This document shows, in pieces, positions 1-40,000 of a stretch of DNA of 40,000 nt; within the stretch, counting starts at the first letter, position 1; each line of letters starts with the position of its first letter. The stretch covers positions 166,693 through 206,692 of the forward strand of contig CAWAYK010000008.1 in assembly GCA_963786215.1 (NCBI GenBank), written 5' to 3'. Below the pieces are notes generated by a model. That model searched no databases and was not told where the DNA came from. It worked only from the letters and a program-made list of their open reading frames with translations. A program made the translations under genes and the position numbers. This DNA comes from an uncultured Acidobacteriota bacterium (GTDB lineage Bacteria > Acidobacteriota > Terriglobia > Acidiferrales > UBA7541).

Positions 1-581
1 TTGAAGTTTCCGGCGACCGCAAGCACGAAGTGCTGCAACATTTGCTCGGAAAAGAAACCGGCCGTTGCCTGATTTTTGCGCGCACCAAGCGTGGAACAGA
101 CAAGCTGGCCCGCAACCTTATCCGCGATGGATACGCCGCTGCCGTGATTCACGGTGACCGGTCGCAATCCCAGCGGACCGCGGCTCTCACCGGCTTTCAA
201 CAGGGGCGCTATCGCATTCTTGTTGCCACGGATGTGGCGGCACGCGGAATTCACGTGCAGGATATCGCACACGTCATCAATTACGACCTGCCGGATATCG
301 CGGAAAACTTCATCCACCGTGTAGGCCGCACAGGCCGCGCGGGCAAGAGCGGCGTCGCCTCCACACTCTATGGCCGCGAACAGCGGTCCGAGATGCTTCA
401 TCTGGAGCGCACGCTCGGCATTCGCATGGAGCGGATGCAAGCGGATGGCACCAGCATTCCCGAAAAAAAGGAACGCACGACGCCCGTGGTGCAACGCTTT
501 CCGTTAGCGTCCGCAAAGGCGCCCATTTCGGGGATGGTTCGCCTTCCCGGCGAAATCATGGAAGCTCAGCTGGAAAACTAA
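1..581 (+). CDS. DEAD/DEAH-box RNA helicase, C-terminal part (5' end lies outside window)
   Basis: Frame is open from base 3. Helicase C-domain blocks are present: ILVATDVAARGIH and HRVGRTGRAG (motif VI). Stop at 579-581. Confidence 0.9.
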   Translation, partial: EVSGDRKHEVLQHLLGKETGRCLIFARTKRGTDKLARNLIRDGYAAAVIHGDRSQSQRTAALTGFQQGRYRILVATDVAARGIHVQDIAHVINYDLPDIAENFIHRVGRTGRAGKSGVASTLYGREQRSEMLHLERTLGIRMERMQADGTSIPEKKERTTPVVQRFPLASAKAPISGMVRLPGEIMEAQLEN

Positions 582-593
582 CTAAACACAACT

Positions 594-643
594 CACGCCG
601 GAAAGCTGCGATTTCGAGCTGCCTTCCGGCGTGTTTTTATTTT
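594..643 (+). terminator. Rho-independent terminator candidate after the helicase gene
   Basis: 10-bp stem cacgccggaa (594-603) / ttccggcgtg (624-633), followed directly by tttttatttt. Confidence 0.6.
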
Positions 644-679
644 ACGCGGGAATAATTAATGTCTGTGCCAGCCATGCAG

Positions 680-2103
680 CCGTAGCGGCACGGCACGCCG
701 CAAGGCTGTCCAAATTAGGAGACGTGAGCGGGAGCGCGACTTGAAAAGACGGTGTTTGTGGGCGCCATGGACGCGAGTGGCTTATTAGGTTGGGGCTGTG
801 CTGTCCTAATAGCATGTTAAAAAGGCAGCGCCAACTGGCCATCGTGTAGGCCTGCCAAAGCGGGCGGAGCTTGGAACGGTTCGTCCAGCCAAGCTTGTAA
901 ATCGCGATAAACAAAGAGTTGTTGGCGTAGCAGAGCGACCAGATTCGATAACGACCAGCCGTAGCGGGCCCGCAGTTGCAAGTATTTCAAGAGCAGGATG
1001 GCGATCAGTGCTGTCCAAATTTGAGTGTGCAACGCGTTGGCGCTAGTGCCTACGAAGGTTTTGATGCGCAAGTTCTGCTTCAAATAGCGGAAGAAGACTT
1101 CGATCCTCCAGCGTTCTCGATAGATTTGCGCGATGGTCGTGGATCCAAAGCTGAGGTGGTTGCTCAGTAGCACGAGAACCTCCTGCCGTTCCTGTATCCA
1201 CACTTCGACACGCCGGAATCGCGCTGTCTGCCTGTAGTGATGACTGCCCAAGGCGATGATTTCATCTTTGAGGATGTGGCGATTCTTTGGAATTGGCCGG
1301 GATTCCAGAACACGATAGTGAGCGTCATGACGCAGGCGAGTTACAAAGAACACCCCGCGATCGGTGAGTCTTTGATACCACTGGTAGTCCACATAGCCGC
1401 GATCAAAAACTAAAATAGTGCCGGGAGCAAACGAAAGTGTGCGCGCTATTTTCACCTCGGAAGCGTTTGCTTCGGTGAGAACCGCATAACACGGCAGATG
1501 TCCATCGTGGTCCAAAACTAAGTGCAACTTGGATGCGCCTTTGGCTTGCTGGTATTGGGCCCAGTCAAACATGGTGGCGCAGAGATCGATAAGTGTGCCG
1601 TCGATGCTCAGCAGTGGATTGCGAAAACGGAATCCGTGTCGCGTTCCTGCGACCTGTTGGCAACGAGCAAATAAACAGTAGAAAACTTTCTGATACAACA
1701 GCCAGGGTCGGTGTTCGTTGGCGTAGGCCAGCGTGGATTTCTTGGGTGCTCGAGGAACGCCCAGATGTTTCAGTTTGCCTTCACAACCCGCCAGTCCTCC
1801 GCAAATTTCACGTAGCGACCGAGCTTGCCCTAACTGGCAAAACATCATGGCCACGAATTGCCCCCAGCAAGTAAATCCGCGGGCATGGCGCTCGGCACGG
1901 GTCGCTCGAACAATCTGTTCAAATTCCAGACGAGGAAAAAACTGTAACAGCTGAGAAAAAATGCTGCATACTCGGTTCAAGGCGGAATCTCCTGTCCTGA
2001 AAAGTTGGTTCTTGTCATGGAACCCAACCTAAAGTAACAGGCCTTTCCGCCCTATATCGAAAACCTAATTTGGACAAGCTTGCGGCATGCCGTGCCCCTA
2101 CGG
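680..2103 (-). mobile_element. IS4-family insertion sequence, 1424 bp
   Basis: 40-bp terminal inverted repeats: 680-719 matches the reverse complement of 2064-2103 at 36/40. A single transposase ORF lies inside. No flanking direct repeat found. Confidence 0.85.
817..1980 (-). CDS. IS4-family DDE transposase
   Basis: 387-aa intact ORF. The C-terminal YRERWRIEVFFRYLK fits the IS4 Y-(2)-R-(3)-E-(6)-K signature. The N-terminal block HARGFTCWGQFVAMMFCQL is typical of DUF4372-type IS4 transposases. Confidence 0.9.
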   Translation of the reverse strand: MNRVCSIFSQLLQFFPRLEFEQIVRATRAERHARGFTCWGQFVAMMFCQLGQARSLREICGGLAGCEGKLKHLGVPRAPKKSTLAYANEHRPWLLYQKVFYCLFARCQQVAGTRHGFRFRNPLLSIDGTLIDLCATMFDWAQYQQAKGASKLHLVLDHDGHLPCYAVLTEANASEVKIARTLSFAPGTILVFDRGYVDYQWYQRLTDRGVFFVTRLRHDAHYRVLESRPIPKNRHILKDEIIALGSHHYRQTARFRRVEVWIQERQEVLVLLSNHLSFGSTTIAQIYRERWRIEVFFRYLKQNLRIKTFVGTSANALHTQIWTALIAILLLKYLQLRARYGWSLSNLVALLRQQLFVYRDLQAWLDEPFQAPPALAGLHDGQLALPF

Positions 2104-2106
2104 TCG

Positions 2107-2703
2107 CTATTCGCGACGGCCGAACGTGTAGATCAAGTTTACCGTCGCTCGCAAGTTGGTCTGCGCCTCGAACGCCACGTTTGAATTGAAGAATGAAGTG
2201 CGCACATACTCTACTTCCGGGCGCACGGCGAATGCCGGCGAAATCCGGACTTGAAATCCCGCGCCGCCTGCCCATCCCGGGTGATTCACGAATCCCCGCA
2301 CCATCGTCCCGTCGTTCTCGAACGTCACTCCGGTCACTCTGGCTCCGCCCACCAACACCTGTGCATGAATATCGAATTTTCTCTGCCGAACCGGATAGAT
2401 AACTGGCCCGCCCATGTACGTCAAGATATCAGCCACGCGGCCCGTCTGAAACGCATCCGGAGAACGCGAATAACCCACTTCCAGTTTCACTCCAAAGCGC
2501 GCATTCAGATCGCCACTGGCCGACAACGGGATTCCTTTCATCGCCAAATGCCCCTGTGACGGAATGTTCGACTGCACATACGAGTAACCGACACCCCCGT
2601 CGAACACGGGCGCGACTCCGGCAATCACGGGTCCCTGCGCGCGCGCTTGCGTCGCCAGCCCCAGCGTGAACAGCAGGAGTGACAATTTGAGAATCGTTCT
2701 CAT
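2107..2703 (-). CDS. Outer-membrane beta-barrel protein (porin/OmpA-like barrel family)
   Basis: Signal peptide MRTILKLSLLLFTLGLATQARA from the internal ATG at 2703. Alternating beta-strand pattern, with aromatic C-proximal strand NLIYTF. Confidence 0.65.
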   Translation of the reverse strand: MRTILKLSLLLFTLGLATQARAQGPVIAGVAPVFDGGVGYSYVQSNIPSQGHLAMKGIPLSASGDLNARFGVKLEVGYSRSPDAFQTGRVADILTYMGGPVIYPVRQRKFDIHAQVLVGGARVTGVTFENDGTMVRGFVNHPGWAGGAGFQVRISPAFAVRPEVEYVRTSFFNSNVAFEAQTNLRATVNLIYTFGRRE

Positions 2704-2767
2704 AAGCTGGGTGTCCCTCCCTGTTTTTGTATTCATGGCAATTTTGCTCCGGCGAACTCTTCCGCGA

Positions 2768-4120
2768 TTAGCCCAGGAATCCCAGATTGCTGGTCGAAAA
2801 ATTCACCAGGTGCGGAAAAATAGAGGGCAGGTTTGCCGCGCTCACTCCAAACCACGTCGCCAGAGTCGTTGCATATTGATCGAGCGCTGTCGTGGGAATA
2901 AATCGACCGTTCTGGTCGGCATCGTTTGGCCCGCCCAGGACAAGAGTTGGGAATTGTCCATAGATCGCGTTGCCTTTCACCGCGCCTCCAAGAATGAATT
3001 GATGGCCGCCCCATGCGTGGTCCGAGCCGCCGCTGGAGCCCGGTTCGAGCGTGCGGCTGAACTCGGAAAGCGTAAACTGGGTCACTTGATTCGCTACTCC
3101 CAATTCCTGTGTGGCTTGATAAAACGACGACATGCTCTTGCTGACGTCCGAGAGCAGTTGCACTTGCTGCGGCAATTGGTCCGCGTGCGTGTCGAATCCG
3201 CCGACGGCACAGAAGAAAATCTGTCGTTGCACGCCCAGGGCGCTGCGCGCGGAAATTACTTGCGCGATCTGCTGCAATTGCTGTCCCAGATAACTACCCG
3301 GGAATTGTGTCTGTAACGGCGGAATATTTTTCAGCGCGTCCGACAAAACCTGATCGAACTTCACCGCTTGTCCGGTTACGGCGTTTGCCGCCTGCACCAT
3401 GGACAGTCCGCTGTCAAAGGTAAGCAATTGCTGAGTCGCGGCATACCGTGCTTGCGATGCCGCCGACACATGGAAGCCCACGAGGCCAGGCGGTTGCCCG
3501 GGGTCCATTGAGAACGGCCGCGTGCTGACGCCAGTGCAGAAAACGGGGCTGCCGGAAATCGAAAGAATCGGCGGAAACTGTGCCGAGGCGTTGAATGTCT
3601 GGACATTGTCGGCGATCTTGCCGGCCCAGCCGGATACCGGAGTTCCCGCAAGTTGCGCGCTCTGCCACTGATCCTGCTGGTCCGAGTGCGAAAATAGATT
3701 TTCCGGCAAATTTTGAAATGCGCGGTAGGCCGCTTGCGTCGTTGGCTGCACCAGCGTGCCAACGTTCGCAACAATCGCCAGAGATTTTTGATTGTTGAAG
3801 AACGCCTGCATCTCCGGCATGTTCGGATGCAATCCGTAAATCGATTGTCCGTTTATTTGCAGCGGCAGCAACTGGCTTTGCGGCAGCGCCAGTACGCTGC
3901 GCGATTGCAAATACTTCGTGTAGCGCGAGTCCGTTGGCACCAGCATGTTATTGCTGTCATTTCCGCCAAACATAAAAATGCACACCAGCGCTTTGTAATC
4001 CGTTGTGCCTTGTGCCAGCGCGCTCACCAGCCCGAATTTGCTCAGTCCTCCCACCAGGCTTGCGCCTGCCGCCGAGCAGCATGCCAATCGCAACAAGTCT
4101 CTTCGTGTGTGTCGGGTCAT
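2768..4120 (-). CDS. DUF1501 domain protein (sulfatase-like fold, Tat-exported)
   Basis: Tat-type N-terminus (TRRDLLRL). Conserved blocks FGGNDSNNMLVP, GGFDTHA and GSDHAWGG. RBS GAGGAG lies upstream of the ATG at 4120. Confidence 0.9.
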   Translation of the reverse strand: MTRHTRRDLLRLACCSAAGASLVGGLSKFGLVSALAQGTTDYKALVCIFMFGGNDSNNMLVPTDSRYTKYLQSRSVLALPQSQLLPLQINGQSIYGLHPNMPEMQAFFNNQKSLAIVANVGTLVQPTTQAAYRAFQNLPENLFSHSDQQDQWQSAQLAGTPVSGWAGKIADNVQTFNASAQFPPILSISGSPVFCTGVSTRPFSMDPGQPPGLVGFHVSAASQARYAATQQLLTFDSGLSMVQAANAVTGQAVKFDQVLSDALKNIPPLQTQFPGSYLGQQLQQIAQVISARSALGVQRQIFFCAVGGFDTHADQLPQQVQLLSDVSKSMSSFYQATQELGVANQVTQFTLSEFSRTLEPGSSGGSDHAWGGHQFILGGAVKGNAIYGQFPTLVLGGPNDADQNGRFIPTTALDQYATTLATWFGVSAANLPSIFPHLVNFSTSNLGFLG

Positions 4121-4151
4121 CCTCGCTCCTCAACTTTAGTGCTGCGCTGGC

Positions 4152-6140
4152 TTAGTGCTGCGTCTGATACATCGAAGACGAAAGGTAAAGATAGATCGCC
4201 GCCCTTGCCTGACCCGTGGTGTCCGCGGGATCGAGCGCAGCAAGCGCAGTAAGAATCGTTTGCTTCATTTGGGTCGGCGTGCTGCTGTGCAGGAACAGTG
4301 CGTCAAGCCACGCCACCATCTGGTCCGTGGTGCCAGCGGTGATCACGGGACTAAAATCCAGCGTCGTGAACTGTCCGAGGGCCTGATAAACCGCCGCGTT
4401 AATGAAGTTCATGCGTGCCAGGCTTGTGTTCGTGTCGAATATCGCGAACTCGGGCCCATTCAATGACGTGCCCGCAATCGGATTGACGGGCGGGAAGAAA
4501 TTGAACACTGTCGATGGATTAAAAATGTCTTGCGACATGTTAGCACTCCAATTCGACAGCCCGCCCGCGTCGGTTTTTGCATGGAAGGCTCGCGCAATAC
4601 TCGCAATCAACACCACGGGCTCACGCAGCTTGCCGTCTGTTACAACCACCGTCGCCGGGTTGTCGCCCCGCCGCGCTTCCGGATCCAGCAGGATCGCCGC
4701 GACCATCGCCTGCATGTCCCCGCGTTTTCCCGACCCATAACTGTTAAAAGTGCCGGTGCTGAATGCCGTGGCAACACGCTGCACATATGCAGGGCTGGGA
4801 TTGCTGGTGACCAGATGCTCGATCATCTGCTTCGCAACGAACGGCCCCACGTTTGGATGATTGAAAATAATTCCCAGAGCCGACGCCAAATCCTGCTCTG
4901 CGCTCTGGCCCGCTGGAATCGATTGACCCAAAATCGTTTTTGGTCCGAAATCGTGCAAGCTTTCCACCGCGATCATCGAGCCACCGTAGTATTGCGGATT
5001 GTGATTCTGCGAAGACTTGCCCGGCGTCACTGGGTATGTCCATCCCGTGAATGCGCGGCCCAAGTCCATGACGTCGTTTTGTGTGTACGTCGGGACTGGA
5101 TTTCCGTTGCCATCGAGCACCGGCGTTCCATCCGGATTCAACTGGTTCAATCCCAGAGTGAACAACTGCATGATTTCGCGGGCGTAGTTTTCGTTGGCGT
5201 GTTCTCCTGGAGGCGGCGCGTCGTTGTTCACCATTTCAAGAAAGTTCCCATCGCCGGAGTCATGGTCGCATCCGTCATCACATTCAGGTAATTTCCCAGC
5301 GCATCCTTGTCGAGCGCGCGCAGGTAATTCGTGTACCCCAGCGGGTCGTTCACTGTATTCGCGCTTACCACCCAAAGTTCGTTCAGTGCCAACCCCACGC
5401 GCATGCGCAACTGATCCCCGCCCGCAATTGAATTCAGGAAAAATGACTGCTGCACATTGTTGACGCTGTCATTTACTCGCGGATTCGGATAAGGTGTGAC
5501 GGTTGAAGCAAACTGGTTTTGCAGATACTTATCAAAACCAATCTCCGCCACCTGGTTCACATTTTCGTTGTCCGGCCCGAACGAAGCCTGCTCCAGAAAA
5601 CGAACTGCCGCCACCGTAGTCTCGGGCGTACCCGCGGTCGTCGCGAGGGCGATATTTCCCATATAGGTGACCGCGCCCTGCGCGAAGTGCAACCCCGGTC
5701 AGCGTCAAAGTGAATGGGCCCTGGCCAACCGATAGCGGCGCCAGGTTTGTCAATTGCGGCACTGGATTATTCAGCGTGGCGCTGGCATTCCCGAGCATTT
5801 TACTGTTCGAAGTTTCGGCCGCGCTGATGGTGATGGAATTGGCAGTGGGCGGAAATTCCGGAGCGGTGTACATTCCGTTCGCGGCAATTGTCCCGATGCT
5901 TGCATTTCCGCCCGCGATCCCGTTGATTGACCAAATCACCGCAGGCTTCGATCCGTCACCAGTTTTCGCCGTGAACTGTTACTGCGTTACACCGGGGATC
6001 GACGCGCTCGGCGGCGTTACGGTCAACGCTGTCAGCCCCGGGCCACCCGCAGCTCCCGGGCCGCTCGGTAGAATTGCCTGGGCGCAACCACCCAGCAAAA
6101 CCACCAATGCAGACAGCATTACCAGTGCGGAACGCTTCAC
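4152..6140 (-). pseudogene. DUF1800 domain lipoprotein, disrupted by one in-frame stop and two frameshifts
   Basis: Four collinear ORF pieces. The first is a lipoprotein signal VKRSALVMLSALVVLLGGC with RBS AGGAGA and a GTG start at 6140. The second and third are Ig-like pieces, separated from the first by TAA at 5979-5981. DUF1800 blocks then follow (RFLEQASFGP, NENYAREIMQLFTLG). Frames switch near 5690-5700 (C4/G4 run) and near 5231-5245. Confidence 0.75.
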
Positions 6141-6373
6141 GGCTTCTCCTCTGATAGTTACAAGCAATACTTACAAACATGCTGGTGGTACACCCCAACG
6201 CCATCAAGGGCGGCGGGCGTTTCAAACTTCGGCGAGATTGGTTTTAGGAGGGTACTGGGGATGAACGGTAGAAACTACTGGCCCCACGTCCAGATTAGAA
6301 GCAACTGGTCTGCTGTCTCAGTGAAATTGGGACTGTACTTTTGTAGATGATCGTGACGGAAGAGACGGCTTTG

Positions 6374-6447
6374 GTAGCGCCGGCGTCTCGCCGACAGGTT
6401 TTGAGCATCACCACAGTGCAAAAAAGCCGGCGAGACGCCGGCGCTAC
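6374..6447. repeat. Palindromic extragenic element (20-bp perfect arms), possible bidirectional terminator
   Basis: gtagcgccggcgtctcgccg (6374-6393) is the exact reverse complement of 6428-6447. It abuts the stop of the metallophosphoesterase gene. Confidence 0.6.
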
Positions 6448-6929
6448 GAAAGCACTATTTCCAGCAAATTTATAAACGTGGCCTTCCACGGCTTTTGACT
6501 TAGATCGAGGCGTGCCACCGTTACCGGCAAATCAAATCGTCGCGGCCCCGCACTTCCCGGATTAAGAAACAGAACTCCGTCACTTTCCGTTTGTCCCGGC
6601 TTGTGCGAATGCCCGCTCACGACGATCTGAAAACCTGCGGCGGCGGGATTGAGATCGAGCGCGTGAACGTCGTGCAGAACGTAAATCGTGGCCAAATCCA
6701 ATTCAATGACTTCAGTTTCGGGCAAGGCCTGCGCCCATGCATCCGTGTCCACGTTTCCCCTCACCGCAAACACGGGCGCCAGCGTTTTTAGCGCATCAAG
6801 AATTTTCGGATCGCCTACGTCACCAGCGTGAATAATCAGGTCCGAGCCTTCGAGGGCGCGCAGCGCCTGCGGACGAAGCAGGCCATGAGTGTCTGAGATT
6901 ATGCAAATCGTTTTCGGATTTTTTTTCAT
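6444..6929 (-). CDS. Metallophosphoesterase family protein (YfcE/MJ0936-like)
   Basis: Motifs ICIISDTHG, HAGD, RGNVD and VSGHSH. Start placed at ATG 6929 (MKKNPKT); the longer track ORF has a non-homologous leader. Confidence 0.85.
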   Translation of the reverse strand: MKKNPKTICIISDTHGLLRPQALRALEGSDLIIHAGDVGDPKILDALKTLAPVFAVRGNVDTDAWAQALPETEVIELDLATIYVLHDVHALDLNPAAAGFQIVVSGHSHKPGQTESDGVLFLNPGSAGPRRFDLPVTVARLDLSQKPWKATFINLLEIVLS

Positions 6930-7096
6930 TGCCGCAAGTTTACCGCGCACCCCGATGAATGGCCACGAACAAGGCTGGCTAGGACGCCCAATTCTGGAGT
7001 ACGATTCCCTCAATAAAGGCTGCCCGGGCTGGGAGCCGAACTTTGACTTTTCCCATTTGAGATTTGCGAAGCGCGTTACGCCGGCAAGGAGACTCC

Positions 7097-8731
7097 ATGC
7101 ACAGGATACAAAAACTTTTCGCATTCATTGGTGCCACGATTTTCCTTACTGCTCTAGCGCATGGAGCGACGATTAGCGGAACGGTGAAAGGTCCTGACGG
7201 CGCGCCGTTTAAGGGCGCCTTTGTGTCGGCGCAAAATACGAAAACCAAAATTACGGTGAATGTGCTGTCGCACAAGGATGGCGCGTATCGAGTGGATGAT
7301 TTGCCCGCCGGTGAATATGTTTTGCGCATTCGCGCGGTTGGATATCAGGCTGACCCGCGCACGGGTGTTGCGTTGACTGCAAATCAATCGGCGTCCATGG
7401 ATTGGGCATTGAAGGCCGGGCCCGTGCGATGGCGCGATCTTTCCCTGTATCAGGGCGAAAAATTAATTCCGAATATTCGCGGCAAGGAAATGGTATTCGG
7501 TCCGCTGGCTAATTTTCGCGATGCTCCCTGCCAAATCTGCCACGGATTCCAAACCCGAATGGCCGCGATCTCGCGCGATTCCGATGGCGCAAAAGATCGC
7601 GTGGATTACATGCGAACCCGCATGCATTTTCTGCTGGGAACGATGGTGAACGATGAACAGGCGGACAAAGTGGCGTCGTTCATTTCGACTGCTTTCGGCC
7701 CCGAGTCCGTGCTGCCTAAATCTCCGGCGGATTTGGCGGAGTATAAAAATACCGTGCGCACATTCGACGACGATGCGATGAACATCGTTTACGTCGAATA
7801 CGATTTGCCCGGCCCAAATCGAATGCCGTGGAGCGCGGTGCCGGATAAAGAAGGAAACATCTGGATGCCGTATTACGGCGGCGCCAACATGATCGGAAAG
7901 CTCGATCCAGAAACCGGGGATGTCAAAGAATACGATATCCCGAATGAAAATGCGGTGGCCATTCACTCCGCGTATCCTGCCGCGGACGGCAGTGTTTGGC
8001 TCGCCGAGTTCGGGCTTAACAGATTGGGAAAGTTCGATCCGAAGACGCAAAAAATTTCGGAATTTGCCGACGCCTACACTCCGGGCAAGGAAGGTTTGGT
8101 TGCGGGAGGAAGCAAGCACACGGTTCGAGTGGGTCCGGACGGCGTAGCTTGGGCCAGCGGAACGCGAGTGAGCCGCTACGATCCAAAGACAGGAAAATTC
8201 ACTGACTTCAATGAGCCGACGTATGGCGTCGTCGTGGATAAATACGGTAACTGCTGGTTCTCAGAATATAATGCGGTCGGCAAAATTGGAAAAATTGACG
8301 GAAAAACTCTCGAAGTAAAAACCTGGGACCCGCCCGGAAGCAATACGGTGTACTCACGCCGAATTCAAATCGATTCGGATGGAATTGTCTGGTTCAGCCA
8401 ATCCGGCGCGGGACAAATTGGGCGATTCGATCCCAAGACCGAAACTTTCAAGAACTATACTTTGCCCGGACCGAATGCCAGCCCGTATGCGATGAACCTG
8501 GATCGCAATCATGACGTCTGGTATTCGTCGGAATATATGGATGAAGTGGGCCGCCTGAACACAACCACCGGAAAAGTCACGGAATATCCCTTCCCCCATT
8601 CCGAAATTACGTCGCGGGAATATTTTCTCGATGCGCAGGGACGCATGTGGTACGCGACGCCATCCAACAACAAAGTGGGATATTTCTATGTGGTCGGGCA
8701 GGGCACAATGGCCAGGAACGGCGGCCAGTAG
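7097..8731 (+). CDS. Secreted CarboxypepD_reg-like domain protein with CXXCH motif and 7-bladed Vgb-lyase-like beta-propeller
   Basis: RBS AAGGAG before ATG 7097, then a signal peptide. ISGTVKGPDGAPFKGAFV...AGEYVLRIRAVGY marks the CarboxypepD_reg fold. CQICH is encoded at 7529-7543. Seven repeats of the type xIGKxDPKTxxxxEY follow. Confidence 0.7.
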   Translation: MHRIQKLFAFIGATIFLTALAHGATISGTVKGPDGAPFKGAFVSAQNTKTKITVNVLSHKDGAYRVDDLPAGEYVLRIRAVGYQADPRTGVALTANQSASMDWALKAGPVRWRDLSLYQGEKLIPNIRGKEMVFGPLANFRDAPCQICHGFQTRMAAISRDSDGAKDRVDYMRTRMHFLLGTMVNDEQADKVASFISTAFGPESVLPKSPADLAEYKNTVRTFDDDAMNIVYVEYDLPGPNRMPWSAVPDKEGNIWMPYYGGANMIGKLDPETGDVKEYDIPNENAVAIHSAYPAADGSVWLAEFGLNRLGKFDPKTQKISEFADAYTPGKEGLVAGGSKHTVRVGPDGVAWASGTRVSRYDPKTGKFTDFNEPTYGVVVDKYGNCWFSEYNAVGKIGKIDGKTLEVKTWDPPGSNTVYSRRIQIDSDGIVWFSQSGAGQIGRFDPKTETFKNYTLPGPNASPYAMNLDRNHDVWYSSEYMDEVGRLNTTTGKVTEYPFPHSEITSREYFLDAQGRMWYATPSNNKVGYFYVVGQGTMARNGGQ

Positions 8732-8743
8732 GAGAGGCGCAGC

Positions 8744-9307
8744 ATGGCAGCTCAAAAACGAAATCGAGTTTTATTATTCAGTTTTATTGGAATTGTAATT
8801 ATTCTTGCAGGCGTTTTCGCGCTGAGGTCCTACGGACAATTTGAGCGCTCGAAATACACGAGCCCGTCCGCCAAGACTGAGGCCACAATCGCCGGCAAGA
8901 AAATCACGATCGACTATTACGCGCCTTCCATGCATGGCCGCAAAGTGATGGGAGGCCTGGTTCCATTCGGGGAAGTGTGGTGCACCGGCGCGAACTGGGC
9001 GACCAAGATTACGACTGAAGCGCCCCTTCAGATGGGCAATTTAAAACTTCCCGCCGGAAGCTACAGCATCTGGACGCTTCCCAACGCGAACGAATGGATC
9101 TTGATCGTCAATAAGCGGACGGGGCAGTTCCACAAAGACTACGATTCTTCGACGGATTTTGGCCGCACCAAAATGAATCTAAAAACGCTCCCTGCTCCCG
9201 TCGAAACCTTCAAAATTAATTTGAAGGATGACGGCGGCAAGCAGGGAACTCTCGCGCTCGATTGGGAAACGACGGAGGCGTCGATTCCTTTTACGGTACT
9301 ACCGTAA
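8744..9307 (+). CDS. DUF2911 domain protein
   Basis: RBS GGAGAGG, N-terminal membrane anchor, and family blocks IDYYAPSMHGRKVMGGLVPFGEVWCTGAN and AGSYSIWTLP. Confidence 0.8.
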   Translation: MAAQKRNRVLLFSFIGIVIILAGVFALRSYGQFERSKYTSPSAKTEATIAGKKITIDYYAPSMHGRKVMGGLVPFGEVWCTGANWATKITTEAPLQMGNLKLPAGSYSIWTLPNANEWILIVNKRTGQFHKDYDSSTDFGRTKMNLKTLPAPVETFKINLKDDGGKQGTLALDWETTEASIPFTVLP

Positions 9308-9357
9308 TTTTTCGGAAATGCGACCCTGTTCTTTTAATTCAAAATTAAAGCTGCCGT

Positions 9358-10507
9358 TTATTTCGGGTTGCCAAATGTAAGCCGCAGGCCTGTGGAAATA
9401 AGGAGATCATTCCCCTTAATTCCATCCGGCGGATTGCTGAGAAAATTGTCACCCAGGCTGAACTGCCAGCCCAGCCACTTGCTGATCGCGGTGGAGAGTA
9501 CAGTATTGAATGTGTACCGGTAGCCGCTCGGGCCGGAGAGGTTCGGGAAATAATTAAATGTTTCGGTGAACGTGGATCGGCTTCCGAGTTTAGCGTCAAA
9601 CTGTTCACCAGCATCGGCTTCCGCGTTTCTTTGAGTGACGGCGGCAACCGTGATCGTAGCGGGCGGTGGCGTCGGATTTGCCGCGAGGAATGAACCGAAA
9701 AATTCCTGGTTATATCCCGCACCCGCAAAGACATCGAACTGAGCGGTTTTTGTTTTAATGACGTGTCTGCCGAAGCCGCCAGTTACTACATTTTGAAGAT
9801 CCAGATGCTGCAGCGCGTTGGTGTTAAAATCCGTAGCGGCAAAAGCAAACCATCTGGACGAGACGTTGATATCGGCGCGCACGCCACCCGTGATCTGGTG
9901 GGCAGTGACCTGGGACGGTGGCGGTATTTCAGTCTTTCCATAAACGGCGGTGGTATAGACCGTGATTTTGTCGCGGTCGGTTGCGCGAACAGCGTGTCCC
10001 GCAAGAGTATAAGAAAGCGTGGACGAATTTCCGCGAGTAACGCTCAGCCCTGTATCCAATGTTCCGCTCCAAAAATCGCCAAGGTGCGGGTGGCGCAATC
10101 GTTCGATCCCTGCATCGTAAGCGGCTTGTTCGGCGTCCGAGCGGATGACCTCAACGGAATCTTTGGAAGTGGATACGACGCCGGCGGATGTCGTGGTGAC
10201 CTGGATTTGTCCGTCCTTCGTGGCCACCGGCCCGTTGACCATCTGGCCGCCCGCAAGTGCCGACATGCAGCGGCTGCGTGGAATTGATCGTATCGACGGC
10301 TGCCCACTGTAGCGTAATTTCGCCGGCAAATTCTGTTTTAAGGACGAGCGTTTTCCCGTCCGATTTCTCAATCGTGCCCGTCAGGCGGTCGCCATTTTTG
10401 AGCGAAATAGTATCTGCGAAGATCGCAGGGGAGAATATGGCGATTGTAAGCAGCAAGAACACAAAGTTTCGGAACGTAGTTTTCAAGGGAACAAAACTCC
10501 TCTTCAA
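9358..10507 (-). pseudogene. DUF481 outer-membrane protein, split by one frameshift
   Basis: The N-terminal piece (10151..10507) has a signal peptide plus ISLKNGDRLTGTIEKSDGKTLVLKTEFAGEITLQW. It continues in another frame (9358..10371) as ALAGGQMVNGPVATKDGQIQV... The junction is near 10257-10266. Confidence 0.7.
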
Positions 10508-10791
10508 TTATTTAATTCAGCGAAATGGAAGGCACTCAGGCCGTGGGCGCGGCCGTGCGGCAAAATAAAATCGACTTAAACTGCAACTTTTTAGCCTGCC
10601 GGAAATGCCATTTTGCGGAACCGGACAGGCCGTTAATGTATACCAATGTTTCCTTGGAATTCAACGCTTCAATGGAGATTGGAAAGTTCATTGCCATAGC
10701 GATGTGCTGATAAGCGAAAGTGGAGCAGAGTACGCGCCGGAGTTGAACTGCGGACGTGAAACGGCTAGGCGAATAAAGCCCGGCGCACAAA

Positions 10792-11070
10792 TTAATATGA
10801 CAATCGAAAGGTAATTTCTATTGGGACGCGGACCACTACAGGCTTGCCGTCGATGCCGTGAGAGGGTTTGAATTGCGATTGTTTGACCGTGTCAATCGCA
10901 GTTTCTTCCAAGCTGACCCAAGCTCGATCTGGACTGGGAACGCCAAGAACTTTCTTGTCTAACGTCAAGCTCTGGGCACATTGCTTCCGAGAAATATAAA
11001 TTCTGCGAACTTGCCTATCGCGAAAAGCCAGTTTCCAGTAAGACGACTTATCAAGACTTGACTTGGCGCT
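10792..11070 (-). pseudogene. TonB C-terminal domain remnant (no usable start)
   Basis: My translation of the minus strand gives ...LGVPSPDRAWVSLEETAIDTVKQSQFKPSHGIDGKPVVVRVPIEITFRLSY*, which resembles the TonB_C consensus. An upstream in-frame stop is present and there is no ATG. Confidence 0.4.
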
Positions 11071-11160
11071 TCAGGCGGTTGGGTTTAGAATGCCCCCGGT
11101 GCTTCATGAATATCTTCCTTCCGAATTCAGCTTGAATCGTCACATCGCAAAAGGAGTGTT

Positions 11161-11664
11161 ATGGCCAATAAAAAAATCGATCCGCTCAATAAGAAGCAGT
11201 ACGGTTCCGTTACGGCAATGCTAACGGTGACCGACGTGAAAGCGGCAGTGGCCTTTTATCAAAAGGCATTCGGATTTGCCAAACGAGGAATCATGAATGG
11301 CCCGGATGGCAAAGCAATCCATGCCGAGCTTACCCTCCGGGGTACTACATTAATGTTGGGGCCGGAAATGCCGCAGATGGGTGCACGCGCGGCGAAAACG
11401 ATCGGCGCCTCACCAACAAGTTTGTATCTGCTGACGGAAAATGTAGACAAGGTGGTGGCAAAGGCCCTTAAACTTGGGGCCACGTCCAAGGGACCGGTGA
11501 TGGATATGTTTTGGGGCGACCGGTCTGGAACCATCGTCGATCCCAATGGTTACATTTGGATGGTCGCTACACACATTGCACAACCGACCCCTAAAGAAAT
11601 GCAACAGAAGATGAAGGAACAAATGGCCAGCCGACCGGCAGCCCAAGCTGCAAGCGGCTCCTGA
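11161..11664 (+). CDS. VOC/glyoxalase-fold protein (PhnB-like)
   Basis: RBS AAGGAG. Blocks LTVTDVKAAVAFYQKAFGF, AIHAELTLRGTTLMLG and FWGDRSGTIVDPNGYIWMV. Confidence 0.85.
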   Translation: MANKKIDPLNKKQYGSVTAMLTVTDVKAAVAFYQKAFGFAKRGIMNGPDGKAIHAELTLRGTTLMLGPEMPQMGARAAKTIGASPTSLYLLTENVDKVVAKALKLGATSKGPVMDMFWGDRSGTIVDPNGYIWMVATHIAQPTPKEMQQKMKEQMASRPAAQAASGS

Positions 11665-11785
11665 GCAACATCCTTCAATCCCCGCTAACTCACGTGGCCG
11701 GATATGACCCTAAAATCGTCTTTATAGGTAACGGGTCTCCGGCCATTCCCACATTCCGAGAAGACGACATATCAGGACTTGAGAC

Positions 11786-12367
11786 TTACCGTGAATCACT
11801 CGTTCCGGTGAGAACGTCGCCGTACCAAGGCTGCGAAAATGCGCCGGGGTGAATCACGACGCGCACGGTATCACCCGGCTCTACGGCGGAATATATGTCA
11901 TCGCTCACGTTAATATTTTCTTCGATTCGCTTGTGATACCACAACAAGTCCACGGCCAGAACGCGGCCACCCCTTTTTTGTATCGCTTTAGCGACCACGC
12001 GCGAGGGAACGCCCATCCCCGGACTGGAATCTAGTATCCCATTCAGGAAGAAATAAGCTACGGGCGCATAAAAGCTGATTGTCACCAATACAATCATCAA
12101 CCTGACATAATTCGCGTAACGCATCTGACGTTGCCCAAGCATGTGTGCAGCCGCCAACGCTGCCGATAAAAATAGAAACGGGACCGCGAAAATTCTCGGA
12201 AAATTCGATACAAGTGGAGGATATATAACGACGGCCAATAAGTTTCCAAACGCAAAGCCGACTAGTGCAACGGGGAAGCAAAGAGACACGGTTTCTTCGA
12301 TGTCGGCCTTGCGTGCAACACACTCCCGCATTTGTCGCCATCGAATTCCAGTCCACATTTGGGACAA
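11786..12367 (-). CDS. Hypothetical membrane protein
   Basis: 193-aa ORF with about three hydrophobic helices and a soluble C-terminal domain. No recognisable family. Confidence 0.45.
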   Translation of the reverse strand: MSQMWTGIRWRQMRECVARKADIEETVSLCFPVALVGFAFGNLLAVVIYPPLVSNFPRIFAVPFLFLSAALAAAHMLGQRQMRYANYVRLMIVLVTISFYAPVAYFFLNGILDSSPGMGVPSRVVAKAIQKRGGRVLAVDLLWYHKRIEENINVSDDIYSAVEPGDTVRVVIHPGAFSQPWYGDVLTGTSDSR

Positions 12368-12676
12368 ATCAAACTCGTCGAAACTGGACCTTTCGTTGCG
12401 AGATTTTCACGGGTTTGCATTGGAAGAAAAATCCTGCTCCAGAAATTGCTAATTTCGACGCTTATTTACTTGCAGCCATCGGATACGCCCACGGGTCGCG
12501 CCTTTCGTGCACTTGGATTTTCGTGCATGCCAAGTTCCATGGGCTGCGTAAGAAACATGACGTAAATATGAGGGTTACACCGGGCAGCTGTGAGAAGAAT
12601 CCGCAAGTGTGCACGAATGGAGACAACTGGCCGGATTTTTGGCCGCATCACGCATAGCCGGAATGCCCGGCCACTA

Positions 12677-13935
12677 GATAGGGCCTGATAAACGGGGCGG
12701 TCTCAATGGGTCAGTGCAACACTTGCTTGCAGTTTATCTGCAGGAGTTTGAAATCCCAAAGTTTTTCTGGGACGCTGATTTAATTGCAGCGCCACCTCGT
12801 CGAGTTCTTCTTGAGAATAGACTGACAAGTCTGTTCGTTTAGGGAAGTACTGACGCAACAGACCGTTGGTGTTTTCGTTCGAGCCGCGCTGCCAGGGGCT
12901 TTGCGGATCGCAGAAGTAGACTTTCACTTCCGTGTCCACCGTGAAGCTTTTGTGCTGGGCCATTTCCAGCCCGCGATCCCAGGTCAACGAGCGGCGCAAA
13001 GTTGCGGGCAGCTTGCCAACGTGTTGGCTCAGCGCGGCGACCACGGTCGCCGTATCTTTGCTGGGCACTTTGATCAGCATGACAAATCGCGAATGACGCT
13101 CCACGAGCGTCGCGATGTGACTGTTCTTGGTGCCGCCGATGAGGTCGCCTTCCCAATGGCCGGGGATGGCGCGATCTTCGATCTCTGCGGGCCTTTCTCG
13201 AATGGAAATGGCGTCGACGATTTGACCCTTGTGGTGCCCGCTATCCCGCGCGTGCCGCGAGCGGCGAATTCGCCGCTTGAAGCGAAGATGCTGAATCAGC
13301 TCTTTTTTCAGCACTCCGCGCGCTTGAATGAACAGGCTGCGGTAAATCGTTTCGTGCGACACGCGCATGCTCTCGTCCTCGGGATACTCACTCTTCAGCC
13401 ATCCCGGAAACTTGTTCCGGCGACCAGTCCAGGATGAGTTTACCCGCAACGATCTCTTGCAGCTTCACGTGCAGGGCAAGAAGGCAGCGCTTGGGCCGCA
13501 AGGCCGACTCCCAGGCTTGCTGATCGGCATCCGTTGCTCGATACTGAGGTCGCCCGCCATGGCGGGCGACCTCTCGGCTCACCGTCGACACCGCCCGCTG
13601 CAATCCTCTGGCTATTTCACGAATCGACGAACCGCAAGCAATCCCCGTGAAATGTTTTCCCGCTCCGCCAGCGTAAGTGTCAGCGGTGAGCGTCGCCGCA
13701 CGGCTGGAGCAATCCCGCCATGCTGCGCCAACATAAATTGAATCGACACATGATCTTTGCTGAAGGCTCGCCCAATCTCATGCAACGACTGCCCCGCCTT
13801 CCAGCGACTCCACATCTCGTTCCGCTGCTGCTCAGAAAGCTTGAACCGCCGCTTGAATCTCATCAACACCACCTTATAGAAAAAGATTTATATCAGATGG
13901 TGTTGCATCGACCGGTTGAGCTGGCAGGCCTTATC
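12677..13935 (-). mobile_element. IS30-family insertion sequence, decayed (boundaries approximate)
   Basis: Imperfect terminal IRs: gatagggcctg...ggtcagtgcaac (12677-12720) against the reverse complement of 13902-13935 (gataaggcctg...ggtcgatgcaac). The transposase stop lies inside the IR, as in IS30. Confidence 0.55.
12703..13872 (-). pseudogene. IS30-family transposase, interrupted by two frameshifts
   Basis: Three pieces in frames 0/1/0. First is the HTH part (SLHEIGRAF). Second is IACGSSIREIARGLQRAVSTVSREV...WSPEQVSG. Third is WLKSEYP...VSHETIY plus the DDE core (HWEGDLI, TWDRGLEM, QRGSNENTNGLLRQY). The frame shifts sit at C/G runs 13643-13646 and 13403-13405. Confidence 0.85.
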
Positions 13936-14057
13936 GTCATGTGGGAATTGGCGGAAAGCCAGATGACGAGACAAAAATTTGTGGGGACTTGGCCGTCGGT
14001 TGTGCTTCTGGCATTCCGTTGGTCTCTGGAGTAGGCTTATATTTTGGTGGAGAACGT

Positions 14058-14420
14058 ATGAAAACTAATTCGTTTGCGATTTTCTTGTTTGTTTTTCAGC
14101 TTTTGACGGGACCTGCGTGGGCCGATGACATCAAGGAAGCTGACTATCCCGTTCATTATGAAGTGCTCAGCGCCAGCAAGACCGACAAGGTCGTGATTCA
14201 GAAAGTCTGCTCGATGTCGCTGCGCGACCAGGCCAACCCAAACGTCATCATCACCGTATCGAGAAAGCGTATCGGGTCCTGTCCCGTTTTGCCTAGCGGT
14301 GGGGTCTATAATGGTCGGCAAAACGCGGAGAAGAATACAGTTGAACTTGTAATACTCGTTGGCGATACCAAAGCCAGAGTCGAAAGCTGGCACATCGATG
14401 CAACACTTAAGAATCCATAA
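14058..14420 (+). CDS. Small secreted hypothetical protein
   Basis: ATG 14058 after GGTGGAGA. Signal peptide MKTNSFAIFLFVFQLLTGPAWA. No recognisable family. Confidence 0.5.
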   Translation: MKTNSFAIFLFVFQLLTGPAWADDIKEADYPVHYEVLSASKTDKVVIQKVCSMSLRDQANPNVIITVSRKRIGSCPVLPSGGVYNGRQNAEKNTVELVILVGDTKARVESWHIDATLKNP

Positions 14421-14609
14421 TAAACCTGCCGCAGCTGAATCATGACGCAATTCCCATTTTCCGGGAAGACGATTTCTCGCGACTTAGCTCCGTGGGAACT
14501 TGCACCGTCTGTCTTGCGAACTTGTATATTGACGATGAGTTCTATCGCAAATTAGAATTTGTGACTGCGGTTCACCAGCCCGTTCCGTAACTGAGTGAGA
14601 AGGGACGGC

Positions 14610-15713
14610 ATGATCAACGCAGAAGAGCTTTTCGCAAGAATTTCCGCCAGCACTCTGGCACGCTTCGCTCTCGCGCTCTTTGTAACACTCCTGGCTTTGC
14701 TCATCGGTCGTGCGACGAACGCTTTGGCTAGTGACACCCCGGCATACTGCATGGCGTTTATGGCCGTGGCGTTATCTGGCTGGTTGTTCGGAACTGGGCC
14801 CGCCATGGCGAGCCTTACGTTGTCGCTGCTGACGGTAAACCATTGGCTCATCCCTCAGCCCGCTCCGCTGCGAACCACACAAGCAGCAGGCTGGATCAGT
14901 CTTGCTTTGTTCCTGCTCGCGGCGATTTTGATCATCCTGATCGGGGAGACAAATCTTCGCAAACAGGAACGCTTGCGGAACGCCGCGGGACGGCTCGAAG
15001 AAAAAGTTCGGGAGCGGACAGTTGACCTCGATCAGGCGAATGACAGCCTGCGACAGCTCACCGGGCGTCTGCTGAATTTGCAGGATGAGGAAAGACGGCG
15101 TATCGCCCGGGAATTGCACGACAACGCTGGGCAAGCACTCTCCGCCCTTGCGATGAATCTCGGTGCAGTCGGAGAAGACCTCGGACGGATTTTGAAAACC
15201 GCTGGCACCGTGGCAGACAGTGCCAGCATGGTCCGGCAGATGAGCGACGACATCCGAACGATGTCCTACTTGCTCCACCCGCCGCTCCTTGATGAGATGG
15301 GACTCGCTCCTGCCCTCAAGTGGTATGTCGAAGGATTCGCAGAACGAAGCAAGATTGCTGTCGACTTACGGTGCAGCCGCGAGATTGGGCGGCTTCCCCG
15401 AGAAGTGGAGACAGCCATCTTTCGAATTGTGCAAGAATGTTTGATCAATATTCATCGTCATTCGGGCAGCCCGACCGCCGCGATTCAGATCGATTCGGTG
15501 GACGATTTTGTACGACTCGAAGTGAGAGACAATGGCACAGGGATCTCGCCCGAGTTGCGTCGCCAGATGGAGACCGGCGGCACGATTGGAGTGGGCCTTC
15601 GAGGCATGCGGGAAAGGGCGAGCCAATTGGGCGGCAGTCTCGAAATCAGTGCCGACGAAACACGCCAGGGAACTTGCATCATGGTGCGGCTGCCAGCCAC
15701 AGAAGCCGCTTAG
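14610..15713 (+). CDS. Sensor histidine kinase (HisKA_3 / NarX-LiaS type), no adjacent response regulator
   Basis: N-terminal membrane domain, a coiled coil, the H-box RRRIARELHDNAGQ, and the ATPase blocks GVGLRGMRERASQLGG. Confidence 0.85.
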   Translation: MINAEELFARISASTLARFALALFVTLLALLIGRATNALASDTPAYCMAFMAVALSGWLFGTGPAMASLTLSLLTVNHWLIPQPAPLRTTQAAGWISLALFLLAAILIILIGETNLRKQERLRNAAGRLEEKVRERTVDLDQANDSLRQLTGRLLNLQDEERRRIARELHDNAGQALSALAMNLGAVGEDLGRILKTAGTVADSASMVRQMSDDIRTMSYLLHPPLLDEMGLAPALKWYVEGFAERSKIAVDLRCSREIGRLPREVETAIFRIVQECLINIHRHSGSPTAAIQIDSVDDFVRLEVRDNGTGISPELRRQMETGGTIGVGLRGMRERASQLGGSLEISADETRQGTCIMVRLPATEAA

Positions 15714-15923
15714 ACACAGCCTGCGCAGAGTCAGATGAGCCTGGATTAGGATCGGCTGCGAACCGCCAACTAATTAATTTTCGCAACAACGCACAATTGA
15801 CTTCTGTCTGAGGTTCGGAGGATGAAGAGCACCGCGGTCTGGTCAGCTCGAAACATTTGGGGCGAGCATTTTGCCACCGGCGTATCCGAACTCTGGATAG
15901 TGGCGCATTTTGCGAGCAAATTC

Positions 15924-16069
15924 GCCCTCTCCGTCCCGAAAATCACGGGACGGAGAGGCCGCTACAAAACCGCAGTGCCTTGCAGTTGCTTTCGTAGAGG
16001 CCGCCCGACTTTTCGGGCGGGCAGCCTTTTTGCCGCAGCGCTGCAAAATTCAAATTGATGCACTACCCT
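15924..16069 (+). repeat. Extragenic repeat element, copy A (hairpins plus terminator-like 3' part)
   Basis: The last 90 nt are about 87% identical (78/90 by hand count) to 37531-37620. The final 27 nt, gcaaaattcaaattgatgcactaccct, are identical. Contains a 12-bp stem (cctctccgtccc/gggacggagagg) and a stem ccgcccga/tcgggcgg followed by ttttt. Confidence 0.6.
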
Positions 16070-16074
16070 GACTA

Positions 16075-16088
16075 TCCGAATCTTTGAC
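16075..16088. repeat. Left copy of 14-bp target-site duplication of the casposon
   Basis: tccgaatctttgac is identical to 29020-29033, in direct orientation, immediately outside the TIRs. Confidence 0.85.
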
Positions 16089-16125
16089 GGGTTAGTGTAT
16101 GGCGACGGCAAAATGCCCCCTCCCC
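16089..16125. repeat. Casposon left terminal inverted repeat
   Basis: gggttagtgtatggcgacggcaaaatgccccctcccc is the exact reverse complement of 28983-29019 (37/37). Confidence 0.9.
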
Positions 16126-16251
16126 TGCTTTCAGCGTCAATACCCTCGCGAGCGGCGATGGCGATACATAGAATTTCAGCACCCCCTACGGTATTATCGA
16201 AGTAGCAAGTCACTGTGTTATACGATATTGAATGTTAGAGGTGTGCACACA

Positions 16252-17562
16252 ATGTCGCCATTTGTGCGAGGACGTATTATCCCGGAGACCGAAAGTGCGG
16301 GTCGAGTAAAGGCGCGTCTTGACGTATTGTTATGGCTCCCTCAAATCTCCCGAGCTGACCTTGCATCGCTGGATGCTATAGAGGTCTTGCGGAGTTATCT
16401 TTCTTCGATTGACCCAATTCGTTGCTCGATCAATTTGTGGATACCTTCGTCGTTTGTTGAGGTTCATAAAGGGTTGGCTTCAATTGGGATTGAGTTCGGG
16501 GTCGTAGGGAAAGTAAATCTTTCGTCCAAGGCAACGGACGTGTTGGGAGTCAACTCCCCGCCCGAACTCCTGGAGATTGCTTCGACCGCGCTCAGCGTGG
16601 ATGCGGATGTTGTTGTTACGTCGAATCCTGATTGGTTTCCGTATGCAATGGAGCTCGAAAAAATTTATACGCTGCTTACAGATTGTCAGACTCTCAAACG
16701 TCAAGCTGAGATTTTTGTGCGGGGGCACGATGTTCCTTGGTCATTTGAGTACATCGTCTGGAGTCAAACGTGGAACGGTTTTTATCAACTAAATGAGCAG
16801 CGTACATTCAAAACGGGAGTGGATTTTTTGGCGAGCGCCCGCACGAGGCAACAGGACACGGACACTCAGGAAGCGGGACGTTCGCTCGTTCACAATTGGT
16901 TGGCAAACTTATGTTTCACAAGAGATAGGCTACTTTTTTATGATATGCAGCAGACCGTTTCGAGGCGCGTTGAGTGGGAACGCCAGGAGTTTCTCTTTGA
17001 GACAGGCTACTACCTCAATTTCTACTATTTGCTGCTTCATGGAGGGGCCGATCATCTGGCGCTTGTTGTAAATGGTGCGCTTAGTCTCGGACTCCCACCC
17101 AAGAACGTAGGTGCAACATACGCTGGATTCTTGGCCGCTTTACTCGCCAAAGCGCCTGAGATTCACGCACACTTTACGGAGCCACGATTTCTGGACTTCT
17201 TAGAAAGGGTATCGGCGTTGCGGCACTATGCTGCGCACCGTGGATCGATCGCCCCAGGTAAGATTTACGAAAAGCTTGACCCTGAGCCTACTAACGCAGA
17301 GCTAGATGCCGAGATTGGTAGGCAAGGTTTGGACTACTTCCTAGCGGCAGTTCCCGATGGACCGGTTCGCGGTGCATTCAGGGCAACGCTCAGGTATAAA
17401 ATGCTGATTTCCATGTCGAAGCTAACTGCCGAGGGCGTAGTTTTTCTAGAAATGAAAGGTAAATGGCATTACATAAGGCCGATGAGCGACATTGAGTGGA
17501 ACTTTGAACGGTTTCACCATTTCATGAGCGCCGTGCTGAAGGACCTAACAGCTAGACTCTAA
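16252..17562 (+). CDS. Hypothetical protein (436 aa) at casposon left end
   Basis: Start placed at ATG 16252 with GAGGTG 8 nt upstream; the track start at 16099 lies inside the TIR. Contains the string ALRHYAAHRG (R-x4-H). No family recognised. Confidence 0.55.
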   Translation: MSPFVRGRIIPETESAGRVKARLDVLLWLPQISRADLASLDAIEVLRSYLSSIDPIRCSINLWIPSSFVEVHKGLASIGIEFGVVGKVNLSSKATDVLGVNSPPELLEIASTALSVDADVVVTSNPDWFPYAMELEKIYTLLTDCQTLKRQAEIFVRGHDVPWSFEYIVWSQTWNGFYQLNEQRTFKTGVDFLASARTRQQDTDTQEAGRSLVHNWLANLCFTRDRLLFYDMQQTVSRRVEWERQEFLFETGYYLNFYYLLLHGGADHLALVVNGALSLGLPPKNVGATYAGFLAALLAKAPEIHAHFTEPRFLDFLERVSALRHYAAHRGSIAPGKIYEKLDPEPTNAELDAEIGRQGLDYFLAAVPDGPVRGAFRATLRYKMLISMSKLTAEGVVFLEMKGKWHYIRPMSDIEWNFERFHHFMSAVLKDLTARL

Positions 17563-17606
17563 TTTATTTTGGATAGCGCCTTTAGGAATGGTGAGACAAG
17601 TCATCA

Positions 17607-20579
17607 CTAGCTCTCCGTTGATTTGTAGCCCTCAAGCCATCGCACAAATTCGTTATACGAGTTGCGCTTCACAGGCAATCCGCGATCTAATTTCCTGACA
17701 AAATTCTTGCGATCAAACCCACTCTCGCGGGCGCATTTATTGATGCCAATGTCCCTGATGTCGCGCTTAACTTCTTCACTCGCGACAGCCTTTTTCGCTC
17801 TCCCGTACTCCGTAGTTCTGAACTCCAAGACGCTGATATCGTCGCCTTCCTCCCATTTGCGATCTGATTCTTTACCCACATAGCGGAACTCACCGGCGAT
17901 AACGTTGGTGCGCTTGAGGATTCCGGCCGTATCGGCCCGGCATTGGCTGCCATCGGGAGCAAGGCTCTTGGCTTCAGGATGCTCTTGGTACTCGATTAAG
18001 AGGCGCGCAAATTGAGAAGGAAAAACAACATTGTGTGGAGGGTTTGCTTCTTTGGTAGGGTCCACCATCCTGTACTTTTTATTTGTATGGATATTCACGC
18101 ATCTGAGGTCAAACCAGCTTTCCTGCTTCTTCAAAAATGGCGTAACCAGCAAGACTTTCTCGTCTTTACGTGTGTAAAAAGCATAGCCAAACGTTGGATC
18201 AATAATTGGCAAGAAAAGAAAATTATACGGACGAGCGATTTTCCATTCTCCGAGCATTTTCAAAACATTGTACGTAGTGATACTGAGCCGCATCATTTGG
18301 GGAAGGTCGAGCCAAGATGGGAATCTACGCTTGAGCTTGAGAGCGCCACGAATAATGTAGTCCCACATTTCGTAAATCCATTGCGGCCACATCTTCGTCC
18401 CAATTCTCCGGGGAATCTTTCGGAGGATATAGAAATCCGATGCCGTGGGCTTTGGGTCAACGATTGTAATATTCTTTGCGCCGATCTTTTCGTAAAGGGC
18501 ATAACGTTTCGCTGCAATGCTGTACCCGGACAGCTGGCGCTGTGGATTCTTCGGCTCAAAATCCACGTAGTTCGCATCCACAAGATTCAGGATCGAACCC
18601 TTAACAATCTTCCGGTTATAAGGATTTAGGGACTTGAACTGATTTGCGACAGCCCGCGCTTGAGCCCACGATAGAATTCTGACACCGCTACTGCCCGGAA
18701 TGCGGAGGGTTCCTCCATTCTTTGAGGCAACAATTGCCAGTGAATCCGTATCGCAGAACAGATAAGTGCCCTTCTTCTGCGTAACACGCGCTTCGGCCAT
18801 TGCAAGAAGCAGCCGACCTGAGGAGGTAATAAGCGAAGCTAAGGGCGGGAAGAACCAAGGTCCCGGATTTTCGATCAAGTCTGAACTCTCGACAACTTTC
18901 TTTTCGCCTGAAAATACATAGTTACTGGCACAGTCTTATTCAGAATTTCTGGATTTAGTTCAACGAAAAATCCATAAATCGAATTCGCAAGAATCTTGAG
19001 CCAATAATAGAGTGCCTCGTCTGATTTGTTCAGTTTGCGTTGCTCAATTATTTTGCGGAACAGATCATCCTTGTACGGATCAACGGTCACCATGCCACGA
19101 AGATTTACCGTCTCCATTCCTGCCTGCTTACCACGCGGCACCATGCGGATAGCCCGAATGATGTGCGGCACTTTACCTGTTCGGATTACAGATGCAATCA
19201 GGTCGGGGCCAGCAAACCACAACGGTGTATCTGACGTCAGATAGTTGTTGCCGATATTTTGAGTGATCCCGTTGTACACAGTGCGGACGGGTAGATATGT
19301 CGCCGTCAGGTTTCACGAGCGCAAAGAATTTGGCCTGCTTCCACATACCTCGTTTGAAACATCGCTGTAGGTTAATGCGCTTCAGGAATTTGCGGACGCT
19401 TTCTGTGTCACGGGTGAACTTCACACTTCGTGCCGTCAGCACATCGAAAAGACCAAGCAGAGCACAACAGCTTGGATATTGACTCGTGAAATCCACTGGT
19501 ACGACCGGAACTGCTGCACATCGCACACGAGTCTCGGAGCGACCTCCGTAATAGCTTTGCATCGCGATACCGAGCACCTTTTCAGGGATGTTGAATTTTA
19601 ATGCTGGCCTCGTGATCCCCATCGTGTCCAAATAAGACTTGGCTATAGATGCAGGAGAGTAGGCGCTGTACGGTTTTAAGTCGATTGGGTGTTTGTCGAA
19701 TTCCCGCTTTAGCGCATTAAGCACGTCTACGGTGCAGCGAGCGTCCTGCCGGGCATATTCGATTTCTTCAGGCGTAATTGTTCCGGTCGGTTCGTGGTCA
19801 AGTTTTTGATGTTCGGTTTTGAGTTCCTCACAAGCCGTCTTGAGCGAAAGCGGCATATTGAAGAGCGCCCATCCCAGCGTGCGAAGATCGAGGAATGGAA
19901 CATTACCATTGTTTTCCCATTCTTCCGGCTTCCACGGCTTTGCCAGTTTGATGAATGCTTTTTTGCTATCTATGGGCGTAATAAGGACCCGAGGACGGTT
20001 GCGGTTTTCGGTTCCGTCTGCATATTCGGACAATATCAGTGACCATTCATCCTTTTCGCTCCTGCTCCATTTCATGGCCAGGCGAGATAGATCGAAAGGC
20101 AGATTCAGGCCACAGATCAAAGCGCCATTGCGCTTAATTGACGGCCAGAACACCCTTTTCATGAATTCGGAGCGGGAATACAGTGGGAATCGCGGCGGAA
20201 AAGACGCTACATCCGAAACAGCGGTACGTACGTAGGCCTGAAGTAGCTTTCGCTCTTTCGGAGGTAAGTTGTCGGCGTAGAAGATACCCTCTTCCGTGAC
20301 CTTGTAAATCCCTTTTATTCGCTCGCAGCAGCGATACACGCCAAAAGTTAGAGATTGATCCACGGTAATGCGCGTTTCAGTGTCGAATACGAGCGCATGC
20401 TTTGGCCACTTGGCACGAAAATAACGCCTCGGCGTTCTCTGCTTTTTCTGCTTTTTGGAAACTAAGTATGCTCGAAGAAAAATGTCATGGCGGAGTCCCG
20501 ACGCAGATTGTTCAGAATTGAATTCACGGTTGAGTTTTCCTCTAACGTTCGTGTCGATACTTGATTTAGTCGAGGCCAT
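17607..20579 (-). pseudogene. polB: Family B DNA polymerase, split into three pieces by two frameshifts
   Basis: Exo I FDTET, Exo II LNLPFDLSRL, Exo III YARQDARCTVD and motif A DFTSQYPS lie in 19173..20579. Motif B KILANSIYG lies in 18875..19279. Motif C LFCDTDS and the KxY motif AAKRYALY lie in 17607..18878. The frame changes near 19291-19303 and somewhere within 18878-18935. Confidence 0.85.
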
Positions 20580-20883
20580 TGTTCTCGTTGAAGATTATTG
20601 CTTCATCAATGTGCCATAACAAGACGTACGCTGCCATCCGCGCACGCCTTGCGCGTTCGGCGAGATTACTGGTGTATTGCATATTCACGCCTGCTCGCGC
20701 AATGGCGATGGTGACTGCCTCGTGATGACGACGGCAGAGCGGGATTGTGAAAAAGGCGGCATGCTTCCGCCCACCAAGATGGTGCTCTTCAATCTCGTTT
20801 ATTGACCCGCAGATTGCGCAGCGCCGGACACGAGGTTGTTTTGTGCCTATGGCGCACGGACGCCTGTGCCGCAATCTACTCAC
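20566..20883 (-). CDS. HNH-like zinc-finger nuclease candidate
   Basis: CAICGS...IEEHHLGGRKH...LCRRHHEAV pattern. The GTG start overlaps the upstream stop (GTGA), and the 3' end overlaps the polB start by 14 nt. Confidence 0.55.
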   Translation of the reverse strand: MSRLRHRRPCAIGTKQPRVRRCAICGSINEIEEHHLGGRKHAAFFTIPLCRRHHEAVTIAIARAGVNMQYTSNLAERARRARMAAYVLLWHIDEAIIFNENNGLD

Positions 20884-21509
20884 GCCGCCCCACCCGAGAG
20901 CGAGCGGTAGAGGGAATAAGGAAGTAATTCGTCTTGAGCTAGCTTTTTAAGAGTTTGCCGGTCGGTTACAAGTTCAACCCCGGCGATCTTCTTTCCGCGC
21001 CATGGATCAAGCGCCTTAAGGTCCCCGCCTAAAAATCTGTTGACGGCAGCTTTGTATCTGGCAACCTCAGTCGCTTCTTTTGACCCATGCGCCTTTATTT
21101 CGACTGAACCGTTCGGACTCGGAATTTGTAAGTACCGGACAAATCGGTCACTCTTGGTCGGACGGATTCGTCCGCCTGGGCGCTTTTGGATGAGCGCTGT
21201 CCCAACATATTTCTTAATCGTCCGTATAGTAACGCTGTTGGCTCGCGCGGCCTCCGAAACGGAAGCTCCGTGCCGCATATCGTTCAGAGCATGGAGGGAT
21301 CGCTCACGAGCAGAAGAGCTGCGCTCAATGGTTTGTGAGCCACGAACAATGTGAGCTTTGTTCGATTTGGAGTGTCGCTTGCGCATAGGTATTGAAAGGC
21401 GTTTGCGAGAAACGCTTAAGCGTGAGCCCTTACGCAGTGTAGCTTTTCGTTTGCGCTGGCGCGATTTGGGTCTATTATTCTTCTTCATCTGCTTGCCTAC
21501 GCCGCTCAC
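20880..21509 (-). CDS. Basic HTH DNA-binding protein
   Basis: Lys/Arg-rich N-terminus, then an HTH-like segment GASVSEAARANSVTIRTIKKYVG. First gene of the minus-strand operon HTH-HNH-polB. Confidence 0.55.
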   Translation of the reverse strand: MSGVGKQMKKNNRPKSRQRKRKATLRKGSRLSVSRKRLSIPMRKRHSKSNKAHIVRGSQTIERSSSARERSLHALNDMRHGASVSEAARANSVTIRTIKKYVGTALIQKRPGGRIRPTKSDRFVRYLQIPSPNGSVEIKAHGSKEATEVARYKAAVNRFLGGDLKALDPWRGKKIAGVELVTDRQTLKKLAQDELLPYSLYRSLSGGAA

Positions 21510-21572
21510 ATTACTTCAATTCATTTGCACGGCTAACGTCAGTGAGCGTGAGTCGCAACGCCAGTTCCCCGG

Positions 21573-21617
21573 TTCATGGGTAATGGGCACAAAGCACTGA
21601 GCAATTCATGGGTAATG
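21573..21617. promoter_or_regulatory. Pair of 13-bp direct repeats in the divergent intergenic region (candidate operator)
   Basis: ttcatgggtaatg occurs at 21573-21585 and 21605-21617, spaced 32 bp start to start, between the divergently transcribed 20880..21509 and 21637..22950. Confidence 0.3.
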
Positions 21618-21636
21618 AGGCGGATTCAGGGGTGAA

Positions 21637-22950
21637 TTGGTGCGAACAAAAAATCATCCGGCTAAAGCACGGAGGCCGAGGAACTCTACTCGCCAAGCCG
21701 ATACGAGTGGAACTCTCGACAATCCGTTTTCAATATTCAACGAAGGTCCGGGTAATCCTAGCCTTCGAAAAGACTATCTTCTTCAGCGGCGAGACGACTT
21801 CATTTGCTTACTTGAGCCCGTCTGGTATGAATTTGGTTGGGAGTTAAAATGCGCACGAACATCCGAACAAGTTCGCCAAGCGTTTCAAAAGCTGGCTGAA
21901 AACGTGAATTCTAGCCGTCTTATGCCCATGTTAAGAGCCACGGCTGAGCCCGCGACCAAGGCGACGATTGAGAGTACGCGTCGGATGTACGCCCTTTGCG
22001 TTGAGAAGTCGAGATCGTTATCGACACGGCACCAAGCACAACTCCAGATTTTTGAGGAATGCCAGAGATCGAACCATGTTTTGAGCAATGCGTTTAAGGA
22101 AGCACTCGAAAGAGACTTAATGGGGCGTAAAGAGAATATTCGAGCAATTAAAATTGCCATCTCTACCCAGAGAGGCAATATTCGGAAAGCACAGTTGCAA
22201 AGGAACGCGAAACCATCAGAGTCTGAACCGAAGGTTCCTGCGCTAGAAAGTGCGTTGAACAGCCTTCAGCGCGATCTTGCCGCAGACGAGGATGTCTGTC
22301 GTAATCTTGAGAAGCGAATACGGTCAATCACCAAAGAATCCCGCAGGGTCATAGCAGAAGAAACGGTACGTCAAAAGGGAAAGCTAGATTCTCTGGAGCA
22401 AGAGTTGAGGAAGGCAGATTTGGAGTGCCGCAAATTCGAAACAACGCTCCTGGATCAAGAAGCCTTTTTCTTTAGAAGTCAGCTTTTGGACTTCATAAAG
22501 AAGGTAGATTACGAGTTCACTCCGAGAAATGTGGCGAATGCCCTCGCAGGCTTGCCCTATATCACGAGCCGCCGATCCGCAGAGCTTTGTTCCACGATGA
22601 AAAGTAAAATTGCACTCTCTGGAAGTTACGAGTTGCTGATGTTCATTTCATCGGTTTGGAAACGATATGACACGAGTGCAAATCTTACGGTGACCGAGTG
22701 GTTCAAACTCAAGATCATAGAACTGCCGAGGTACAGGATAATTAATAAGAAAAAGATGGACAATTATTTCCGAACCAATCTGGCGGGAAAGTGGTTTTTT
22801 CTACGGCGGGCATTGGTGATCTTTCAAAGATCGAAGCTACCCCCAGGTTTCGTGCCCTACGCAATTACGCGGGAGTTTCTAAGGCAGTCAGTTAACCCGG
22901 AATCACCAGCCGATTCAATCTTGGCGGCAACCAACAAGATCACGGACTAA
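21637..22950 (+). CDS. Hypothetical protein, basic N-terminus and long charged helical region
   Basis: 437-aa ORF with a TTG/GTG start. The central segment is rich in E/K/R/L/Q heptad-like sequence. No family recognised. Confidence 0.5.
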   Translation: MVRTKNHPAKARRPRNSTRQADTSGTLDNPFSIFNEGPGNPSLRKDYLLQRRDDFICLLEPVWYEFGWELKCARTSEQVRQAFQKLAENVNSSRLMPMLRATAEPATKATIESTRRMYALCVEKSRSLSTRHQAQLQIFEECQRSNHVLSNAFKEALERDLMGRKENIRAIKIAISTQRGNIRKAQLQRNAKPSESEPKVPALESALNSLQRDLAADEDVCRNLEKRIRSITKESRRVIAEETVRQKGKLDSLEQELRKADLECRKFETTLLDQEAFFFRSQLLDFIKKVDYEFTPRNVANALAGLPYITSRRSAELCSTMKSKIALSGSYELLMFISSVWKRYDTSANLTVTEWFKLKIIELPRYRIINKKKMDNYFRTNLAGKWFFLRRALVIFQRSKLPPGFVPYAITREFLRQSVNPESPADSILAATNKITD

Positions 22951-23108
22951 TCTCCAAGCGTGCGAGCATATCATCAACTAGGCGAAAGACAGGCTATTTC
23001 ATTCTGTTGTCTTTGGCAGGTAAATGTTAGAATAGCAATGACTTAAGCGGGCTGCCCGCCTGTTTCAGCAGACGAAGCAGCCCTAACCACCATGGAGGTG
23101 AAGCTCCA

Positions 23109-24632
23109 ATGGCAGATTCGCTCACCCTACCGTATTTCCATTATGTCCGCAATTCTGGCGTTCTCGTTTTAAGTGGATATGGTGTTCGCGTGCAAGTCAA
23201 CGCTGGTCACTTGGTCGCTCATGACGGGATAGCGGACGAGCGGAGGAACATTCGCCTGCCTCGCGTGGCCAACGGGCTGCGAAGACTAGTGATAATTGGG
23301 AGCGATGGGTTCATCACTCTTGAGGCTCTCCGTTGGATTTCTGATGTGGGGGCTGCCTTCGTTATGCTCGAAAAAGACGGCTCTGTGGTCGTCACGACTG
23401 GCCCGGTATATCCGTCCGATGCACGGCTAAGGCGTTCTCAATCTCTTTCAAGTACAAATGGAATGGCGTTGGAGATTTCCAAGAATTTGATTCGGCAAAA
23501 AATGATTGCTCAAGAACAAATTGCTAAAGAAAAACTGAATGCTTGCTCAGTGGCACATTTAATTGCTGATATTCGTGCAGCCGTTAATTCTGCAAGAAAC
23601 ATTGATGAGCTTCGCCGTTTTGAATCACAGGCTGCATATTCCTACTGGTCTGCATGGCGCAACGTATCGATAATCTTCCCGAAAAAGGATATTCCGCGCG
23701 TGCCAGACCACTGGCAGCGCTTTGGAGCGAGAGTCTCCCCGTTAACGGGATCACCTCGTCTTGCCGCGAATCCCATGAACGCAATGCTCAACTATTTGTA
23801 CGCAGTTCTTGAATCAGAAGCTCGCCTCGCCGCTGCCGCACTCGGTCTTGATCCGGGCATCGGGGTGATGCATGTTGACACACCTTCTCGCGACAGTTTG
23901 GCCTGTGATTTGATGGAGCCACTTCGTCCTCAAGTTGACGCATATGTCCTAGACTGGATTAGTCGCGAACCAATCCGCCGCGAATGGTTCATTGAGCAAA
24001 GAGATGGAAATTGTCGGTTAATCGCTTCCTTTGCCGCTCGGCTCACGGAGACTGCACCTTCGTGGGCTCGCGCCCTAGCGCCAATCGCCGAAATGGTTGC
24101 GCGTACTTTTTTGTCTACCGTCAAGAAGCAAATTCGTTCGGGTCTACCGCCAACACGGCTAACACAAAACCAGCGACGTGAAGCGACAGGATTCTCGCCG
24201 GAGATTCCAGCGAAAGCGTCAGTCAAGCCGACCCGTATTTGTCGTAATTGTGGCGTAGTCCTCTATCGTGGCAAAACCCACTGTGCCGCTTGTGCCGTTC
24301 CGGTTTCTAAGGAGAGATTTGCTGAGGTGGCACGACAAGGGCGTGCAGCTTCGCATAGTCATGATGCAGAGATCAGCCGTGCGGAGACGCAACGTAGACA
24401 TAAAGCAGCTGTTCGTGCCTGGCTACCCTCTGAACAGCCTGAATGGCTGAATGAGGACGCTTACCGGACAAAGATTCAACCCGTCCTTTCAGAAATGACG
24501 GTTCCAGCGATATCTTCCGCGCTTGGCATCTCGCAACCTTATGCCACCGACATTCGCGCTGGGCGGCGCCGACCGCATCCAAGACATTGGCGGTCGCTGG
24601 CGCAATTAGTTGGAGTTTCGCCGGATGAGTGA
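23109..24632 (+). CDS. cas1: Cas1-like integrase (casposase) with C-terminal zinc ribbon and HTH
   Basis: RBS GGAGGTG. Cas1 blocks are present: LVIIGSDGFITLEALRWISDVGAAFVMLEKDG, ESQAAYSYW and NAMLNYLYAVLESEARLAAAALGLDPGIGVMHVDTPSRDSLACDLMEPLRPQVD (an E...H...D/E triad pattern). The C-terminus has CRNCG...CAAC and an HTH-like segment ISSALGISQPYATDIRAG. Confidence 0.85.
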   Translation: MADSLTLPYFHYVRNSGVLVLSGYGVRVQVNAGHLVAHDGIADERRNIRLPRVANGLRRLVIIGSDGFITLEALRWISDVGAAFVMLEKDGSVVVTTGPVYPSDARLRRSQSLSSTNGMALEISKNLIRQKMIAQEQIAKEKLNACSVAHLIADIRAAVNSARNIDELRRFESQAAYSYWSAWRNVSIIFPKKDIPRVPDHWQRFGARVSPLTGSPRLAANPMNAMLNYLYAVLESEARLAAAALGLDPGIGVMHVDTPSRDSLACDLMEPLRPQVDAYVLDWISREPIRREWFIEQRDGNCRLIASFAARLTETAPSWARALAPIAEMVARTFLSTVKKQIRSGLPPTRLTQNQRREATGFSPEIPAKASVKPTRICRNCGVVLYRGKTHCAACAVPVSKERFAEVARQGRAASHSHDAEISRAETQRRHKAAVRAWLPSEQPEWLNEDAYRTKIQPVLSEMTVPAISSALGISQPYATDIRAGRRRPHPRHWRSLAQLVGVSPDE

Positions 24633-24779
24633 ATCAGTTGAGCGGAGTTGCCGCTGTGTGCTAGGCGTTGCTGGATCAGGTGCGCTCGACTAATTTCCGA
24701 AAGGACCATCTAATGTGGGGAATCGGGCGAAGTCTTGCCCCCGTTCCGCAAAAGCTGGATATCGGAGTCCGATTGTTGT

Positions 24780-25712
24780 ATGCTTGCGGCGATGAATATC
24801 CGCGCCTACAGGTCGGTAACTCCCGCAATTCGTTCCATCAAGAGCGGCACGCCGACAGTGTTGTTCACTGGCGACTGCGTAGAACTTATCAGACGTGTGC
24901 CCGACGGTTCGATTGATCTCACAATTACGTCTCCGCCCTACTGCATGGGCAAGGAGTATGAGACATCAAATTCTATTGAGGATTTCATCGCTGCTCACAA
25001 GGTTATATTGCCGGAGATAGTCAGAATCACTCGCGATGGAGGCAGCATTTGCTGGCAGGTTGGCTACCACGTCGCAAAACAATGTGTATATCCGCTGGAC
25101 TATCCCGTGTTTGCGATTCTCGCTGGGATTAAAGATATTGTCCTGCGGAATCGAATTGTCTGGGCATTCGGACACGGCTTTCATGGAACGTCTCGCTTCA
25201 GCGGGAGACACGAAACAATACTTTGGTTTACTAAGGGTCTAGATTACCACTTTGATCTTGATGCAGTCCGTGTGGCGCAAAAATATCCGGGAAAGCGGCA
25301 CTATAAGGGGCCTCACAAGGGAGAATTTAGCGGTAATCCCAAGGGTAAGAATCCGGGGGACGTGTGGGATATCCCAAACGTAAAGGGCAATCACATCGAA
25401 AAGCTCGACCATCCATGCCAATTTCCTGTTGGGATCGCGGAACGTTTAGTGCGTGCATTGTGCCCCAAAGACGGCATTGTTTTTGATCCCTATATGGGAT
25501 CTTCCTCAACAGGAGTCGCGGCGATTATTAACCGTCGCCGTTTTCTTGGAGCCGAACTCAACGAGAAGTACGAAGCCCTTGCATACGCAAGACTGCTGAA
25601 GGCGCATAACGGAACTGTGAGATTCAGACCTGCCGAGCGGCCCCTGTATCTTCCCAGTTCGGGAGACACGGTGGCGCGCCGCCCGGATCACTTTGTGGAG
25701 GTTTTTCAGTGA
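24780..25712 (+). CDS. Beta-class DNA methyltransferase (N4-C/N6-A family, SPPY motif IV)
   Basis: Motif IV, DLTITSPPY, precedes motif I, FDPYMGSSSTGVAA (beta-class order). Start placed at ATG 24780; the track TTG at 24735 is also possible. Confidence 0.85.
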   Translation: MLAAMNIRAYRSVTPAIRSIKSGTPTVLFTGDCVELIRRVPDGSIDLTITSPPYCMGKEYETSNSIEDFIAAHKVILPEIVRITRDGGSICWQVGYHVAKQCVYPLDYPVFAILAGIKDIVLRNRIVWAFGHGFHGTSRFSGRHETILWFTKGLDYHFDLDAVRVAQKYPGKRHYKGPHKGEFSGNPKGKNPGDVWDIPNVKGNHIEKLDHPCQFPVGIAERLVRALCPKDGIVFDPYMGSSSTGVAAIINRRRFLGAELNEKYEALAYARLLKAHNGTVRFRPAERPLYLPSSGDTVARRPDHFVEVFQ

Positions 25713-26791
25713 GCGCAAAGAGGAAGGCGCAAACTCAGAAAAGCGTCAAGAAGCATACAGGCCGCGTCGGGCATCCGCTCACATTCGCTGCTCTGGAAGT
25801 AGTCCAAATGAATACAAAGCTGTACGTATTTAAGGCAAAAGCATCCACTCTGTTTGGCTCGCTATCAATCAACCGCCGAATTGAAGATAAAGATGTGGGT
25901 TATCAACGCACCCTATCGCCATCGCGTGTTCAGGCAATCACTCGCTACATCACACAGAAAAGACCCATTCCAGGCGCAGTAATTGTCTGCTTAGATAAGG
26001 CGACGTTCGATAGCAGGAAAAGCGAAATTACGATTCCCGCCGGAACTGACGTAGGGTGGGTCATCGATGGACAACATCGCTTGGCTGGAGCTGAAGAGGC
26101 CGCTCGCCTTGGGACTGATGTTGAGCTTCCCGTCGTTGCATTTCTCGATCTCTCCAAGGAGAAACAGATTGAGCAATTTGTGACCATTAATAGGGAAGCA
26201 AAGAACGTGCCCACCTCTCTTTACCTGGATCTGCTGCGTGAGCTACCGGCAAGTAAGAATCCTGCGGAAGTAGCAAAAGAACGCGCGGCAGACATAGCCA
26301 CACAGCTTCGCCGAGATGAGCACTCTCCGTTTTACGAAAAAATCGTCGTGGCAACCAGTCCAAAGGCCGGACAACTTTCCCTTACTAATTTCGTGAGAAA
26401 GATTTCACCATTAGTCACGCCGGAAAAAGGAATGCTGAGTGAATACACAGAATGGGAGCAACAATCGATAATTTCAAACTACTATAAGGGGCTGCACCAA
26501 GTGTTCCAGGGCGAGTTTGAAGCGAAGGAGAGCATATTCTTCAAGACTATCGGCTTTGGCGCTTTGTGGAATGTATTCCCAGTGTTTTTCAATCTAGCGT
26601 TGAAGAATCAGCAGGGGTTCGAAGTTAAAGATGTGATAGCTATTTTCAAGCGTATAGAAAATGTTGACTTTTCGGGGTGGAGGCAGATGGGTTCCGGAAA
26701 CCAAGCCGAGCAGATCGTTGGAGATGATCTGAAAACGTCGCTGCGGATCGCCTTCAAGGAAGACAGCAAACCTGGAACACTTAGAGTGTGA
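25709..26791 (+). CDS. DGQHR domain protein (DndB-like, ParB/Srx superfamily)
   Basis: VIDGQHRLAG plus the upstream GYQRTLSPSRVQAITRYI block. The GTG start overlaps the methyltransferase stop (GTGA). Confidence 0.8.
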   Translation: MSAKRKAQTQKSVKKHTGRVGHPLTFAALEVVQMNTKLYVFKAKASTLFGSLSINRRIEDKDVGYQRTLSPSRVQAITRYITQKRPIPGAVIVCLDKATFDSRKSEITIPAGTDVGWVIDGQHRLAGAEEAARLGTDVELPVVAFLDLSKEKQIEQFVTINREAKNVPTSLYLDLLRELPASKNPAEVAKERAADIATQLRRDEHSPFYEKIVVATSPKAGQLSLTNFVRKISPLVTPEKGMLSEYTEWEQQSIISNYYKGLHQVFQGEFEAKESIFFKTIGFGALWNVFPVFFNLALKNQQGFEVKDVIAIFKRIENVDFSGWRQMGSGNQAEQIVGDDLKTSLRIAFKEDSKPGTLRV

Positions 26792-26799
26792 ATATCTAG

Positions 26800-27717
26800 A
26801 TGTCGCTAAGACCTAAATTGCAGAATTTCCGTGAACGCAACTGGAAAGAAGTGCGGGACTCCTGGCTTGGACACATTCCAAATTTCCAAAGCGCTGGCGC
26901 TCGACCTGATCCAGGTCTTGAGCGGCTTCAGCCGTTGTTGGACCTCGTTTTGCCACGAGATAATGGTCGGTTTTCTGATATCGATGGCCTAAGGGAGATG
27001 ATGCTATGGGAAGCGGTATTTCTATTTCACAAGTGTTCCCATACAAACTTAGCGGCACAGCGTCTTGGAAGCCAAGGAATGCAAAGCTGGTGTCTGTTTA
27101 ATGCTTATCATTCGGCGTACTTAGGCGCACGGGGGATAATGGCTTTGCTTGGAGTAGCATTGCCAGAACTTAAAGGCCACCAAGTTGCGATTGATATTTA
27201 TCCCGAGCCCATGAAAAAGAGGAAGACCATCCGACCTCTCGGTTCGTCGCAATTCCAAGAATTTGTAATTGTTCCATTGGCACCTTTGGATCAACGTGAT
27301 CTTTGGGAGGCATTTCAGCGAGTAATAAATATGTCCAATGCCACCTGTTGGGACGTGGGTATCCGCCAAGAACTTCTTGATCTCGCCCATCAGAAGATCA
27401 CGCCCCCCAGGAATCGGTTCCTCTATAGGTCGAATCATTGGCCATTGACCGACCTTATTTCAGATGTGCAACCTTCAGATTTGACAGGCTTCGTCGGAAC
27501 GGAGCTTAACGCGGAGGATACAGGATTCCTGTTGAGATTGAGCTTTTCCGTGTACCGGTTGTTTCAGCAATTGATGAGCGACCTCGCGAGCTACTCCGCA
27601 GTCATAAAAACGCAGCTAGACGCCTCTAGGTGTCAGGTTGAATCTGAAGCACTCGACCTCGTTTCCTATAGAAATTTCGTATCCCAGATGAATGCCCGAA
27701 CTGAAGGTCTAAGGTGA
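26800..27717 (+). CDS. Hypothetical protein (305 aa), third gene of the cargo operon
   Basis: The ATG lies 8 nt after the DGQHR stop. No family recognised by eye. Confidence 0.55.
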   Translation: MSLRPKLQNFRERNWKEVRDSWLGHIPNFQSAGARPDPGLERLQPLLDLVLPRDNGRFSDIDGLREMMLWEAVFLFHKCSHTNLAAQRLGSQGMQSWCLFNAYHSAYLGARGIMALLGVALPELKGHQVAIDIYPEPMKKRKTIRPLGSSQFQEFVIVPLAPLDQRDLWEAFQRVINMSNATCWDVGIRQELLDLAHQKITPPRNRFLYRSNHWPLTDLISDVQPSDLTGFVGTELNAEDTGFLLRLSFSVYRLFQQLMSDLASYSAVIKTQLDASRCQVESEALDLVSYRNFVSQMNARTEGLR

Positions 27718-28056
27718 AGAGGAATCAAGGCGATAGAGAGTGCCTGAATGAAGCCTACGCCAGCGCCGATTGTAACTGGTGAAACTCTACACATATGCTT
27801 ACCAGTTCGCGCGCATCCTTTATGGGCCAAATATCGCGTCTTCAGCTCCCAAAGTTCGCTTGTAACGATTCCGGTATGCGGATGGCGCGCACACATGTCG
27901 CAAAAGGATGATTAGCATTACCTTCGGGACAAGAAGCACATTTCCCTTTCTACCATTTCAGCGAGGATATAGCAGGCACCTTAAATACAATGCCGGCTGC
28001 CCTCTCACCAGGGAGCCCGCTTGTGAGACCAGAGTCGCTCGGCGCATAATTGTGGG

Positions 28057-28881
28057 ATGAGCTGTTTACCACGATCTGGCGGCTGCGAGAAGCCACTCAC
28101 TGACGCATTCGCGAATCATCTAAACGAAGCGGAAGGCGCTCGCTTTGTCCATCGGACCTGTTTGGATATTGCCGATAGACAGAATCCTCAACCTGAGGCT
28201 TTGTACGTGGATTCAGGGAATAACATTGAACTCGTCATCGAGAGAAAGTCGATTTCTTCACCAGTTGATTTTGTTCACAGACACAGCAATGACCACTTCG
28301 TTTCCGAACTTTTTGAGGCAAAGCTGAAGGACCTTCCGTTCGATGACCTCTATGAAATAGGCCTTCCGATGCTGATAAGCGGAACTCAACCACAATTGCG
28401 CGCATTTGTATTGGCAGCAGTTCAAAGTATTCGATCGCATTGGCCGATCGCAGAAGGAATGGTTCTCAAGTCGCGTCCCGGCAAAAGGTGGTGGTCGTAC
28501 AAAAGAGTTCCCGAGTGGAACAGATTGGACGGTGCTCCGAGCAAGGGTTTGCAATTCACATGGTCAGAGCCGCCCACAAGTCAGCCGGATTGTATCGACG
28601 CCGCAAATCCTCCACAACATATCGCTTTTGCTTTGCAGAACATCTATTCAAGCTGTGTGAAGAAATTTGCTACTTATCCCAATGCAAGGCGAATCCTTGT
28701 GCTTGATCCGTACGGAGAATTGAGATACCAGAACGCAGACTGGTGGCGTGATCTGTTCTCCGTCCTACCACCTCCGACCGAGATCGAAGAGATATGGTCA
28801 GGTATGTTCGATTGGATTACAGAGAAATCGGAGGGATGGACTTTTGAACGTCTACACTGTCAGAATGACGTGATTGCGTAG
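28057..28881 (+). CDS. Hypothetical protein (274 aa) with D-x9-ExK string
   Basis: Intact ORF near the right TIR. YVDSGNNIELVIERKS resembles a PD-(D/E)XK core, but this is only a motif-level hint. Confidence 0.45.
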   Translation: MSCLPRSGGCEKPLTDAFANHLNEAEGARFVHRTCLDIADRQNPQPEALYVDSGNNIELVIERKSISSPVDFVHRHSNDHFVSELFEAKLKDLPFDDLYEIGLPMLISGTQPQLRAFVLAAVQSIRSHWPIAEGMVLKSRPGKRWWSYKRVPEWNRLDGAPSKGLQFTWSEPPTSQPDCIDAANPPQHIAFALQNIYSSCVKKFATYPNARRILVLDPYGELRYQNADWWRDLFSVLPPPTEIEEIWSGMFDWITEKSEGWTFERLHCQNDVIA

Positions 28882-28982
28882 GGCAAAGATCCCGTCCCCA
28901 CGCTTCTCCTTCAGCCCCTCCGCCCCGCACGCACGCTATCCCGCCCATCGCCGCTCTTCATTGGCAACCAGCGCTTAAGTGG

Positions 28983-29019
28983 GGGGAGGGGGCATTTTGC
29001 CGTCGCCATACACTAACCC
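28983..29019. repeat. Casposon right terminal inverted repeat
   Basis: ggggagggggcattttgccgtcgccatacactaaccc is the exact reverse complement of 16089-16125. Confidence 0.9.
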
Positions 29020-29033
29020 TCCGAATCTTTGAC
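29020..29033. repeat. Right copy of 14-bp target-site duplication
   Basis: tccgaatctttgac is identical to 16075-16088. Confidence 0.85.
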
Positions 29034-29064
29034 TACCGCTTCTGCTGCGCTTACACTTGCGAGG

Positions 29065-29859
29065 ATGGGTTCACGCTCTCGGTATCCGGGCACTTTCGGT
29101 TCTCGCGTCAGTTGGGGCGGGATGCTTACTCCTGCCATCCGCAACATCGTTATCGCCTGCACCGCTGTTTTTTTTCTGCAGTCCATTACCAAGCTGGTTT
29201 TACCGCCGGAATATACGGCGATGTTCAATCATTATTTCGGGCTGGTTCCCTGGTACGTCACGCGACGCTTTTTTGTTTGGCAGCTCTTCACATATCTTTT
29301 CCTGCACGCGACCATCTGGCACCTGCTCTTCAACATGCTTTTCCTTTATTTCTTCGGGATGGATTTGGAAAAGACGTGGGGCAAGCGGCGGTTCTATGAA
29401 TATTATTTTCTGACCGGAATTGGCGCCGGCTTTATCAACGTCTTGGTGAAATCGATCCTCGATCCTCATGGGACTGGATTTTCATTCACGATTCCTACGA
29501 TCGGCGCATCCGGCGCTATTTACGGAGTGCTGATTGCCGCGGGAATTATGTTTCCTGATCGTCAGGTATGGCTCATACCATTTCCAATCATGATACCGAT
29601 GAAACTTCTGGTGGCGGGATCGATTGCCATTGAATTCTTTTTATCTCTGGAAGTGGGCGGCGACAATGTCAGCCACATCACGCACCTGGGCGGAGCGCTG
29701 GTGGGCTATTTGTACCTGAGGCGCGGATTGTTTCTGTATCGTTTCCGCAATGATTATCTGGATTGGAAACGCCGCCGCGCGCGGCGCAAATTCGAAGTTT
29801 ACATGCGCGAGCACAAAGATGAGCCACCGCGCGATTCCGATGATCGCTGGGTGAATTAG
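29065..29859 (+). CDS. Rhomboid family intramembrane serine protease
   Basis: GASGAIYGVL (GxSG) and HLGGALVGYLY catalytic blocks in a multi-TM protein. The start is uncertain: ATG 29065 is preferred, with 29029 TTG and 29122 ATG as alternatives. Confidence 0.85.
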   Translation: MGSRSRYPGTFGSRVSWGGMLTPAIRNIVIACTAVFFLQSITKLVLPPEYTAMFNHYFGLVPWYVTRRFFVWQLFTYLFLHATIWHLLFNMLFLYFFGMDLEKTWGKRRFYEYYFLTGIGAGFINVLVKSILDPHGTGFSFTIPTIGASGAIYGVLIAAGIMFPDRQVWLIPFPIMIPMKLLVAGSIAIEFFLSLEVGGDNVSHITHLGGALVGYLYLRRGLFLYRFRNDYLDWKRRRARRKFEVYMREHKDEPPRDSDDRWVN

Positions 29860-29872
29860 GTTTAAGTAGCGC

Positions 29873-29928
29873 GGGCTTCAGCCTGCGGGGTTTAGGCCTT
29901 GCAGGGCCTAAAATCCACAGGCTGAAGC
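29873..29928. terminator. Long nested hairpin between convergent rhomboid and pyk genes (bidirectional terminator candidate)
   Basis: ggcttcagcctgcgg (29873-29887) pairs with ccacaggctgaagcc (29914-29928) at 14/15. An inner palindrome tttaggcc...ggcctaaa is nested inside. Confidence 0.6.
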
Positions 29929-29949
29929 CTATGCCACAAAAAACAACTC

Positions 29950-31395
29950 CTACCGATTCACGCGGCGCAGTCGCCCTTCGTCGCTTCCCACCACGAGAAA
30001 TTTCATGAAGTTCGTTGTGCCGCCTACGAAAAGTGGAGTTCCCGCCACGATTCCAACCACATCTCCCGGTTTAACCATGCCCTCTTCGAGTAGGCGTTTC
30101 TCCGCGACTTGAATCAGTTCTTCGATATCTTGCACTTTGCCAATGGTGCGCGGAACGACGCCCCAATTCAGGGACATCCGGCGGCGCGTTTCCTGAATCG
30201 TCGAAAAGGCAATAATCGGGCGGCGCGGGCGATGCTTGGAAACCAATCGCGCCGTGGAGCCCGTTTCGGTGAACACGGCGATCACTTTCATGTGTAGTTC
30301 TTCGGAAGCATGGCAAATCAGTTCGGATGCGGTTTCCGCGATGTTGAATTGCGCGGGGCATGGACGAAGCACGTGCGAATTATTGGCTTCCGCCTCGCGA
30401 ATAATTCGGTCCATCATTTCCACAGCTTCAAGCGGATAGGCTCCGGAGGCAGTCTCAGCGGAAAGCATCAGTGCGTCGCTGCCATCGAATACAGCGTTAG
30501 CCACGTCGGATGCTTCCGCGCGGGTAGGCCGAGGATTCAGTGTCATAGACTCAAGCATCTGAGTCGCTGTGATCACCGGGCGGCGCGCTTCGCATGCACG
30601 CGCAATGATCTGCTTTTGCACGACCGGCACTTTTTCCGGACTCATTTCCACGCCCAAATCGCCGCGCGCCACCATCACTCCATCGGATACATTCAGAATC
30701 TCGTCCAGATGTTCGATGGCCTCCGGTTTTTCCAGCTTGGCGATGACTGGAATATCGTGCTTCGCCGCCAAAATGGCTTTCTTTGCCTGCAGCACATCTT
30801 TTGCATCGCGCACGAAGCTGACGGCAATAAAATTCGCGCCCTGCTCCAACGCAAAAATAAGGTCTTTGTGGTCTTTCAGGGTTACGGCCGGAATTTTTAA
30901 TTTCACTCCGGGCAAATTGATGCCCTTGTGCTCGCCTAACAATCCGCCGTTGATCACTTTGCAATGCACTTCCGTTGAAGTCGTCGAAAGCACATGCAAT
31001 TCAATGAGGCCATCGCCCAGAAGGATGCGGTCGCCGCGCGAAACGTCACGCGCCATGCGCTTGTATGTGGTGCTGACGCCCTCTGCCGTGCCGGCAATGG
31101 TCTTGATCGAAATGGTAAAGCGCTGGCCCGAGACCAATTGCACCGGCTGTCTCCCCTTCAACAGACCGGTACGAATCTTCGGCCCTTGCAGGTCGGCGAG
31201 AATTCCAATGGGCTTCGAGAGACGTGCGGAGGCTTCACGGATTCGCTTGATCACAAGCGCATGATCATCATGCGTTCCATGCGAAAAATTAAGCCGGGCC
31301 ACGTCCATTCCGGCTCGCATCAAGCGCTCGATCATTTCTGAAGAATTACTGGCGGGTCCTAGAGTGCAGACAATTTTAGCGGAGCGAAAATTCAT
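29950..31395 (-). CDS. pyk: Pyruvate kinase
   Basis: KIVCTLGPAS, MDVARLNFSHG, LQGPKIRTG, MVARGDLGVE and the C-terminal regulatory domain. 481 aa, intact. Confidence 0.95.
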   Translation of the reverse strand: MNFRSAKIVCTLGPASNSSEMIERLMRAGMDVARLNFSHGTHDDHALVIKRIREASARLSKPIGILADLQGPKIRTGLLKGRQPVQLVSGQRFTISIKTIAGTAEGVSTTYKRMARDVSRGDRILLGDGLIELHVLSTTSTEVHCKVINGGLLGEHKGINLPGVKLKIPAVTLKDHKDLIFALEQGANFIAVSFVRDAKDVLQAKKAILAAKHDIPVIAKLEKPEAIEHLDEILNVSDGVMVARGDLGVEMSPEKVPVVQKQIIARACEARRPVITATQMLESMTLNPRPTRAEASDVANAVFDGSDALMLSAETASGAYPLEAVEMMDRIIREAEANNSHVLRPCPAQFNIAETASELICHASEELHMKVIAVFTETGSTARLVSKHRPRRPIIAFSTIQETRRRMSLNWGVVPRTIGKVQDIEELIQVAEKRLLEEGMVKPGDVVGIVAGTPLFVGGTTNFMKFLVVGSDEGRLRRVNR

Positions 31396-31453
31396 GTTTG
31401 TTTTTTATCCAATCCCGATCAGCCTGGAAGGGGGGTAAGTTTCGTTTTGTTCG

Positions 31454-32881
31454 CTATTTCGTCGACGCGAAGTCGGCTACCACATGATATAGGAAGATGA
31501 CGCCTTTGTGAAATCCGTCGATGGGCATCCGTTCATTATCGGCGTGCACTCGCGAACTATCATCTTCCATCATGGGAAAAGGTTCGAGTCCGTAGGCTTG
31601 CACTTTATGCAATCGCAGGCTTGCGGAGTCCGTCGCTCCCGTTCCCATAATTGGCAAGGTGATGGCGCCGGGAAATTCCTGCGGCGTGAGCCGCTCGATG
31701 GTCTGAAATAATGGCGATTTCAGATCCGACGGAGGCGCATTTTCTCCAGCATCGGGTGCAAGCTGGAACTTGATTTGCGGATCGTTCACGATTTTTGTGA
31801 ATTGCCCCATCAGTTCTTCGATGGAGTGGCCGGGAAGCATTCTGATATTCAAATTCGCCGATGCTTCCGACGGAACCACATTCACGCGTACGCCGGCCTG
31901 CAACATCGTGGGCGCGATCGTATCGCGCAGCATGGAATTCCACATGGGGCTTTGCTCGGCAAGATGCTTTACGGCAAGGTCCGCGCGTTCCGGTTGCTCC
32001 AGGGCGCGCATCCATTTGCCAATTTCGTCATCTTCTACTTTTGAAAGCTGTTCGAAATAACGCAGCGTGATGGTGTTGGGTTGCGGTGGCACTTGATACG
32101 TTCCCAATTTTTGGACAGCAGCCGCCAAATGGACTACGGCGTTATCCGGCTTGGGCAGGGAACCGTGTCCTGAGGATCCCGTCGCCGTGACAATCACGTT
32201 GTACGCTATTTTTTCGCTGGCCTGAACGCCAACGTACTGCACCTTGCCGTTCTTGACCATCACCCGCCCGCCCTCATTCAAAGAATAGGCACAGGCAATC
32301 TTGTCCCAGTATTTCTGAACAGCGATCTTGATGCTTGCCGAACCGCCTTGTTCTTCGTCATCGGTGGCAAGAAAGAGAATGTCGCGCGCGAGGCGCGCTT
32401 TGCTGCGCTTCAACTGAACCATGGTGGCGATGTTCGCGGCGAGCATGGCTTTGTCATCCACCGCACCACGCCCCCACATGTAACCGTCGCGAATGGTTGC
32501 GGCAAAAGGATCGACTGTCCATTTCGAGGCATCAACGCCGACCGTATCCTGATGGGCAACGAGAAGTAGCGCATTCGTGGGATCGGGCAGAGGACCCGCC
32601 TGCAAGCGGGCGACAACAATGCTTCGGCCCGGAGCCATTTCGAGCATCTCGTTCGAAATGCCTTCTTTCGCAAATATGGCCGAAATATATTTCGCGACAG
32701 CTGCCTCGTTGCCCGGCGGATTTACGGAATTAATGCGCACCAGATCGCTGAGCCAGCCCTGTGCTTCATCGGCCAATTTGTTCAGGTCAGGCGTTGCTAC
32801 CGGCGCTTGCGCATGCGCGCTCACGGCAGCGAGCACGGTCAACGCGGCTGTCAAAAGTATCCGGCCTGCACGATGGAACAT
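31454..32881 (-). CDS. M20-family metallopeptidase, secreted
   Basis: RBS GGAGG before ATG 32881, then a signal peptide. Blocks LLLVAHQDTVGVD and WGRGAVDDKAML are typical of M20 peptidases. Confidence 0.8.
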   Translation of the reverse strand: MFHRAGRILLTAALTVLAAVSAHAQAPVATPDLNKLADEAQGWLSDLVRINSVNPPGNEAAVAKYISAIFAKEGISNEMLEMAPGRSIVVARLQAGPLPDPTNALLLVAHQDTVGVDASKWTVDPFAATIRDGYMWGRGAVDDKAMLAANIATMVQLKRSKARLARDILFLATDDEEQGGSASIKIAVQKYWDKIACAYSLNEGGRVMVKNGKVQYVGVQASEKIAYNVIVTATGSSGHGSLPKPDNAVVHLAAAVQKLGTYQVPPQPNTITLRYFEQLSKVEDDEIGKWMRALEQPERADLAVKHLAEQSPMWNSMLRDTIAPTMLQAGVRVNVVPSEASANLNIRMLPGHSIEELMGQFTKIVNDPQIKFQLAPDAGENAPPSDLKSPLFQTIERLTPQEFPGAITLPIMGTGATDSASLRLHKVQAYGLEPFPMMEDDSSRVHADNERMPIDGFHKGVIFLYHVVADFASTK

Positions 32882-33149
32882 TTCGCAATCCTCCGAACTA
32901 TAATTCTTCCATGGTCGCAACTTATTCATCGTACCATGCGTCCTTGAATTGCAAGCCTGCGCATGCGACCGAGTGTGCCGCGATCAAAACCCGGACGCTC
33001 CAAAATGGTGGCGGAAATTGCCGAATCAATTGAACATCCCGAAGCTTCGTGGCAGCATCGTATGTGCAAGATAAACATCTTCATACGGGCTTTCGGCCGG
33101 GTGCAAAATTTATGGTGTTTAGCGCCATATTCATGAGGTCCAGCTAGAT

Positions 33150-34250
33150 ATGCGATCGCTCACTGCCCCACTCACGCTTCGAAGAATCGTTTTGAGCGTA
33201 ATCATGCTTACCCTTGGCGTCCCTCCTGGCGCAGTTTCCGCATGGGCGCAGGATCAGAATAAGAACAAGCAGGACCAGGGCAAACAGGATCAGGGTAAGG
33301 ATAAGCAGGCGCCGCCCGAGCAGACCGGGCCCGGCTTTTCGATTTCCGTTACTGTTCCGGTCGTGAGCCTGGACGTGGTGGTGACGGACAATAATGGGAA
33401 CTATTTAAAGGACCTCAAGAAGGAAAATTTCCGTGTCACCGAAGACGGCACGGTGCAAACCATCACCAGTTTCGCGCCATCGGAAGCCCCCATCACCATC
33501 GTCCTTCTGCTCGAGTTCAGCAAGCTCGGCTATCAATTCTTTGCTTATAATGCGCGCAACTGGTCCGCTGCTTTTTTAAGCAATTTGAAACCAAATGATT
33601 GGGTGGCGCTCGAATCTTTCAATATGCGCTCCAACGTGGAAGTGGACTTCACCCATAACCGCGATGAAATCATGCAGGGACTTTACTCGATGGTGTTTCC
33701 GCCGTTCAGCGAATCAAATCTTTTCGACGCGCTTTGCGACGTGCTGGACCGCACCAAAGATGTAAAAGGCAAGAAGGCAGTCCTTGTTCTCGCTTCGGGG
33801 ATCGATACGTTCAGCAAGCTGAATCTGGATGAAACGCTGAAACGTATTCGGGAAACCGACGCCACGATCTTTACAGTCGGCGTCGGCGAACAGCTTTTTA
33901 TCAATCAGGCCCCGGGAGCATTCGGCCAGCAATTGACTTACATTCAGGCGCAAAATCAGTTGAAAACATTTGCGGCCATGACGGGTGGACGTAACTGGCT
34001 GCCCCGTTTTGATGGTGAAATTCCCAGCATCATGCAGGATGTGGCGGCAAGCCTGCGCAATCAATACAGCCTGGCATATTCCCCAACAAATTCGACGCTT
34101 GACGGCAAATACCGCAAAATAAAAGTGGATCTGGTTGCGCCCGACGGTGGACCGCTGACCGTTCTCAACGATAAAGGCAAGAAGGTCAAATTTCTGGTTT
34201 ATTCGCGGCAGGGCTACACGGCTCCGAAATCCAACATAGAAACGAAATAG
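33150..34250 (+). CDS. VWA domain protein (acidobacterial VWFA-related, TIGR03436-like)
   Basis: Signal peptide and a low-complexity QDQGK linker. VVSLDVVVTDNNGNYLKDLKKENFRVTEDGTVQTITSF and a VWA-like core follow. Confidence 0.8.
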   Translation: MRSLTAPLTLRRIVLSVIMLTLGVPPGAVSAWAQDQNKNKQDQGKQDQGKDKQAPPEQTGPGFSISVTVPVVSLDVVVTDNNGNYLKDLKKENFRVTEDGTVQTITSFAPSEAPITIVLLLEFSKLGYQFFAYNARNWSAAFLSNLKPNDWVALESFNMRSNVEVDFTHNRDEIMQGLYSMVFPPFSESNLFDALCDVLDRTKDVKGKKAVLVLASGIDTFSKLNLDETLKRIRETDATIFTVGVGEQLFINQAPGAFGQQLTYIQAQNQLKTFAAMTGGRNWLPRFDGEIPSIMQDVAASLRNQYSLAYSPTNSTLDGKYRKIKVDLVAPDGGPLTVLNDKGKKVKFLVYSRQGYTAPKSNIETK

Positions 34251-34295
34251 CCGCGGCTCGCTGTGGGGCGGCATTCCTCGGCCAACTTCGCCATT

Positions 34296-35459
34296 ATGAC
34301 AACTCCGGCGCGCTTCGAAACGACTCGCCCATTTCTGCGTTCAAAACTTTTCTGGATTTTCCCTTTCTTGATTATCCTGCTTGCTTTTGGAATTTATTTT
34401 CTGCGCTTTGAACTTCGCAGCGCCGCATTCCTGATTCAATTTCTGAATCCCAAGGCGAAGGGACTTCTGGTGCGACTCGAGCGCCATGAATTCGATACTC
34501 AAGAATTAACGCTTTCCACTTCACAAGGCCCGGTCCGCGCAAGATTGTATTTGCCTCGAGGAGTCGCTCGTCCGCCGGGCATGGTGCTGGTCCACGGGAT
34601 TCATCACTTGGGAATGGATGAGCCTCGTCTCGTAAATTTCGCGCGCGCCGCGGCGAGCGACGGATTTTCGGTATTGACTCCGGAAGTCGTGGCCCTCGCC
34701 GATTACCATGTCGATAGCACATCGATCAGTACAATCGGTGAATCGAGCGCCTGGCTGCAAGATCATCTGAACACCGGGCCCGTAACCGTCGTTGGCGTGA
34801 GCTTCGCGGGAGGGCTTTCCCTTCTTGCCGCGTGCGATCCGCGCTACGCGCCTCACATTCGAACTCTTGTTCTGATCGGCGCCTATGACAACCTGGCGCG
34901 CGTGGTGCGATTCCTGGCCACAAGCAAAGCGGTATTTCCGGACGGCCGCGTAGAAGCGTACAAGGCGCACGATTACGGCGCCGCCGTGTTTGTGTACTCG
35001 AATCTCAATATGTTTTTCCCTGCGAGCGATCTGGGAGTCGCGCATGACGCCCTCCGCGATTGGCTCTGGGAGCAGCCTGCCAAGGCGCAAGCGTTATTTT
35101 CGCGGCTCAGCCCGCCAAGCCGTGCAACGCTGGAAATTCTGTTCGCAAGAAAAATCGACCAGTTGCAGCCGCAATTGCTGGAAGCAATTCAGGCAGACGA
35201 TTCGCAACTCTCCGCAATTTCGCCCGAGGGCAAACTGGCCGCGCTGCGCGCCCCCGTTTTTATTCTGCACGGCTCGACCGACGATATTATTCCCTCCACA
35301 GAAAGCTTGTGGCTGGAAAAAGATATCCCCCATGCCTATTTGCGCGATGCGCTCATCACGCCCGCATTTTCGCACGTGGATCCCGACAAAAATGCGGTGT
35401 GGGCCGATCAGTTGCGCCTTGTGGAATTTCTGGCGGGCGTCCTGCGCGCCGCGAATTAG
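34296..35459 (+). CDS. Alpha/beta-hydrolase-fold protein (hypothetical), N-terminal TM anchor
   Basis: VLVHGIHHLG, nucleophile-elbow-like GVSFAGG and ILHGSTDDIIP. The start is ATG 34296 or GTG 34263. Confidence 0.6.
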   Translation: MTTPARFETTRPFLRSKLFWIFPFLIILLAFGIYFLRFELRSAAFLIQFLNPKAKGLLVRLERHEFDTQELTLSTSQGPVRARLYLPRGVARPPGMVLVHGIHHLGMDEPRLVNFARAAASDGFSVLTPEVVALADYHVDSTSISTIGESSAWLQDHLNTGPVTVVGVSFAGGLSLLAACDPRYAPHIRTLVLIGAYDNLARVVRFLATSKAVFPDGRVEAYKAHDYGAAVFVYSNLNMFFPASDLGVAHDALRDWLWEQPAKAQALFSRLSPPSRATLEILFARKIDQLQPQLLEAIQADDSQLSAISPEGKLAALRAPVFILHGSTDDIIPSTESLWLEKDIPHAYLRDALITPAFSHVDPDKNAVWADQLRLVEFLAGVLRAAN

Positions 35460-35580
35460 TTGCGGAGCATTTTGCAGAGAGAACTTGGGATTGTGGGGAA
35501 GAGAAATAGAATTAGAAAAATGCAAAAAGTTAATCTGCGATGTAGAGCAACGCAAGATTGTAATTGACTAGAAAAAGAAA

Positions 35581-35712
35581 ATTGAAATCTAAAACCTCAA
35601 ATTTGAAATCCCAAATTTCAAAACTCAAACCTGACTTTCAAAATTTCAAATCTCAAATGTGAAATTTCAAATTACGATTTACAAATCACGAGTCACAATT
35701 CACCAATCACAT
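35581..35712. repeat. AT-rich degenerate short-repeat tract (caaattt/gaaat and aatcac units)
   Basis: Visible reiteration of tcaaatttgaaat-like and caaatcac-like units between two convergent genes. Confidence 0.5.
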
Positions 35713-35713
35713 C

Positions 35714-37330
35714 TCAATGCTTCTGCCCGCTCGCTTGAATTCCTGCGGCAGGCTGCCGGTTATACATCGCGGAAGCAATCTTCAGCATTTCTTCGCGATC
35801 CGATGCCAGCAAATAGCCTGCGGCAATTTGCCTGTCCACCGATTGTGCATAGAGCTTCACATAATTTGCTTCACTGCCGTACCGCTTCGTGAGTTCCTCG
35901 GAAGAAAACTGCTGCCAGCCGCCCAGGTTTCCGCAGGTGGCCTCGATCGAAGCTGTCGTTACGGGAGGCAGCGAAGGTGGAACGGGGCGTCCCACCGGAT
36001 GCTGTACATCCGGGAATCGAACGCCGCCCAGCGGTTGCGCGTCCTCATCCACCAGTGGCAGATACAGGCGCACGCCGGGCAGGTGATTAAAGTTTTGCAA
36101 TTTCGAGAGTACCGGATCGGGGTCGAGCACAAAGAGCGCGGATGGAGGCAAGAGTGGCGCTTGCTTTGCCGACGGAACTTTAAGTTCATGCTCCAGCTCC
36201 AACGTTACGGCGCGCAAGTACGCGGAATGCGGAATCGGATTGAGGTCGATCACCGCGCCGCCGTTGCAGCGGCTGGCGCGCGCGCTGCCTCCACTTTGGT
36301 CGATCGGTGCAGGCGCGTGAGCGCTGGGCCAGTCATATCGGCGCATGCGCGGATTTGTTGGCGCAACGTCCGTCACGCTTGCGCGAAGACGATAAAAATC
36401 GGTGTAATTCGCGATATCGATGTAAAAGGGATCGCTCAGGTGCCCGCCCAAAATTTCAGACGAGTTCAGTGGCTTCGCATCCGGCACGACGTACGGAAAT
36501 TCTTTCTCTCCCGCCTGCGCCGCAAGTTCGTTCAGTGCAAGCCAGTTGCCCGTGCCGTCCACAGCAATTGCTCCCTGAAACACGGCGCTGCCATCGACGG
36601 GGTCCGCGTTAAATCCCTCCGCAATAAACGTGTTCGCGAAAAAACCGCTGAGGCTGACGCCGCCGAGAATCAGCGTGTGATAGCTCCCGAAATCCATTGT
36701 CGGTTTGGGATTCAGCGGCGTGCGCCCAGCCAGCATGCGGCCAAAATCGCGAATGATCACTTCGCCCACGCCCTCCGCCTCCATCGGGACGTTGGTTGCT
36801 ACACCCGCTTGCCACTGCACGCGCGCGTACGATGTGGCATGCGCAAAAAGAAATCCGTTTCCCGTACTTCCACCATTCGTTGTAGCGGACGGCGGCCCAG
36901 TAACTGCAACCTCATGCAGCGCGTTGAGAAAAACCGGAGTGCCTCGATTTTCCGCTTCGACAAAGACTACCGTATTTGTCCCGGGCTGCTCTGGCGCAGT
37001 AATTTCAAATTCGGATTGATAAGGATAGTTGCCGTCCGAGTCATGTGGGAGTTGGTCAAACCCTTGTATCGTGTCCCTCGCCGCGACAACCCCCGTAACC
37101 GTACCCCAGGTTCTTTTGTAAACAACTCCCCCGAATGTTCCCGCTTGTTCCGATCCAGCAATCGTGACGTATGTAATCCTCGATTGCTGATCACTCGCGG
37201 CCTTGCTTCCCTCGCTGCCTTGTGCAGGCGCAGCATTGCCCGGCACGGAAAAAAATAACAGCGTTGCAAGTGTCGCAGCCCATAAAACAGCGCTGAGACA
37301 CCGGTTGCATTTCATTCGAGGTGTGGGCAT
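35714..37330 (-). CDS. Secreted hypothetical protein, possible alpha/beta-hydrolase-domain (Abhydrolase_10-like) family
   Basis: RBS GGGAGGG before ATG 37330, then a signal peptide. GGVSLSGFFANTFIAEGFNADPVDGSAVFQG resembles the GxSQSG...GFN.D block of that family (weak). Confidence 0.55.
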   Translation of the reverse strand: MPTPRMKCNRCLSAVLWAATLATLLFFSVPGNAAPAQGSEGSKAASDQQSRITYVTIAGSEQAGTFGGVVYKRTWGTVTGVVAARDTIQGFDQLPHDSDGNYPYQSEFEITAPEQPGTNTVVFVEAENRGTPVFLNALHEVAVTGPPSATTNGGSTGNGFLFAHATSYARVQWQAGVATNVPMEAEGVGEVIIRDFGRMLAGRTPLNPKPTMDFGSYHTLILGGVSLSGFFANTFIAEGFNADPVDGSAVFQGAIAVDGTGNWLALNELAAQAGEKEFPYVVPDAKPLNSSEILGGHLSDPFYIDIANYTDFYRLRASVTDVAPTNPRMRRYDWPSAHAPAPIDQSGGSARASRCNGGAVIDLNPIPHSAYLRAVTLELEHELKVPSAKQAPLLPPSALFVLDPDPVLSKLQNFNHLPGVRLYLPLVDEDAQPLGGVRFPDVQHPVGRPVPPSLPPVTTASIEATCGNLGGWQQFSSEELTKRYGSEANYVKLYAQSVDRQIAAGYLLASDREEMLKIASAMYNRQPAAGIQASGQKH

Positions 37331-37485
37331 AAAAAGTCCCTCCCAAATTCTGCACACATATAGCACTGTTCCATTCAAAAATTAGTTTATACCAAGTCCA
37401 TGCACGAACGGACATTCGGGCGACGGTCATATTTCCAAATTGTTAAGCGCTGCCCTCGGCGGTGCCTCAATTTGTGAGAAAAGAC

Positions 37486-37620
37486 GCCCTCTCCCTCGCG
37501 AAGTTCGTTGCACTGAGAGGCCGCATTGCCCTGCAGTCGCTTTTGTAGAGGCCGCCCTTCTTTTCGGGCGGGCAGCTTTTTTGCTCTAACACCGCAAAAT
37601 TCAAATTGATGCACTACCCT
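37486..37620 (+). repeat. Extragenic repeat element, copy B
   Basis: Paralogue of 15924-16069. It has the same terminator-like hairpin and an identical 27-nt 3' end. No insertion follows it. Confidence 0.6.
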
Positions 37621-37714
37621 AATCTCGTAGTATTTGCTCTCACCCGGTAAGCCCGTTACAATGAGCCTTCACACCGCACCTGCCCAATCCGTCACGTTTA
37701 TCGAGAAAGGCACT

Positions 37715-38170
37715 ATGGCTTCTAGAACAGTCTGGCACTTTGCTTATGGCAGTTACATGAACCGCGCGCAGATGCTTTCCCGCGCCGGAACTATTTTGGA
37801 AGAGCGCAATGCGTCTCTCCCGAATTACGAAGTTCGCTTCAACAAAAAAGTTCGCGGCGGAACAGCCGGTGCCAATATTCAGATGGCGTCGGGGAAAACC
37901 GTTCACGGCGTGCTCTACAAAGTCGAAGAGAACGCGCTCCGTTCACTGGACCGCTACGAAGGCGTTCCGGAACATTACCGGCGCATCGAAGTGCAAGTGA
38001 CTCCCGAGGGCGGGCAACCTGTTCCGGCGCAGATTTATATTGCGTCGAAAGTGGAGAAAGGTTTACGCCCATCGCCATCCTATCTACAGGCGATGCTGGA
38101 TGGCGCAGGCGAACACAATCTGCCAGCCTCTTACATTGGCGAGATTAAAAGCGCGGCCGGAGCGGCCTGA
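37715..38170 (+). CDS. Gamma-glutamylcyclotransferase-like (AIG2/GGACT family) protein
   Basis: RBS GAGAAAGG before ATG 37715. Blocks FAYGSYMN, VHGVLYKV and LDRYEGVPEHYRR. Confidence 0.8.
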   Translation: MASRTVWHFAYGSYMNRAQMLSRAGTILEERNASLPNYEVRFNKKVRGGTAGANIQMASGKTVHGVLYKVEENALRSLDRYEGVPEHYRRIEVQVTPEGGQPVPAQIYIASKVEKGLRPSPSYLQAMLDGAGEHNLPASYIGEIKSAAGAA

Positions 38171-38267
38171 AGAGTCTGTGCGAGAACACTAGATTTGAGA
38201 ACTGCAGAATCCTTTTGAGTCGTGGCTTTAGCCACGAAATAAGTTCTGCAAAATGAGTCCGGCTTTG

Positions 38268-38407
38268 CAGGCTGCGGAAAAAAGGTTTTGTGCTGTCATT
38301 CTGAGCGAAGCGAAGAATCTCTCCTCGATTTAAGTATAGGAAAAGCAACAAGGAGAGATTCTTCGCTTCGCTCAGAATGACGGAGTATTGGGTTTTTCCG
38401 CAGCCTG
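38268..38407. repeat. 140-bp nested palindromic element
   Basis: Outer arms caggctgcggaaaaa (38268-38282) / tttttccgcagcctg (38393-38407). Inner 31-bp perfect arms 38295-38325 / 38351-38381 (gtcattctgagcgaagcgaagaatctctcct). Confidence 0.75.
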
Positions 38408-38497
38408 TTTAGCCGCTGAGGTTCTGACTTAGTTCTCACAAAGACTCGCATCGCTCTTGCCGCTGCGAAAAATTTCTTTTACCGAACCGGAGGGACC

Positions 38498-40000
38498 ATG
38501 GCTACTTCGTCGTTGCCGCGGGCTGCATCCCGTGGAGGCAGTTTCCTCATCGAATCGTGCACCCCGGAAGATGTTTTTTCTCCCGCGGAACTCACGGACG
38601 ATCAAAAGCTGATTGGCCAGACGGCCGAGGAGTTCGTCCGCAACGAAGTGGTTCCCGTTATCCCCGATCTTGAGCTGCACAAGCCCGGATTGATTGCCCA
38701 GCTTTTGAAAAAGGCCGGCGAAATCGGATTGCTGGGCGGCGGCGTGCCGGATGAGTACGGCGGCGCGGGTCTCGACAAAGTTTCCAGCGTGCAACTCGCC
38801 GAAAAATTGTCCGCCTATGCTTCGTTTGGCGTCAGCCACGGCGGCCACTCCGGCATTGGCACTCTGCCAATCGTTTTCTTTGGAACGGAAGAACAAAAGA
38901 AAAAATATCTTCCTGTGCTGGCCACAGGTGAAAAACTTGCAGCCTACTGCTTGTCCGAGCCGCAAGCGGGATCGGACGCGCAAAATTCCCGCACCCGCGC
39001 CGTGCTTTCCCCGGATGGCCGTTCGTGGATTTTAAATGGCCAGAAAATGTGGATCACCAACGGCGGCTTCGCCGATGTCTACATCGTCTTTGCAAAAGTG
39101 GATGGCGAGAAATTTTCCTGTTTCATCGTCGAGCGCGGTTTTCCCGGATTCTCTGCGGGCGCGGAAGAAAAGAAAATGGGTCTGAAGGGCAGCTCAACGA
39201 CGGCCATCTTTTTTGAAAGTTGCCAGGTGCCTAAGGAAAATCTGCTGCACGAAGTGGGTCGCGGGCACATCGTGGCGTTCAATATTTTAAATGCCGGACG
39301 ATTCAGCCTGGGCGCCTATTGCGTGGGAGGCTCGAAGGACACGCTGGCCATCGCCTCGAAATATGCAAAAGAGCGCGTCGCTTTCGGCAAGCCCATCGCG
39401 GAATTCGGCTTGATTCGCGCGAAGCTCGCGGAAATGGCCATTCGCATCTTCGCCGTCGAATCGATGATCTATCGCTCCGCGGGCCTGATGGACAAGGCGA
39501 TCGCCGCTGCCGGCGAAAACGCGGACAAGTCGCTGCAATCCATGAAAGTGTTTGAGGAGTACGCCATCGAAAGCTCGATCAGCAAAGTGTACGGCTCGGA
39601 ATTGTTGGACTTTGTAGTGGATGAAGCGGTTCAAATTTTCGGCGGCTACGGCTTTCATGAGGATTATCCCGTGGCGCGTTCTTACCGCGATTCGCGCGTG
39701 AACCGTATTTTCGAGGGCACCAACGAAATCAACCGCATGCTCATCATTCAGATGCTTATGAAGCGCGCCACTTCCGGCGTTCTCCCTTTGATGCAGGCGG
39801 GCGCAAAATTGCGCGACGAAATCATGGCTGGCCCGTCGTTTGACGAGCCCGAGACCGGCGCGTGGGCGGAAGAAGAAAAAATTCTCGCCGGAATTAAAAA
39901 AGCATTTTTGCTCGTCGCGGGAGCGGCGCTGGAAAAATATCGCGAGCGGTTGGCGGATCAGCAGGAAATTGTCGCGGCGCTTTCAGACATTGTCATGGAA
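38498..40000 (+). CDS. Acyl-CoA dehydrogenase (long form), 3' end outside window
   Basis: Not in the ORF track because it has no stop in the window. I translated it by hand from ATG 38498 (RBS GGAGGGA) and found 501 open codons. Blocks: AYCLSEPQAGSDA, WITNGG, FGKPIAEFG, QIFGGYGF and RIFEGTNEI. Confidence 0.9.
   Translation, partial: MATSSLPRAASRGGSFLIESCTPEDVFSPAELTDDQKLIGQTAEEFVRNEVVPVIPDLELHKPGLIAQLLKKAGEIGLLGGGVPDEYGGAGLDKVSSVQLAEKLSAYASFGVSHGGHSGIGTLPIVFFGTEEQKKKYLPVLATGEKLAAYCLSEPQAGSDAQNSRTRAVLSPDGRSWILNGQKMWITNGGFADVYIVFAKVDGEKFSCFIVERGFPGFSAGAEEKKMGLKGSSTTAIFFESCQVPKENLLHEVGRGHIVAFNILNAGRFSLGAYCVGGSKDTLAIASKYAKERVAFGKPIAEFGLIRAKLAEMAIRIFAVESMIYRSAGLMDKAIAAAGENADKSLQSMKVFEEYAIESSISKVYGSELLDFVVDEAVQIFGGYGFHEDYPVARSYRDSRVNRIFEGTNEINRMLIIQMLMKRATSGVLPLMQAGAKLRDEIMAGPSFDEPETGAWAEEEKILAGIKKAFLLVAGAALEKYRERLADQQEIVAALSDIVME

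Follow-up and report, generated by a model that had tools for sequence, protein, structure and literature searches.

The 40-kb window analysed here (the whole stretch of 40,000 nucleotides) carries, between positions 16089 and 29019, a segment of 12,931 bp (12.9 kb) among genes encoding a histidine kinase, a rhomboid protease and a pyruvate kinase. This segment encodes a Cas1-like protein (the casposase), a family-B DNA polymerase (PolB), a small putative HNH nuclease, a conserved 209-aa protein (orf209) and several further proteins, and it is bounded by terminal inverted repeats (TIRs). The left TIR (16089..16136, forward strand) begins GGGTTAGTG and pairs with the right one (28972..29019, reverse strand); the repeat is perfect over 37 nt, 28983-29019 being the exact reverse complement of 16089-16125 (37/37), and extends to 48 nt at 90%. 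Outside, the same 14-mer, TCCGAATCTTTGAC, abuts both ends in direct orientation, the left copy (16075..16088) being identical to the right one (29020..29033), whose final 5 nt, TTGAC, form the predicted -35 element of the rhomboid gene. The probability of such a 14/14 match at a fixed position is about 4e-9. The perfect 37-bp TIRs and the perfect 14-bp target site duplication (TSD) announced by an earlier reading of the sequence alone (the sequence-only reading) were both recovered. Casposon TSDs typically measure 14-15 bp. A 27-nt TIR probe allowing up to three mismatches matched only the two element ends in the window, and 100 shuffles gave no match. The GGG(N)TA terminus of these TIRs is common to 35 related elements and to the family-3 casposon NitAL212-C1.

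The insertion is intergenic, with terminator-like hairpins (15923-15961 and 16003-16030) on one side and the rhomboid promoter on the other. The search for an empty site in relatives proposed by the sequence-only reading was successful: in a related metagenome contig (L090), the flanks are contiguous and the 14-mer is present as a single copy. Since this contig holds an unoccupied site with one 14-mer, the element of the window is an insertion and not a fixed locus. A solo TIR was also considered to the left of the element, where positions 16059-16068 resemble a TIR end, and was rejected: this stretch is also found at the empty site of L090 and is therefore host sequence. On the host side, three overlapping ORFs at 13367-14420, considered as a potential trace of assembly frameshifts among host genes, gave no Pfam match.

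The casposase gene (23109..24632, forward strand) is intact and encodes 507 aa, comprising a Cas1 domain (about residues 18-312), a zinc ribbon (CxxC-x10-CxxC, C378-C395) and a C-terminal HTH (about 462-507). The protein matches Pfam Cas_Cas1 (1.5e-39) and NCBIfam TIGR00287 (113.6 bits for a cut-off of 71.7 bits), and residues E172, H255, D267 and E270 are invariant among 20 relatives, so that both the Cas1 assignment and the E/H/D-E pattern read from the sequence alone hold. Its C-terminus matches HTH_31; a likeness of this HTH to sigma region 4 was sought in Pfam, where only HTH_31/HTH_3 matched. In a sequence search of the PDB, the best match was the family-2 casposase structure 6OPM (2e-19). 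Comparison by blastp with the reference set of Krupovic et al. 2014 (PMC4046053, Additional file 2) gave as five best matches all five family-3 references (33-43% identity, E 1e-39 to 7.5e-71), the first being AceAut-C1 (43% identity, 7.5e-71), compared to 25-31% identity with family 2, about 23% with family 1 and E>=1e-11 with CRISPR Cas1. In a neighbour-joining tree of trimmed Cas1 sequences, the acidobacterial proteins form a clade with 100% bootstrap, which groups with all family 3 at 68% and is sister to AceAut-C1 at 48%. Both approaches placed the protein with casposases and away from CRISPR Cas1. With moderate support, these sequence comparisons place the element in family 3, where AceAut-C1 is nearest to it and where the acidobacterial members form a tight clade of their own. 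They speak against the suggestion that it might define a family of its own, at least at the level tested (blastp, and NJ at 68%).

Source databases label homologues of this protein "CRISPR-associated endonuclease Cas1", and TIGR00287 is matched as well, which could suggest that the locus is not mobile but a degenerated module for CRISPR adaptation, or a cas1-polB island that has become domesticated and fixed. We consider this highly improbable. As stated by the sequence-only reading, the window holds no array: CRISPR-like interspaced repeats were sought across its 40 kb and none were found (nor did it contain any Rfam or tRNA match), and no Cas2 match was obtained among the larger ORFs, which were those scanned against Pfam and NCBIfam. 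The subtype-specific Cas1 models of NCBIfam all remained far under their cut-offs with the casposase, which clusters with casposases. Furthermore, TIRs, a TSD and an empty site are present, and copies are found at many different loci.

PolB (17607..20579, reverse strand), which ends in a C-terminal HTH-like tail, is spread over three ORFs (19173-20579, 18875-19279 and 17607-18878). The sequence-only reading had reported a polymerase carrying all Exo and Pol motifs. The motifs are indeed present (Exo I FDTET, Exo II NLPFDLSRL, Exo III YARQD; Pol A DFTSQYPS, Pol B KILANSIYG, Pol C FCDTDS), but the reading frame is broken: alignment of the DNA with five intact homologues located one additional base at about 19296 and two at about 18920-18921. 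At the profile level, matches to Pfam DNA_pol_B_2 were sub-threshold, in 11 of 16 PolB homologues. At the fold level, the AlphaFold model of one homologue (P0127) matched family-B polymerases only: its top 50 PDB matches have a probability of 1.00, and the list is headed by the primer-dependent enzymes Pol alpha, HSV polymerase, E. coli Pol II and RB69. A sequence search of the PDB with PolB returned nothing for the single sequence and only marginal Pol alpha matches for a profile.

Since PolB is interrupted by these +1 and +2 insertions, the copy of the window may not be autonomous; either it would now rely on another copy or the assembly holds two indel errors. If both indels are genuine mutations, the element would be a dead relic unable to replicate itself, which is quite possible, if slightly more doubtful than probable. 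The two insertions, 376 nt apart, are absent from five intact homologues and put polymerase motif B out of frame, and neither lies within a long homopolymer. There is also a precedent, as Methanosarcina casposon copies whose polB is inactivated by stop codons have been reported (PMC4779613). However, the perfect match of the TIRs (37/37) and of the TSD (14/14), together with the open frames of the remaining ORFs, points to a recent insertion. Moreover, frameshifts at varied positions also cut short many of the database homologues of PolB that come from long-contig assemblies, and such scattered truncations are expected from long-read indel errors. In 51 related loci, PolB is intact. Programmed frameshifting was considered too, and rejected: five close homologues lack the indels, and the truncation points in the database are scattered.

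The putative HNH-type nuclease (20566..20883, reverse strand) corresponds to the HNH-like ORF of the sequence-only reading: the ORF and its CxxC...HH...CxxHH motif are present, whereas the profile matches (DUF968, RecA_dep_nuc and PHROG HNH) are weak. It adjoins PolB in 28 of 79 related loci (tblastn). The neighbouring orf209 (20880..21509, reverse strand; 209 aa), kept at the same position in 58 of these 79 loci, had been described as an HTH ORF. Its HTH-like stretch, SVSEAARANSVTIRTIKKYV, was recognised by inspection alone, and profile searches (Pfam, NCBIfam) gave no match. PolB, the putative HNH nuclease and orf209 constitute the conserved core, presumably for replication and excision. Upstream of cas1, a 437-aa ORF (21637..22950, forward strand), whose sole profile match is a weak one to an ATG16 coiled-coil, has distant homologues at the same position in 15 related loci.

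The other genes, all on the forward strand, are copy-specific cargo: (i) an N6/N4 DNA methyltransferase, type II-like (24735..25712; N6_N4_Mtase 1.2e-48, PADLOC MTase_II 1.8e-65), (ii) a DGQHR-domain protein resembling DndB/DpdB (25709..26791; DndB 9e-16, TIGR03187 DGQHR 1e-42, DpdB 2.6e-28), and (iii) three ORFs without assigned function. The first of these three (16252..17562) probably starts at the ATG at 16252, the listed ORF beginning at 16099 within the TIR; it gave no Pfam, NCBIfam, PHROG or PADLOC match and no homologue in the 79 related loci. The two others (26800..27717, 305 aa; 28057..28881, 274 aa) have no profile match in the same four collections.

Pipolins and some prophages likewise encode a polymerase of family B along with defence genes, for instance methyltransferases, and a pipolin or a prophage-like element with a tyrosine or serine recombinase could merely carry a Cas1. 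This explanation seems extremely unlikely: Pfam and NCBIfam scans found no tyrosine or serine recombinase and no DDE transposase within 16089-29019, the PHROG search gave no capsid or other matches, the boundaries are TIRs and a 14-bp TSD rather than direct att repeats at a tRNA gene, and the fold matches of PolB are led by the primer-dependent enzymes.

A single-Cas1 query of genome contigs returned no related locus, whereas an alignment-based rescan of species-representative genomes retrieved 407; the best 80 of these 407 are almost all from metagenome-assembled genomes (MAGs) of Acidobacteriota. Counts of synteny and conservation cover 79 related loci, about 70 of which share the PolB-HNH-orf209-Cas1 synteny. 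Exact 14-bp TSDs were found in 35 related elements, and family members occupy about 20 different loci. Judged by their sequences, hundreds of elements related to the casposon of the window exist in Acidobacteriota MAGs, forming a large and apparently undescribed casposon group in soil Acidobacteriota. The literature searched, from which subscription journals were absent, contained no link of casposons to Acidobacteriota or to promoters; as far as this literature goes, the extension of the host range to Acidobacteria proposed from the sequence alone holds. A separate search for contigs encoding proteins of the window found one 5.5-kb Logan contig for Cas1 and none for pyruvate kinase.

The element is inserted at the predicted sigma-70-type promoter of the rhomboid protease gene (29029..29057, forward strand; TTGACT-17-TACACT in a promoter scan). 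The region 29029-29859 has a Rhomboid Pfam match, and the ATG at 29065 lies 7 nt past the -10 element, so that the mRNA is expected to be leaderless. This promoter and its ATG are conserved in 46 orthologous loci. In total, 33 target sites were compared; several of them are orthologous and they represent about 20 independent groups. Once oriented, all 33 TSDs end in TTG(A/T)C (TTGAC in 31, TTGTC in two), and TAnnnT is found 17-18 nt downstream in 31 of the 33 sites, compared to 5.3% of all TTGAC and 14% of intergenic TTGAC sites. Gene starts lie 2-150 nt downstream of the targets. Since the TSDs end in TTGAC and TAnnnT lies 17-18 nt away, the target would be a sigma-70-type promoter, entered at its -35 box, with promoter function predicted from the sequence. 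Insertion occurs in either orientation, the same promoters are struck repeatedly and tandem arrays occur. In about 37 of 78 orthologous rhomboid promoters, the identical position is occupied by a TIR, and these TIRs are of at least five types. A hybrid inward promoter, combining the TTGAC of the left TSD with the A-rich tract of the TIR, was also considered and dropped, as no consistent -10 is found at the right spacing across TIR types.

How this pattern arises can be explained in two ways. We lean slightly towards active recognition by the acidobacterial casposases, either of the -35 TTGAC together with a -10 located 17-18 nt away or of a promoter bound by RNA polymerase, with integration at the -35 box. 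The element could also be a true casposon whose promoter pattern reflects survival: the casposase would need TTGAC or even less, and the other insertions would have been purged by selection. This is consistent with a sample made only of fixed insertions in assembled genomes, with the often deleterious effect of insertions within genes, and with an invariant part of the target of only 5 nt. However, harmless insertions at intergenic TTGAC sites devoid of a -10 should then persist too, yet TAnnnT is present in 31 of 33 sites for an intergenic background of at most 14%, in which the targets themselves are still counted. In addition, insertions within non-essential genes were not encountered, and at least five TIR types strike the rhomboid promoter at the same nucleotide. 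Survival as the whole explanation consequently appears rather unlikely.

Taken as a whole, the segment 16089-29019 is very probably a family-3 (bacterial) casposon in a probable Terriglobia (Acidobacteriota) chromosome, inserted at the -35 of a rhomboid promoter; the relatives of the element and of the rhomboid locus are what points to this host. Every defining feature of a complete casposon that can be sought in a sequence is present, as the sequence-only reading had claimed, and none of the observations it had named as contrary (a 507-aa ORF foreign to Cas1 profiles or nested among CRISPR-associated Cas1 beside an array, repeats belonging to a conserved non-mobile locus) was made. By analogy with characterised casposases, the Cas1-zinc ribbon-HTH casposase would bind the GGGnTA termini of the TIRs and attach each TIR 3′ end to one of two phosphates of the target, spaced by 14 bp; repair of the gaps would yield the 14-bp duplication. 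This chemistry is deduced from families 1 and 2, the only ones whose enzymes have been shown to integrate TIR-ended DNA in vitro (PMC5137440, PMC8464041, PMC6977970). Comparison of the 33 insertions shows that the target is non-random: one staggered cut falls directly after the TTGAC of a -35 hexamer with a -10 located 17-18 nt further, and the other 14 bp upstream. The -35 box is part of the duplication, so that a complete promoter is left to the gene downstream, in the window the leaderless rhomboid gene.

The described members of family 3 (AceAut-C1, NitAL212-C1, StrAlb-C1 and HenMar-C1; Krupovic et al. 2014, 2016) resemble the element of the window by their bacterial hosts, their intergenic insertion, their size (12-20 kb), their variable cargo including DNA methyltransferases, and possibly their PolB of primer-dependent type, HNH nuclease and HTH protein. 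AceAut-C1 displays the same fusion of Cas1, zinc-binding domain and C-terminal HTH, and NitAL212-C1 has TIRs beginning with GGGGTA and a 14-bp TSD. However, the hosts described for this family are Proteobacteria, Actinobacteria and Ca. Acetothermia, and not Acidobacteriota; bacterial casposons of the literature amount to "a handful", compared to a tight clade of hundreds of members here; and the acidobacterial group has a defined target (-35 TTGAC with a -10 at 17-18 nt), whereas the TSD of NitAL212-C1, AGCCGGTACTGCCC, lacks the motif. Family 2 (Aciduliprofundum boonei, Methanosarcina mazei; 6OPM) shares with the element of the window a casposase with a C-terminal HTH and a TSD of 14-15 bp. 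It also shares with the acidobacterial group a core PolB, putative HNH and HTH core proteins, a target made of the duplicated segment and a one-sided, adjacent "leader-like" determinant, and repeated or tandem insertions at the same site. It differs by its archaeal hosts, by targets that are tRNA gene 3′ ends or specific intergenic sites rather than promoters, and by the zinc ribbon between Cas1 and HTH, which is not reported for family 2 in the literature compared.

The likeness extends to CRISPR Cas1-Cas2, a homologous integrase that makes a staggered attack on both ends of a segment of fixed length and thereby duplicates it (the repeat being equivalent to the TSD). Its site is set by a flanking one-sided sequence (the leader), and arrays are built as insertions follow one another there. 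Unlike this system, the window has no array, no effector genes and no Cas2 match among the ORFs scanned, its insert is a 13-kb transposon with TIRs, and its "leader" is the promoter of a host gene reading away from the insertion. Tn7-like elements, which insert at attTn7 downstream of glmS, also use a conserved "safe" site that spares the neighbouring gene and whose repeated occupation generates islands. However, they rely on an unrelated transposase (TnsABC+D instead of Cas1), with a 5-bp TSD and a fixed orientation, and they have one site per genome, whereas the acidobacterial casposons have a class of promoters.

Casposons, transposons that use an integrase of Cas1 type and encode their own DNA polymerase, are presumed to have given rise to the CRISPR adaptation machinery. 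To our knowledge, those of bacteria (family 3) have been described in just a handful of genomes, without any biochemical study. A clade of hundreds of members in one of the most abundant phyla of soil, many of which combine intact genes with exact TIRs and 14-bp duplications that are exact too, provides rich material for comparison as well as candidates for active enzymes. The target rule bears on the choice of sites by Cas1-family integrases and on the leader-tied integration of CRISPR systems, as well as on the way in which large transposons occupy compact bacterial genomes without silencing their neighbours. If active promoter recognition is true, it would represent a natural and generic "promoter-homing" specificity for a Cas1-family integrase, the first target rule to be defined for casposons of bacteria, and a new class of safe-site selection in which the host promoter is preserved via the duplication. 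It would also provide a concrete model for an ancestral casposon integrating beside a leader-like element. In addition, no known reservoir of bacterial casposons would come near that of Terriglobia in size. Finally, public sources label these acidobacterial casposases CRISPR Cas1, and figures for CRISPR prevalence in soil Acidobacteriota that are based on cas1 are inflated as a result.

The element is 12,931 bp long (16089-29019) and is bounded by perfect reverse complements over 37 of 37 nucleotides (16089-16125 and 28983-29019), the inverted repeat reaching 48 nt at 90% identity (16089-16136/28972-29019). The same 14-mer, TCCGAATCTTTGAC, abuts both arms on the outside in direct orientation (16075-16088 and 29020-29033); the chance of a 14/14 identity at one fixed position is about 4e-9. 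A 27-nt terminus probe, with three mismatches allowed, matched only these two arms in the window and nothing in 100 shuffles. The perfect 37-bp terminal inverted repeats (TIRs) and the 14-bp target site duplication of a complete casposon, proposed by a sequence-only reading of this DNA, are thus confirmed. These repeats could also have belonged to a conserved non-mobile locus. However, metagenome contigs scanned with the rhomboid protease encoded on the right of the element yielded 80 orthologous loci (72-97% identity), one of which (L090) provides the empty site that had been proposed for search: the left flank with its terminator hairpins (15920-16030) is contiguous with the right flank carrying the promoter and the rhomboid gene, the element is absent and TCCGAAGCTTTGAC is present in a single copy. 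Therefore, the scenario of a fixed locus is eliminated and the window element is an insertion. Directly left of the insertion site are two GC-rich terminator-like hairpins (15923-15961 and 16003-16030); both are kept in L090, where an additional hairpin, an insert of about 60 nt, separates them from the target.

The 507-aa Cas1 homologue (23109-24632, plus strand) matches Pfam Cas_Cas1 (1.5e-39) and TIGR00287 (score above cut-off), in agreement with its initial identification from sequence blocks. It carries a CxxC-x10-CxxC zinc ribbon and a C-terminal HTH_31 domain, and its catalytic residues E172, H255, D267 and E270 are invariant across 20 relatives. Compared with the reference sequences aligned by Krupovic et al. 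2014 (PMC4046053, Additional file 2), it is closest to family 3 casposases (AceAut-C1 43%, S. spinosa 37%, StrAlb-C1 34%, HenMar-C1 34% and NitAL212-C1 33% identity; E 7.5e-71 to 1e-39), followed by family 2 (25-31%, E 1e-31 to 5e-21) and family 1 (about 23%, E 2e-16 to 3e-13); Cas1 proteins of CRISPR systems, for which identities are not comparable, gave E-values of 1e-11 or worse. In a neighbour-joining tree (200 bootstraps), the acidobacterial Cas1 clade is supported at 100%, its grouping with all family 3 references at 68% and its position as sister to AceAut-C1 at 48%. AceAut-C1, at 13064-33097 of AP011671, shows the same fusion of Cas1, zinc-binding domain and HTH, and the element fits NitAL212-C1, whose TIRs start with GGGGTA and which has a 14-bp duplication. 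Since identities, tree and shared traits agree, the element is, by sequence relationship, a family 3 casposon belonging to a distinct subclade. The suggested phylogeny thus places the protein with casposases; the distinct family that had also been envisaged reduces to this subclade.

From left to right, the element encodes a hypothetical ORF (probable start ATG 16252), a family B polymerase (PolB, 17607-20579, minus strand), a 105-aa HNH-type protein (20566-20883, minus), a 209-aa protein with an HTH-like stretch (orf209; 20880-21509, minus), a hypothetical 437-aa protein whose sole profile match is a weak coiled-coil (plus strand, left of the Cas1 gene) and Cas1, so that the HNH-like and HTH ORFs noticed at first are both present. 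To the right of the Cas1 gene, the cargo (24735-28881) includes a type II-like N6/N4 DNA methyltransferase, a DGQHR (DndB/DpdB-like) protein and two hypothetical ORFs, and recalls a module for DNA modification or defence. Neither a tyrosine nor a serine recombinase gene was found inside the element. The window contains no tRNA gene, no Rfam match and no CRISPR-like repeats, as previously noticed for CRISPR arrays; no Cas2 match was obtained in a scan of the larger ORFs of the window.

All motifs of the polymerase are readable (FDTET, NLPFDLSRL, YARQD, DFTSQYPS, KILANSIYG and FCDTDS) but are spread over three reading frames. Comparison of its DNA with five intact homologues revealed one additional base around 19296 and two around 18920-18921, which put the 125 codons between them, motif B included, out of frame with the remainder. 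Sequence profiles point to the family only weakly (sub-threshold DNA_pol_B_2 hits in 11 of 16 homologues, Pol alpha E about 0.005). Therefore, an intact homologue (P0127) was modelled (mean pLDDT 66.8) and compared with the PDB: all of its best 50 matches (probability 1.00) are family B polymerases, with Pol alpha, HSV polymerase, Pol zeta, E. coli Pol II and RB69 at the top. The initial description of a PolB with all Exo and Pol motifs thus holds for the motifs and, through this model, for the fold, but the frame of the window copy is broken twice. PolB is intact (at least 880 aa) in 51 of 70 related loci, and many database homologues are cut off early at scattered points. The two insertions may be real mutations or assembly errors. 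Out-of-frame tails were seen in many homologues from long contigs (including P0126, P0132, P0145, P0154 and P0183), P0132 having an internal double frameshift between motifs A and B, in the same region as the window PolB; these lesions of the homologues may stem from long-read indel errors or from frequent real inactivation of casposon PolB.

This work also revealed many relatives of the casposase: more than 120 clusters of about 510 aa (58-87% identity) in the protein database, most of them labelled 'CRISPR-associated endonuclease Cas1', and 407 loci in species-representative genomes. The best 80 of these loci are almost all from Acidobacteriota MAGs (Terriglobia, Acidobacteriaceae, Ca. Sulfotelmatobacter and Ca. 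Acidiferrales, with one Bryobacterales and one Vicinamibacterales). One contig labelled 'Candidatus Micrarchaeota archaeon' (L044, CAVXKJ010000003.1) encodes a casposase 57% identical to that of the window within an acidobacterial-type core, and is probably mis-binned rather than derived from an archaeal host. The order PolB(-), HNH(-), orf209(-), Cas1(+) is kept in about 70 of 79 loci, and none of the 79 related elements inspected has the cargo of the window. When inverted repeats directly adjoined by exact 14-bp direct repeats were searched for, 35 complete elements (7.6-17.5 kb) emerged, and all of them have GGG(N)TA-type termini. Casposons, family 3 included, are already known; in bacteria, they were reported from 'only a handful' of genomes and as 'inserted within intergenic regions' (PMC4779613). 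In the literature searched, which excludes subscription-only papers, nothing beyond incidental mentions links casposons or casposases to Acidobacteriota, and promoter targeting by casposons is not described. As far as this literature goes, the host phylum, an abundance far above that reported and a defined target rule are therefore new, and the proposed extension of the host range is upheld, the host of the window itself being presumably acidobacterial to judge from its relatives.

The target of these casposons is a predicted promoter. Placed in a common orientation, 33 duplications all terminate in TTG(A/T)C (TTGAC in 31), and TA(n)A(c)T follows in the flank after 17-18 nt. TAnnnT occurs at this spacing in 31 of the 33 sites, compared with 5.3% of the 2,893 TTGAC present in these loci and 14% of the intergenic TTGAC, the targets themselves being counted in the latter. 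The binomial probabilities are 1.5e-37 (all-sites rate) and 3e-24 (intergenic rate), or 2e-21 and 1e-13 for 18 of 20 independent groups. An independent promoter scan detected TTGACT-17-TACACT at 29029-29057 of the window. The downstream genes are on the same strand and start 2-150 nt from the insertion sites; they encode a protein of about 600 aa (nine loci), ValS (four), the rhomboid protease (three) and, in one case each, a thiolase, NuoB, a LytTR regulator, a Ser/Thr kinase, a TolC-like protein and an oxidoreductase. Both orientations of the element relative to the promoter were seen, as expected from its symmetric ends. Insertion leaves the gene with a complete promoter, since the -35 box is part of the duplicated segment. 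In the window, the ATG of the rhomboid gene (29065) is found 7 nt past the -10 element, and in 46 orthologous loci it is found 7-8 nt past a conserved TACACT, a proximity suggesting a leaderless transcript; the ORF start listed at 29029, a TTG within the duplication, is probably incorrect.

The same promoter has been used repeatedly. In about 37 of 78 rhomboid loci, a casposon terminus ends exactly 14 nt before the end of TTGAC, with at least five TIR types, including that of the window (L135); the remaining loci are empty. Two elements of 2.0-2.3 kb at the rhomboid promoter (L104 737-3077 and L110 282-2313), with casposon TIRs and a near-identical 14-bp duplication, are internally deleted derivatives, probably non-autonomous since they are too small for Cas1 and PolB. 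Furthermore, in genome loci the end of another casposon (...ACCCC) often lies directly upstream of the duplication (for example L002 158-176), which points to tandem arrays or solo TIRs at one promoter. Such arrangements recall CRISPR repeat-spacer arrays and were likewise described for Methanosarcina casposons (PMC4779613). In another locus (L063 4028-18904), a complete casposon with the duplication CTTTCTGGTTTGAC has on each side a short piece of about 224-238 bp bounded by a different TIR type, and a further 14-bp duplication, GTCAAACCCGGGGA, encloses the whole; such a layout suggests miniature TIR-only derivatives, or a nested or tandem insertion.

The ends, the 14-bp stagger, the cut position relative to the predicted promoter, the orientation independence and the site reuse are established at the sequence level. 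By analogy with Cas1-Cas2 and with the characterised casposases of families 1 and 2, the casposase would link the 3' ends of the TIRs to two phosphates separated by 14 bp. The first attack would occur at the boundary adjoining the recognised flank, the C of TTGAC, the second would be placed by the spacing of the active sites, and the gaps would then be filled by host repair. More speculatively, the promoter might be read by the zinc ribbon/HTH, by the 209-aa protein or as RNA polymerase-bound DNA, and PolB and HNH might act in excision and replication.

Two other features of the window should be mentioned. About 2.6 kb to the left of the casposon, an IS-like gene (11786-13449, minus strand) encodes an rve integrase core domain (12703-13449, Pfam 2.4e-12); the short ORFs beside it (13367-14420) are in three frames and have no Pfam match. 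An intergenic A/T-rich tandem array (35564-35699), detected as a 14/21-nt spacing, has a 7-nt period with AAATTTC/AAATCTC-like units.

Follow-up and report, generated by a model that had tools for sequence, protein, structure and literature searches.

A conserved methylase, DGQHR and HEPN-like gene triad carried by an acidobacterial casposon: a possible restriction-modification-like module

A 12,931-bp casposon, a self-replicating transposon occupying positions 16089-29019 of the 40,000-nt stretch of an Acidobacteriota genome analysed here (the window), carries three adjacent genes that encode a beta-class DNA methyltransferase (M), a DGQHR-domain protein (D) and a HEPN-like helical protein (H). 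Judged by gene content across loci, M, D and H form a conserved three-gene unit, unnamed so far, which serves as exchangeable cargo. We place at roughly one in two the probability that this unit is a restriction-modification-like defence or addiction module, in which M would mark self while D and H would act as sensor and effector.

Table 1. Features of the casposon and its immediate flanks, in window positions.
Feature	Position	Strand	Evidence or remark
Target-site duplication, left copy	16075..16088	.	14 bp, TCCGAATCTTTGAC, matches 29020-29033 exactly
Terminal inverted repeat, left	16089..16136	+	48 nt, 90% complementary to 28972-29019, first 37 nt identical
Family-B DNA polymerase (PolB), three ORFs of 468, 134 and 423 aa	17607..20579	-	Weak collinear PF03175 and phrog_1907 matches
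Casposase	23109..24632	+	Cas1 domain, CxxC...CxxC zinc ribbon (aa 378-395), C-terminal HTH
M, beta-class DNA methyltransferase	24735..25712	+	PF01555 N6_N4_Mtase E = 1.2e-48; PADLOC MTase_II E = 1.8e-65
D, DGQHR-domain protein, ParB/Srx fold (DndB/DpdB-like)	25709..26791	+	TIGR03187 E = 1e-42; PF14072 E = 9e-16
H, 305-aa HEPN-like helical protein	26800..27717	+	PF05168 matches in family; AlphaFold2 pLDDT 89
274-aa probable PD-(D/E)xK-type nuclease, N-terminal conserved cysteines	28057..28881	+	77 homologues; AlphaFold2 pLDDT 91.7
Terminal inverted repeat, right	28972..29019	-	Partner of 16089-16136
Target-site duplication, right copy	29020..29033	.	TCCGAATCTTTGAC; overlaps TTG start (29029) of listed rhomboid ORF

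As shown in Table 1, the four ORFs from M to the 274-aa gene lie on the plus strand exactly where the preliminary description of this DNA had placed them, and its view of them as cargo of a real casposon is borne out, with 48-nt inverted repeats and a perfect 14-bp target duplication enclosing the genes. The casposase is a Cas1-family integrase (PF01867, E = 1.5e-39; HTH_31, E = 6.7e-5). A family-B DNA polymerase is likewise encoded; its direct matches are weak (PF03175, E = 2e-4; phrog_1907, E = 6e-4 and 6e-3), and its three ORFs align collinearly with one intact 1052-aa ORF that adjoins cas1 in a related casposon, L024 (31-41% identity, E to 7e-79). The PolB gene of the window is probably frameshifted. 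The HNH endonuclease gene expected of family 2 or 3 casposons was not detected among the casposon ORFs by Pfam, PHROGs or an HNH-like pattern search, which could miss a divergent HNH. With the family 3 (bacterial) casposons (Krupovic et al. 2014, PMC4046053), the element shares its bacterial host, PolB, terminal inverted repeats, the 14-bp target duplication and a Cas1 fused to a zinc-binding domain and an HTH, but it differs in that no HNH was found, PolB is spread over three ORFs and inverted relative to cas1, and the M-D-H cargo is previously undescribed. The genes after cas1 in L024 differ from those of the window, which argues for the triad being exchangeable cargo. Methylases, restriction enzymes or HEPN genes are known as cargo from other casposons (Krupovic et al. 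2014, PMC4046053).

Within the triad, the M stop and the D start overlap as GTGA at 25709-25712, and the TGA of D is followed after 8 nt by the ATG of H at 26800, both as initially reported. This coupling is kept in orthologous loci, with the 4-nt M-D overlap retained in L005-L008 and a D-H gap of 2-16 nt in all loci. Among the loci fetched with an H-family query for which flanking DNA was available (L005-L016, L018-L022 and L028-L036), where H ranges from 70% down to 24% identity to the window protein, M, D and H were all present except in L012, which has no M. Altogether, some 20 independent loci, drawn from Acidobacteriota, Binatia, Eremiobacterota and metagenomes, have the three genes together. 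The triad recurs in many soil bacteria. Four gene orders were found: M-D-H; D-H-M; D-H followed by a convergent methylase of 453 aa with just 27% identity to M; and D-H preceded by M and a BglII-like restriction enzyme. The part that never varies is D with H immediately after it, and an SPPY methylase is linked to this pair nearly everywhere, whatever the order. Because this linkage survives both reordering and methylase replacement, a functional tie to methylation can be argued. In L012, D-H has no adjacent PF01555 methylase and its neighbours are an SNF2-like helicase and a restriction-endonuclease-like ORF, while in L030 and L031 D-H is attached to a full Type II system (methylase plus BglII-like endonuclease); most triad loci, the window included, have no restriction enzyme. 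The mobile settings comprise the casposon of the window, chromosomal positions beside IS1595 or DDE transposases, and IMG/VR contigs, one of which encodes a D5-type primase. The phage and plasmid collections searched gave no matches. The PADLOC search proposed earlier was run (PADLOC-DB v2) and returned for the window only generic MTase_II and DpdB/DndB domain matches and nothing for H or the 274-aa protein, in keeping with the earlier statement that no named defence system fits. A literature search found no experimental work on any cassette member.

M has the beta-class motif order, with motif IV SPPY (aa 66-69, nt 24930-24941) preceding motif I FDPYMGSSSTG (aa 250-260); these motifs, as well as the DGQHR and D-x9-ExK motifs of the downstream proteins, all lie at the places first given for them. 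For M, ATG 24792 (or 24780) is a likelier start than TTG 24735, since the alignment of most orthologues begins only at about residue 8-21 and since L009 has a stop codon upstream of the Met corresponding to M20. The orthologues in triad loci are 45-77% identical to M, and SPPY is retained in nearly all triad-locus methylases, including the 27%-identical one. In L007 and L008, SPNY replaces SPPY while D and H are intact, which sits uneasily with the idea that D-H turns lethal once the methylase is inactive. From its SPPY motif, M is probably an m4C methylase, N4-cytosine being favoured over N6-adenine; its closest solved relatives, M.BceJIV and M.RsrI, are N6-adenine enzymes. Viewed as a Type II restriction-modification system, the locus provides the DNA methyltransferase (PF01555, MTase_II) but no cognate restriction endonuclease linked to M, and D and H match no restriction-enzyme family. 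A beta-class SPPY methylase is shared with Type II systems such as BglII, and in L030 and L031 a methylase 50% identical to M adjoins a BglII-family endonuclease, whereas in the window no Type II endonuclease linked to M can be recognised.

D belongs to the DGQHR superfamily (TIGR03187, 146.8 bits against a cutoff of 58.85), and its DGQHR motif (aa 120-124, nt 26066-26080) is invariant in all orthologues. Its best named relatives are DpdB and DndB, partners of DNA-modification systems (PMC12839542, PMC10853773), although it is the equivalog of neither, scoring 102 bits against a cutoff of 300 for DpdB (NF041060) and 17.4 bits against 328 for DndB (TIGR03233). Like DndB of Dnd phosphorothioation and DpdB of the Dpd 7-deazaguanine system, D has a DGQHR ParB/Srx domain and is encoded beside a DNA-modifying enzyme, but in the window that enzyme is a simple SAM-dependent methylase, and the locus is without DndACDE or DpdA genes: the window ORFs scanned gave no match to Dnd-family genes, and no DpdA (TGT-like) gene is listed beside D at any triad locus. 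The active site of a nuclease was not confidently identified in either D or H.

The window H matched no model in Pfam, NCBIfam, PADLOC or PHROGs. Its family, which comprises 408 representatives at 50% identity, is previously unannotated and appears HEPN-like and helical from profile and structure comparisons. PF05168 (HEPN) matches were obtained for 32 of 57 and 51 of 86 family members (best E = 2.2e-6), always on the same two long helices, mostly under the gathering score and covering only the first half of the profile. Scans of 143 members yielded no other recurrent Pfam family, and no PADLOC match recurred across the family. The best Foldseek matches of H are weak and include the HEPN domains of Csm6 and sacsin. 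Residues R204, N205 and Y209 are invariant and follow the third helix, where HEPN motifs sit. The canonical Rx4-6H catalytic motif is absent, as the family motif, R-N-x-[LI]-H-Y, has an R-to-H spacing of 3, and in the clade that includes the window protein (RNRFLY) Leu or Ile replaces the His. This spacing and the loss of the His make a canonical HEPN RNase doubtful for the window H; its AlphaFold2 model also falls below pLDDT 50 in the motif region, at residues 205-208. Across the loci H is as strictly conserved as D, yet it is the fastest-diverging.

Several known systems resemble the triad in part. Genes for a HEPN-superfamily protein, a ParB-fold protein and a DNA methylase also share one operon in the MAE_28990-type HEPN operons (Anantharaman et al., PMC3710099 Table 1), and both arrangements are predicted from sequence only. 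The H family, however, matched no MAE_28990 model, gives weak PF05168 matches only and has the motif R-N-x-x-H/L-Y rather than Rx4-6H; this comparison was made at the level of Pfam models and motifs. GmrSD, SspE and BrxU (DUF262 ParB-like NTPase plus DUF1524/HNH nuclease) likewise couple a ParB-fold protein to an effector, and since they read DNA modification they offer a model for a sensor-plus-effector arrangement. In each of these, one polypeptide combines a DGQQR motif with an HNH-type nuclease and attacks modified DNA, whereas the window encodes a separate HEPN-like partner and a linked protective methylase. PrrC/EcoprrI and RloC, anticodon nucleases that guard Type I systems, also place a toxic HEPN-type effector within a restriction-modification locus, but H has no ABC-ATPase domain and is paired instead with a ParB-fold protein, and most triad loci have no restriction enzyme.

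The 274-aa protein is probably a PD-(D/E)xK-type nuclease, as judged from its conserved residues and predicted fold. Its D-x9-ExK stretch is VDSGNNIELVIERK (aa 51-64), and in a 46-sequence family alignment E47, E62 and K64 are invariant while D52 is present in at least 90%. The AlphaFold2 model has an alpha-beta-beta-beta-alpha-beta core with flanking helices 12-26 and 72-89, in which strand 48-52 closes with D52 and strand 57-68 contains E62 and K64, placing D...(D/E)xK on the beta2-beta3 hairpin of a PD-(D/E)xK-type core. In the structural check suggested beforehand, Foldseek found no significant match in PDB or BFVD; ~11 of the top 50 weak BFVD matches belong to PD-(D/E)xK families such as VRR-NUC, RecB, Holliday-junction resolvase and HamA-C, and Pfam and PDB sequence searches gave no matches. 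The preliminary description had made this protein the nuclease effector of a four-gene methylase-DGQHR module, which we now regard as very improbable. The gene does lie downstream on the same strand of the same casposon, and the D...ExK residues and core would suit a nuclease, but its gap from H (339 nt, initially given as 340 bp) compares with spacings of 0-16 nt inside the triad. Moreover, homologues of the 274-aa protein were examined at four fetched loci (three distinct contexts), and no methylase, DGQHR or 305-aa-family gene is present at any of them; nor does any triad locus elsewhere hold a 274-aa homologue. Conserved co-occurrence, named beforehand as a test of the proposed module, was therefore seen for three genes and not for four, and by this distribution the 274-aa gene is a separate, stand-alone casposon cargo outside the triad.

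The triad itself can be read in other ways. One that we consider unlikely, though deserving of weight, is a modification-only (epigenetic or anti-restriction) module in which nothing is restricted. D would then serve the methylase as a cofactor or regulator, whether by NTP-driven loading (as DpdB for DpdA) or by autorepression (as DndB), with H as an accessory, and the cassette would guard mobile-element DNA from host restriction or tune gene expression. Both characterised DGQHR proteins indeed team with modification machinery, DndB as a regulator and DpdB as an ATPase cofactor (PMC12839542, PMC10853773, PMC4507180), and fusions of ParB-fold and N6_N4 methylase domains are common in phages, where they are thought to counter host defences (bioRxiv 10.1101/2025.10.10.680097). 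The M-D overlap in the window and its close relatives, the orphan regulatory nature of M.BceJIV, the closest solved methylase, and the missing motif His of the window H point the same way. It is D-H, however, and not M-D that is invariant, the methylase being downstream, convergent, of another subfamily or absent. The strict conservation of H combined with its rapid divergence also argues against an accessory role, as effector or sensor proteins of conflict systems tend to diverge fast; ~660 aa of accessory protein would be much for a regulator, and the empty phage and plasmid searches do not favour it either. More doubtful still is that D-H forms a second-line, PrrC/RloC-like suicide module on restriction-modification systems, blind to methylation and kept inactive by the methylase or a methylase-restriction complex until a phage anti-restriction factor attacks the complex and releases it. 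Such an arrangement would suit L030 and L031, with D-H appended to methylase and BglII-like endonuclease, as well as the surroundings of D-H in L012, and the same reasoning was put forward in a 2013 HEPN survey for those HEPN domains that are tied to restriction-modification systems. Yet at most loci, that of the window among them, there is no restriction enzyme for D-H to guard, contact of M with D-H is without support and the RNase competence of H is doubtful.

It should be noted that some observations count against the restriction-modification-like module as well: characterised DGQHR proteins act in modification and not as restriction sensors; D-H stands without a methylase in L012, SPNY occurs in L007 and L008 and the nearest solved methylases are N6-adenine enzymes; and H is only HEPN-like, with a doubtful RNase motif and low pLDDT there. 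If M-D-H is nonetheless such a module, M would methylate a short DNA motif, at N4 of cytosine more likely than at N6 of adenine, and so mark the DNA of the cell and the casposon. The methylation-dependent distinction between self and non-self put forward in the preliminary description is thus plausible. By analogy with the ParB-fold NTPases of modification systems (DndB, DpdB and the DUF262 domains of GmrSD, SspE and BrxU), D would bind DNA in an NTP-dependent manner and read its modification state, while H would be its output partner, whether as an RNase, through another toxic activity or as an adaptor for nicking by D. The D-H pair would be set off when unmethylated DNA enters the cell or when the cassette is lost, and may thereby both shield the host from invaders and, through addiction, stabilise the casposon.

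The four plus-strand genes that the preliminary description had proposed as one module, encoding a beta-class DNA methyltransferase (M), a DGQHR protein (D), a 305-aa protein (H) and a 274-aa protein, were all located in the window. Their layout was as described, with a GTGA at 25709-25712 common to the M stop and the D start, and an H start 8 nt past the TGA of D; the gap ahead of the fourth ORF, reported as 340 bp, measures 339 nt. The expected motifs were present as well: SPPY (aa 66-69) precedes FDPYMGSSSTG (aa 250-260) in M in the beta-class order, DGQHR occupies aa 120-124 of D, and the D-x9-ExK motif, VDSGNNIELVIERK, corresponds to aa 51-64 of the 274-aa ORF. Family scans matched M to PF01555 N6_N4_Mtase (E = 1.2e-48) and D to both DndB PF14072 (E = 9e-16) and the TIGR03187 DGQHR domain (E = 1e-42). 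The true start of M is probably the ATG at 24792 rather than the TTG at 24735, because the alignment with most orthologues begins only at about residue 8-21, and in one orthologue a stop codon lies upstream of the Met matching M20. A search of the window against Rfam yielded no RNA family, and promoter-like or terminator-like sites were no more frequent there than in shuffled sequence. Protein-cluster look-ups supplied no name for the proteins of the window.

Coordinates of the features in the window and in the comparison loci
Feature	Position	Strand	Remark
rve ORF	12703-13449	-	host flank
Direct repeat, left	16075-16088		14 bp
Inverted repeat, left	16089-16136		48 nt
Casposon ORF 1	16099-17562	+	487 aa
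PolB	17607-20579	-	three ORFs
M	24735-25712	+	
D	25709-26791	+	
H	26800-27717	+	
274-aa protein	28057-28881	+	
Inverted repeat, right	28972-29019		48 nt
Direct repeat, right	29020-29033		14 bp
Rhomboid-family ORF	29029-29859		
Hairpin	29861-29942		82 nt
L007 methylase	7944-8882		SPNY
L008/L013 methylase	7931-8869		SPNY
L012 region	1548-4288		
L024 PolB	1123-4281		intact
L030 endonuclease	1749-2372		PF09195
L031 endonuclease	1521-2144		PF09195

The 274-aa and 305-aa proteins both belong to real conserved families, since 77 and >234 homologue matches were obtained, respectively. H homologues were inspected in ~20 independent loci (near-identical contig pairs counted once) from Acidobacteriota, Blastocatellia, Bryobacteraceae, Binatia and Candidatus Aquilonibacter MAGs, metagenomes and three IMG/VR contigs. 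A DndB-family DGQHR gene lies directly upstream of H, at 2-16 nt, in every locus with flanking DNA, and a PF01555 methylase adjoins the D-H pair in all of them except L012. The M-D-H linkage persists where H shares no more than 24-30% identity with the window H and takes four gene orders: M-D-H, D-H-M, D-H with a convergent methylase (453 aa and only 27% identical), and M-BglII-family endonuclease-D-H. SPPY is kept in nearly all of the methylases. The claim of a conserved four-gene module thus stands for M, D and H, but not for the 274-aa protein, whose homologues, in the four loci inspected, adjoin none of M, D and H.

Several of these loci depart from the common arrangement. In L030 and L031, a 207-aa BglII-family endonuclease (PF09195) lies between the methylase and D-H; the methylase and endonuclease make up a complete Type II system, to which D-H is added. 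The D-H pair of L012 has no adjacent PF01555 methylase and is found downstream of an SNF2-like helicase (638 aa), beside a 275-aa ORF with a D...EVK pattern like that of DUF3883-type restriction-endonuclease domains. In the methylases of L007 and L008/L013, motif IV reads SPNY and motif I reads FDPHMG. D and H seem intact there, and IS1595 transposases lie next to both loci; these methylases may be inactive or a tolerated variant, which bears on the question of whether D-H requires an active methylase. Elsewhere, the cassette adjoins IS elements, and one copy lies on a different mobile element that encodes a D5-type primase. Searches of annotated plasmid and phage collections yielded no relatives of the D-H DNA or of three H-family proteins.

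The 274-aa protein had been proposed as the nuclease effector of the module, a role that its distribution does not bear out, as the triad loci other than the window contained no homologue of it. Instead, its homologues occur in varied, unrelated contexts, including toxin-antitoxin and restriction-modification genes, an ArdC-like gene, a DNA ligase, or an AAA_15/DUF4276 pair. The suggested likeness to PD-(D/E)XK nucleases was upheld in part. E47 and E62-x-K64 are invariant in the family, D52 is present in at least 90% of members, and these residues lie on a beta2-beta3 hairpin of a fitting alpha-beta-beta-beta-alpha-beta core in a confident model (pLDDT 91.7). Foldseek returned no significant match for the model, and no solved structure is related to the protein by sequence. 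The weak BFVD matches are enriched in PD-(D/E)xK proteins (VRR-NUC, RecB, resolvases and HamA-C), and the modelled protein is probably a stand-alone nuclease. It should be noted that the public gene call (P0002) is only 224 aa. The additional N-terminal 50 residues (28057-28206), among them C3, C10 and C35, show family-wide conservation, and therefore the longer ORF is the real one; C200 is conserved too, and the four cysteines together may coordinate a metal or an iron-sulfur cluster.

The closest solved relatives of M are the N6-adenine methylases M.BceJIV (E = 1.8e-33), an orphan enzyme recognizing GTWWAC, and M.RsrI. SPPY at motif IV is usual in N4-cytosine enzymes, and a 50%-identical M orthologue adjoins a BglII-like endonuclease, M.BglII being an m4C enzyme. 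From these sequence features, m4C would be favored for M by about two to one. The BglII-like enzyme of L030 also prompted the use of AGATCT depletion as a predictor of the target site, which was dropped because GAGCTC, ACGCGT and ATGCAT are equally depleted and other triad loci are undepleted for AGATCT. Observed versus expected counts in the window were 0 versus ~7 for AGATCT, 1 versus ~10 for GAGCTC, 3 versus 13 for ACGCGT and 4 versus 14 for ATGCAT; GAGCTC and GGGCCC are depleted in related Acidobacteriota loci too. Such strong depletion of 6-bp palindromes hints that restriction acts, or once acted, on this genome. D is related to DpdB and DndB, scoring far under the equivalog cutoffs of both, and no solved structure is related to its subfamily by sequence.

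The window H matched no model in Pfam, NCBIfam, PADLOC or PHROGs, and no solved structure is related to it by sequence. Within its family (408 representatives at 50% identity), weak matches to the HEPN profile PF05168 (E down to 2.2e-6) were obtained for 32 of 57 close and 51 of 86 diverse members, always pairing profile positions 3 to ~60 with two long helices at H residues ~80-140. The AlphaFold2 model is confident (pLDDT 89, pTM 0.90), and HEPN domains of Csm6 and sacsin are among its best PDB matches, which are still weak. Conservation in the family is highest after the third helix, in the element Q-R-N-x-[LI]-H-Y, where R204 and Y209 are invariant and N205 is almost invariant. H thus appears to be HEPN-like in fold, but a canonical RNase mechanism finds no support, because the R-to-H spacing is 3 versus 4-6 and because Leu or Ile replaces the His in the window clade (RNRFLY). 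A relationship between H and the C-terminal half of D, as a HEPN-HEPN heterodimer, was rejected (hhalign probability 0.07%).

The genes had also been described as cargo of a casposon, and they are indeed enclosed by 48-nt inverted repeats, identical over the first 37 nt, with a perfect 14-bp direct repeat, TCCGAATCTTTGAC, on either side. These exact ends delimit a genuine casposon of 12,931 bp. Its Cas1 (PF01867, E = 1.5e-39) also has a CxxC...CxxC zinc ribbon and a C-terminal HTH, and is like the bacterial family 3 casposases (Krupovic et al. 2014, PMC4046053). PolB, weakly recognizable in family searches, is broken up into three ORFs (468, 134 and 423 aa) that overlap or abut and are inverted relative to cas1. 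These are collinear with the single 1052-aa PolB of L024, a related metagenomic casposon with a 62%-identical cas1, where PolB lies directly upstream of cas1 on the same strand. The split reflects either a decaying, non-autonomous casposon or assembly frameshift errors. No HNH gene was found among the casposon ORFs by Pfam, PHROGs or pattern searches. The genes after cas1 in L024 are unrelated (M, D, H and the 274-aa gene are all absent), and therefore the region downstream of cas1 is variable cargo; casposon cargo of methylases, a restriction enzyme or a HEPN gene was previously known.

The first casposon ORF starts within the left terminal repeat and has no family match; ALRHYAAHRG near its C-terminus is an Rx4H pattern resembling the HEPN catalytic motif, and the ORF may be a second HEPN-type cargo gene. 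The right target duplication overlaps the TTG start of the rhomboid-family ORF, which places the insertion right at the 5' end of the rhomboid-family gene, where the casposon may either provide or interrupt the promoter. Beyond this gene, a near-perfect hairpin (two 41-nt arms, 76% complementary, loop absent) separates it from a convergent pyruvate-kinase-like gene, probably as a bidirectional terminator or repeat element. On the other side, ~2.6 kb from the left end, lies the ORF whose product has an rve integrase core domain (E = 2.4e-12); this ORF probably represents an IS element or a remnant of an integrase, which would make the neighborhood a mobile-DNA hotspot.

The link between D-H and an SPPY methylase outlasts both rearrangement and methylase replacement, and D-H is occasionally attached to a complete Type II system, both of which point to a function tied to DNA methylation. 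We infer, with a probability of roughly one half, that M-D-H is a restriction-modification-like defense or addiction cassette, in which M would protect self DNA, D would be a likely DNA- and NTP-binding reader, by analogy with the ParB-fold NTPase domains of GmrSD, SspE and BrxU and with DndB and DpdB, and H would be its output partner. The location of the cassette in a casposon, beside IS elements and on the element with the D5-type primase fits this reading, while the missing His in the window clade of H, the lack of an adjacent methylase in L012, and SPNY beside intact D and H in L007 and L008 all count against it. It is rather unlikely that the cassette is a modification-only module, with D assisting or regulating M, and more unlikely still that it is a PrrC-like guard appended to restriction-modification systems and itself no reader of methylation. 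The four-gene system first envisaged is highly improbable, as the co-occurrence data reject it.

A further-reaching interpretation, less likely than not, is that M-D-H represents a class of immunity or addiction system linked to methylation that is widespread but has no name. D, a DGQHR ParB-fold NTPase, would scan for sites left unmethylated by its partner m4C methylase and would signal via a dedicated, non-canonical HEPN-fold partner, H. Since the His is missing from an entire clade, the output of H would differ from the classical Rx4-6H RNase reaction. The cassette would serve casposons and other mobile elements as a means of stabilizing themselves.

In agreement with the preliminary description, which matched the genes to no named defense system, none in PADLOC-DB v2 fits the triad. 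The nearest published description is one row, in Table 1 of Anantharaman et al. 2013 (PMC3710099), and a full-text literature search for its HEPN family name, MAE_28990, found no other paper. Makarova et al. 2013 note that, in modification-linked systems, fusions of ParB-like DGQHR/DUF262 domains with HEPN and nuclease domains are frequent. No experimental study of the cassette was found in the literature.

The cassette is thus a well-delimited, testable candidate system rather than a new principle, and at ~3 kb it can be synthesized and tested directly. It defines a compact three-gene candidate defense or addiction system, unnamed in current family libraries, whose H family comprises ~400 clusters at 50% identity from soil and sediment bacteria. 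If the reading is true, DGQHR/ParB-fold proteins would gain a function besides those of DndB and DpdB, and a HEPN-fold partner with an atypical motif would be added. The window also provides a clear example of such cargo in a bacterial casposon whose ends are exactly defined, which bears on the persistence of self-synthesizing transposons in their hosts.
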